Part shown: piece by piece, positions 1 to 62,000 of the stretch | How positions within the stretch are numbered: the stretch's first letter is position 1 | Layout: each line of letters starts with the position of its first letter | Source: Chiloscyllium plagiosum | Taxonomy: Eukaryota | NCBI RefSeq assembly: GCF_004010195.1 | Contig: NC_057756.1 | Location: forward strand, 7,608,473-7,670,472 | Length of the DNA: 62,000 nt | Reading direction: 5' to 3' | The notes under the pieces: model-generated | Told to the model about the DNA's origin: nothing | What the model saw: only the letters and a program-made list of their open reading frames with translations | Databases searched by the model: none | Made by a program: the position numbers and the translations under genes

Positions 1-235
1 GCAGGGGGTCCCTGCACTGGTTGCTTCCTCCCAGTCCCCCTCACTGTCACCCATCTATCTGCCATCTTTGGAGTTACTACTTCCCTAAGGCTCCGATCTA
101 TGACCCCCTCTGCCTCCCGAATGATCCTAAGTTCATCCAACTCCAGCTCCAGTTCTCTAACACGGTCTTGGAGGAGCTGGAGATGGGTGCACTTCCTGCA
201 AGTGTTATCAGCAGGGATGTCCATGGCATCCCTCA

Positions 236-306
236 CCTCAAACATGTTGCAAGAGGAACATTGCACTGCCTCTCAAACATGTTGCAAGAGGAACATTGCA
301 CTGCCT
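236..306. repeat. Short direct tandem duplication (~34 bp x2)
   Basis: ctcaaacatgttgcaagaggaacattgcactgcct occurs twice in tandem. Confidence 0.85.
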
Positions 307-339
307 TCACTGCCATCCCTAATCTCAGGATTGCTACCA

Positions 340-780
340 GTGCCAAGTGCTAGTGAGGCTAGGAATAAAGAGTGAGTGCACATGAACATGTGGCTGCAGA
401 GCTGGTGTAGGAGGAAAGGCTTCAGATATGTGAATCATCGGAGTACCTTCTGGGGAAGGTGGGACCAGTACAAGAAGGACGGGTTGCACCTGAACTGGGC
501 ACCTTTATCCTCAGGAGATATTTTGCCATAGCTCTTAAAGAGGGTTGAAATGAGATTGGCAGGGGTGGGAAACTGAACTGTGGATCAGATGGTGGTGTAG
601 GTAGTGAACAGCCAGAGCATGCAGAGAGTCTGCGATGAGGGACAGGCACTTGATAGGACAAAGGTGCAGTCAGTGTGATGGGTTGAAGTGTGTCCATTCT
701 AATGCAAGAATTATCAGGAATAAGGGTGAGGAACTTAGAGCACTGATCAGCACTTGGAACTAGAATGGGGGACAAGGGCT
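340..780 (+). mobile_element. CR1 LINE fragment (ORF1 esterase C-terminus and ORF2 start), degenerate
   Basis: WLQSWCRRKGFRY...FWGRWDQYKKDGLHLNW, then an NAR-x-IRNK-like endonuclease start. Homologous to 54700-55140. Confidence 0.75.
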
Positions 781-1914
781 ACCCCAGATCATCATTTATC
801 TGGTAATGTGCCAAGAACTGGGAAGACCAGTCTAGAGCTTCAAGAGAACTTGAAAAAAATGCATAAACATTTGTCCAAAGTGGATGTATATTTTAGGAAG
901 GAGACAATCCATATAAACAACATCCACTGACTTACCTCAATCCATCACCTTTGAGACCTCTTTAAAAATTAGCTTTGCCAGACATAACCGACCCTTCATG
1001 AATCCATGCAGACTCTCTCTGATTAGCTGACATTTTTTTTGAGGCAATTGTTGCTCTATACTTGATTACAGATTCTAACAACGTCCCCATCACAGATGTC
1101 AGGCTGACTCATCTGTAATTCCCTGGTTTTCCTCTGTCTCCCTTCTCAAAGAGTGGAGTGACATGAGCAAATTTCCAAATCCAGAGGAACAACTCCTGAA
1201 TCCAGGGAATTCCAAAAGATTACCGGTTGGGCACTGGCAAAAATATTCACCTACTTTCCTTAATGCCCATAGATGGAAGCCTGGGGATTTGCCATTCTTC
1301 AATGCCATTCATTTCCCCATTATTGATGCTTTGCTGATTTTATTGAGACCTTGCCCTGATTCTTTGCTGATATCTGTGCAACTTCTAGCAAACTACCCTC
1401 CTTCTCTGCTCTCAATACAGAAACAAACTAATCATTCAGCATATCTGCTATTTCAACACTGTCATTGACAATCTCCCCATTCCCAGCCTTCCCAGACAGG
1501 GGGGGCCAGCAGTACTTTAAGCAGCTGCATTCCCTTTTTCTCACGAGAAAATCATTTCTTCTTGTCTTTTACATCCCATGAATGTTTCTTTTCATCACCC
1601 TTTTCAGCTGATCTGATAAGCTTCTTTGTGGCCCCCATATCGATCCTTATCTTTGTCCCTTTCTGTGGCATCTGCTCTTTGTGTTTCCATAAAAACTTTC
1701 TTTTCATTTTATGCTGCTCCTGACTTCTTTGGATCTGGAAGGGTTCATGCACTGCAGAAATGGTAGGACGTTTGCTAACAGATGAACGATGAATGGAGAT
1801 GTTCTTTCTAATCATTCGTTGCAATTCTCCCACTGTTGCCTCTTTTTTTAGTACTTGCTACGCACATTTTATCTTTGAAAAATGTCACAATTCTGCATTT
1901 TGTTTTAATCATTT

Positions 1915-2680
1915 TTTTACCAGGATGTTGCCTCGGATGGAACTTCTTAGTTATTAAGAGAGATTGGGCATAGTGCATTTGTTTTCTTTAGAGTAGAGGA
2001 GATTGAGAGAGGATAAGCGGAATGTAAAATTGTCAGTGTCACAGACAGAGTAGACAGGAAGGAACGTTTTCCCGTCTTGGTGGGATCTATAACCACGGAC
2101 ATAGATTAAAGGTAAGGGACAAACCTTATAGAGGGGATGTGAGGAAAAGACTTTTCACATTGAGGGGAGATAGAATTTATAAGGATGCTACCAAGACAGG
2201 AAGGTTTGAGTTATAAGGAGAGGCTGGGTAGAGTCAGAGTCAGAGTCATACAGCATGGAAACATGGAACCTTTTTGTTTTCCCTGAAGCATAGGAGGCTA
2301 AGGAGTGACCCTATAGAGGTTCATAAAATCATGAGGGGCATGCAAAAATTGAACAAGCATGGTCTTCTCCCCAGGGTACAGAGTGATCAAAACGAGAGCG
2401 TGTAGGTTTAAGGTGAGATAGGAAAGATTTAAAAGGGACCTGAGGGTTAAATTTTAAACGCACAGGGTGGTACACATATGGAATGAGCTGCCAGAGGAAG
2501 AGGTGGGGGCTGCTACAATTGCAACATGTAAAAGGCACTTGGATATGTATAGGCAGGGTTTAGGGGGATGTGGGCCAAGTGCTGGCAAATGGGACTAGAT
2601 GGGTTTAGGATATCTGGTCAGCATGGATGAGTTGGACCGAAGGGTCTGTCTCTGTGCTGTAGAGTTCCATGACTCCATGA
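1915..2680 (+). mobile_element. Two adjacent CR1 3' fragments
   Basis: Degenerate ORF2 C-terminus (RML-GL...L-RLGLFSLE-RRLRGDL) and a ggaccgaagggtctgt 3' end. Confidence 0.7.
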
Positions 2681-3399
2681 AAAGGAAATTGTTGATGTGA
2701 CACTCCAATTCAAAATGGGAGAGAGGGATAAAAAGGTAACTATAGATCAGTTAGCTTAACATCTTTAATGGGGAAAATGCTAGAGTCTATTCTAAAAGAT
2801 GAAATCAGAATATTTTGAAACATGTTATATCATCAAACAGAGTGAGCATTGATTCATGACATGGAACTGAAAATGAGGAAGCAACAAGCAGGGTAGATGA
2901 AGAGGATCAAGTAGTTGTAAAGTATTAGGATTTCAACAAGGTGTCACACATCAGATTACTTTGTAGGATAGGAACGAATGGTGTAGGGCACAGAACAGTA
3001 CTGTGGAGAGAGGATTTGCTTACTAATAGGAAACAGTGAGTTGGTACAGAGGGAAAACTACAGGATGATGACTGACTCATTCAGGCCACAAATATTGACA
3101 ACATATTTTAGTGATGTGAATGATGAAAAAGAATGTTTTTTTCACTATTTTATGGATGATGTACACGTAGGTGGGGAGGCAAGGGATAAGGATGGCCCAA
3201 GCTGACGACAAAGTAATACAGGCAGGTTAAGGAAGTTGTAAAACAAAATACTTGATAGAAAAAATGTAAAGTGGGAAAATATGAGGTTGCCCATCTTGTC
3301 AGGAAGATTAGGAGAGTTGAAAATTATTTAAAATAGGGAAAGTTTGGAGAAATCTTCAATAGAGAGAAACTTGCCGGTCCTTGTGCATGAATCACAAAA

Positions 3400-3920
3400 A
3401 GTGTCATAGAGAGATAGAGTCATAGAGAGATAGAGTCATAGAGAGATAGTGTCATAGAGAGATAGAGTCATAGAGAGATAGAGTCATAGAGATATAGAGT
3501 CATAGAGAGATAGAGTCATAGAGAGATAGAGTCATAGAGAGATAGAGTCATAGAGATATACAGCACGGAAACAGACCCTCTGGTCCAACTTGCCCATGCT
3601 GTGCAGATGTCCTACATTAATCCACTCCCATTTGCCAGCACTTGGCCTATATTCCTCTGTACCCTTTCTATTCATATATCCATCCAGATGCCTTATAAAT
3701 GCTATAATTGTACCAGGCTCCACCACTTCCTCTGGCAGCTGAATCCCTACAGGCACCAACATCTGTGTGAAAATGTTGACCCATAGCTACCTTTTAAATC
3801 TTTCCCTTCTCATCTTAAACCTATGTCTGTTAGTTCTGGACTCCCCTACACTGGGAAAAGACCTTGTCTATTTACCCTACCATGTCCCTCTTGATTTTAT
3901 AAACCTCTATAAGGTCACCC
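3400..3920 (-). mobile_element. CR1 3' fragment nested in an older CR1; shared with unit 2 (19460-19795)
   Basis: LPEEVVE...RHLDGYMNRKG on the minus strand; same insertion site in both units. Confidence 0.8.
3404..3558. repeat. 16-bp tandem repeat (tcatagagagatagag)n, expanded CR1 3' tail
   Basis: About 9.5 copies directly abutting a minus-strand CR1 3' end. Confidence 0.85.
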
Positions 3921-4279
3921 CGTATCAGTGGGTAACAGCCATGTTGGTGTTCATTCTAAAGAAAATGGAACATAAAAACAGTGAGTAGTTGCTAAGTCTG
4001 TGAACATCTCTGGTCCTCTCATCTCAGGCAAGATATTGGAGGTATACCAGAACAGATTCTCTCATTTGATTCCAGGTTATGGAGGAATTTTCATTCGTAG
4101 AACGGTTGTGTCAAATGGACTTAAAAGCATTGATTTTTTGGAGAATGAGAAGAGTCTGGATGTCTTAATGTCATGTAGTTGAATTTATTAATAATAATGA
4201 CAAATTAAACCTGAAATCCATACATTTAAAGAAATCTGATTTTGATAGGATGATGAAACAAAATTCACAACGCAAGTAG

Positions 4280-4790
4280 CAAGCTTTCAGGTGCACCTTG
4301 GAAAGCATCCGATACAGATGGATCACCGTTTGGTAATGCAACTCTGCTCAAGACCGGAAGAAATTATAAAGTTATGAATACGGTCCAATTCACCTCAAAA
4401 ACCAGCCTTCCTTCCACTGGCTCCATCTATATTTCCCACTGCCTCAGGAAACCAGCCAAGATCATTAAAGACCCCTCCCACCCCGGTGAAACTCTCTTCC
4501 AAAGGGCAGAAGGTACAACAGTTTGAAAACATTACCAATAGTCTCAAGAACAGCTTCTTCCCCGCTGTTATCAGGCTTATGAATGAGTCGCTTTTCCTTC
4601 CATTACAGGCATTTACACCACATGCTCAATCTGCAAGGCTAACAGCATTGTGGATGACCCCACACATTCTTCATTCAAATTCATCTCCCTCCTGCCATCT
4701 GATAGAAGATACCAGAGCATTTGTTCTCTCATGCAAGAGACCGTGAACAGTTTCTTCCCCAAGCTATCAGGTTCCTTAACAGTGCATGAT
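4280..4790 (+). mobile_element. Rex1/Babar-like LINE 3' fragments (paralog 20200-20730)
   Basis: LLPSGRRYQSIRSLTARLFNGFFSQAIRLLN / KNSFFPAVIRLMN C-terminal motif. Confidence 0.65.
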
Positions 4791-7002
4791 CACACTTTAT
4801 TCTGTTTGCAATTTTTGGACGACTTTTTTGAATTGCTGCAAAAACAATGTTTTATTAATGATCAGTCACTGTTATATTGTAATGTATCCACCACTGTGCC
4901 TATTGTCTTGCCTTCTCAGGAATTATTGCGCTGTCTTGCACATTTTTGCACTTTTCTATTCACTTTGTGCTGCCCTGTGTATGACTTTACTCTTGTGTAG
5001 TCTGAACGTTCATATAGCACATTGATTTTGGAGGAACGCTGTCTCATTTTTATTGGACCAGCTGTATATGGTAGAAACGAAAAATAAATTTCCTCTACTC
5101 TACCTCTTGTATATTAAAGTTGATTGTTCTCTGCACCTTCTCTGAAGCTGGAACACTATATACTGCATTCTGTTCTAATATCCTAATACACTTGTGCAAG
5201 ATGTGATCTGTCCGGAAAACACGCAAAGCATTACTTTTCACTCTATCGCGGTGCAGGAGACAATAATATGTCTAACGAAAGCAAGTTCAATATAGCAGAA
5301 TAATGAGTGGTTTGTATGGCTGGAAGCTTTGTGATACTGGTCAGTTCCAATACAATGTAACAGTTTTCATAATATCCAACACCATAGCTCATTGGAAGGT
5401 GATGGAAGGTAATACAATGTGACAAAAACAATGTTAAGTGACATATTTAAATTGAAATGTCTTACATGGAAACATGAATTATAAGCATGTGATAGGACAG
5501 GTGAAGAAGATAATTGATGTACAAAGACAGTCATATGCCTTAGCAATTAATTTGAAAGTGAATCCAAAAAAACTTTCATGATGTGAAAATAGTGGGGTAG
5601 GTCCACTTAGGGTCAAAGTGCAAGATTTCTGCTCAGAACGGCAGGAATAGTATAGACTTGTGAGGATTACTTTGCACCCATGTTTACTAATGAATGAGAT
5701 GTTGATAAATATCAATAGGAGTGGAGACAGTAACTTTAATGTGATGTGAAATTAGTTTGAATGGCAGTAACAGAAAGTTTGTCTCGGCTTTGAGTGGAAT
5801 TAAGGCCGGCTCTGTTCCGCTTGGAATGACGGCTTTGAAAGGAAGCAAAGGGTAAATTATGAAATAAGTTGTTATTTTCATTCAGATGCCAGAAAAAGGA
5901 AGAATCCACCAAAGGGCTTGGGAGCAGCAAAGTTGACGAGTTTAGCTCAGAACAAACAGATTTCAAATGGTAGTTTTCAAATTTCCAGAATTCCAGTGTA
6001 GCTATTTGTAAATGACTGATGGACAAACAGCACACATTGAATGAAAACATTAAAACAAAGGTCCTTGGGTTAATTGAGTTTGAGGTCATTGTAAATACAG
6101 GAAGACTATTTTCAATGACTTGTCCGTCCAGAACCATGATTTTCAGGATAGGAAATATATCACTGAGCACAAAGAAAGCAAAACTACAATTCACCCAGAG
6201 CATGGTGGTCCTGGGAAATTCTCTGCCAAGGAAGCGAATACTTTCAAGAAGGTAATAGGTTTTTTTTTCAGGCTAAAGTGATTAAAGGATGTCAGGAGGA
6301 AGCTGGGAGCAAGGTCCTGAATTAGATGATCAGCCGTCATTAATATTGGGTGGTGAAATCGATTTGAAAAACTGAATGGACTCACCCTACTTGTATATAC
6401 TATGCCTCGATGTTTGCTTGAGATGCCTCCTTGGAAACAGCAACATGTTATTAGCTTGAGCTGCTGTATTACTTTGGTTGTCCTGACCTTTAGCTCAGGT
6501 CGCTGGGTCTGGCAAACACAAGTACTGGTTTCAGTCTCTGTAGGAGTTTGGAAGGCTGTATTGATTTATAAACCTGAAGATGGTGCGCGTATGGAACGAG
6601 CTGACAGATGAGGTGATAGAGACTGGTTCAATTATAACGTTGAAAAGACATCTGGATAGGCATAAGAATAGGAAGGATTTAGAGGGATATGGGCAAACTG
6701 CTGGCAAGTGGGGCTAGGTCAGGTCGAAGGGTTTGGTCGGTATGGACACTTTTAACCTCGGGTCTGTTTCTGAGCTGTATCACTCAATGGCTCTATGATT
6801 TCTGAAATCCATTGCCCACAGGGATTGATCTACCAATGAGTCACTCAGGTTGTAAGCCTTCTCTTTGGTATTTTCCTATGAAGTCAGAACTGAATAATTT
6901 GAATGCAACAGGGATTGAATATCTTGGTGCTAATATATTTTCCCAAACTGATCAGAAGTAACAATGATGCAACTTTAACATTCCCATGGGAACCAGGAAA
7001 AG

Positions 7003-7009
7003 TATAAAA
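7003..7009 (+). promoter_or_regulatory. Candidate TATA box of GPCR copy 1
   Basis: TATAAAA about 85 bp upstream of the ATG, conserved at 24013-24019 in copy 2. Confidence 0.45.
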
Positions 7010-7088
7010 TGGTTTCTGAACACTGTCATACTATGTTCAACTCAAAGGTTTTGGCTTCATCACCTGGGAATAGAACCTTTATCGCAAA

Positions 7089-7155
7089 ATGCTGCAGTTG
7101 TTCACCATTGTTGATAAAGTATATTACATCTCTATTGCTGCTATTGGTGTTCCTG
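7089..7155 (+). CDS. GPR139/GPR142-like GPCR copy 1, coding exon 1
   Basis: ATG at 7089 reads MLQLFTIVDKVYYISIAAIGVP+G, then a GTAAG donor at 7156. The phase-1 junction joins in frame to exon 2, giving a TM1 of ...IGVPVNALAILIL. The same exon and donor are conserved in the paralog at 24100. Confidence 0.9.
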
Positions 7156-7184
7156 GTAAGTGATTTTTTTTAAAATTATTCATT

Positions 7185-7510
7185 TATGGGATGTGGGCAT
7201 CACTGGTGAGACCAGCATTCATGACCCAGAGGGGAGCTTAAGAGTCAGCCACATTGCTGTGGGTCTGGAGTCACATTCCAGCCATACCAGGATGGCAGTT
7301 TCCTTGCCTAAAGGACGTATGCAAACCAGAAAGATTCTTCCAACAATCAAGAATGGAATCACAGTTATCATAAAACTGTTAATTCCAGATTTTTGTTTTC
7401 ATTCAATTCAAATTCCACCATCTGCCATGAAGGGATTCAAACCTGTGTCCTCAGCACATTACGGGGTCTCTAGATTAATTGTCCAGTGATAATGCCACGA
7501 GACCATTCCC
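7185..7510 (-). mobile_element. DeuSINE/SacSINE1-like SINE in the GPCR intron (paralog 24175-24750, split by HE1)
   Basis: ccacattgctgtgggtctggagtcaca core with a tRNA-like head at the right end. Confidence 0.6.
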
Positions 7511-8717
7511 TTCCCTGAGCAGAACTTTGAAAGTTGCATCAATCCGTGCAGTGGAACACCATGCCACCGTGCTCATATTTTGTTCAAAGTATTTGCCATT
7601 TGAGTTCACTGTAGGTCTGTTAGCACTACCATCATTGCACATGTATTATCAGGATTGTTGTAAGTTTTGATTGGGACTCAATAATAGGACAATCCCTGTG
7701 AGCAGTAGATTGCAGAGATCAGAGACTCACAGAGATATACAACATAGAAACACAGCCTTCGGATAAACCAGATATTAAGACGGTGACAGGGTAAGGCACT
7801 CCAGTCGGAACTCCTCTCTCTCTCCAGTTTCTGTTTCTTTTCCTTTTCGTTTCTTTTATTATTCTCCTCTTTGCAGTCTTTTTTTCTTCAACCCCTGCCC
7901 GAATCTTTTAACTACCCCTACCTGGGGAATGGAGACCAGTTGCGACTGGAGACAGAGCGGGAGCTGAGCACACTGGCCATGTCCCTCAGAGACAGCAGAG
8001 TGAGCAGGGTCAAAGATACAGGGACTGAATCCCAGAGTTTTCGCAGCAGGGAAATTCCATGCCCCAGAATGGCATGTGGGGAAACCCACATTCCGGAGCA
8101 GCACGAGGTGAAGCATGACTGACCTTGTTACTGCTGAGTGCTGGTGAGGGAATGGCCTGGAGGCTGGAGGGAGGGGGGACACTTGTTAGACTTGGGCCCT
8201 GACACCATGTGCTGAGCTGCTGCTGTTGTAATTCTTTACTGGGCTGTAATTTAAATAACTACCTCATTCCTAACTCATTCTCAGATGCTGTTAGTAATGC
8301 TACTGATTTCCTCATTATCCTCTTTTGTATAACTTTTTCTTTACTCTGTAAGATTTGTACCTGTACCTAAGATGGTACCATTAAAAAGCAGCCATTGTAA
8401 ATTCCTTGCACTGGACTCCTGTACTTCTGTACTGGAGGACAGCTGACAACAAAGGATATTCAGTGTGGATGGTTACATTGAGCTGATGACATGCAAGGAA
8501 GCCTTTCCTTGCTTAACAAATCAAATCCTTTTTTTTGATGATCAATTAAGGTTTTTCTTTCAAAGAATAGTTTTGAGGAAGAAGTGGTGGCATTTCCTAA
8601 TCTCAGGGAGTTCAATGAATGGAAAGCAATGAGAACCGTTCACTAACACACCACCAGTTCTGAGTATGTTTTTCAGTTTTCAACATAATTCGTGATTCGA
8701 AATGCAATTTCCAGAGA

Positions 8718-8848
8718 TTTAGTTATCTCTCCACCCTTCAGGCACTCTGCCTGTATTCCTGATGCAGAGCTTTTGCCTGAAATGTTGATTTTCCTGCTCC
8801 TTGGATGCTGTCTGAACTGCTGTGCTTTTCCAGCACCACTCTAATTTA
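8718..8848 (+). mobile_element. Penelope-type 3' fragment with degenerate hammerhead core, unit 1 only
   Basis: ttcCTGATGcagagcttttgcctGAAAtgttgatt...ggatgctg...; same family as 18503-18603; absent at the paralogous site ~25925. Confidence 0.55.
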
Positions 8849-8849
8849 G

Positions 8850-9595
8850 AAAGGCAAACCAAGAGCAGCTCTTCTGCATTCAATGGCAGGGTCCTGAGGA
8901 CTGTTGCCAAACAAAGAGACCTTGGGGTTCAGGTTCATATTTCTTTGAAAGTGGAGTCACACGTAGACAGGGTAGTAAAGAAGGTGTTTATTACACTTGC
9001 CGTTTTTGGCCATGCATTCAGTATAGGAGTTGGGATGTCATGTTGTGGCTGTACAGAAAGTTGGTTGGGCCATTTCTGGAAAACAAATCATTCTGTTCCG
9101 GCCTCCCTGCTACAGGAAAGATGCTGCTAAACTTAAAAGTGTGCAGAAAAGATTTACAACGATATCACCATGGATGGAATTTCTAAGCTGTAGGAAAAAT
9201 CTTAATAGGCTTGGGCTTTTTCTCCTGGAGCATCGAAGGCTGAGGGACAAGGATAGAGTGACTAGTCAAGGTATTCTCTCCAGGGTGAGAGGGTCCAAAT
9301 CTAGATGGCATTGGTTTAAGGTGAGAGAGGAATGAATTAAAAGGGGTCCTTGGGGCAACTTTTTCATGCGGAGGATGATGCATGTATGGAATGAGCTGTC
9401 AGAAGAGGTGGGAGAGGCTGGTGCAATTACAATATTTAAAAAGCATCTGGATGGGCACATCAGTAGGAAGAGTTGAGAGGGATATTGGCTAAATGCTGCC
9501 AAATGGGACTTGTTTAATTTAGGATATCTGTTCAGTGTGGACAAGTTGGACTGAAGGATCTGTTTCCCTGCTGTACATCTCTATGACTCTCAGTG
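8850..9595 (+). mobile_element. CR1 3' fragment in the GPCR intron (paralog 25930-26670)
   Basis: QRDLGVQVH-SLKVESHVDRVVKK...VQKRFT...LGLFLLEHRRLR and a ctctatgactct tail. Confidence 0.8.
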
Positions 9596-10482
9596 ACTGA
9601 AAGCAATTGTTGGGTTCTTGGAATATAGAATTGACAGCTGGTAGTTCACACAGAGAGAGCAACCCACGTACAAGACCAAGTTCAAATATATACTTTCTCA
9701 CATGAAAGAATTCTTTGTTTTGTCTCACTTTGAAGGCATTCTTTGTTAAGTTGTTCAATCACTTGACAGCTCCATTTTATTATATTTATGTTTATCAATG
9801 GTTTCATTTATCTTACAGTACATTTCAGTTTCACAATAGTTATCCTCTGTCCTTCACGTGGCCAACCCCAACTACAGGTCCACTTGTTCATAGGGTGTGG
9901 ATATGATCTCTTGCCATGAGTGCTGCTATTCTCATATTCCTGTGGAACATTGCTAAGAATGTGTCTGTCCTGTAAGGCAGGATTATTTAACATAATGGTG
10001 TCAAATTCATGATTCTGTGCATCACATTTGTAATGTGGATGTCATTATATGCCAGCTTGCATTGTGATTATGTTGAACATTTACAACATTTAAGGCCATT
10101 ACTCGTTGGCTAGGAGAACAGATTGGTTAATTTTTGGGAGAACAGAAGGATAATTTGCTACCCTGCTCATGTTTTTTGTCCCTGTCATTAACAGTTGATG
10201 GAAGTTAATCCAATAGAACATGTTCAATCTGAGTTTGTATGCAACAATTAAAATATGCAACTGACAAATTTACATCTACATAGAGATTTTGCAGTACTTC
10301 ATGTTCAACACCATGCAGCCACACCCTTTGTACATTGGACAAAGGCTAACATGGGATGGAATCAAGATTAACATCTTTTTATATTTTGATATTCTTCCTG
10401 AGCACTCTAAAGCCATCTTGACTCAAATAGAAGGCTGTTCAAACTAAAATTTTTAAATTAACTTCCATTCTCCCTCTTACAG

Positions 10483-11396
10483 TTAATGCACTGGCAATTT
10501 TGATCCTCTCCCGAGGAAAATGCGGCCTCTCCAGATGCACTACTCATTACCTAGTGGCCATGGCGACAGCGGATCTGATGGTCATCATCACTGATGTTAT
10601 ATTATATCAATTGAATCACTACTTTTATCAGGGATCATTCCTGCACCTCACACCTGCGTGCATTGTGATTGACTTCCTACTTTTTGTCAGTTCAGACTGT
10701 TCTGTCTGGTTCACTGTCACTTTCTCCGCTGATCGCTTTGTGACCATTTGTTGCCGGAACTTGAAACTGAAATATTGCACCATCAAAACAGCAGCTGTTA
10801 TTCTTTCAACAACCTTCACATTTTTCTGTATAAAAAATGCTCCCATTTTCATTATACGGGAACCTATGATGGTGGTTGACAATGTACACTGGTATTGTCA
10901 AATGAAGGCCAGCTATTACACTGAACATGGATGGATGATTTATGACTGGTTTGATAAAGTGTTAACGCCATTACTCCCATTCAGTTTGGTTTTGCTCTTC
11001 AATGCTTTGACAGTCAGATACGTTTTAGTGGCAAATCGGATCCGTAAAGGATTGAGGAGTCAGAACATCGAAGAGGAGCGCAGTGATCCTGAGATGGAGA
11101 GCAGAAGGAAGGCAATGATTTTACTGTTCACCATATCGAGTAGCTTCATATTGCTGTGGTCACCCTATGTAATAAATTTCTTATATTATCGAATTGCAGC
11201 AATTGATCCCAAATCTTACAATGACAGTTTGAGTATATTTGAAAGAATTGGATACATGCTGCTGAGTTTGAGTTGCTGCACAAATACATTTATTTATGGA
11301 GTAACTCAGTCGAAGTTCAGGGAACAGTTCATTAATGCTGTAAAATACCCACTGACTTCAATCAGCAGAGTCTTTACTTTTAGAATGCATCGATGA
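10483..11396 (+). CDS. GPR139/GPR142-like GPCR copy 1, coding exon 2 (TM1 end to TM7; spliced protein 326 aa)
   Basis: Polypyrimidine tract plus CAG acceptor ending at 10482. Open frame with class A motifs: YLVAMATADL (TM2), SVWFTVTFSADRF (TM3), LTPLLPF (TM5), FILLWSP (TM6), CCTNTFIY (TM7), KFREQF (helix 8). TGA ends at 11396. Confidence 0.92.
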
Positions 11397-12739
11397 AAAT
11401 CTCTAAGACAGTACCATATACGACTGTTTTCCTGAGTACAGCATTGAGTAGTGAACGTTCATCAAATTATTTGTATTAAAAAATGTCAATTTGTATAAAA
11501 ATACGAACAGCAGTGTAGGCTTACCGTCGATTGGATGCTATTTTATTTTGGATTGTCATAATATTGATAAAAGATTTTTAATCCTCATCTGAAGTAAACG
11601 TAATGAATAAGTCGCTCATAAGAGCTATACAGTTGCAGCATCCACACATATAAAGGAAACGCCACAAGAAATCAACAGGAAGAACTGAATTAGGGAGATT
11701 GCTTTCCATAAAATGGGTAGCACTGAATGTAAGCACTGGGCCCCTCGTTAGTGTTGGCAGTGAATTGCAAACGAGTCCATTCACATTTTGTCCGTCTCTT
11801 TTCAGTGTTGTTTGGCAAAAACATTTCCTGTCATTTCATTTACTGCAGACATGATCTGGCATGGTCCCAAATTATGTTAAAATGGAAAGCTCAGAATGGA
11901 AACAGAAATCAGGGTTCCTCGTTCATCTTTATTTCATTTCTCATTTCGAGTGGTAGCCTTTCAGTGAAAGATAAGTCTGAAACTCTGTACATTTGTTTTT
12001 AACAATGAAAAGTGACATAAGTAAAGGAAATGAAATTAGTGAGAAAGTATCTGTGCTTTTCACATATAAAACAGTTTGAAAGTTTTCAGAGCACATGACA
12101 TAAATATCCTGTCATCCAACTTTACTGTACTCGAATGAGAGAGCTTCATTCTGTGCAACATCTACAGCTGTGACTGAGCTGCTACTTTCATTTCTTGGGG
12201 GTTTGTTAGTCTTTCCCCTGTTTATTCACACAACTGAATATTCTTGGCGTAAAATGACACTTTCTGATTTATAACCAAAGATTTATGGTTTGTACCTTTC
12301 ATTTTTAACACTTGCAGTAGGATAACAGTTTCAAACTGTTCTAAATTAACTGTTTTTCTGAGGGAGAATCTGTTCCTATAACTACTCTGTTGCAGTCTCA
12401 GTGAAATACCCCAAATGCCTCATTAATTATGTTTTCATTTCACAAGAAAGCATGTATTTTTCAAAACCAAAAGCAGGTCAATGTTTGTCTTTGTGATTAT
12501 AAAATACTCGTAATGCAAGTCATCTCACAATATCTCTCCAGTATCGCTCCATGCTTTCTGACCCATGATGGTTTGAATGGACGGCTCCAGAAAGACTAAT
12601 ACATTACTTATACATTACTTCATGCACACAAACTAAACTCACATCTCGCCAGATCAAAAAGTGAATGCAAAAGTACTTTACATTCTAGCAATATAAATCG
12701 TGCCCCTAATATCCTATTCCTATGTTTTTTATATTATTG

Positions 12740-12870
12740 CCAGAAGTCAAATGACAACAGGTTATAGTTCAGCAGGTTTATCTGAAATCATAACCACTGC
12801 TGCTTCACCAGGTGAAGTGTCATGTGACTTCTGACAGTGTCCACCCCATCCCAACACCAGCACCTCCATC
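12740..12870 (-). mobile_element. Degenerate Penelope-type terminal fragment (paralog 30460-30590)
   Basis: caggttatagttcagcaggtttat...cttcaccaggtg resembles the 55900-55975 family. Confidence 0.45.
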
Positions 12871-13109
12871 ATTTATATTACTACACTTCTGTTTTATTTT
12901 CAAATCTTCCACATTCTGAATATTACGATAATAGATATTTTTATTATTTTGTGTTGGCTTTTTTGGCACTATTTGCTGAGTTATTTGCTTTACACATGTT
13001 GCCTTTTGAATTTCCCTCCAGAGGAATCAATCTTTCTGTCTGTCCAAAACTATACTTTAAAAAGTAACACTAATGAATAGCACATAATGAACTGAGATTT
13101 TGTAAAATC

Positions 13110-13290
13110 TCATTTGGTTCACTCATAGCTTTAGAGAATGGAAACTGCCATCCTTCCTTGTTCTGAACTCCATGTGATTCCAGACTTACTGCAATGTGGT
13201 GACTCTAAGCTGACCTATATGCAATTACCGATGGGCAATAAATGTTGGCCTCAGTGGCAAAACCCACGTCCAATGAATGAATGAAAACAA
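13110..13290 (+). mobile_element. DeuSINE-like 3' half (paralog 30830-31015)
   Basis: ggaaactgccatcctt...gatgggcaataaatg...tgaatgaatg tail. Confidence 0.55.
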
Positions 13291-14730
13291 ACCTGATCAT
13301 ATTTAGGTTTCTGAATGTCATCTACTGTATTTTATCGTCCAGAAACAAGGGCCTTGATTTTAACTGGTGACTGCGGTCTCAGATTTCAGGTACCATAAAA
13401 TAATAGTCCAGAAAAGAACCCATATTGCTTTCAGTCACTTTCCCACTCGCTCTTCTAAAGTTAATGACTCAAACCTTTCTTGGTTACAAGTCTCTGTGGC
13501 TGATCTGATCTATTCGCATGCATCAACAGGCATGTGGCTTCCAAACTCTAAACGATTGGTCACTCTCTGTCCTGCCTCTAGTCATTGGTTGCTGAAATTC
13601 ACATGGATAGTCTTGCTACTTAAACGTGACAACACCTATGTATCCTGAACTGTATCTGACATTTCATTACAATCAAACCCAACTGAGAACGAATACAAGT
13701 GTATTTAATCTGCTCCAATTCCGATTTCAAAACATTTCCATTCACCATGATCCAGTGGATCTTACTTCAACTATGGGTCAACTTTCAAACTCATGTTATT
13801 GCTCCCAAACCCCATTATGTCCTCTGTCCTCCATCACAATGCCACCTTCTGTATCTCTATGGGAAGGTCGCTCTCTGACTATTCCATTCCTCCATATATC
13901 GACTGATGCTTTAAAGCCATCCAGCATTATGAAAGGTATAAACATACATCCGACCTTATGAGTCAGTAGGAGTAGGTCATCTGAAATCTAGAGGCTACAC
14001 CAACATTGGATAAGCCCAAGGCTGATAAGATTATGGCTTTAATTCCACATTGTAGCCTACCACTGACACTTTGACCACCTCTTCATCAGACATCAAATTG
14101 CATGCATCTCGTGAGTATTATATGACTCTGTCCCCATCACTCTCTGGTTAGAAAGTTACAAAGATATAATTTTGTGTTAAGGACTTTCAGCAAGAACTGA
14201 CTCTGAAGCATTGCTAACTCCTCAATCATTAAAGGTGTATGTCTCATAACTCTTTTCTTTTCAATATCACTTTTAGAACTATGTTCGTGCTTCACTTTTG
14301 ATCATCTACCATATTATTTCTTCTTAGGGTTCAGTGTCATTGTTGCAGGGTGAATCCTACTGTGAAATACTTTCATAAATCCTAGTTCTTTATAAACATG
14401 TTCCTTTTGTGACTGACTTATAGTATTCTTTAACAATAGCTTTGCTTGTATTTATAGATTATATTGTGTTTAGTTCCATTTAGTTCCTATTTCTCTGAGG
14501 GAAGTCCATATCACAATGATATTAGGAATGTGGGTAGGACAGCCAAGGTAGGTACACGCTCACTGTCTGATGTCACAGCAAAATGGAATAGTTTTATCTT
14601 GTTCCTCGATGGTCAACTGGACACTTTCTCCAAGTCGGATAGAGGACAAAGAGCTCAAATACCCAGCTCTGTTGAATGAATATTTTAAAACAAAACTATG
14701 GTTATCCGATGAGGACACAGACAGGCTGAG

Positions 14731-14935
14731 TGTAGTCATTGGATCAAGGTCAGCCAGGTGGACCTCAGAGAATAGGAATTCCCTGATTGGGGCTGGTAAT
14801 CAGGTCCAGCCAGAGAGCCCTGACTGACTGACATAAACCGGAGTGTCAGGGGCTCTGCTCACTCGAGGAGCTGGTATTTAGCTAGTTGGGACAGTGGCAT
14901 GTACAATAAGAGGATACTGGCCTCTCTGGAGCTGT
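14731..14935 (+). mobile_element. Putative LTR (paralog 32761-32910)
   Basis: Starts TGTA in both units, with CCAAT-like, TATA-like and AATAA motifs in LTR order, and lies upstream of the Gypsy internal remnant. The 3' end is unclear. Confidence 0.4.
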
Positions 14936-15094
14936 GACTGACTGCACGAGTGTGTGTTTGTGCATAACATGTACAGTCCCCGGCGTAGGGGCATGATGGT
15001 GTGACAGTCTATGTGTGAGTTGGTGATGATTCAGTCAAAATCACAGACAAATTGAAATTGGAGCTCTAATTAACCAGTAGAACCTCTTGAAATG

Positions 15095-16560
15095 GTTTCT
15101 ACAGGAAGGCAGGAAAGAGATTGCTGCACCTTTCGCAATGATTTTTGCATCCTCACTGTTCTCTGGAGTAGCGCCAGATGTTTGGAGTGTGGCCAATATT
15201 GTTCCCTTGTTCCAGAAAAGGAATAGGGATAATCCTGGAAATTGTGGACCAGTCAGTCTAACCCCAGTAGTGGGTAAGCAATTGCAGATAATTCTGAGAG
15301 ACAGGATTTATGATTGCTTGGAAAACTGTAGTTTGATTAGTGGTAGTCAGCATGACTTTGTGAGCGGCAGGTCATGCCTCACAAACCTTATTGAAATCTT
15401 TCAGGATGTGACAAAGCACATTGGTGAAGGTAGAACAGTGGATGTGGTGTCCATGGATTTTAGCAAGGCATGTAATAAGGTTCCCCATGAAAGGCTTATT
15501 CAGAAAACAAGGAGGCATGGGATATAGGAAATTTGGCTGCCTGGATTCAGAATTCGCTGGCTGATAAAAGATGGAAAGTACTCAGTGTGGATCTCAGTGA
15601 CCAGTGGTGTTCCACAGGGATCAGTTCTGGGATCTTTGCTCTTTGGATGAGGAAGTGGAAGGGTGGGTTAGTATGTTTGCCAATAACAGAAGGTTGGTAG
15701 AGTGGTGGATAGTGTGGAGAGCTGTTGTAGGTTACAACGGGAGGATGCAGAACTGGGCAGATAAGTGGCAAATGGAGCTCACCCTGGAAAGGTGTGAAGT
15801 GATTCACTTTGAAAGTTGGAATTTGAATACAGGGTTAAAGACAGGATTCTTGGTAGTGTGGAGGAACAAAGGATCTTGGGATCTGTGTCCAAAGGTCGCT
15901 CAAAGTTTCCACCCAGATTGATAGGTTTGTTAAGAAGGAGTATGGTATGCTGGCTTTCATTAGCAGGGCGGTTGAGTTTAAGAGCTACGAGGTTATGTTG
16001 CAGCTCTTTTAAGCACTGGTTAGACCACACTTGGAATATCATGTGCAGGCCTGGTCGCCTCATCTGAGGAAAGATCTGGAAGCTTTAGAGAGGGTGCAGA
16101 GGAAATTTATCAGGATGCTGCCAGGAGGGCATGTCTTATGAAGAACTGTTAAGGGAGCTAGGGCTTTTCTCATGGGAGCGAAGAAGAATGAGAGGCGAAA
16201 TGATAGTGGTATACAGGATGTTGAGAGACATCGATACAGTGGATAGGCTGGGGCTTTTTCCCATGGCAGAAACGTCCATCATTAGGGGGCATAATTTTAA
16301 GGTACTCGAAGAAAGGTTTAGGGCAGATGTCAGAGGTCAGTTCTTTACACAGAGAGTGGTGGGTGTGTGGATTGAACTGCCAGCAGTAGTAGTAGAGACA
16401 GATACATTAGTGTCATTTGAGTGACTCTTGAGGATCGGCATATGGGACATAGTACACTGAAGCGTATGTAGGTTAGTCTGATCTTAGAGAAGGATGAAAG
16501 GCTGGCACAACACTGAGTGCCCAGTGACCTGTACTGTGCTGTACTGTTCTCTGTTCTATG
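15095..16560 (+). mobile_element. CR1 LINE, RT domain to 3' end, degenerate
   Basis: ANIVPLFQK...PVSLTPVVGK...SQHDFVSGRSCLTNL...MDFSKA and a (tgttcta)n tail. Confidence 0.88.
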
Positions 16561-17975
16561 TTCTTAGCTGAAGCCCAACAGGAACTCAAACAGGCACTAC
16601 AACTGGAAAATGCAGCAAGTGGAGCATCTGAGTTCCAGGGTATTCTGACGGAAGTGGACACCCTCACCAGGCTGACTGAGCTTGTGGAACACCACTTGAG
16701 TGCACAACGTCGCTCAGGAAATATCCTGAATGGAGAGACATCAGGTCAGCCCACAGCATAATTCCGAAACAAAGCCAAGTCCTAGTCAAATTGTTTAAAT
16801 TTTCTCAAGGATCCAAGCCATTGTAGTTGTTGCTGGTTGGCAGGATTGAGACAGCAAAAGATTTCCCCTATGCTTGAATTAACTAAGAGAGCTCACATGC
16901 CGGTATCCAAGACAGTGCACCCCCTGGAGAGTCCACCTGCAGCTGGTTTGGAACCATTAAATTGCTTAGCAACAACCAAATCAGGCCCAAACAAACATCT
17001 GGTTAAATGGTGGCCACTTCTCACGGAATTTGAGACCAATATGTCGTTTTCAGTGATTGCAGAACCAGTCTTGAATAAAATTCACTGTGGAGTTGAATCC
17101 TTAAGTGTAAGACATTGACCAGGCTGAGAGCCTGTGCTGGGAGCCCTTTACAGAAAAAGGGGACAACTTTGGTTCCGGTCTGTTATGAGAAGCAGCTGGC
17201 TCAGTTCCCACTGGTTGTAGTAAAAAGCTCGGGCCCAAGCCTGTAAGGGCAAAATTGTTTGAGAAAGTTTCAACTTAATTGGCTCAACATTTTTCGACTA
17301 GAAAATGACTGCCTGAGTGAAGTCCTTATTAAATAACCAGATGGTTTTCAGGAATGGTTAGGGACTATCAAACGGGTGTAGGCCACTTTATGTGTTGACC
17401 TGGAAGCAATTCCATGATTCTGCAAGGCCCGCCCAGTGCCATTTGCCTTACAGGCAAAAGGAGAGGTAGAAATCAGGAGGCAGGAAAGTGAAGGAATCAT
17501 CAAACCAGTGCAGTTTGCAGAATGGGCAGCACTGGTCGTACTGACTGTGAAGCCCAAAGGGTTGGTTCATCTTTGTGGGGATGTTGAGCAAATGGTAAAT
17601 GGCTTTTCATGGCTGGATAAATACCCAGTCCCTGGCATACGGGGCTCATACACAAAACTGGCAAGAAAGCGTTCCTTGCTGAAACTGGGTGAACCATGTG
17701 TACAAGTGGTCAGATAAGGAATCCCAGAAGTACGCTACAATTAATTCCCATAAAGGTTTGTACCAATATACAAGACTACTATTAGGGGTATCATCAGCCT
17801 GTGCAATTTTCCAGCGGACAATGAGAACATTTTACCAGGGCTACCCCAGGTCACGATTTATCTGGGTAATGTGTCAATAACTGGGAAAACCAATAAAGAG
17901 CATTAAGAGAATTTGGAGGTAATGCTTAATCATTTCTCCAAAGCAGGTGGAAGTTTTAGGAAGGAAAGTATCTAT
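16560..17975 (+). mobile_element. Ty3/Gypsy LTR retrotransposon internal remnant (gag-protease-RT)
   Basis: PFALQAK...EGIIKPVQFAEWAA...HLCGD...DKYPVP and TINSHKGLYQYTRL..GVSSACAIFQRTM; YLDD decayed to YLGN; multiple frameshifts. Confidence 0.85.
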
Positions 17976-17979
17976 ACAA

Positions 17980-18396
17980 ACAATGTAACAATGAATGATC
18001 ATCAATAAAATATTGCTCTAGCAGCAATTCAAAAAGTCATCCACTGCTGCCTCATAGCACCAGGGACCTAGGTTCAAATCCAGCCTCGGGTGACTGACTG
18101 TGTGGAGTTTGCACGTTCTCCCCGTGTCTGCATGGGTTTCCTCTGGATGCTCCGGTTTCCTCACACAGTCCAAAGATGTGCAGGTTAGGTGAATTGACTA
18201 TGCTATATTGCCCACAGTGTTAGATGCATTAGTCAGAGGGAAGTGGGTCTGGGTGGGTTACTCTTCGGAGGGTCGATGTCAACTTATTGGGCTGAAGGGC
18301 CTGTTTCCACACTGTAGGTAATTTAATCTAATTGAATTGCAAATGGAAAAAAATGTGTTCATACAGCATTAAGGAGCCTGATGGCTTGGCTGAAGA
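17980..18396 (-). repeat. Inverted copy of 20689-21141 (SINE plus both flanks)
   Basis: acaatgtaacaatgaatgatc... and ...gatggcttggctgaaga are reverse complements of the 21121-21141 and 20689-20750 flanks. The enclosed SINEs share diagnostic variants. Confidence 0.88.
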
Positions 18397-18502
18397 TAAG
18401 ATTGGGAATTTTTGAAAAGGACTTAAGGCTTTACTTTTTCATGCAGAGGATGGTGCGTGCATGGAATGAGCTGCTAGAGGGAGTAATGGAGGCTGGTACA
18501 AT

Positions 18503-18603
18503 TAGTTGAAACTTTATTGCTGGAACAGCACAGCAGGTCAGGCAGCATCCAGGGAACAGGAGATTCGACGTTTCGGGCACAGGCCCTTCTTCAGGAATCA
18601 ATT
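18503..18603 (-). mobile_element. Penelope-type 3' fragment inserted into a CR1, with ggtacaatt target duplication
   Basis: Interrupts the CR1 sequence gaggctggtacaatt|acaac, with ggtacaatt on both sides; contains AATAAA and a hammerhead core. Confidence 0.65.
18562..18599 (-). ncRNA. Minimal type I hammerhead ribozyme motif
   Basis: GAUUC-CUGAAGA-A-GGGC-CUGU-GCCC-GAAA-CGUC-GAAUC: 5-bp helix I, full core, 4-bp helix II, palindromic ACGU helix III and GUC cleavage triplet. Confidence 0.72.
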
Positions 18604-20749
18604 GGTACAATTGATGGTACAATTACAACTTCAAAAGGTGTTTGGAGGTATATATATATAGGAAGAGTTTAGAGGGATATGAGCCAAGTCCTGGTAAAAG
18701 ATTAATTTAAGATATCTTGAAGGCATAGATGAGTTGGACCAAAAGGTCAATTTCTTGCTCCATGACTCAATGAAAAGGAATCTGCTGTTGGGACACCCCT
18801 ATTCAAAATTGGAGAGAGGAGAAAAATAGGTAAGTGTAGGTCAGTTAGTTTAACATCTCTTTCTGGGAAAATGCTGGAGTCTACTAGAAAAGATGAAATC
18901 AGAATATTTTAAAACATGTTATATCATCAAACAGAGTGAGCATTAGTTCGTGGTAGGAAACTGACACCTGGAAATTAGGTAAAGTATTAGGATTTCAACA
19001 AGGTGTCACTCATGAGACTACTTTGTTGGATAGGAACTAACAGCGTAGGGTGTAGAATATGACCATATATAGAGGATTTGCTAACTAATAGGAAACAGTG
19101 AGTTAGTATAGAGAAAACCCCATAGGATGATGACTCATTCAGGCCACAAAAATTGACAATATATTATAGTGATGTGAATGACGGAAATGAATGTTCTGTC
19201 ATCATTTTATGGTCATGTGCACATGGGTGGGAAGGCAAGGAATAAGGATGGCCCAAGGAGGCCACACAGTAATATAGACAGGTTAAGTTAAATGGACAAA
19301 AATGCTTGATAGATAGAATGTAAAGTGGGAAAGCGTGAGTTTGCACATTTTGTCAGGAAGTATAGGGGAGTTGAGAATTATTTACAATGGGTAAAGGCTG
19401 GAGAAATCTTCAGTAGAAAGAAATTTATGAGTCCGAGTGTATAAATCACAAAAAGGTGTCAGAGTCATAGTGTCATAGAGATTTACAGCACAGAAGCAGA
19501 TATTAATGTTGTCCCATTTGTCAGCAGTTGGCCCCTATTCCCTCTGAACCCTTCCTATTCATATACCCATCCAAATGCCTTTTAAGTGCTGTCATTGTAC
19601 CAGCCTTCACCACATCCTCTGGCAGCTCACTCCATTCATGTACCACACTCTGCTTGAAAACATTATTCCTTAGGTCCCTTTTATATCTTTCCCCTTTCAC
19701 CCTAAACCAACGTCCTCTATCTCTGTGCTCCCCCACCCCAGGGGAAAGACCTTGTCTATTTACCATGATTTTATAAACCTCTATAAGATCACCCCGAATC
19801 AGTGGGTAACAGTGGGTAAAGAAAATGGAACATAAAAACAGTGAGTAGTTGCTAAATCTAAAGACAGCACTTGGTCAGACCGCCCTGACATACTGTGAAC
19901 ATTTCTGGTCCCCTCATGTAAGGCAAGATATTGGAGGTAGTCCAGGACAGATTCTCTCGTATGATTCCAGGTTATGGAGGAATTTTCTTTGGAGAAAAGG
20001 TTGTGTAGAATGGGCTTCTAATCATTGAGTTTTTGACGCATGAGAAGAGTCTGGATGTCTTAGTGTCATGTGGTTTAATTTATTAATAATGACAAATAAC
20101 AACAAGTAAATCTAACCTGATATCCATATATTGAAAGAAATCTGACTTTGATAGGATGAGTCAAGACTTGCCATGGTGAAATGAAATTCACGACGTGAGT
20201 AGCAAACTTTTAGTGCACCTTGGAAAGCGTCTGATGCACATGGATCACCGTTTGGTAGGGCAACTACTGTGCTCCAGACCACAAGACATTCCAGAGAGTT
20301 ATGAACACAGCCCAATTCGTCTCAAAAGTAGCCCTCCTTCCACTGACTCCGTCCACCTTTCTAACTGCCTCAGGAAACCAGCCAAGGTCATCAAAGACTC
20401 CTCCCATCCCGGTTATACTCTCTTCTACTCTCTTCCATAAGGCAGAAGATACAACAGTTTGAAAACATTTACCAATAGAATCAAAAACAGCTTCTTCCCT
20501 GCTGTTATCAGACTTGTGAATGGGTCTCTCTTCCCCCATTACAGACATTAACACCACAGGGTGCATCCGCAAGGCCAATGGTATTGTGGATGACCCCACA
20601 TATTCCTCATTCAAATTCTTCTCCCTCCTGCCATCTGGCAGAAGGTACCAGAGCATTCGGTCTCTCACAGCCAGACTGTTCAATGGTTTCTTCAGCCAAG
20701 CCATCCGGCTCCTTAACGCTGTATGAACACATTTTTTTCCATTTGCAAT

Positions 20750-21068
20750 TAGATTAGATTAGATTACCTACAGTGTGGAAACAGGCCCTTCAGCCCAACA
20801 AGTCCACATCGACCCTCCGAAGAGTAACCCACCCAGACGCACTTCCCTCTGACTCATGCATCTAACACTATGGGCAATATAGCATAGTCAATTCACCTAA
20901 CCTGCACATCTTTGGACTGTGTGAGGAAACTGGAGCATCCAGAGGAAACCCATGCAGACATGGCAAGAACTTGCAAACTCCACACAGACAGTCACCCGAG
21001 GCTGGATTTGAACCTAGGTCCCTGGTGCTGTGAGGCAGCAGTGCTGACCACTGAGCCACCGTACTGCC
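20750..21068 (-). mobile_element. HE1/V-SINE-like tRNA-derived SINE
   Basis: A-box/B-box head, tgtgtggagtttgca core and (atcta)n tail; absent at paralogous ~4810. Confidence 0.85.
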
Positions 21069-21835
21069 CCAAATGTTTGGATGACTTTTTGAATTGCTGC
21101 TAGAGCAATGTTTTATTAATGATCATTCATTGTTACATTGTAACTTGTCCACCACTGGGCCTTTTGTCTTGCCTTCTCAGGAATTATTCTGCTGCCTTGC
21201 ACTGTTTTGCACTTTTCTATGCACTTTATGCTGCCCTGTGTATGACTGCACACTTGTGTAGTCTGTGTGTTCATATAGCACCTTGGTCCTGTAGGACCGC
21301 TCTCTCATTTTTATTGGGCCAGCTGTATGTGGTAGAAATTACAAATAAAGTTACTCTACTCTACTCTACCTCTGTATATTAAAGCTGATCGCTTTCTGCA
21401 CCTTCTTGGTCGCTGGAACACTATATTCTGCATTCTATTCTATTATCCTGATGCACTTATGTCAGGTGTGATCTGCCTGGATAGCACACAAAACAATATG
21501 TTTCACTGTTTCTCAGTGCATGAGACAAAGAAATCAAATCCACTGTAGCAGGATAATGAGTGGTCTATTCCACTGGAATCTTTGTGAAACTGGTCAGTTC
21601 CATTGCAATGTAACAATTTTCATAATATCCAAAACTATAGCTCATTGGATGGCGATGGTGATGATAATACAACAAAAACAGTGTTAAATGATATGTTTCA
21701 ATTGAAAAGACTTACATGGAAACATACAAATTATAAGCATGTGAGAGGACAGGTGAAGAGGAAAATTGGACGTACAGCGAAAAGCAAATGCCTTGGCAAT
21801 TAATTTGAAAGGGAATCCAAAACATCTTTCATGAT

Positions 21836-22567
21836 GTGGCACAGTGGCTCTGTGGTTAGCACTGCTGCCTCACAGCACCAGGGTCCCAGGTCCAATTCCA
21901 GCCTCGGGCGACTGTCTGTGTGGAGTTTCCACATCCTCCCCGTGTCTGCGTGGGTTTCCTCTGGGTGCTCCGTTTTCCTCCCACAGTCCAAAGATGTGCA
22001 GGTCAAATGAATTAGCCATGCTAAATTGTCCCATAGTGTTAGGTGCAGTAGTCAAAGGGGATTGGGACTGGGTGGGTTACTCTTCGGAGGGTCAGCAGGT
22101 AGTGAAGAAGGCTAATAGCATGCTGGCCTTCATAACAAGAGGGATTGAGTATAGAAGCAAAGAGGTTCTTCTGCAGCTGTACAGGGCCCTGGTGAGACCA
22201 CACCTGGAGTACTGGGTGCAGTTCTGGTTTCCAAATTTGAGGAAAGACATTCTGACTATTGAGGGAGTGCAGCGTAGGTTCACAAGGTCAATTCCTGGAA
22301 TGGCAGGATTACCATACACTGAAAGACTGAAGCGACTGGGCTTGTATACCCTTGAGTTTAGAAGACCGAGAAATCAAGGGTTATGGAGATAAGGCAGGAA
22401 CAGGATACTGATTAGGAATGATCAGCCATGATTATATTGAATGGTGGTGCAGCCTCGAAGGGCTGAATGGCCTACTCCTGCACCTATTGCCTATTGTCTA
22501 TTGTCAGTGTGGACTTGCTGGGCTGAAGGGCCTGTTTCCATACTGTAGGTAATCTAATCTAATCTAA
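21836..22567 (+). mobile_element. HE1-like SINE split by a CR1 3' fragment (22096-22502)
   Basis: The SINE resumes after the (ctattgt)n tail; GTCAG is duplicated at 22091-22095 and 22503-22507. Confidence 0.85.
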
Positions 22568-24099
22568 TATGAAAATGGAATGTAATAGGAAGCATTATAG
22601 GTCCACTTTGGGTCAAAGTGCAAGATTTATGCTCAGAATGTTAGAAACAGTATAGAACTGTGAGGATTGCTTTGCACTGATGTTTACTAATGAAGGAGAT
22701 GTTGATTAATATCAATAGCAGTGGAGACCGTGGTGTGAAATCTGTTTGAAAGGAGGTAACAGAAAGGTAGTTGAAGCTTTGATTGGAATTTGGGCCTGAT
22801 CTGTCCCGTATGGAATTACAGCTTTGAAAGGAAGCAAAGGGTAAATTATGGAATAAGTTGTTATCTTCATTCAGATTCCAGAAAAAGGAAGAATCCACCA
22901 AAGAACTTGAGAGCAGCAAACTTGATGGGTTTAGCTCAGAACAAACGGAGAGATTTCCAATGGTAATTTTCAAATTTCCAGGATTCCAGTGTAGCTATTT
23001 TTAAATGACTGATGAATAAACAACACACATTGAATGGAAACATTAAAACAAACATTAAAGCAAACAGTCTTGGGTTCATTGATTTTGAGGTCATTGTAAA
23101 TGCAGGAAGATTGTTCACAAGTCCATCCAGAACAACAGCTTACAGTATCAGAAATATACCATTGAGCACAAAGATAGCAAAAAACAAAGTTCTCGCAGAC
23201 CGTGGTGATCCTGTGGAATTCTCTGCCAAAGCAGTGAATATTTTCAAGAAGGCAATAGATTTTTTTTTTAGACTAAGGTGATTAAAGAATGTCAGGAGAA
23301 AGCTGGGAGCAGAGTCCTGGGTTGGATGATCAGCCATCATTAATATTGGGGGGTGAAGTAGATTTGAAAAACCAAATGGCCTCACCTTACTCATATTGTA
23401 TGTCTCTATGTTTGATTTGGATGCCCCTGTAGAAACAGCAGCACCTTATTGGCTTGAGCTGCTGTATTACTTTGGCTGTTTAGCTCAGGTTGCTGGATCT
23501 GTCAAACGCAAGTACTGGTTTCAGTCTCTGTAGGAATTTGGGATGCTGCATCGATTTATAAACCTGAGGGACAACCTTTTCATGCAGAAGGTGGTGCATG
23601 TATGGGACAAGCTGACAGATGAGGTGATAGAGACTGGTTCAATTATAACATTGAAAAGGCATCTGGATAGGCATACAAATAGGAAAGATTTAGAGGGATA
23701 TGGGCCAACTGCTGGCAAATGGGACGAGGTCAGATTGGAATGTCTGGTCGGTGTGGACACATTTAACCAAGGGTCTGTTTCTGAGCTGTATAACTCAATG
23801 ACTATGATTTTTGCAATCCATTGCCCATTGGGATTGTTCTACCAATGAGTCATCCAGGTTGTAAGCCTTTTCTTTGGTATTTTCCTATGTAGTCAGAACT
23901 AAATAATTTGAATGCATACAGGGACTTAGTATCTCGGTGCTAATATATTTTACCAAACTGATCAGAAATAGTAATGATGCAACTTCAGCATTCCCTTGGG
24001 AATCGGAAAGAGTATAAAATAGTTTCTGAATACAGTAATACTGTGTTCAACTCGAAGGTTTTGGCTTCATTACCCAGGAACAGAGCTCTCATACACAAA

Positions 24100-27000
24100 A
24101 TGCTGCAGTTGTTCACCATTGTGAATAAAGTATAGTACATCACTATTGCTGCTATTGGCGTCCTTGGTGAGTTTAAGCGTCAGCCACATTGCTGTGGGTC
24201 TGGAGTCACATTTCAGCCAAACCAGGTAAGGATGGCAGTTTCCTTCTCTGAAGGACATTATTAGATTAGATTACAGTGTGGAAACAGGCCCTTCGGCCCA
24301 ACAAGTCCACACCGACCCGCCGAAGCGAAACCCACCCATACATTTACCCATTACCTAACACTACGGGCAATTTAGTATGGCCAATTCACCTGGCCCTGCA
24401 CATCTTTGGACTGTGGGAGGAAACCGGAGCACCCGGAGGAAACCCACGCAGACACGGGGAGAATGTGCAAACTCCACACAGTCAGTCGCCTGAGTCGGGA
24501 ATTGAACCCGGGTCTCTGGCGCTGCAAGGCAGCAGTGCTAACCACTGTGCCACCGTGCCGCCCACAAACCAGATGGATTTTTCCAACAATCAATAATGGA
24601 TTCACGTCTATCATTAAACTTTTAATTCCAGAGTTTTGTTTTCATTCCATTCAAATCTCACCATCGGCGATCTGAATTCAAACCTGGGTCCCCAGTACAT
24701 TACCGGGGTCTCTGCATTAATAGTCCAGTGATAATGCCATGAGCCCATTCCCGTCCCTGAGCAGAACTTTGAAAGTTGCATCAATCCGTGCAGTGGAATA
24801 TCATGCCAACGCGCTTATATTTTGTTCACGTATTTGCAAATTTGGTTCAGTGCAGGTCAGTCACACTGTGATCATCGGTCATGCATTATCAGGATGATTG
24901 TAAGTTTTGATTGGGAGAATTCCTGTGAGCAGTAGATCGCAGAGTTCAGAGATTCACAGAGTTAGGCAGCATGGAAACCCAGCCTCCGGACAAACCAGAT
25001 ATAAAGACAGTGGCTGGGGAAGGCATTCCAATCGGATCTCCTTTCTCTCCATATTCCGACTTCTTTTCCTTTCTTTCCTCTTCTCCTTCTTACCCCCACC
25101 CAACCAAAGCCCGGAACTATTAACTACCCCAACCTGGGGAATGGAGACGAGTTGCGACTGGACAGTGTAGGGGGGCTGAGCACACGGGTCGTGTCCCACA
25201 GCAGCAGCAGGGCGAGTTGGAGCCGAGACAGGGACTGAATCCCGGAGTGATGGCAGCAGGGAGATGCTGTGTCCCGGAACGGCATGTGGGGAATCCCAAG
25301 TTCCGGAGCAGCGCGGAGTGAAGTGTGACTGACCTTGTTGCTGCTGAGTGCTGGTGAGGGTGTGGTCTGGAGGCTGGAGGGATGGCGGGCACTTGCTGGA
25401 CCTGATTCCTGGCACCATGGGCTGAGCTGCTGCTGTTGGAAATCTTTACCGAGCTGGACTGTAAATAACGACCTCATTCTCAGACACTGTCAGTAATGCT
25501 ACTGCTTTGCTCATGATCCTCTTTTCTATAACAGTATTGTATTTTTTACTCTGTAAGATTTGTACCTGTATCTAAGATGGCACCATTAAAAAGCAGCCAT
25601 TGTAAACACTTCCCACTGTACTCCTGTATTTCTGTACTGGAGGAGAAGTGACAACAAATGATATTCAATGTCAATGGTTCTATTGCGTTGATGATGTGCA
25701 AGGAAGCCCTTCCTTGCTTAACAAATCAAATCATCGCTTTTGTGTTGAACAATTAAGGTTTTTGCTTGAAAGAATAATTTACAGGAAGAAGCACTGAGAT
25801 TTCCTAATCCCAGCGAGTTTCATGAATGGAAAGCAGTGATAACCGTTCACTAACACATGGCCAGTACTGAGCACGTTTTTCCAGTCTTCAACATAATTAG
25901 ATTCGAAATGTAATTTCCAGAAATTTAGACAAATGTGAGGTGCTAAATTTCAGAAAGGTAATTCAGAGCTGGGCTTCTGCACTTAATGGTAGGGTCCTAG
26001 GAACTGTTGCCAAACGAACAGACCTTGGAATGCAGGTTCATAGTTCCTTGAAAGTGAAGATACAGGTAGACAGGATAGTAAAGAAGGTGTTTAGTACACT
26101 TACCTTTCTTGGGCAGCGCATTGAGTATCGGAGTAGGGATGTCAGGATGTGGCTGTATAGGACATTATTTAAACCACTGCTGGAAAACTGCCTTCATTTC
26201 CGGTCCCCCTGCTGTAGAAAAGATGCTGTTAAATTTTAAAGTGATCAGAAAAGATTGACAAGGATGTCGCCGGGGATGCTATAGGGAGAGGCTGGACAGG
26301 CTGGGGCTGTGCTCCCTGGAGCATCAAAGACAGAGGGGCATGGATAGAGTGAATATTCAAGGTCTTCTCCCCAGGTTAAGGGAGCCCAAAACTAAAGGGC
26401 ATTGGTTCAAGGTGAGAGGGGAAAGATTTAAAAGGGATCTAAGGGGCAGCTCTGTTCATGTAGAGGGTGATGTGTGTATGGAATGAGCTGCCAGAGGAAG
26501 TGGTGGAAACTGGTACAATTACAACATTTAAAAGGCATCTGGATAGGTGCATGAATACAAAGGATTTAGAGGCATATTGGCTAAATGCTGGCAAATGGGA
26601 CTAGATTAATGTAGGATATAAGGTCAGCATGAATGGGTGGACTGGAGGGTCTGTTTCTGTGCTGTTCTCTAAATGATTGAAAGCAATTGGTGGAGTGTAG
26701 CATAGACTGTGGGCTGTGTAAATGGAGAGAGGAAACTATTAGATTAGATTACATTACAGTGTGGAAACACTGTATTTGCAAGAACAAGTTCAAATATGGT
26801 ATATACTTTCTCGCATGAAAGTATTCTTCATTTTGTCTTATCCTTTGTTCAACTGCTATATAAATTGACAGCTCCATTTGATTGTCTTGATGTTTACAAA
26901 TGGTTTAATTTATCTTACAGCACATTTCAGTTTCTCAGTGGTTATCCCCTGTCCATCATGTCTTCAATCCCCAACTCGTGGTCCACTTGTTGTTATGGTG

Positions 27001-28509
27001 TGGATATGATCAACTATCATGTGTGCTGCTGTTCCCATATTCTTGTAGAATAATGTTTAACAATGTGTCTGTCCCGTAAAGTGAGATTATGTCATGTAAT
27101 AGTGTCAAATCCATGATTCTGGGTAGTATATTTTTATAACGGATGTCATTCTATGTCAGCTTGCATTGTGACCATGTTTAAATTGGCACTTACAAGGTTT
27201 AAATCCCGAGCTCCCAAAGATCAGCTTGGTTAATTGTTGGGAACACAGAAGGGAAATGGACAGGTTACTTCACTCCTCATGTTTTTTTTCCTTCCATTAA
27301 CAGAGTGATATTAGTGAAGCCAATAGAGCATGTTCGGTCTGATTCTATACACAACTGTAGCAAATTTAACTGACTATTTTCCACCTCCAAAGCCATTTTG
27401 CACTACTTCATATTCAACACCACACACCCACTCCCTTTGTTCATTGAACACAGCTTAACATGGGATGGGATTGGAATTAAAATTCTTTTTACATTTTGAT
27501 AGTCTTCCTGACCACCCTGATGCTATCTCGACTCAAATACAAGGCTGTTTGAATGACAATTTCCATACTAATTTCACTTCTCCCTCTTACAGTTAATGCA
27601 CTGGCAATTGCGATTCTGTCCCAAGGAAAATGCGGCCTCTCTAGATGCACTACTCATTACCTGGTGGCTATGGCAACAGCAGATCTGATGGTCATCGTCA
27701 CTGATGTTATATTGTATCAACTGAATCACTACTTTTACCAGGGATCATTCCTGCACCTCACACCTGCATACATTGGGATTCAGTTCCTGCTTTTAGTGAG
27801 TTCGGACTGTTCTGTCTGGTTCACTGTCACTTTCTCCGCTGATCGGTTTGTCACCATTTGTTGCCGGAAACTGAAACTGAAATATTGTACCGTGAAAACA
27901 GCAGCTGTTATTCTTTCAACAACCTTCACTCTTTTCTTTATAAAAAAAATGTTCCCATTTTCATTACACGGGAACCAATGATTGTGGTTGACAATGTACA
28001 CTGGTCTTGTCAAATAAAGGCCAGCTATTACACTGAACTTGTGTGGATAGTTTATGACTGGTTTGATAAAGTGTTAACACCATTACTCCCATTCAGTTTA
28101 GTTTTGATCTTCAATGCTTTGACAGTCAGATACGTGTTAGTGGTGAATCGGATCCGTAAAGGATTGAGGAGTCAGAACATTGAAGAGGAGCGCAGTGATC
28201 CTGAGATGGAGAGCAGAAGGAAGTCAATGATTTTACTGTTCACCATATCGAGTAGCTTCATATTGCTGTGGTCACCCTATGTAATAAATTTCTTATACTA
28301 TCGAATTGCAACAATTGATCCCAAATCTTACAATGACAGCTTACTTGTATTTGAAAGAATTGGATATATGCTGCTGAGCTTGAGTTGCTGCACAAATACG
28401 TTTATTTATGGAGTAACTTAGTCGAAGTTCAGGAAACAGTTCATTAGCGCTGTAAAAATACCCACTGACTTCAATCAGCAGAGTCTTTACTTTCAGAATG
28501 AATTGATGG
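24100..28509 (+). pseudogene. GPR139/GPR142-like GPCR copy 2, unprocessed pseudogene (exons 24100-24166 and 27593-~28509)
   Basis: Colinear with copy 1 and splice sites intact. Lesions: TAT>TAG at 24133 (codon 12), A6>A8 frameshift at 27942-27949, CAG>TAG at 28419, and a +1 A near 28455. Confidence 0.9.
24259..24562 (-). mobile_element. HE1-like SINE, full length
   Basis: ggcggcacggtggcacagtggttagcactg head to (atcta)n tail; absent at paralogous ~7318. Confidence 0.9.
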
Positions 28510-29282
28510 CAATCTATAAGACAGTACCATATATGACTTTGTTTTCCCAGAATGCTGCATTGAGTAGAAAACGCCCAGCAAATGATTTGTATCAAAGCTG
28601 TTAGTTTGTTTGAAAATACGAACAGCGGTGTAGCCTTACATTCGATTGGATGTTAAGTTATTTCGGATTGCCAAGATAGACAAGATTTTTTAATCCTCTC
28701 CTGAAGTAAACGTAATGAATAATTCACCCAAGAAAGCCACGCCATTGCAGCGATAACAGACATAAAGGAAAATCCACAAGAAATCGACAGGAAGAACTCA
28801 ACTAGGGAGACGGCATTCCATCCAAAAGGGTGGCACCGAAACTAGCAGCGCGGCCACTAGTTACTGCTGGCAGTGAATTGCAAACGAGTCCACTCACATT
28901 TTGTCTGCCTCATTTCAGTTTTGTTTGGCAAAAACATTTCCTGTCCTCTCATTTCATTTACCTCGGAAATGGTCTGTTATGATCCCAACTGATGTTAAAA
29001 TTGGACACCTCAGACTGGAAACAGAAATCAGGATTGCTGGTTCATCTTTATTTCATTTCTCATTTCACGTGGTAGTCTTTCAGTTAAAGAAAAGTCTGTA
29101 ACTCTGCATATTTGGTTTTAACATTAAAAAAAGTATATGTGCTCTTCACATAAAATAGTTTGAACGCTTTCAAAGTACATGACAAAAATATCCTGGCATC
29201 TGTCTTTACCGTACTCGAATGAGAGTTTCACTCTGTGCAACATCTACAGCTGTGACTCAAGTGCTTCTTTCACTTCCTGTTA

Positions 29283-29920
29283 TAGAGTCATGGACATGTA
29301 CAGCACGGAAACAGACCCTTCAGTCCAATCCGTCCATGCCTACCAGATATCCCAACCAATCTCGTCCCACCTGCCTGCACCCAGCCCATATCCCGTCAAA
29401 CCCTTCTTATTCATATCCCCATCATGATGCCTTTTAAATGTTGCAATCATACTAGCCTCCACCACTTCCTCTGGCATCTCATTCCATACACGTACCACCC
29501 TCTGCATGAAAAAGTTGCCCCTTAGGTCTCTTTTATATCTTTCCCCTCTCACCCGAAACCGATGCCCTCTAGTTCTGGACTCCACCACCCCAGAGAAGAG
29601 ACTTTGTCTACTTATCCTATCCATGCCCCTCATGATTTTATAAACTTCTACAAGATCGCCCCTCAGCCTCCAAAACTCCAGGGAAAACAGCCCCAGCCTG
29701 TTCAGCCTCTCCCTGTAGCTCAAACCCTTCAACCCTGGCATCATCCTTGTGAATCTTTTCTGAACCCTTTCAAGTTTCACAACACCCTTCCGATAGGAAA
29801 GAGACCAGAATTGTACGTAATATTCCAAAAGTAGTCTAACCAATGTCCTGTACAGCCGCAATATGACCTCCCAACTCCTGTACTCAATATGATGACCAAT
29901 AAAGGAAAACATACCAAAAG
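29283..29920 (-). mobile_element. CR1 3' fragment, unit 2 only
   Basis: 190-aa open ORF2 C-terminus (EVILRLYRTLVR...LGLFSLE-WRLRGDL); absent at ~12195. Confidence 0.9.
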
Positions 29921-31047
29921 ACGTTCCTTTGTTTGTTCACACAACTGAATATACTTAGCATCAAAGGACCCCATCTGATTTATAACCCAAGATTTCTGGC
30001 TTGGAATTTTCATATTAATACATTTGCAGTGTGATGACAGTTTCAAACTATTCTGAATTAATTCCTTTCTGGGGGAGAATCTCTTTCTCCACCTCCCCTC
30101 TTCCAGTCTCTGTGAAATGCCCCAAATGCCTCACAACTTGGGTTTTATTTTCACAAAAAAAAACTTTATTCTTCAAAACCAAAAGCAGGTCAAAGGTTGC
30201 CTTTGCTGATCATAAAACGCTTACAATGCAAATGATCTGACAATAGCTCTCCAGTATCGCCCGAATTACCTGCTTTCTGACCCATGATGGTTTGAATTGA
30301 CGGCTCCAGAAAGACTAACACATTACTGATTACCCTTCATGCACACAGACTCAAACTCACATTTCACCAGGTCAAAAACTGAACTCAAAAGTACAATCCA
30401 TTCTCGCAACATAAATCGCACCCCTTATATCATATTCCTATGTTTTTATATTATTGCCAGAAGTCAAATAATGCCAGGTTATAGTCCAACGGGTTTATTT
30501 GAAATCATACACATTTAGAACACTGTTGCTTCGTCAGGTGAAGTGCCGCGTGACTTCTGACTACGTCCACCCCACTCCAACACCAGCACCTCTTTCATTT
30601 GTATTATTGCACTCAGGTTTTATTTTTGAAACTTTCACATTGTGAATATTCTGGTAATAGATGATTTTCTTAATTTGTCTTGGCTTTTTTGGCGCTATTT
30701 GCTGAGCAATTTGTTTACACACATTACCTTGCGAGTATGCCTCAAGAGGAATAGATCTCCCTGTGTGTAAAACTATGCAATATAAAATGACACTAACATT
30801 TACCATATAATAACTAAGATGTTTGTAACATCTCATTTGGTTCACTTATATCCTTTAAGGAAGGAAGGAAGCTGATATCCTTACTTGGTCTGACCTCCAA
30901 GTGACTCCAGACCCACAGCAAAGTGGCGACTCTTAGCTGACCTTTCTGCAATTACCGATGGGCAATAAATGTTGGCTTCAGTGGCAACACCTACGTCCAA
31001 TGAATGAATTAAAATAAAACCAGAACTAATTTGGGTCTCTGGCTGTC

Positions 31048-31362
31048 ATTAGATTAGATTACTTACAGTGTGGAAACAGACCCTTCGGCCCAACGAGTCC
31101 ATCCCGACCCGCCGAAGCGTAACCCACCCAGACCCATTCTCCTACATTTACCCTTTCACCTAACACTACGGGCAATTTAGCCTGGCCAATTCACCTAACC
31201 TGCACATTTTTGGACTGAGGGAGGAAACCGGAGCACCCGGAGGGTGCCCACGCAGACACGGGGAGAACGTGCAAACTCCACACAGAGAGTTGCCTGAGGC
31301 GGGAATTGAACCCGGGTCTCTGGCGCTGTGAGGCAGCAGTGCTAACCACTGTGACACCGTGT
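31048..31362 (-). mobile_element. HE1-like SINE
   Basis: Same head, core and tail; absent at paralogous ~13320. Confidence 0.88.
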
Positions 31363-32919
31363 TACCCATCTTCTGCATTTGACAAAAAGGGGCTTGATTT
31401 TAACTGGTGACTGTAGCCTCCCATTTCAGATACCGTAAAATTAAAGTAGGAAAAAAAAGCAGTTTCACTTTCAGTCACTTTCCCACTCTCTCTTCCAAAG
31501 TTAAAGACTCAAACCTTTCCTGGTTACAAGTCTCTGTGGCTGATCTTGTCTGTTCACACGCATCAACAAGAAAGTGGCTTCCACATTCTGAACCACTGAT
31601 CACTCTCTCGTCCTGCCTCCAATCACCAGTTCCTTAAGTTCAAATGGACAGTCCTATGTATTCTGGACAGTATCTGACATTTCACCACAATCAAACCCAA
31701 CTAAGAAAGAATACAATTGAATTTAAGTTACTCCAATTCCGATTTCAAATTGTTTCCATTCGCCATGACCCTTGTACCCCAGTGGATCCTGCTTCAACTA
31801 TGGGTCAGCTTTGAAACTCACATCGTTGCTCCCAATCCCATCATGTTCTCTGCCTTCCATCACAGTGCCACCTTCTCTATCTCTACAGGAAGGTCGCTCT
31901 CTGACTATTCCATTCCTCCATATATCTGCTGATGTTTTAACGCCATCCAGTATTATGAAAGATACAAACGTACATCTGATCTTATGTGTCAGTAGGTGTA
32001 GGTCATCTGAAAACTAAAGGCTGCATTGACATTGAATAAGCCCAAGAATAATGAGATTATGACCGTAATTCCACATTGTAACCTACCACTAATGCACCTT
32101 GACCATCTCTCTGTGCGACATCAAATTGCATGTGTCTTGTATTATATGACTCTGACTCCATCACTCGCTGGTTAGAAAAATGCACTTTGTGTTAAAGATT
32201 TCCAGCAAGAACTGAATCTGGAACATTGCTAACTCCTCAATTGTTGAAGGCTTATGTCACACAACTCTCTTTCTCAGTCTCAATTTTAGGACTTTGTTGA
32301 CTTTTGATCATCTATCATATTATTTCTGCATCGGGTTCAGTGTCACGGTTTCGGGGAGAATCTTGCTGTAAATTACTTCTGGACTTTCATAAATCCCAGA
32401 TCGTTATAAACATGTTCGTTTTGTAATTGATGCATAGCATTCTTTAACAACTGCTTTGCTTGTATTTATAGATCATTTTATGTTCCTATTCTATTGAGTT
32501 CCTTTTTTCTCTGGGGGATGGTAATATCACAATGATAATGAAAATGCATGTAGGAAAGCATCCTGTTTCTCTGATCGGGACGGGTACACTCTCACTTTCT
32601 GTTGCCACAGCAAAATGGAATTGTTTTATCTTGTTCTGATCTGGTCAATTGGACGCATTCGCTACGTCAGATTGAAAGGAAAGAGCTCAAATACCCAGCT
32701 CTCTTTAATGAAGTTTTTACAACAAAACAAAAGTTATTCGATGAAGAGAGACATGCCGAGTGTAATCTTTGAATCAAGGACAGCCAGGTGGACCTCTGAG
32801 AACAGGAATTCCCTGTTAATCTGGTCCAATCAGGGAGCCCCGACTGACTGAGGATTGAGCTACTGGGACTGTGGAATGTACAATAAAGGGATAGTGGCTT
32901 CCCTGGAGCTGTGACAGAC

Positions 32920-33515
32920 TGTGCATAACATGTACAGTCCTCAGCAGAGGGGCATGATGCATGTGTGTGTGTGCGTGCGTCTGTACGTGTCTGAATGCGT
33001 GTGTGAGTGCGAGAGAGAGAGAGAAAATGCGTGTGCATGTTTGTGTGTCTGTATGTGTGCAACATGTACAGTCCCCAACAGAGGGGCCTAATGCTGTGTG
33101 TGTGTGTGTGTATGTGTATGTGTGTGTATACATTCCCCAGCAGAGGGGCAGCATATCGTGTGTGTCTGTGTGTAACATGTACAGACCCCAGCAGAGGGCA
33201 TGATGCTGTGTATGTCTGTGTGTAACATGTACAATCCCCGGCAGAGAGGCACGTTGATGTCTGCGTCTGTGTGTTACATGTACAGTCCCCGGCAGAGGGC
33301 ATGATGTGTGTGTCTGTGTGTTACATGTACAATCCCCAGAAGAGGAGCATGATGCTGTGTGTGTCTGTGTATAACATGTACAGTCCCCAGCAGAGGGGCC
33401 TGATGCTGCGTGTGTCCCTGTGTAACATATGCCGCCCCCAGCAGAGGGGCGTGATTCTGACTGTGTCTGTGTGTTACATGTACAGTCCCCAGCAGAGGGG
33501 CATGATGCTGTGACT
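32920..33515. repeat. ~45-bp minisatellite (tgtgtaacatgtacagtccccagcagaggggcatgatgc) interleaved with TG runs
   Basis: About 10 imperfect units; only one unit at the paralogous site, ~14960-15000. Confidence 0.88.
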
Positions 33516-33611
33516 GTGTGTGAGTTGGTGATGATTTAGTCCATCAGTGATGACTCAAAGTCATAGCCAATTAGAAATTGGAGCTCTAACTAACAAATAG
33601 AACTTCTTAAA

Positions 33612-34820
33612 AGAACATTGAAAAGGCACCTGGATGGAGCCATGAATAAGAAAGGTTTAAAGGGATATGGGCCAAACACTGGCAAACAGGACTAGATTAA
33701 TTTAAGATGTCTTTTCAACACAGACGCGTGACTGAAGGGTCTGTATCCGTGCTGTACATCTGTATGTTTCCAAGTGGCTCACTCAAGAGATAGGAGATGT
33801 GTTGGGATCAATAGTTCAAAATTCAGAAACAAATCTAGAAAGGTTCAATGATGTTGCAAAATAGCAGATATGGATGTTCTATTGAAGAAGGAAAAGGTAC
33901 AGAAAGCAGGAAATGTAGGTCAGTTAGCCTAATGACTGTTATGGGGAAGTTGTTAGAATCAATCCTGAATGAGAATCTCATTGGTAAAATTGGGAAGAGT
34001 CAGTCGGAATTTTTGAAGTGGAGATTATTTTTAGTTAACTATCCAGAATTTGTTGAATGAGTAATGTGCGCTGTTGATAAAGGGGAGCCCATTGAGGATA
34101 TTTGGATTCCAGGAGTAATAAGATGCCACATGAAAGATTATTGCAGAATATTGGAGTGGATCCTTCAGGGGATCACATCTCGGATATTGTCTGTGGTTTT
34201 GTTATCCTGAAAGGAAGGATGTCAATGCCTTGGAGGTGGTTCAGGGAGTGTTTAGTTGATTGATATCTGGGATGAACGAATTACCTTGTGAAGAACAATT
34301 TTACAGGCAGCCCTTGTTTTTGCTGGAGGTGGGAGTGAATCGATTGGTGTGTAAAATCCTGGGTGGGCTTGACCAGCTGAACATGGAAAGGATGCTTCCA
34401 ATTACATGTCAACTCAGAGCTAGGGGACACTGCTTTGTAATTAGAGGTAGCCCTTTCAGAATAGAGGGGCTTTTTTTTTCTCTCTGAATATTGTATGACT
34501 TTGAAATCTTCTGCCGTAGTGTGATCATTAAATATCTTTAAGACAGAACTGATAGATTGGGCAAGTGTAAGATTTTTCAGGTCAGGTGGAATTATGGAAT
34601 TCAGAACACAGACAGATTAGCCATGATCTTAGTTTTTTTTTCCTCATCAACCTATTCAGAGATGCTATTACATTCCTCTGGAGCAGGTGGGACTTGAACC
34701 CAGGTCTCCGGGCTGAGAAGTAGGGAAACTACAAACATGCCACTTGAGCCTCCCGTATGATCTTATTGAATGGTTGGAGTTAAGATCAAAGGGCCAAATG
34801 CCTACTCCTGTTCCTACACA
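33612..34820 (+). mobile_element. Old CR1 fragments
   Basis: VSLMTVMGKLLESIL, LRARGH and a ggccaaatg-cctactcctg 3' end. Confidence 0.6.
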
Positions 34821-35274
34821 ATCTGTTTAGCTCAGTCAGTTGGTTGTAATTTACTTCTTTGGCATTGGTTCAATCAGTTGGTGCTGATGTAGCCATGGTG
34901 GCCACAGTTCCCACAATTCCCCTGGGCTGAGATCAGCCCTATTTCTGATAATGTCCAAATTGCACTCTGGGAAAATCCCTTTGCCAACACATAGTTCCTC
35001 AACATGATGCGAATCACAGCTTTTATGTATTTTTCTCAGCTTCCAGCCAGTGAGACTTTCCCTTCCATCGATTGTGACCGAAAACCTCAAGTTGCCTCCA
35101 TTGGTCAATTGGTGTTGGTGATTCAGAATTAATACAATGGATGTCAGCGGTGGTCCGTGATATAACACCAATACGGCTGCCACCTCATGGGACAGGGCCG
35201 ATTTCATCAACAAGCAGGGAGAGCCAGAAGAGCAAGAGCTGACTGACCCTCATGTCTTTTTTATTTTTTTCTCC

Positions 35275-36460
35275 TGTGACCTTAAAAATGACCTTTAGTT
35301 TTGAACTTCCACTCCTTCAGGAAGAGACCCTTGTCATGAACCTTATCTGTGCCCCGTCTGATTTTATCATCCTCGATAAGGTCACCCTTCAGCATCCTGC
35401 ATTCCAGTGAACAAACTCCTCGCCTATCCAGCCTCTCGTACAACACAGCCCTCCATTCCTGACAACATCCTGGTAAATCTCTTCCGAACTCGGACAATTT
35501 TTTTGTGGGGATGTGGGCATCATTAGCTGGGCAAGCATTGATTGCCTGTCCCTAGTTGCCCTTGAGGTGGTGGTGAGCTGCCCTCTTGAACTGCTGCAGT
35601 TCACCTACTGTAGGTAGACCCAAAATGCCATTAGGGAGGGAACCCAAGGATTTTGACTGAGCAACAGTGAAGGAATGGCAGTATATTTCCAAGTCGGGAT
35701 GGTGAGTGGCTTGGAGGGGAACTTGAAGTTGGTGGTATGTATCTGTTGCCCTTATCCTTCTAGGTGGAAGTGGTTATGAGTTTGGAAGGAGTTGTCTAAG
35801 GATCGTTGGTGAATTTCTGCAGTATATCTTGTAGATGGTACACACTGCTGCCCCTTCTAGAGGGATTGGATGCTTGTCGATGTGGTGCCAAACAAGTGGG
35901 GGCTGCTTTGCCTTTTGAGTGTTGTTGGAGCTGCAGCCAAACAGGCAAGTGGGGAGTATTCCATCACACTCCTGACTTGTGCCTTGTAGATGGTGGACAG
36001 GCTTTGTAGAGTCCGGAGGTGAGTTACTCGTCACAGTATTCCTAGCCTCTGACCTGCTCTTGTAGCCACTGCATTTACATTGTGAGTCCAGTTGAGTTTC
36101 TGGTCAATGATAACCCCAAGGATGTTGATGGTGGGGGATTCAGTGATAGTAACACCAGTAAATGTCAAGGCCAACATAATCAAAGACCCCTCCACACCGA
36201 GGTTACCCTCTCTTCAACCAGGCAGAAGGTACAAACATTTGAAAACACGTACCAACAGATTCAAGAACAGCTTCTTCCCCACTGTTAAGATATATGAACT
36301 GATCCTTCATAAATTACAGTTAATCTTTCTCTACACCTTTCTCAATACTATACACTATATTTTGTATTCTGTTCCATTAACCTGATGTGCTTACATAAGG
36401 TAAGATGTGTCTGGAGAGCACGCAGAACAATATTTTTCACTGTATCTCGGTACATGACCA
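35275..36460. mobile_element. Nested LINE fragments (CR1 minus; CR1/L2-group minus; Rex1/Babar-like plus)
   Basis: CSLECRMLKGDLIE (minus strand); a 3' end shared with 58985-59580; QPGRRYKHLKTRTNRFKNSFFP (plus strand). Confidence 0.6.
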
Positions 36461-36714
36461 TATCAAATCAAGGATTCCCTAACCTTCATTAACTGCTCTC
36501 ACCAGCCTGTCCTGTTACTGACTTATCAAAATCCTCCCACTCCTACAAACCCTTTGGAAGCAGACTCTTTACTTTGATCTGCCTCTCTTTTGTTCAATCA
36601 CTTCATATTTCCCCACATTGAACTTCCATCTGCTTTTGTCCACGCAGTCCCTTTGAATTTTGACACTGTCCTCCTAAAGCATCTGTACAGTTGGCTGGAC
36701 AGCTGAGTGACACA

Positions 36715-36875
36715 GATCTTGGGACAGTGGGAGGAAATTGGAGCACCCAGAGGAAGCCCACACAGACACGAGAGGAGAATGTGCAAACTCCACACAGTTG
36801 CCCGAGGGTAGAATTGAACCTGGGTCCCTGGTGCTATGAGGCAGCAGTGCTAACCACTGAGCCACCATCCAGCCC
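36715..36875 (-). mobile_element. HE1-like SINE 5' half
   Basis: tRNA-like head and core present. Confidence 0.75.
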
Positions 36876-37381
36876 GAAGGCAAGAAAGATGGGAAACTAA
36901 ATTGTGAAGAGAATATAAGAAAGCCTACAGAGCAATAGAGAAAGTTTGACTAAGTGGGAAAAGATCTGGCAAATGGCGTTCAATGTGGGAAAATATCAAA
37001 TTGTCCATTTTTGTAGTATTAATAAAAAAAAGCAGCATATTGTTTAATTACTGAGAGCTCTGAGATGCAGACAGATATGGGCATCCGAGTGGGTTGAATC
37101 ACAAAAAGTGAGTGTGCTGGTAAAGCGAGTAATCAGAACAAACAGAATTATGTTTTAATATGAGAGGAATTGAATGAGTCAGGAGGTTATACTTCAGTTA
37201 TACACAGTGTTGGTGAGACCACATAGAGTCATACAACACAGACAGACCCTTCGGTCCAACCAATCCATATCGAATACAATCCCAAACTAAACTAGCCCCA
37301 ACTGCCTGCTCCTGGCCCATCTCCCTCCAAACTAATATACTTAATCTGGAGTAATTTATACAGTACCGGATACTATGGAAG

Positions 37382-37695
37382 GATTAGATTAGATTCTCTA
37401 CAGTGTGGAAACAGGCCTTTCGGCCCGACAAGTCCACACTGCCCCTCTGAAGAGAAACCCACCCAAACCCATTCCCCTAAACTATATTTACCACTGACTA
37501 ATACTGTGGGCAATCTAGCATGGCCAATTCACCTGACCTGCACATCTTTGGATTGTGGAAGGAAACCGGAGCACCCGGAGGAAACCCACGCAGACACGGG
37601 GAGAATGTGCAGACTCCACACAGACAGGTGGGAATCAAACCCAGGACCCTGGTGCTGTGAGGCAGCAGTGCTAATCACTGAGCCACCGTGCTGTC
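37382..37695 (-). mobile_element. HE1-like SINE nested in an old CR1 (36890-38180)
   Basis: Head, core and tail recognisable. Confidence 0.85.
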
Positions 37696-38254
37696 CATGT
37701 TAGTGCAATGGAAGCAGTTCAGAGAAGGTGGACTAGACTGCAGTGAGGAAAGGACAGACAGGTTAGAATGATGTATCGTGGAGTCTAGAAGTGTCAGAGG
37801 CCTGATTGAACTAAAACGTATGGGATCCTGAGGGGATGTGACCAGGCGGGTGTGGAAAGGATGTTTCTCCTTGTGGGAGGATTAATCGTGGGGATCATCG
37901 TTTAAAATAAGGGGCGTCTATTTGAGATGAGAAACCATTTTCAGTCTCAGAGGGTCGTGGATCTTTGGAATTCCCTTCCTCTATCGGCAGTGGGCGCAGA
38001 AACTTCCAATATTTTGAAGGTGGATAGATAGACTATGGACAGTCAGTGGCAATGGAAAATGAACGGGGGGGGGGGAGGGGGGGGATGCAGGAAGGTAGGG
38101 TTGAGGTTAAAATCAGATCAGCCAGGAACGGTGGGAACAGGTTTGATGGGCTGAATGGCTTACTTTTACTCGTGTGTTCGAACGCCTTTCAAAGATCCAT
38201 CTTCCTTGATCAATTACTGGGAGTTCTGGGATTTACATATTAAAGAACTGGAAC

Positions 38255-38465
38255 TAGCATATCCCATTCTAAAAGATGACAGCCTTCATCTGAATTTGCT
38301 TAATATATCATTACAGCTCCATGACACTGTAACCCTTTTGCTATAAATGCTGTGCCTTATGATCTTCTACTCCACAATCCCCTGATGAAGGAGCAGCGCT
38401 CTGAAAGCTAGTGCTTCCAAATAAACCTGTTGGACTATAATCCTGGTGTTGTGTGAGTTTTAACT
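38255..38465 (+). mobile_element. Penelope-type 3' end with hammerhead-like core (38379-38413)
   Basis: CUGAUGA-A-GGAGC-AGC-GCUCU-GAAA-GCUA-GUG, followed by AATAAAcctgttggactataa. Confidence 0.6.
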
Positions 38466-38997
38466 CCATCACTTAGTCAAAGAACAGCAGCACATTATCC
38501 AGACAGCGCTTTGTCGAATGGAAATCCAAGCTTCATGGGACATGAGCCTGGACAGTAGGAGGCAATCCTTTCCTGAGAGTTAAACAAAAAATGCAAACAC
38601 ACACACACACGCACACGCACAAACAGAGGCATGCAGTTTTATCATTTGCCTTATTTGTCAATTAGATCTCCAGCAACTATCTGATTCCTCTTGAAGGACA
38701 AAAGAACAAAGGAGGTGGGGGGGTTTCGGGGTCTGAACTCATATGCACAAGGTGGAGGGTGGGGTGGGGTGGGGGGAAACTCTGGTGGTCCCGACCCTGA
38801 GACATGTCGAGGGGTAGCAGGGGATCAGGATGAGGGATGAGCATCGGGGAGGGGGCTGATTGGTGGGAAATTTAACACCCCAGGGTTCACCCACTGCCAT
38901 TGAGGGCAGAGAAAGAGGGAGGGGTGGGGTCTATCATCACTGGGTAGGGGACAAAGGTGAGATGCAGGAAAGGCCACGAAGTTCCCACGCTGGGCCA

Positions 38998-39093
38998 TCA
39001 GTAACTGTAGTTCTCAGTGTAGAGTGAGTAGTTAGCAGCGATATTGGTATCTCCTGATGGGGTATATTCGCCTTTAGACGCCAAGCCGTTAAT
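38998..39093 (-). CDS. aldob: Fructose-bisphosphate aldolase B-like, last coding exon (96 bp)
   Basis: CAG acceptor, then INGLASKGEYTPSGDTNIAANYSLYTENYSY-TGA. The C-terminal Tyr is retained, and the size matches the vertebrate aldolase last coding exon. Confidence 0.9.
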   Translation of the reverse strand: MNGLASKGEYTPSGDTNIAANYSLYTENYSY

Positions 39094-39271
39094 CTGCGCC
39101 AAGAGAGTGAGAGAAAATAACATCATCAAGCTCCAGTTAAGACATGTTCCTTTGCATTACATCAGATCCATTGGTTGTCAGAACAGGCAGGAAGGTGAGT
39201 ACCTTAAGGGACGGTCTCTACCTTGAAAGGGGTAACTCATTAGTTCAGGGTATGTCTGTGTCACTCGCTGT

Positions 39272-39635
39272 GTGGAAGGGTCAGTATTAAGGGAGTGTCA
39301 CACTGTCAGAGGGTCGGTGCAGAGGGAGTGCCACACTGTCGGAGGGTCAGTGCTGAGGGAGCGCTGCACTGTCAGAGGGTCGGTGCTGAGGGAGTGCCAT
39401 ACTGTCGGAGGGTCGGTGCTGAGGGAGTGCCACACTGACGGAGGGTCAGTGCTGAGGGAGCGCCGCACTGTCGGAGGGTCAGTGCTGAGGGAGTGCCACA
39501 CTGCCAGAAGGTCAGTAGTGAGGGAGTGCCACACTGTCAGAGGGTCAGGAGTGAGGGAGTGCAGCACTGTTGGAGGGTCAGGAGTGAGGGAGTGCTGGAC
39601 TGTCTGAGGGTCAGCGCCGAGGGAGTGCCGCACTG
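39272..39635. repeat. 33-bp minisatellite (actgtcggagggtcagtgctgagggagtgccac), about 11 copies, in the last aldolase intron
   Basis: Visible 33-bp period, which gives the 11-aa period in the ORF track. Confidence 0.9.
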
Positions 39636-39860
39636 ATCGTCCCCTTATTGAAATTGGTCGGTCTTTTCTTGGAATCTTGCTTTGCTGAAGAGTATCAAGC
39701 ACATTGTGATTCCTCCACAGCGCCTGGTTGATCGCCTGAGCGACGCCAAACACTCTCATCTATCCCTCTCTCCTCCTTGCTGCACCTCCCTTCCCAGCCC
39801 CTTCCACGTTCCTTCTCACCCAGCCCCCAACTCCCCCAGGCCCTGGCACCCTTCACCCAC

Positions 39861-40060
39861 CTTGGCTCTCTTGGCATAGGCCTCTTGCGCCAACTCTGCG
39901 TTGTCCTCTTTGCCAGACCAGGCGATGAGGGCCGAAGCCTGCAGGGCCCGGCCAAAGGAAAAGCTCAGTTTCCAGGATTTCCGCAGGGGGCACAGGTTAA
40001 TGGCATTGAGGTTAACAGAGGCCTCCTCCTCACTCTGACCTCCGGACAGGAAACAGATAC
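39861..40060 (-). CDS. aldob: Fructose-bisphosphate aldolase B-like, penultimate exon (200 bp)
   Basis: The minus strand reads (G)[66 protein letters not shown], bounded by AG and GT. The 200-bp size and phases match the vertebrate aldolase penultimate exon. GICFLS and WKLSFS are B-type. Confidence 0.92.
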
Positions 40061-40154
40061 CTGAGAGAGAGGGAGGTGGGAGAGGGAGGGAGGGAGAGGG
40101 AGAGAGAGAGATGGAGAGAGAGAGAGAGGAGAGAGGAGAGGGAGGGAGAGAGAG

Positions 40155-43100
40155 GGAGGGAGAGAGAGACGGAGGGAGAGAGAGACGGAGGGAGAGAGAG
40201 ACGGAGGGAGAGAGAGACGGAGGGAGAGAGAGACGGAGGGAGAGAGAGACGGAGGGAGAGAGAGACGGAGGGAGAGAGAGACGGAGGGAGAGAGAGACGG
40301 AGGGAGAGAGAGACGGAGGGAGAGAGAGACGGAGGGAGAGAGAGACGGAGGGAGAGAGAGACGGAGGGAGAGAGAGACGGAGGGAGAGAGAGACGGAGGG
40401 AGAGAGAGACGGAGGGAGAGAGAGACGGAGGGAGAGAGAGACGGAGGGAGAGAGAGACGGAGGGAGAGAGAGACGGAGGGAGAGAGAGACGGAGGGAGAG
40501 AGAGACGGAGGGAGAGAGAGACGGAGGGAGAGAGAGACGGAGGGAGAGAGAGACGGAGGGAGAGAGAGACGGAGGGAGAGAGAGACGGAGGGAGAGAGAG
40601 ACGGAGGGAGAGAGAGACGGAGGGAGAGAGAGACGGAGGGAGAGAGAGACGGAGGGAGAGAGAGACGGAGGGAGAGAGAGACGGAGGGAGAGAGAGACGG
40701 AGGGAGAGAGAGACGGAGGGAGAGAGAGACGGAGGGAGAGAGAGACGGAGGGAGAGAGAGACGGAGGGAGAGAGAGACGGAGGGAGAGAGAGACGGAGGG
40801 AGAGAGAGACGGAGGGAGAGAGAGACGGAGGGAGAGAGAGACGGAGGGAGAGAGAGACGGAGGGAGAGAGAGACGGAGGGAGAGAGAGACGGAGGGAGAG
40901 AGAGACGGAGGGAGAGAGAGACGGAGGGAGAGAGAGACGGAGGGAGAGAGAGACGGAGGGAGAGAGAGACGGAGGGAGAGAGAGACGGAGGGAGAGAGAG
41001 ACGGAGGGAGAGAGAGACGGAGGGAGAGAGAGACGGAGGGAGAGAGAGACGGAGGGAGAGAGAGACGGAGGGAGAGAGAGACGGAGGGAGAGAGAGACGG
41101 AGGGAGAGAGAGACGGAGGGAGAGAGAGACGGAGGGAGAGAGAGACGGAGGGAGAGAGAGACGGAGGGAGAGAGAGACGGAGGGAGAGAGAGACGGAGGG
41201 AGAGAGAGACGGAGGGAGAGAGAGACGGAGGGAGAGAGAGACGGAGGGAGAGAGAGACGGAGGGAGAGAGAGACGGAGGGAGAGAGAGACGGAGGGAGAG
41301 AGAGACGGAGGGAGAGAGAGACGGAGGGAGAGAGAGACGGAGGGAGAGAGAGACGGAGGGAGAGAGAGACGGAGGGAGAGAGAGACGGAGGGAGAGAGAG
41401 ACGGAGGGAGAGAGAGACGGAGGGAGAGAGAGACGGAGGGAGAGAGAGACGGAGGGAGAGAGAGACGGAGGGAGAGAGAGACGGAGGGAGAGAGAGACGG
41501 AGGGAGAGAGAGACGGAGGGAGAGAGAGACGGAGGGAGAGAGAGACGGAGGGAGAGAGAGACGGAGGGAGAGAGAGACGGAGGGAGAGAGAGACGGAGGG
41601 AGAGAGAGACGGAGGGAGAGAGAGACGGAGGGAGAGAGAGACGGAGGGAGAGAGAGACGGAGGGAGAGAGAGACGGAGGGAGAGAGAGACGGAGGGAGAG
41701 AGAGACGGAGGGAGAGAGAGACGGAGGGAGAGAGAGACGGAGGGAGAGAGAGACGGAGGGAGAGAGAGACGGAGGGAGAGAGAGACGGAGGGAGAGAGAG
41801 ACGGAGGGAGAGAGAGACGGAGGGAGAGAGAGACGGAGGGAGAGAGAGACGGAGGGAGAGAGAGACGGAGGGAGAGAGAGACGGAGGGAGAGAGAGACGG
41901 AGGGAGAGAGAGACGGAGGGAGAGAGAGACGGAGGGAGAGAGAGACGGAGGGAGAGAGAGACGGAGGGAGAGAGAGACGGAGGGAGAGAGAGACGGAGGG
42001 AGAGAGAGACGGAGGGAGAGAGAGACGGAGGGAGAGAGAGACGGAGGGAGAGAGAGACGGAGGGAGAGAGAGACGGAGGGAGAGAGAGACGGAGGGAGAG
42101 AGAGACGGAGGGAGAGAGAGACGGAGGGAGAGAGAGACGGAGGGAGAGAGAGACGGAGGGAGAGAGAGACGGAGGGAGAGAGAGACGGAGGGAGAGAGAG
42201 ACGGAGGGAGAGAGAGACGGAGGGAGAGAGAGACGGAGGGAGAGAGAGACGGAGGGAGAGAGAGACGGAGGGAGAGAGAGACGGAGGGAGAGAGAGACGG
42301 AGGGAGAGAGAGACGGAGGGAGAGAGAGACGGAGGGAGAGAGAGACGGAGGGAGAGAGAGACGGAGGGAGAGAGAGACGGAGGGAGAGAGAGACGGAGGG
42401 AGAGAGAGACGGAGGGAGAGAGAGACGGAGGGAGAGAGAGACGGAGGGAGAGAGAGACGGAGGGAGAGAGAGACGGAGGGAGAGAGAGACGGAGGGAGAG
42501 AGAGACGGAGGGAGAGAGAGACGGAGGGAGAGAGAGACGGAGGGAGAGAGAGACGGAGGGAGAGAGAGACGGAGGGAGAGAGAGACGGAGGGAGAGAGAG
42601 ACGGAGGGAGAGAGAGACGGAGGGAGAGAGAGACGGAGGGAGAGAGAGACGGAGGGAGAGAGAGACGGAGGGAGAGAGAGACGGAGGGAGAGAGAGACGG
42701 AGGGAGAGAGAGACGGAGGGAGAGAGAGACGGAGGGAGAGAGAGACGGAGGGAGAGAGAGACGGAGGGAGAGAGAGACGGAGGGAGAGAGAGACGGAGGG
42801 AGAGAGAGACGGAGGGAGAGAGAGACGGAGGGAGAGAGAGACGGAGGGAGAGAGAGACGGAGGGAGAGAGAGACGGAGGGAGAGAGAGACGGAGGGAGAG
42901 AGAGACGGAGGGAGAGAGAGACGGAGGGAGAGAGAGACGGAGGGAGAGAGAGACGGAGGGAGAGAGAGACGGAGGGAGAGAGAGACGGAGGGAGAGAGAG
43001 ACGGAGGGAGAGAGAGACGGAGGGAGAGAGAGACGGAGGGAGAGAGAGACGGAGGGAGAGAGAGACGGAGGGAGAGAGAGACGGAGGGAGAGAGAGACGG

Positions 43101-44303
43101 AGGGAGAGAGAGACGGAGGGAGAGAGAGACGGAGGGAGAGAGAGACGGAGGGAGAGAGAGACGGAGGGAGAGAGAGACGGAGGGAGAGAGAGACGGAGGG
43201 AGAGAGAGACGGAGGGAGAGAGAGACGGAGGGAGAGAGAGACGGAGGGAGAGAGAGACGGAGGGAGAGAGAGACGGAGGGAGAGAGAGACGGAGGGAGAG
43301 AGAGACGGAGGGAGAGAGAGACGGAGGGAGAGAGAGACGGAGGGAGAGAGAGACGGAGGGAGAGAGAGACGGAGGGAGAGAGAGACGGAGGGAGAGAGAG
43401 ACGGAGGGAGAGAGAGACGGAGGGAGAGAGAGACGGAGGGAGAGAGAGACGGAGGGAGAGAGAGACGGAGGGAGAGAGAGACGGAGGGAGAGAGAGACGG
43501 AGGGAGAGAGAGACGGAGGGAGAGAGAGACGGAGGGAGAGAGAGACGGAGGGAGAGAGAGACGGAGGGAGAGAGAGACGGAGGGAGAGAGAGACGGAGGG
43601 AGAGAGAGACGGAGGGAGAGAGAGACGGAGGGAGAGAGAGACGGAGGGAGAGAGAGACGGAGGGAGAGAGAGACGGAGGGAGAGAGAGACGGAGGGAGAG
43701 AGAGACGGAGGGAGAGAGAGACGGAGGGAGAGAGAGACGGAGGGAGAGAGAGACGGAGGGAGAGAGAGACGGAGGGAGAGAGAGACGGAGGGAGAGAGAG
43801 ACGGAGGGAGAGAGAGACGGAGGGAGAGAGAGACGGAGGGAGAGAGAGACGGAGGGAGAGAGAGACGGAGGGAGAGAGAGACGGAGGGAGAGAGAGACGG
43901 AGGGAGAGAGAGACGGAGGGAGAGAGAGACGGAGGGAGAGAGAGACGGAGGGAGAGAGAGACGGAGGGAGAGAGAGACGGAGGGAGAGAGAGACGGAGGG
44001 AGAGAGAGACGGAGGGAGAGAGAGACGGAGGGAGAGAGAGACGGAGGGAGAGAGAGACGGAGGGAGAGAGAGACGGAGGGAGAGAGAGACGGAGGGAGAG
44101 AGAGACGGAGGGAGAGAGAGACGGAGGGAGAGAGAGACGGAGGGAGAGAGAGACGGAGGGAGAGAGAGACGGAGGGAGAGAGAGACGGAGGGAGAGAGAG
44201 ACGGAGGGAGAGAGAGACGGAGGGAGAGAGAGACGGAGGGAGAGAGAGACGGAGGGAGAGAGAGACGGAGGGAGAGAGAGACGGAGGGAGAGAGAGACGG
44301 AGG
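40155..44303. repeat. Apparently perfect 16-bp tandem array (AGAGAGAGACGGAGGG)n, about 259 units
   Basis: Exact 16-bp periodicity over ~4.15 kb with no variant seen by eye; a degenerate GA-rich lead-in at 40063-40154. Confidence 0.97.
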
Positions 44304-44329
44304 AGTGGATAAAACATTTGGGAGACTAA

Positions 44330-45470
44330 TCCATGCCGACCGGATATCCTAAATTAATCTAGTCCCATTTGCCAGCACCCGGCCCATATCCCTCCAAACC
44401 CTTCCTATTCATATACCCATCCAGATGCCTCTTAAATGTTACAATTGTACCAGCCTCCACCACTTCCTCTGGCAGCTCATTCCATACACGTACCACCCTC
44501 TGGGTGAAAACGTCGCCCCTTAGGTCCCTTTTAAATCTTTCCCCTCTCACCTTAAACCTATGCCCCTCTAGTTCGAGATATAGAGTGTCAGTATCCCTGA
44601 CACTCAACCTTTTTATATCTGCCAGGGCCCCCTAAGGCTGTAAGAGACAGGAGCAGAAATTAGGCCATTCAGACCATCTAGTCTACTCCAGCATTCGATC
44701 ATGGCTGATAAGTTTCTCCCGATATTCTGCCCCTTTCTCCCCATAAGCCTGGATGTCCTTGATACTCAAGAAACTACGTCTCTCTAGATTAAACATACTG
44801 AACGACCTGGCCTCCACAGCCTTCAGTGGGAGTGAATTCCATAGATTCACCACTCTGGCTGAAGAAGTTTCTCCTTATCTCCGTTCGAAAAGGTCTTCCC
44901 TTCACGCTAAGGCTGTGCCCTTGGGTTCTAGTCTGGGGTCCTCTCAATGGGACCAACTTCCCAACATCCACTCTGTCCAGGCCATTCGGTATCCTGTACG
45001 TTTCAATTAGATCTCCCCCTCATCCTTCTAGACACCATCGAGTATAGACCCAGAGTCTGCAAATGTTCCTTATATGTGAAGCTTTTCCTTCCTGGTACCA
45101 TTCTCGTGAACCTCCTCTGAACACGCTCCGGGGCCAGTACATCCTTCCTGAGATGTGGAGCCCAAAACTGGGCGCAATACTCCAAATGTGGCCTGACCAG
45201 AAATTGGACCAGATTAATCGCCCCAACCAGGCAACTCCTATGCTATGAGGTGCAGGTCATCGACCTCATTACTAACACTAGATCATTAAGCCAGAGAACT
45301 GGTAGAGGCTGGCACAATTACAACATCTAAAAGGCATCTGGATGGGTATATGAATAAGAAGGGTTTAGAGGGTTACGGCCAAGTGCTGGCAAACGGGACT
45401 GGATTAATTTCGGGTATGGATGAGTTAGACCGAGTCTTGTGTCTGTGGCTGTACAACGCTGTGACCTGAC
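44330..45470. mobile_element. Cluster of CR1 3' fragments (44330-44575 minus, 44640-45200 minus, 45295-45470 plus)
   Basis: GHRFKVRGERFKRDLRG...WNELPEEVV; EYCAQFWAPHLRKDVLA. Confidence 0.85.
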
Positions 45471-45962
45471 TCTGTATCAGGCAGTACTATAGCCGAAGAC
45501 TGTTCATGTCAATGAAGGTGACAAGATAACAGCCTCTGAGGAGTTACTGCAGTGATGCTACTCCCATTGTCCCAGTACCAGCTCGAAAGAATCCCACTTC
45601 CCCTTCTCTGCTCTTAACCACCACAACCCTGAATATTTTACCCCCTCCCTGCTTTCAACCTTGACCTAACTTGATCGCTCCTGTTGCATTCGCCTCTCCT
45701 GCCTCTCCCCAGACCGTAACAAATCACCGCACCAAAAGAAACCAAACACAACACTTTTGCCCTTCATCTCTTTCACCCTCTGGTTGTCTCAGTCTGATTC
45801 CCTGCAAAAGCTGTTTGGAGTTCCTTCTGGGAGCTGTTTGTCACATTTCAGGGTGGATTTTAAGTCTGTTTGAGAGCACCGAACTGTTACACCGTAGGAC
45901 AAATCCCGCACTAGATCTCGGCTGTCAATGTGACAGAGGTGTCTTGTCGGTTGGTTGGCAGT

Positions 45963-46462
45963 NNNNNNNNNNNNNNNNNNNNNNNNNNNNNNNNNNNNNN
46001 NNNNNNNNNNNNNNNNNNNNNNNNNNNNNNNNNNNNNNNNNNNNNNNNNNNNNNNNNNNNNNNNNNNNNNNNNNNNNNNNNNNNNNNNNNNNNNNNNNNN
46101 NNNNNNNNNNNNNNNNNNNNNNNNNNNNNNNNNNNNNNNNNNNNNNNNNNNNNNNNNNNNNNNNNNNNNNNNNNNNNNNNNNNNNNNNNNNNNNNNNNNN
46201 NNNNNNNNNNNNNNNNNNNNNNNNNNNNNNNNNNNNNNNNNNNNNNNNNNNNNNNNNNNNNNNNNNNNNNNNNNNNNNNNNNNNNNNNNNNNNNNNNNNN
46301 NNNNNNNNNNNNNNNNNNNNNNNNNNNNNNNNNNNNNNNNNNNNNNNNNNNNNNNNNNNNNNNNNNNNNNNNNNNNNNNNNNNNNNNNNNNNNNNNNNNN
46401 NNNNNNNNNNNNNNNNNNNNNNNNNNNNNNNNNNNNNNNNNNNNNNNNNNNNNNNNNNNNNN
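45963..46462. other. Assembly gap (500 N)
   Basis: Run of exactly 500 N, probably a placeholder size. Confidence 0.98.
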
Positions 46463-47769
46463 ATTAACACGATGTCAGAAAATTGCCTAAACATAAATTT
46501 GTTTGTCCACTTTTGACAAAAATGTAACATGGCTTAATCAGCATTAATCCAGAGACCAGGTTTGGAAATTGAAGGGGAAGATTACCGACTACCAAACTGA
46601 GAAAGGCAAAACAATGAGATCTCGTCAAGCACAGCCTTCAGAGAGGAGATCGGCTGGCACCTGGGAAGATAGGGAGTGGTGAGAACAGGGGCACAGGCAC
46701 TTTGTTTTTGGAATGAGCACAATACAGCGTTTTTGTCTCTGCCAACCCATCTTGGAATTTAAGTAATTGTGTACAGTTTACATGATATGCAATTTCTAAA
46801 TGTCTGACACATCCTTATGCAGATAACAGTGTTACCTCAGAATTTTTTCTCAGGTGGATTGTCCAAATTCGGCTCGATAAATGGTTGCCAGCCTGGACTT
46901 TAAGGCTCTTGAGACTATTTTGTAAAATCATTCACCCCAACAGTTCTGCGTCCACTTAGGACAGTGAGCTGGAAGCTACAGTGATACATGTATCCCCTGT
47001 CTAATATGGGTCTTAATTGAGCGAAAATTATCGTACATTTGCCTCAACAGATTAATGTGGCGATGATATTATGGCTTCAAGAGCTGTATTACCCTTGTGT
47101 TTTTTTTTATGAATAAAGGTTGTAGAAGTACTAAACAGTCTGATCAAGGCCAATAAAGGAAAGACTTTGTGGTGCCTTGGGGTGTTTTTTTTAGTTGGAA
47201 CAATACAAAGAGTCCTGGCTCAGGGTTTGTAGTTTTCATTTTCAGTAGCAGTTGCTGGGATCTTATTCTCTCTCTGTTACAGTGAAAAGCTGGGATTCTC
47301 TTCCCACAGTTGGAATTGCATGTGAGAAAATCCATTTTGCTGAATTTGCCTTTGGCAAGCATATGTTTATGGAATATTATGATATTGAAATAGTTAATTA
47401 GTAGTAGTTAACATATACATCATTTTGTTAGGCATTTCTACAGGGTTTCAATTAATCTAATTCTTTTTCTCTTTTTATATTGTTTATATTTTAACTATAG
47501 TGTAAAAATAACGTGTGGTTTACTTAATGTCGAGTAGTTTGACCGATCGAATTTCATCTGGAATGCAAAGCCTTATATTTACCTGTAAAATAAGAAATGT
47601 TAGGGCTAGATTATTCTCTTAATATATTTTCAGGTGGCTTAATCTGGTCCATAACAATGTTGAAATTGCTCTACATTTGCTCCAGCCACTTGTGTAGACA
47701 ATTTTCTAAATTTATTTGTGCAGGATTAAAAGAATAATAAATGGAATTCTCTATTTTGCATTATTTTAG

Positions 47770-48057
47770 ATAAACCCAGACTTGTATCAGGTCTGAACTG
47801 CACAAGAGAGAAAAGAAGGTTGTTTTGTATCTGCAGAGTCAGAGCCAATCCCCCAGCAAGCATCAGATGGAATGTCAGTGGCAGAAACATCACAAGGAAC
47901 ACTTCAGATTTTACAGTTCATTCCTGGACGATGAGCAATGGGTTACGTCAGAGCTCGTTGACATTGATTCACCCAACAGGATCGGAAACACTGATATCAT
48001 GCATCAGAGGGAACAAGCTGGGCATTAGTGTCAGCAGCTATGAACTCAACTAAACAG
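47770..48057 (+). CDS. Ig C2-type domain exon, MAG/Siglec-like, copy A (in-frame TAA just before the donor)
   Basis: TAG acceptor, phase 1. Reads KPRLVSGLNCTREKRRLFCICRVRANPPASIRWNVSG...SSLTLIHPTGSETLISCIRGNKLGISVSSYELN*T, then G|GT. It is 288 bp like copy D. Confidence 0.7.
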
Positions 48058-48569
48058 GTGCTCTCAAAATGTTTTACATTTTAATTACTACAAACATTTA
48101 ATCACATCACTAACGCAACATCTGTGGAGAGAAAGCAGACTGAAGTTTCTTGTTCAGTGACCTTTCTTCATTTGTCCAGCCGTTGATTTTGCACATTTCA
48201 GATAAAATTACAAAAAGAGCTTGAGTACCAATTTTATGAGGGTCACCAACAATTAAACTGTATGACAGAAAGTGTTATTTGGCTGCCAGATGGAGGTGAT
48301 TAGTCGTGATGTTGTCTTATAAAATGTACCAGTTTGTGTTGGCTGATAGTTAATTGACAGGATTTGTTGAAAATATAAAATGTATTCTGATTGGTCAAAG
48401 CACTTAACTGAAAAAAACAAACCATTTTTTCATCTTTTTGATTGAGTACTGTGTGCAGGTGTTGACATAAAAATCAGCATTTTGACTTCTGCAAATCAAA
48501 ATGGTTTCTCTATGCATTCGCCATTTTAAACTGAAAGCTATAATGTAAGATGCAGAATCTCAAGACGTC

Positions 48570-49740
48570 AGGTCATAGAGGGTTCTACAGCACAGAAACA
48601 AGCCCTTTGGCCCAAACCGGTCCATGCCAACCAAGATTTCCATCGTCATTTGCCGCATTTCCCTGCACTTGGGTCGTATCCTTCAAAACCGTTAGTATCT
48701 ATGTATTCGTCTAAATGCATTTTAAATGGTGTTTATGTATCCACCTGAACCAATTCCGCTTGCTGCTTGTTCCATATGCATGCCACTCTCTGTGTAAAAA
48801 AGTTACCATTTGATTCTTTCCCCGATAACCTTAAACTGATGCCCTCAGTCTGGAAAAACAACTGAGTGCAGTCACCCTATTCATGTCTGTCATTATCATA
48901 CACACTTCTGTAAGCTCCCTCCCCTGTCCCCTACGGTCGAAAGGAAAAAAAGTCCTAGCTTGTTCAACCTCTCCTGATAACTCAGACCCTTGAGTTCTGG
49001 CAACATGCTTGGAAATTGTCAGTTTAATAAAATCCTGCCTGTCAAAAGGTAACCAAAACTGAACACAATAGTCGAAGTGTGGCCTCACCAATGCCTTGTA
49101 TGACTGCAATGTCACTTCTCAATTTCTATACTCAAAGTCCTGACTGATGAAGGCCAGTGTACCAAAATCCTTCTTCACCGCCCTCTCTACCTGTGATTCC
49201 ACTTTTAGGGAACCATGCACCTGACCTCCAAAGTCCCTCTGTTCCACTACACCCCTTAAGGCCCTACCATTCACCATGAAACTTCTGCCTTTGTTTGACT
49301 TTACAAATTGCAAGGCCTCATACTCATGTGTATGAAGCTCCATTTGTCATTTCTTGGCCCACTTCCCCATCTAATGAAGGTCCTGCTGCAATTTCTGATA
49401 AACTTCCTCACTGTCCACAACACCATCTATTTTAGTGCCATCTGCAAGCTTACTAATCATTTCTTGTACATTCTCATCCAAATCATTGACATAAATATCA
49501 AAGAGCAATAAGCCCACTATGTTTTTTTTACACAGAAGGTGGTATGCATTGGAATGAGGCAGGTACATTAACAACATTTAAAAGGCGTTTGGACAAAGAC
49601 ATGGATAGCAAATGTTTAGAAGGATAAGGGCCAAGTGTAGAGAAATGGGATTAGTGTGGTTGGATATTTTGTTTGGTAAGGGCTATTTTAGGTGAAAGGG
49701 CCTGTCTCCATTGTGTAAGACTCTATGACTCTGTGACTGC
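48570..49740. mobile_element. CR1 RT-to-3' fragment (minus, to ~49500) followed by a plus-strand CR1 3' end
   Basis: DIYVNDLDE...SKLADGTK; YKALVRPHFDYCVQFW. Confidence 0.8.
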
Positions 49741-50519
49741 AAGTGAGTAAGTGAGTTATGAGAAGTAAGGGAAAGAAGTGTTCTTTTGGTTTTGATTTAA
49801 CCTAAAATTTTCCAGCCACAGGAATTCATTCCTAGTCTGCGAAGAAGTTGCAGCTGCTTATTTGCTGAGTGACTTTTACATGACTCGGTTTCTTCCATCG
49901 GTTTCTTCCATCAACGTAGTGCTGGAACTTGCAATAAGTTTGATACAGCATATAAGAACAGAACTAAATATATAAAACAATTGCTGGGTAGTTAAGACCA
50001 CAATAAGGACAGCAGGATGGGTACTGGATCATAGCTGCAGAACTTGGGAGTTCCTGAATGTCAGGCTTGTCCAGAGCAAATCTGTCTGGAATGCACATTT
50101 GAATTTCAAATGCTTTCTGCTCACATTTTATGAATGGAAGGCACTGTGGCGCATCAAGACAGCGGAAACATTATTTGTATTGATATAATTTGATTTGATT
50201 TATTGTAGTCGCATACACCTAAATGCAGTGAAATGTTCTATTTTGCGACCAGTGCAGGCAGATCACAGCAAACAAGGGTATCCAGATCACAAGATGCTTA
50301 CACAGAGCGAGGTGTGCAAGATTATACCTGCACAGTAGGCATGCAAAGCAATATCAACATTATTTGAAGATATCGAAGTCCATTCAGCAGTCTAATTGCA
50401 GCAGGGAAGAAAGTGTTCTTGAACCTGTTGGTGCATGTCTTCAAGCTTCATCTGTATTTTCAGTAAGAGGAGGAATGCACAAGTCACAGGCCTCGGGATA
50501 TCTGATTTGTTCATTGGTC

Positions 50520-51235
50520 GTAGAGTCATAGTTATGTACAGCACAGAAACAGAACCTTAGGTCCAACCCGTCCATGTTTACCAGATATCCTAAATTAATT
50601 GAGTCATATTTGCCATCACTTGGCTCATATCCCTTTAAGCTCTTCCTTTTCACATACTCAGCCTTTTAAATTTATAATTATACCAGGAAGCACCACTTCC
50701 TCCGGCAGCTCAGTCTGCATACCCATCATCCTCTGTATGAAAGTTACTATTTAAGTTCCTTTTAAAGTTTTTCCCCTCTCACCCTAAACCTATGCCCTCT
50801 AGTTTTGAACTTTCCCACTTCAGGGAAAATATCTTCTCTATTTACCCTATCAATGCCTCTCATGATTTTATATGCCTGCTTAAGGTCACTCCTCAACCTC
50901 TGACACTCCAGGGAAACACTGCCAGCCAATCAATATCACCCTGAAGCTCAAAGCCTCCAACTCTGGCAATATTCTTGTAAATCTCTCCTGAACCCTTTCA
51001 AGTTTCACAACATCCTTATGTCAAGAGGGAGACCAGAATTGCACACAATATTCTAAAAGTGGCTCAACCAATGCCCTGTACAGCCACAACATGACCTCCC
51101 CACTCCTATACTCAATGCCCTATCAATAAAGGAGTGCATACCATACACCTTCGTTATCCTATCTAATTGCGACTCCACTTTCAAGGCACTATGAAACTGC
51201 ACTCCACGGTCTCTTTGTCCAGCAATACTCATTAA
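50520..51235 (-). mobile_element. CR1 3' fragment
   Basis: QRDRGVQFHSALKVESQLDR and a typical 3' end. Confidence 0.8.
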
Positions 51236-51957
51236 CCAGAGGGTATGACTACAAGCGAGGCAGGGAAGAGTAGACAAAGGACAGGAGCACAGGATTCTCA
51301 CCATTTGGAATTGACCTCACAGATGAGGTTATTTCAATTTGACTCAATAAGAGTGGGGGCTGCTGGATCGTTGATATAAATAACAAAAGCATTGTAATAA
51401 AGAGCATTATTCAAGGAAGGTACGTGTCAGGGTGGGTGGCAGATGCTAGGTAAATGGGAATATAGTGGTTTTGGGGATAGTATAGAATTTTGAGGGCGGT
51501 TGACATCAGCAAGTTAATCTGAAGCCTTTAGGATGGAGTTTGATGATTATTTAAGTGGAATCAACACTCAAGTTTATGGGGAAAGGCAGGAGTATTGCAC
51601 CAAGTCACATTGTTATTTGGAGATCTGTTGCAGAAATAATGCGCCAAATAGCCTTCTCCTTCTCCATGACACTTCAATAGATCGTGGCTCCAAAACATCC
51701 TTCGCCAACAGTATTAAACATGAGTCAAGTAGGCAGCTTTCTACGATGGTTTGGGATGTTATCTTACAATTCAACAGAAAGTATCTTTGGATGGGGAAGT
51801 ATCTACTCCTGATTGCCCATTTTGTTACCAGAAAGAGGTGCAGAACAAAGAAAAATGTTCTGAAAGTTATTGTGAGGAACTAGATAGCAGATGAAATGGC
51901 AGAACCTCAAAGCTCATGATCTCTACGTTATTGCATCAGCTAACGTTATTGCATTGT

Positions 51958-52215
51958 GGGCGGCACGGTGGCACAGTGGTTAGCACTGCTGCCTCACAGC
52001 GTCAGAGACCCGGGTTCAATACCCGCCTCAGGCGACTGACTGTGTGGAGTTTGCACGTTCTCCCCGTGTCTGCGTGGGTTTCCTCTGGGTGCTCCGGTTT
52101 CCTCCCACCATCCAAAGATGTGCAGGGTCAGGTGAATTGGCCATACTAAATTGCCCGTAGTGTTAGGTAAGGGGTAAAAATCTAATCTAATCTAATCTAA
52201 TCTAATCTAATCTAA
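51958..52215 (+). mobile_element. HE1-like SINE with internal deletion and (atcta)n tail
   Basis: Near-consensus head and core; tail of about 7 units. Confidence 0.9.
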
Positions 52216-53179
52216 ATGCAAATTTGCACAGGTCAAAGAAGACTAGAGCGATGTCAGGTGTGAGTGAAGCGTGTTCCAGTTCTAAGCGTGCTACCATTAG
52301 AAATACTGCAAGTATAATCTCTACCAATGGGGCAGAGTCCGTGTGACCATACTGGGCGAATATTCTTGTTGCCTGATTGTTTGTAAGGTTTAGAGGATTC
52401 AAAACAGAATTGGGGAGAGAAGATATTAAATTTAGAATGATGCGTTATATCAAAAAGTGAGTTAAGGCGAAACACAAAGTTCAACCAACAGATAAGATTA
52501 GAATTTACAAAGACAAAAAAAGGGATGAAGCTGAAGGCTCTGTGTCTGATTGGAGATATTGCCTAAAACAAAGCAGATGATCTGACAGCGTGAGTATAAT
52601 GATTCAATATGAACTGGTAGCTTTCACAGAGCCATTGCTCCAAGATGATGTTAATTGGGACATAAATCTGGAAAAGTTGAGGACATTTAGGCATGACTGG
52701 AATCTAGGACATGGGCGGGTTTGTTAATCAATGATGACATTATCAGAAGAGAGCAAGATGACCTAAGTTCAGAAAGTCAAGATGTGGAAACAGGTTTTAG
52801 TATGTATGAGATGTGGTAAAACACACAAAAAAAATGGTAATCGTGTACAGTCCCCTTAACTGTGGGAATGTGGCAGGCTAGAGCATCGTTCTGAGAACAT
52901 CATCACAGCTTTTGAGATGATGTTTCGGAACAGCATATTCCAGAACCAACGGGAGATCAGATTACAATAGGCCTGATAGCATACAATATTTAACTTTGGA
53001 TTGACAACAGTGCACCATTGGTGGTGAACACCACTGTGATTGTCTCTTGATGGTTAAATTGTTGTCAGTGATAATTTCATAAACTTCTCCAGTTAGTTAA
53101 ATAGAATATACTCCACATACTAGACTATGCATGTGGATGACTGCAACCATGATAATGTGAATCAGCTCCTTTTCTTCAG

Positions 53180-53465
53180 ATGAACCCAAAATAATATTGA
53201 TCCAAACTCCAAAACTACCAAGGACGAGGTTTCTTGTATATACATTGTTAGAGCAAAACCTCTAATAGCCTCCACATAGAGTACAAGTGGGGGAAAAATC
53301 ACGGAAACACTTTATATATTAGAATCTATTCCTGAACAGAGAAAAATGATCTGTTTCGGAGCTCATGAACACTGAATGGATTAAATTGCTCTGAAGAGCT
53401 GATTATGTGCAAGGCAGAGAATGGGAATGGCATTAGTGTCAATAAATACCAACTCAATTCAGCAA
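53180..53465 (+). pseudogene. Ig-domain pseudo-exon, MAG/Siglec-like, copy B
   Basis: CAG acceptor and homology to copies A/C/D (EPKII...VRAKP...EELIMCKAENGNGISVNKYQLNSA), but with frameshifts, stops and lost Cys/Trp. Confidence 0.75.
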
Positions 53466-54194
53466 GTACATCCTAATTTTACATTTAATTCAACTGCAGA
53501 AGGTGGGTGTTTTGACTGTCCCTACTTGAACTTGGGAAGACGATGGAGAGCTGCCTTCTTGAACAAGTGCAGTCCATGTGTTATAATGCCATTCGGTAGA
53601 GATTTCTACATCTTTTACTCAGCAAAACTGAAGTAATGGTGATATATTGTCAAATCAGGATCGTGAGGTGCTTGTCGGGAGACTGGCAGGCAATGGTGCT
53701 CCCATGAATCTGCTCTGTTGTCCTTCTATATGGTAGTGTTTATTGGTGTGGAGGATGTTGTCGAAGGCAGCTTCGAGGATTGACCCAACCATTCTGGAAG
53801 CTAACAGCTTTGCACTTTCATTTCAGTGGAGTAAGAATTCAAGTGAATTAGGGAACAATTTAAATCTGAGATTAACAGAATTCAGTTCTGTTTTAAAGTT
53901 AGAATACCAATTATGTCATGATGGAAACATTTAAATGCTAAACAGTCATGGCCTATCTGTTTACCAGTCGAGATTCTGATGGATCAGTGGCACTTCCTTC
54001 CATAGTCTGACTTCAGCTGACATCAGAAAATTATTTACACTTAGTGTTGTATGTCGGATTAGCTGGGCGTGTAATCTCGCGCCTCAGTAGCTTTTGAAGC
54101 TGGTCTGAAATTCAACTGATCAATGTGGATCTGAAATGATCCAGGAAATTTTACTCGAACAAACTCGATAAGTAAATTATTATCGATGAATGGG

Positions 54195-54520
54195 ATGGCA
54201 TGGTTATTCAGTGATTGGCACTGCTGCCTCTCAGTGCCAGAGACCTGGGTTTGACCTGGAAAGTTGCAAATTCCCCATGTGCCTGCGTGAGTTCACTTTG
54301 CATGTTCGAGTCGCTTGCTGGAGATGTGCATGTTAGGTGGATTTGCCATACTAAGATGCACTATCGTGTTCAGGGATGTGCAGGCTATGTATGTTAGCTA
54401 TGGGAAAAGCAAGGTATGGGAGAGGGTCATGGGGTGGGAGTGGGTGCAATAAGGTTTAGAGGTATAGTGCAGACGTGATGTACCGAATGACCTCTTCCTG
54501 CACTGTAGGGATTCTATAAC
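54195..54520 (+). mobile_element. Degenerate HE1/V-SINE-like element
   Basis: ggcactgctgcctctcagtgccagagacctgggtt head and cactgtagggattctat tail. Confidence 0.55.
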
Positions 54521-54569
54521 ATTATCTCCTGCACTTAATCAATTAAAAAAATCTCTTCAATGTGAGTCT

Positions 54570-57500
54570 GCGGGATTTTTAAGGGGGAGGGAGAGCAGCC
54601 AGAAGTCGGGTACACTTTGGTACGAGTGCATATCTCGCAAAAGTGAATATATGGAATTCGGATTGGAAGCTACAGGATGAGCAGACCAATATCCTAGGCT
54701 TGCAACCAGTACCACAGGCTAGTGAGGTGAGGAACAGACATCAAGTGCAGCTGAACACGTGGCTGCAGAGCTGGTGTAGGAGGGCAGGCTTCAGATATGT
54801 GAATCAGGAGGATACCTTCTGGGGTAACATTGGACCTGTACAAGGAGGACATGTTGCACCTGAACTGAAGAGGGACCGATATCTTGGTCACGAGGTTGCC
54901 AGAGGTTTTCAGGATATTTCAACTAGTTTGACAGGGGTATGGGAACCGAAGCTATGGATCAGAGGTTGGGGTAGCTGGTGAATAAGCAGATGGAAAGGAC
55001 AGAAAGTTTGTGAAGAAGAATATACAGTTGTTAGGGCAAAGTTGCAGTCAGTGTGTTGTTTTGAAGTGTGCCTATTTTAATGCAAGAAGTGTCAGAAACA
55101 AGAGGATGAACTGAGAGCATGGATCAGTACTTGGAGCTACGATGTTGTGGCCATTACGGAGGCTTGGATATCACAACGCTTGTTGGATGTTCTGTGGTTT
55201 ACATATTTCCAAAGGAATAGGGAGGGAGGTAAAATAGGTGGGGAATGGTTTTGCTAATCAGGGATAGTATCACAGCTGCAGAAAGAGAAGTCATCAAGGA
55301 GGATTTGTCATATGAGTCAGAAGTAGGTGTAAGTAAGAAACAGGAAAGGAACAGTCACTTTACTGGGAATTTTCTGTATACCTCCCGAATAGCAACAGAG
55401 TCATGGTGGAGCAGATTGGGAAGCAGATTATGGAAAGATGTGGAACTAAAGGGTTGTTCTCATAAGTGACTTCAACTTGCCGAATATTCATTGAAACTCC
55501 CTTCCTGCAAATCGATAGGATGGAACAGACTTTTTCAGTTGTGCCCAGAAGGGCATTGACTCAATGTGTAGGTAGGCTATGTTGGATTTGATGCTTTGCA
55601 ATGAACCAGGCTAGGTTTCAGATGTCTCGATGGGAGAGCATTTTGGTGACAGTGATCACAACTCCTGATGTTTACTGTAGTTACGGAGAGGGATGCGAAT
55701 AGATGGTATGAGTGCATTTAATTGGAAGAGGGAAATTTATAATGCTATTAGGCAGAACTATGCAGCATTGATTGGGAACAAATGTTGTCAGGGAAGTGCA
55801 TGACAGATATTGGAGGTGGATTAGGGAGCACTTGCTGCGAGTGGTACAAAGGTTTATCCCACTGAGGCAAGGAAGGGATGGTAGGGTGAAGGAACCTTGG
55901 AACACCAGGTTATAGTCCAACAGGTTTAATTGGAAGCACATTAGCTTTCGAAGAGATGCTCCTTCATCAGGTGATAGTGGAGAGCTCAATCTTAACACAC
56001 AAAATTTATAGCAAAAATTTACAGTGTGATGTAACTGAAATTAAACATTGAAAAATTGATTGTCGGTTAAGTCTTTCATCTGTTTGAATGCCATGATTGT
56101 TTCACTTCCTACATGTGTAAATCACAAAACCTTTTTTTAAAAAGTTGCACTCTGGTTAGCTGTTAACAATGGTGATAGCTAGACAATATGTTGAAGGTGT
56201 TAGTCCCCTGTGTGCTCTGTCTATGCCATGATGTTTAGATTGATTCTAATCTAAAAAGTGAGATAACGGAGTTTTACATTAATTCATGCAGTTTTTCAGC
56301 TCAGAGTTCTACATGAATGCATGCAGCTTTTGAGCAAAGTACAATGTAACCCTGCAAGTACAAATTCACCCCACAAAATATATGTGTCCATTGGGGTCTT
56401 TGTCTGTGTCTGTGTGTGTCTGTCTGGGTTGGGGGTCGTGAGTGTGAGAAAGTGTATGTGTGTGTGTGTAGTGAGTGTAGAATATCTTAAGTCTGTGAGC
56501 GGGTGCATGTGTGAGTGTGGGAGTATGTGTGTCTGTGCGGGTGTGTGTGGGTGTCTGTGTGCACATCTGTGTGTATGTGTGTCCGTGTTTATGCGTGTAT
56601 AGGAATGTATGTGTGTATGTGTGTGTGAGTGAGAGAGAGAGAGAGACAGACAGAGAGAGAGTGTGTGTAGGAGTGTGCAATGGTAGTCACCTGTAATCTG
56701 ACATGAATACTTTGCTTCAGTATTCACTACTGAGAGGGACCTTGTCATTTGTGAAGACAGCATGAAACAGGCTGACACCCTCGAACAAGTTGAGGAAGAA
56801 GGAGGATGTGCTGGAAATTTTGAAAAACTGGAGAGTAGGTAAATCCTCTGGGCCAGACAGGATGTACCTAAGATAACTATGGGAAGTGAGGAAAGAGATT
56901 GCTGTGCCTTTGGTGATGATCTTTGAGTCCTCACTGCCCACTGGAATCGTACCAGATGATTGGAGAATGGCAAATGTTCTTGCCTTGTTCACAAATGTGA
57001 GTTGGGATAACCCTGGGAATTACAAGACAGTCAGTGGTGAGCAAGATATTGGAGAGGATTCTGACAGACAGAATTTATGATTATTTTGGAAAACATAGTT
57101 TGATTATATTTAGTCAGCATGACTTTGTTTGGGGCAGGTCATGCCTCGCAAGCCTTACTGAATTGTTTGAGGAAGTGTCAAATCACATTGAAGAAAGTAG
57201 AACAATGGATGTGCTGTATATGAGTTTTAGCAAGGCGTTTGACAATGTTCCCCATGGCAGGCTCATTCAGACCGTAAGGAGGCATGGGATACAGGGAAAT
57301 TTGTCTGTCTGTATATAGAATTGGCTGGCTTATAGAAGGCAGAGTCTGGTTGTCGATGGAGCTGAGTGACCAGTCATGCTCCACGGGGATCTCTTCTGGG
57401 ACCTCGGTTCCTTGTGATTTTTATTAAAGACTTGGATGAGAAAGTGGTAGGGTGAGTTGGTAAGTCTGCCAATGGCACATGTTTTGGTGGAGCTGTGGAT

Positions 57501-57950
57501 AATGTGAGGACTGTTGTAGGTTGCAGTGGGATATTGACAGGACGCAGAGCTGGGCTGAGAGGTTGCAGACAGAGCTCAGTCAGGAAAAGTGTGAAGTGGT
57601 TCATTTTGGAAGGTCGAATTTGAATTACAGGGTTTAAAGCAAGGACCTTGGCAGTACGGAGTAACAGGTGGTCTTGTTGTCCACGTCCATAGATCCTTCA
57701 AAGTTGCCCCCCAAGTTGATAGGGTTGTGAAGAAGACATGTGATGTTTTGGCTTTCATTAGCAGAGGGATTGAGTTTAAGAGCTGCGAGGTTATGCTGCA
57801 GCTCCACAAAACTGTGATTATATCACACTTGGAAGTTTGTGTTCAGTTCGGGTTGCCTCGTTATAGGAAGGATATGGAAGCTTTAGAGAGGCTGCAGAGG
57901 AGATTTATTAGGATTCTGCTTGAACTGGAGGGCTTGTCCTATGAAGAAAT
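54570..57950 (+). mobile_element. Long degenerate CR1 (ORF1 esterase, endonuclease, RT) interrupted at 55900-56705
   Basis: LNTWLQSWCRRAGFRY; YFNARSV; PDDWRMANV; SQHDFVWGRSCL; FSKAFDNVPHGRL. Confidence 0.85.
55900..56705 (-). mobile_element. Penelope-type 3' region with (CA)-rich tract and hammerhead-like core (~55937-55973)
   Basis: Minus strand reads cacCTGATGAaggagcatctcttcGAAAgcta...aattaaacctgttggactataacctggtgtt; same terminus family as 38380-38465. Confidence 0.6.
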
Positions 57951-58284
57951 GTCTCACAAAGAAACATGCGAACCTGTCAGAAAAGTAAAATAATAACCAT
58001 GGAGAATTTCACGTATGTATAGATAATGATAGATGGATGAAGATATACAAAATCAAGTGTTCATAAAATTTTTTGAGAATGTCCCATAAACACATGTCTG
58101 TTAACAGCATGTGCTGGAGCCAACGGGAGAACAGCTTATAATAGACCCTGATATCATACAATACTTAACTGTGGCTTAACAGCATCACATTATTGGTGAG
58201 AACAGCAGTGTTATTATCTGTTGATATTTATTTAAGTTGTTGCCATTAACTTCTCCGGTTCTTTAAATAGAAAGCAATATTTTG

Positions 58285-58610
58285 GCATGGCAGCTCAGTG
58301 GTTAGCACTGCTGCCTCACAGCTCCAGGGACCTGGATTTGATTCCAGCCTCGGCGACTGTCCTGTGTGGAGTTTGCACATTCTCCCTGTGTCTGCGTGGC
58401 TTCCCTCTGGGTGCTGTGGTTTCCCCCCACAGTCCAAAGATGTGCAGGTTAGGTGAATTGGCCATTCTAAATGGCCCGTAGTGTAGGTTATTTGGCTGGG
58501 TAAATATAGGGTAGGAGAATGGGTCTGCGTGGGATACCCTGTAGCCAGTCGGTGTCCACTTGTTGGGCCAAAGGGCTTGTTTCCACACTGTAGGACTTCT
58601 AATTCTAATT
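58285..58610 (+). mobile_element. HE1-like SINE
   Basis: Head, core and tail present; absent at the paralogous site ~53110. Confidence 0.85.
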
Positions 58611-58675
58611 CACATCTAGACATTTCATGTGGATGTTTGCATTCATGATAATGTGAATCTGCTCCTTTCCTTTTG

Positions 58676-58957
58676 ATGAACCCGTCATTGTATTTGATCC
58701 AAACTGCACCCGTTCCAAGAATGAGGCATTTTGTTTCTGCATGGTCAGATCCAATCCTCCAGCAATCAATACATGGAAAACAAATGGGAAAACGGGGATC
58801 ACTTCAGATGTTTGAGTCTATTCCTGAACAGTGAATAATGGCAGGTTTCAGAGCTTTCTGACACTGACTCGTCTAAATTGGTCTGAAGAGCTGATTAAAT
58901 GCAGAGCAGAGAATGTGAATGGTATTGGTGTCATTAAGTACAAGCTGTGTTCGTCAG
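58676..58957 (+). pseudogene. Ig-domain pseudo-exon, MAG/Siglec-like, copy C
   Basis: Reads EPVIVFDPNCTRSKNEAFCFCMVRSNPPAINTW...EELIKCRAENVNG. TGA stops at 58813 and 58825; acceptor mutated to TG and donor to AT. Confidence 0.8.
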
Positions 58958-58984
58958 ATAAATCCTTAGTTGTATTTTAATTCG

Positions 58985-59580
58985 TGGGATTTGGGCGTTG
59001 TTGGCTGAGACAACATTTTTGTTTTCCCATCACTGATTGCACTTGAGAAGGTGGTGGTGAGATGCCTCCTTGAACCACTGCAGTCCATGTTCTGTAAGTA
59101 CAACCTGAAATCCATTCGGGAGGGAATTCTAGGTCTTTGACTCAGACCGAATGGTGAAATATCCCCAAGTCAGAATAGTGCAGAGCTTGCAGGCTGTAGT
59201 ATTCCAATGAATTTCTCTGTTTCATTTTAAGTGGAAGCGTTCATGGGCTTGAAAGGTGCCAAGGAGCCTTGGTGGATTTCTGCAGTGCACCTTGTAAAAG
59301 ACACACATTGTTACCATGGGACATTGGTGGTGGAAGGAGTGGATGTTTGTGGATGTGATGCCAATCAAGCAGGTTGTTCTGTCCGGGATGGTGTCAAGCC
59401 TGTTGATTGTTGTGGGAACCGTACTCACCCAGGCAAGTAGGGAATATTTCATCACTGCTGACTTGGGCCTTGCAAACAATGAACAGGCTTTCGAGTAGGA
59501 GATGAGTTACTTCCGGCAGTATTCCCAGCTTTTTGACTGCCCTTGTAGCCTCTGCATTTATATGGAAAGTCCAGTTGAAT
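58985..59580 (-). mobile_element. CR1/L2-group LINE 3' fragment (shorter paralog 53500-53780)
   Basis: VMKYSLLAWVSTVPTT on the minus strand; same family as 35510-36170. Confidence 0.6.
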
Positions 59581-60571
59581 TTCAGAGAAATTTCAGAGAA
59601 AGTCAGTTAGGAATCCTTTCCTGAAGCATCCAGCACACCTGGTACTTACACATCTTATGACTGCTTCCGATAAAAAAAACTAGAAGAAAAAAGCCTGAAC
59701 AGGGAGAACTCGCCATTCCCCTTTCATAATTAAACTGACACACCCTAGACTCCTCGCCACTCTTTCTTTAAAATCTCTCTTCAAAAAATAACCTTTTGAA
59801 AGTGATAGCATCGTCACAGACTTTACACCACTACTGAGACAACTGTGACTGTCATTGAAAATGCCCTATCTACTGGATATTATTTTGTAAATGCGGACTT
59901 TAATTATGAAATGAGTGTGTAACAAAATATTTTTTCCTAGAACATGAAAGAAAATGCACACTGCTGCATGTTCAATACAAGTACAACATTATATTTATTC
60001 TACACATTCAGCATCATGTTTGCATTCCACGTTGTTCCAGCCACTCAGTGCATGATGGCTGTGCACACTATTTAAGTATCTGCTGTCCATTTTACTCAAA
60101 CAACCTGGCCAGTAACAGCTTCGGTCTTTAATTTCAGTGAAAGCTCAACTGGAAAAATGAACATCTCAACATTGAAATTGACAGAATCCAATTTATTTTT
60201 AAAGTAAGAATATCAATGATGTCACCGTGGAGCAATATTAAAGTGCGAAACAGGGTTGATCTCTTTGAATGCCAGTAGAGATATTGAGGGATTTCTGTAA
60301 CTGCTAACATGGCTGGCATTAGAAAATGATATAAACATAGCACTTAGCGTCGCGTTAGCTGGGAACATATTCTCAAGCTCCAGTGGCTTCTCAAATTTGA
60401 CTGATCAAAATGGATTCGAAATCATTTAGGACATTTCACTTTGTTAACCTCAATAAATAATATTTTGTCATTATTTATTCTAGTTATTCAAAAAATTAAC
60501 TATTTCACGTACATGTTACAACTGCATGGTAAAAAGGATCATCATTTGAACACTGTTATTTCCTTTTGCAG

Positions 60572-60859
60572 GGATACCGACAATAGTTTCTGGTCCGACC
60601 TGTGCTAGTTCCAAGAAAGGCCTCGTTTGTACCTGCAGAATCAGAGCTAATCCCCCAGTAAACATCACGTGGACCCTCAGTGGGAGAGAGATCAAAGGAA
60701 ACATTTCAGATATTACAGTCCATTCTGGGAGGGTGAATAATGGCCTGTTTCAGAGCTTCTTGACACTGATTCATTTCCCTGGATTTGAAAAGCTAATCTC
60801 ATGCACAGCAGAGAACGATAAAGATGTTATTGTTAGCAGGTACCAGCTCCATTCAACAG
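60572..60859 (+). CDS. Ig C2-type domain exon, MAG/Siglec-like, copy D (intact)
   Basis: CAG acceptor, 288 bp, phase 1-1, open. Reads IPTIVSGPTCASSKKGLVCTCRIRANPPVNITWTLSG...FQSFLTLIHFPGFEKLISCTAENDKDVIVSRYQLHST, then G|GT. The C-x8-CxC-x3-(A/S)NP pattern resembles the membrane-proximal Ig5 of MAG. Confidence 0.8.
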
Positions 60860-61414
60860 GTACATCTCTGAATATTCTGAAGTGTAGTGACTACACTGAT
60901 AAATTCTTTGAGAGATAATATTTCTTATGTCTGGGGGAGGTGTGCCTGTGTCCAGCCCCACTGACCACTTTCACGGTGAATGTTAAATGTAGAAACGCAG
61001 AAAATAGGAGCAGGAGTAAGCCATTCGGTCTTTCTAGCCTGCTACCCATTCAACATAATCATGATTGATCATCCAAATCAATACCTTTTTCCCACTTTCT
61101 GCACATACTTTTCATCCCTTTATCTCTTTCATGAAAACATTCATTGCTTTGGCTTCAGAAATTTACTGTAGTTGTAATGTTAAGGCATGTATAATGCCTT
61201 GTTCACTGTCTTCACAGAGGGTCTGATTGTTTTAACTTTTCTTGGTTGTGTTCAAGATTAATTCATAAGAAGCGGTAGAAGACCATTTTCGCTATTAAAA
61301 TGACAGGATCCATTGAATTAATACAGGGCTTTGCGATGTCAAATTTTCTCTCAATGTCATAGACCGTGTTCCTGAGTATTGTTTGGCAGAGCATAAAAAG
61401 TAGTCATGATGTAA

Positions 61415-61530
61415 AGATGCTGTGTTGAACTGGGCTGGACAAAATCAAAAGTCACAGGTCACAGGTTGTAGTCCAACAGATTTAGTTAAAACCACAAAGT
61501 TTTAGAGAAGTACTCCTTTATCAGGTAAAT
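61415..61530 (-). mobile_element. Degenerate Penelope-type terminal fragment
   Basis: caggttgtagtccaacagatttag...ctcctttatcaggt. Confidence 0.45.
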
Positions 61531-62000
61531 AAAAATTAATAGGAGTGGTAGGCCCTTTAGCCAGTCCAGCATACGTTATTGTTTAATAAGGCTCTAAACT
61601 GAACACCATTTTTCTATCTGTAGAGGCCATAGCCCGAATTTCCATTTTCAATCACAAATTCACCTAACCCTCGAAATTACCCATTGTCCAGCTTCCACTT
61701 CTCAGTGGAGAAGAGTGATCCAAAGATTATCTCTTTTCGAAGAGATAGAAAAAGAATACTCATTATTTCCGTCTTAAATGGGAGACCCTAATTTTCAAAA
61801 TTTTCCACTTTCCGACTTAGTTTAAGGCTTCCTTTCTAATTGCGGTGTTTATTTGCTGGTTCACTCACTGCAATGTCCAGGTCTGAAAATCATTTCATTC
61901 TGTTTTGGTTTTCTTGACACCATTCAGAAAAAAAGATAGGAGGAGAATATTTGACCCCTTGACGATACTACAACATTCAATAAGTTCGCATCTTAACTTT

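What the first reader, a model, noticed from the sequence alone, without database searches (positions are those of the whole stretch)
47770..60859. Tandem array of a single MAG/Siglec-like Ig exon: one stop-terminated, two dead, one intact
Seen: four same-strand homologous phase-1 exons of 282-288 bp, with no V-set, TM or cytoplasmic exon recognisable between them. Known: the C-x8-CxC...NP pattern with an extra Cys pair resembles Ig5 of MAG/Siglec-4, which occurs once there, next to the membrane. Inference: this is exon-level birth-and-death inside one Ig-superfamily receptor gene. It could tune stalk length or supply alternative exons, and may mark a lineage-specific Siglec-like immune receptor.
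Basis: partly seen in the sequence, partly recalled or inferred. Interest (0 to 1): 0.7.

Follow-up and report, generated by a model that had tools for sequence, protein, structure and literature searches.

The report
Decaying stalk exons, shark Siglec-like gene
A shark immune-receptor-like gene carries four old copies of one antibody-like stalk exon, two long dead, one cut short by a late stop and one intact; such exon gain and loss is common in its relatives, so this is mostly ordinary gene-family turnover.

Summary
The four exons are real: E1 47770-48057, E2 53180-53465, E3 58676-58957, E4 60572-60859, all + strand, phase 1. They encode the MAG-Ig5-like, four-cysteine domain that sits next to the membrane in a shark Siglec-like multigene family. 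The best relative is Chiloscyllium plagiosum XP_043539253.1 (V-C2-A-B-TM-ITIM); E4 is 72% identical to its last domain. No V, C2, TM or tail exon lies between the copies or elsewhere in the window. The copies are old and of three lineages (E1; E2/E3 type A; E4 type B). E2/E3 is an exon-level duplication, probably of an already dead exon (dN/dS 0.83, shared stop). E1 and E4 stayed constrained (dN/dS 0.30). Tandem copies are not special here: 9 of 22 predicted chondrichthyan relatives have two or three, and a croaker protein has eight. Most likely the gene last worked as V-C2-E1-E4-TM and the E1 stop is a recent knockout. The open question is whether that stop, which falls just after the last strand of the domain, instead ends a secreted form (about 20%). 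No read evidence was obtained. Low to moderate interest.

The parts
47770..48057 (+). E1: MAG-Ig5-like Ig exon, 288 nt, AG/GT intact, four Cys and both Trp kept, TAA at 48051-48053 two codons before the exon end; weak-looking donor CAG|GTGCTC
   Evidence: folds as a complete 7-strand Ig domain ending at residue 92, pLDDT 85; 65% identical to the first such domain of Stegostoma XP_059497279.1
48252..48257 (+). ATTAAA 198 nt after the E1 stop; possible intronic poly(A) signal, but chance-level
   Evidence: 21 such hexamers in 15.5 kb, one per 740 nt
52900..54184 (+). Duplicated unit around E2 (upstream intron, exon, shared old repeat at 53508-53781, downstream intron)
   Evidence: homologous to 58061-60469; alignment scores 83-252 against shuffle maxima 27-82
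53180..53465 (+). E2: dead type-A copy, 286 nt, two 1-nt deletions, stops at 53277, 53333, 53366
54196..57952 (+). Mobile-element block between the E2 and E3 units: SINE-like copy 54196-54516, then one decayed LINE 54583-57952 with a nested insert (CR1-type by recalled motifs)
   Evidence: Pfam RVT_1 at 57001-57315 E 3.5e-7, weak GDSL hit at 54583-54978 E 0.037
58061..60469 (+). Duplicated unit around E3, with later repeat insertions; ends about 100 nt before the E4 acceptor
58676..58957 (+). E3: dead type-A copy, 282 nt, both splice dinucleotides lost, 6-nt deletion, stops at 58813 and 58825 (the latter shared with E2)
60572..60859 (+). E4: intact type-B copy, 288 nt, the type that precedes the TM exon in XP_043539253.1
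45963..46462 (.). 500-N assembly gap 1.3 kb upstream of E1; leader, V and C2 exons may lie in it or be unlinked
   Evidence: no V/C2 exon on either side

Best explanation
The four exons are the stalk region of one gene of a shark Siglec-like receptor family (V-set, C2, one to three MAG-Ig5-like domains, TM, tyrosine-motif tail). Because the exon is symmetric phase 1, tandem copies keep the frame and arise easily (inferred). Old duplications gave three lineages: E1, type A and type B (shown by tree). The type-A exon died and was copied again with its flanking introns, giving E2 and E3 (duplication shown; death before copying inferred). E1 and E4 stayed under selection, so the last working product was V-C2-E1-E4-TM-tail, a two-copy receptor like XP_043539253.1 (inferred; V, C2, TM and tail are not in the window). 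The single TCA>TAA-type stop in E1 is most likely a recent knockout: with E1 spliced in, the message has a premature stop ahead of several further junctions and should be degraded (recalled NMD rule), so this is a null allele or young pseudogene unless E1 is skipped. The exon-level architecture alone I put at about 0.8; the whole statement lower.
For: Closest protein and domain order A then B then TM. Tree: E2/E3 with type A 100/99, E4 with type B 98/95. E2 and E3 units share upstream intron, a repeat behind the exon and downstream intron; about 190 nt between them is not accounted for by repeats. dN/dS E2-E3 0.83 (0.47-1.50), E1-E4 0.30 (0.14-0.52), 86 codons. An exon like E4 stays intact in only 0.5% of neutral simulations at 0.2 changes per site, 7% at 0.1. 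No V or C2 exon between E1 and E4, so an E4 under selection must share its upstream exons with E1. Copy number differs between near-identical Stegostoma neighbours (3 versus 2). Null alleles and pseudogenes are common among Siglecs (PMC6288428 passages; PMC13358205 section).
Against: Among simulated exons with exactly one lesion, only 1-1.6% had it as a stop at codon 93 or later, so the stop's place is unlikely for a random first hit. The shared E2/E3 stop would arise independently about 22% of the time. The unit boundaries coincide with mobile-element ends, which also fits a deletion that removed more DNA. E1 is not placed by the tree. No V, TM or tail exon, no expression and no splice junction has been seen.
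Confidence: 0.52

Rival explanations
1. E1 has become a terminal exon: V-C2-E1 is secreted as a soluble decoy or lectin, using intronic polyadenylation, while skipping E1 (C2 to E4) gives the membrane receptor.
For: The stop falls directly after the last beta-strand (strand 84-92 in the model); such a place is 1-1.6% of single lesions by chance. Both E1 and E4 look constrained. E1's donor matches the recalled U1 consensus at 5 of 9 places against 7 of 9 for E4, while its acceptor is good. An ATTAAA lies 198 nt downstream. C2-to-E4 splicing would stay in frame (inference from phases).
Against: The window was picked after the fact. The hexamer is at chance density. A recent stop looks the same under either reading. 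No database protein ending like E1 was found (a weak negative). E1 departs from the family at the conserved C-x-A-x-N motif.
Confidence: 0.2
2. The copies come from two or more whole tandem genes whose other exons were deleted, not from exon-level duplication.
For: The family forms tandem gene clusters (three consecutive Stegostoma accessions). Homology of the E2 unit stops at a repeat and that of the E3 unit starts near the end of a LINE, as a repeat-linked deletion would leave it.
Against: It needs deletions that remove every V, C2, TM and tail exon without trace and leave the family's own order (first domain, A, A, B). E4's intactness needs upstream exons until recently.
Confidence: 0.13
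3. The E1 stop is a consensus error or a private variant, and the gene is an ordinary working two-copy receptor (V-C2-E1-E4-TM) with two dead exons in an intron.
For: It is one base; E1 is otherwise intact and constrained. E1 lies 1.3 kb from a contig end.
Against: No other single-base damage is seen in E1 or E4; nothing tests it directly.
Confidence: 0.1
4. One reading: the array is a maintained pool of alternative exons that tunes stalk length.
For: Relatives differ in copy number (1-3 in sharks, 8 in a croaker protein), and ectodomain length matters for Siglec-1 (PMC13358205).
Against: Two of four copies are unusable and evolved about neutrally; a third carries a stop. Only one copy can now extend a membrane stalk.
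Confidence: 0.05

Closest known systems
Chiloscyllium plagiosum 'myelin-associated glycoprotein-like' XP_043539253.1 (predicted model) and Stegostoma tigrinum XP_059497279.1/280.1/281.1
   Same: Tandem MAG-Ig5-like domains; type A followed by type B in XP_043539253.1 and XP_059497281.1; E4 72% to the last domain of XP_043539253.1, E3 63% to its first, E1 65% to the first of XP_059497279.1.
   Different: Four copies instead of two or three; two are dead and one is stop-terminated; the rest of the gene is not in the window.
MAG / Siglec-4 Ig5 (PDB 5LF5; PMC5150538)
   Same: Membrane-proximal Ig domain with an extra intra-domain disulfide (C421-C430 in MAG, passage); the cysteines align; E4 matches 5LF5 residues 396-473 at E 0.0062.
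   Different: MAG has five Ig domains, one Ig5, and dimerises through Ig4-Ig5. The shark relatives are a multigene family with other domain counts and no WxxW motif, so they are not MAG orthologues.
CD33-related Siglecs (works like, not membership)
   Same: Clustered, fast-changing V-C2 receptors with ITIM-like tails, null alleles and pseudogenes (ITIM-like motif in 14 of 15 shark tails examined).
   Different: The shark family has the MAG-Ig5-like domain, and only 6 of 19 V domains keep the sialic-acid-binding arginine. Orthology was not tested.
Larimichthys crocea XP_027142023.1 (automatic name hemicentin-1)
   Same: V/C2-type N-terminus followed by 8 tandem C-x8-C-x-C-x4-NP domains at a 105-residue period.
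   Different: A teleost protein, 24% identical to E4 over matched stretches; copies are intact and recent.

Membership tests
Shark Siglec-like multigene family (annotated MAG-like / Siglec-like) | Four-cysteine membrane-proximal domain closest to this family | tested here: met
   The 8 proteins at E <= 1e-30 among 1.84 billion are all named shark proteins of this family; profile scores 126-130 bits for E1 and E4.
Shark Siglec-like multigene family (annotated MAG-like / Siglec-like) | V-set and C2 exons upstream, TM and tail exons downstream | not testable with these tools
   Absent from the window; a gap lies upstream and the window ends 1.1 kb after E4; no whole genome held.
Siglec | N-terminal V-set domain with the essential arginine | not testable with these tools
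   No V exon in the window. The closest relative has the Arg aligned to MAG's; 6 of 19 family V domains do. Feature taken from PMC13358205.
Siglec | Type I membrane protein with signalling tail | not testable with these tools
   No TM or tail exon in the window; 14 of 15 relatives' tails examined have an ITIM-like motif.
Siglec | Binds sialic acid | not testable with these tools
   Needs a binding assay.
Siglec | Closest solved structures by sequence are Siglecs | tested here: met
   For the closest relative P0001, 17 of 18 PDB sequences at E <= 1e-6 are Siglecs, MAG first. For E4 alone the result is weak: MAG at E 0.0062, rank 16 of 118.
MAG / Siglec-4 orthologues | Ig5-type extra cysteine pair | tested here: met
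   C10, C19, C21, C77 invariant in 12 of 12 rows including E1 and E4; MAG C421-C430.
MAG / Siglec-4 orthologues | Five Ig domains with one Ig5; WxxW motif in the V domain | tested here: not met
   Four Ig5-like exons here; the closest relatives lack WxxW. The window gene's own V domain could not be examined.
MAG / Siglec-4 orthologues | Fold closest to MAG Ig5 | tested here: inconclusive
   The E1 model matches generic Ig domains (MHC II C1-type; Dscam, titin at Z 10-11.4, rmsd 2.2-2.9); rows are tied.
Dscam-type mutually exclusive exon array | Several intact alternative copies under selection | tested here: not met
   One of four copies is fully intact; E2/E3 are neutral.

The most novel reading that the evidence does not exclude
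A shark Siglec-like gene has turned one of its duplicated stalk exons into a stop-bearing terminal exon, so that one locus switches between a secreted V-C2-Ig decoy (E1 used) and an ITIM-bearing membrane receptor (E1 skipped, E4 used). More widely, sharks have an undescribed, fast-turning Siglec-like receptor family in which this exon was duplicated independently at least four times and most V domains have lost the sialic-acid arginine.
Probability: 0.2. Interest if true: 0.55.

Novelty: new member of a known kind. Interest (0 to 1): 0.3.

Why it matters
As it most likely stands it is a clean example of exon turnover in an immune-receptor-like family, and a warning for annotation: dead and stop-bearing copies will mislead gene models. 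The wider family is the more useful lead. It is present in many shark genomes under automatic names, and no paper on it appeared in six literature searches (open-access library only). If E1 ends a secreted form, it would show a simple route from exon duplication to a soluble decoy paired with an inhibitory receptor in a cartilaginous fish.

Tried and rejected
Fifth copy or other exons: none; apparent pre-gap matches over E1 and E4 were 22-25-bit tblastx noise. A leader-like hit at 28506-28550 (11.5 bits) is the 3' flank of a 7TM gene and recurs behind the other 7TM copy. Intron homology of E1 with the other copies: nothing clearly above shuffles (best 119 against a shuffle maximum of 109.5). 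An acceptor-like site near 48200 shows no exon homology. Fold searches gave generic Ig matches and did not list MAG among the rows shown. The protein atlas gave only generic Ig clusters. A search for longer proteins like E1 found none among 28 candidates, a weak negative. No read alignment was obtained, so splicing, expression and the state of the E1 stop in other individuals are open. No whole genome was held. Earlier scan findings: none by sequence or by words. PMC7226832 (fish Siglecs) has no occurrence of 'shark' or 'cartilaginous'.
Full report
Observation. tblastn with E4 finds three further copies and nothing else below E 2.8; a DNA profile finds only the four. E1 is 47770-48057 (288 nt, AG/GT, one TAA at 48051, codon 94 of 95). 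E2 is 53180-53465 (286 nt, two 1-nt deletions, three stops, donor CAA|GTACAT). E3 is 58676-58957 (282 nt, acceptor TG, donor AT, 6-nt deletion, two stops). E4 is 60572-60859 (288 nt, intact). Pairwise DNA identity in the coding part is 60-72%. Seven run records from two studies hold at least half the sampled words of 60200-61200, so the E4 region is real DNA of that species; one may be the assembly's own source.

What the domain is. Pfam gives only weak Ig hits. The one longer protein found for E4 is P0001, C. plagiosum XP_043539253.1, 'MAG-like': V-set, C2, two tandem four-cysteine domains, TM, and a tail with VLYSAV and SEYAAI. Its best solved relative is MAG (E 4.7e-29); 17 of 18 PDB sequences at E <= 1e-6 are Siglecs; the four-cysteine domain aligns with MAG Ig5. 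MAG Ig5 has an extra disulfide C421-C430 and forms the dimer contact with Ig4 (PMC5150538, passages). An AlphaFold model of E1 up to the stop is a complete seven-strand Ig domain (pLDDT 85, last strand 84-92); fold searches give only generic Ig matches. The closest sequences are from carpet sharks (Chiloscyllium, Stegostoma), so the window is probably from one (inference).

The family. A search with P0001 returned 71 proteins; the top 22 are chondrichthyan. Of these 22, 9 carry two or three copies of the domain, in six species; P0003's second copy is partial and P0011 looks like two fused genes. Within-protein pairs of 99%, 98% and 96% identity in Heterodontus, Scyliorhinus canicula and S. torazame show separate recent duplications, besides the older carpet-shark A/B pair. 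Two near-identical Stegostoma neighbours have three and two copies. A croaker protein, XP_027142023.1, has eight. All are predicted models whose RNA support I could not see. So repetition of this exon is recurrent, not special to this locus. Only 6 of 19 family V domains keep the arginine that Siglecs need (PMC13358205, section 4.3.4 read), and the MAG WxxW motif is absent, so 'Siglec-like, not MAG' is the right label.

History of the four copies. In a tree of 24 domains (a subset of the 42, plus the partial P0003 domain), E2 and E3 group with type A (100/99), E4 with type B (98/95), and E1 is unplaced, although by identity it is nearest the first domain after C2 in Stegostoma (65%). The order E3 then E4 repeats the A then B order of P0001 and P0003. 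E2 and E3 lie in homologous units (52900-54184 and 58061-60469) that share upstream intron, a repeat just behind the exon, and downstream intron. Between them lie a SINE-like copy and one decayed LINE with a reverse-transcriptase hit (the SINE and CR1 labels rest on recalled motifs), leaving about 190 nt unexplained. This is what an exon-level duplication leaves. A gene duplication followed by a deletion cannot be excluded, since the unit ends meet element ends. E2 versus E3 has dN/dS 0.83 (0.47-1.50) and both have TGA at Trp52; independent origin of a shared stop has about 22% chance, so 'copied when already dead' is likely but not shown. E1 versus E4 has dN/dS 0.30 (0.14-0.52). In neutral simulations with my own assumed rates, E4 survives intact 0.5% of the time at 0.2 changes per site, so E1 and E4 were kept working long after E2/E3 died.

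One gene or several. Profiles for leader, V, C2, extra Ig, TM and tail built from the relatives find nothing above the null in 46463-62000 or 1-39950; the one leader-like hit was rejected. Intact held-out V, C2, extra-Ig and TM exons score 42-186 bits, and most half-length, 30%-mutated V and C2 exons still exceed the null; decayed TM and leader exons often do not. Since E4 was under selection and has no V or C2 exon between itself and E1, the two must have shared upstream exons. Those lie in the 500-N gap or are not linked in this assembly; TM and tail would lie beyond 62 kb.

How it most likely works. The last working product was V-C2-E1-E4-TM-tail (inferred). The E1 stop now ends translation after a complete domain. 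If E1 is spliced on to E4 and further exons, the message should be degraded (recalled rule), making this a null allele or young pseudogene, as is common among Siglecs (PMC6288428, passages). I give this 0.52. Against it, a single random lesion is a stop this late only 1-1.6% of the time, E1's donor is the weakest of the four against the recalled consensus (5 of 9), and an ATTAAA follows 198 nt later, though at chance density. These fit a secreted form ending in E1, with the membrane form made by skipping to E4; I give that 0.2. Collapsed tandem genes 0.13, base error or private variant 0.1, a maintained pool of stalk-length exons 0.05. No read alignment was obtained, so none of these was tested on transcripts or other individuals.

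Literature. Six searches of the open-access library (listings and abstract starts only) showed no paper on shark Siglec-like clusters or on duplication of this exon. The whale shark genome paper mentions Siglecs once, in a list (PMC8455134, passage); a paper on fish Siglecs never mentions sharks (PMC7226832, term search). Subscription papers are not covered and no supplements were read; they could describe the family. No earlier scan finding matched.

Verdict. It is a new member of a known kind: a Siglec-like gene with a variable number of stalk exons and dead copies. Interest 0.3; the secreted-form reading is the part worth one RNA check.

Noticed in passing
window 10431-11393 (+) and 27541-28503 (+): Two intronless rhodopsin-family 7TM genes, 86-94% identical in protein; the first has an open frame of at least 321 codons with no ATG seen at its start, the second is frameshifted. 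They look GPR139/GPR142-like (recalled label, not tested). About 800 nt of 3' flank is duplicated too.
   Followed up: partly
window 40063-44303: Tandem repeat of a 16-nt unit, 265 copies, 99% matches, giving open frames of over 1400 codons on both strands; 1.7 kb before the assembly gap.
   Followed up: no
window 3403-3560, 33044-33521, 39277-39635: Smaller tandem arrays with periods 16, 51 and 33.
   Followed up: no
P0001-P0021 and related shark proteins: Only 6 of 19 V domains of this shark Siglec-like family keep the sialic-acid-binding arginine, while 14 of 15 tails examined have an ITIM-like motif: many members may be inhibitory receptors with another ligand.
   Followed up: partly
P0073 (XP_027142023.1, Larimichthys crocea): Eight tandem MAG-Ig5-like domains in a protein auto-named hemicentin-1; probably a misnamed Siglec-like receptor.
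   Followed up: partly
P0003 (XP_059497281.1), P0011, P0020: Gene models that look broken or fused around this exon: P0003 has a half type-B domain, P0011 joins two genes through repeat-like sequence, P0020 has a likely intron read-through between copies.
   Followed up: no
window 52250-52800 (+): A very decayed LINE endonuclease-like fragment just upstream of the E2 unit, recognised by recalled motifs only; tblastx to the neighbouring LINE gave no significant hit.
   Followed up: partly
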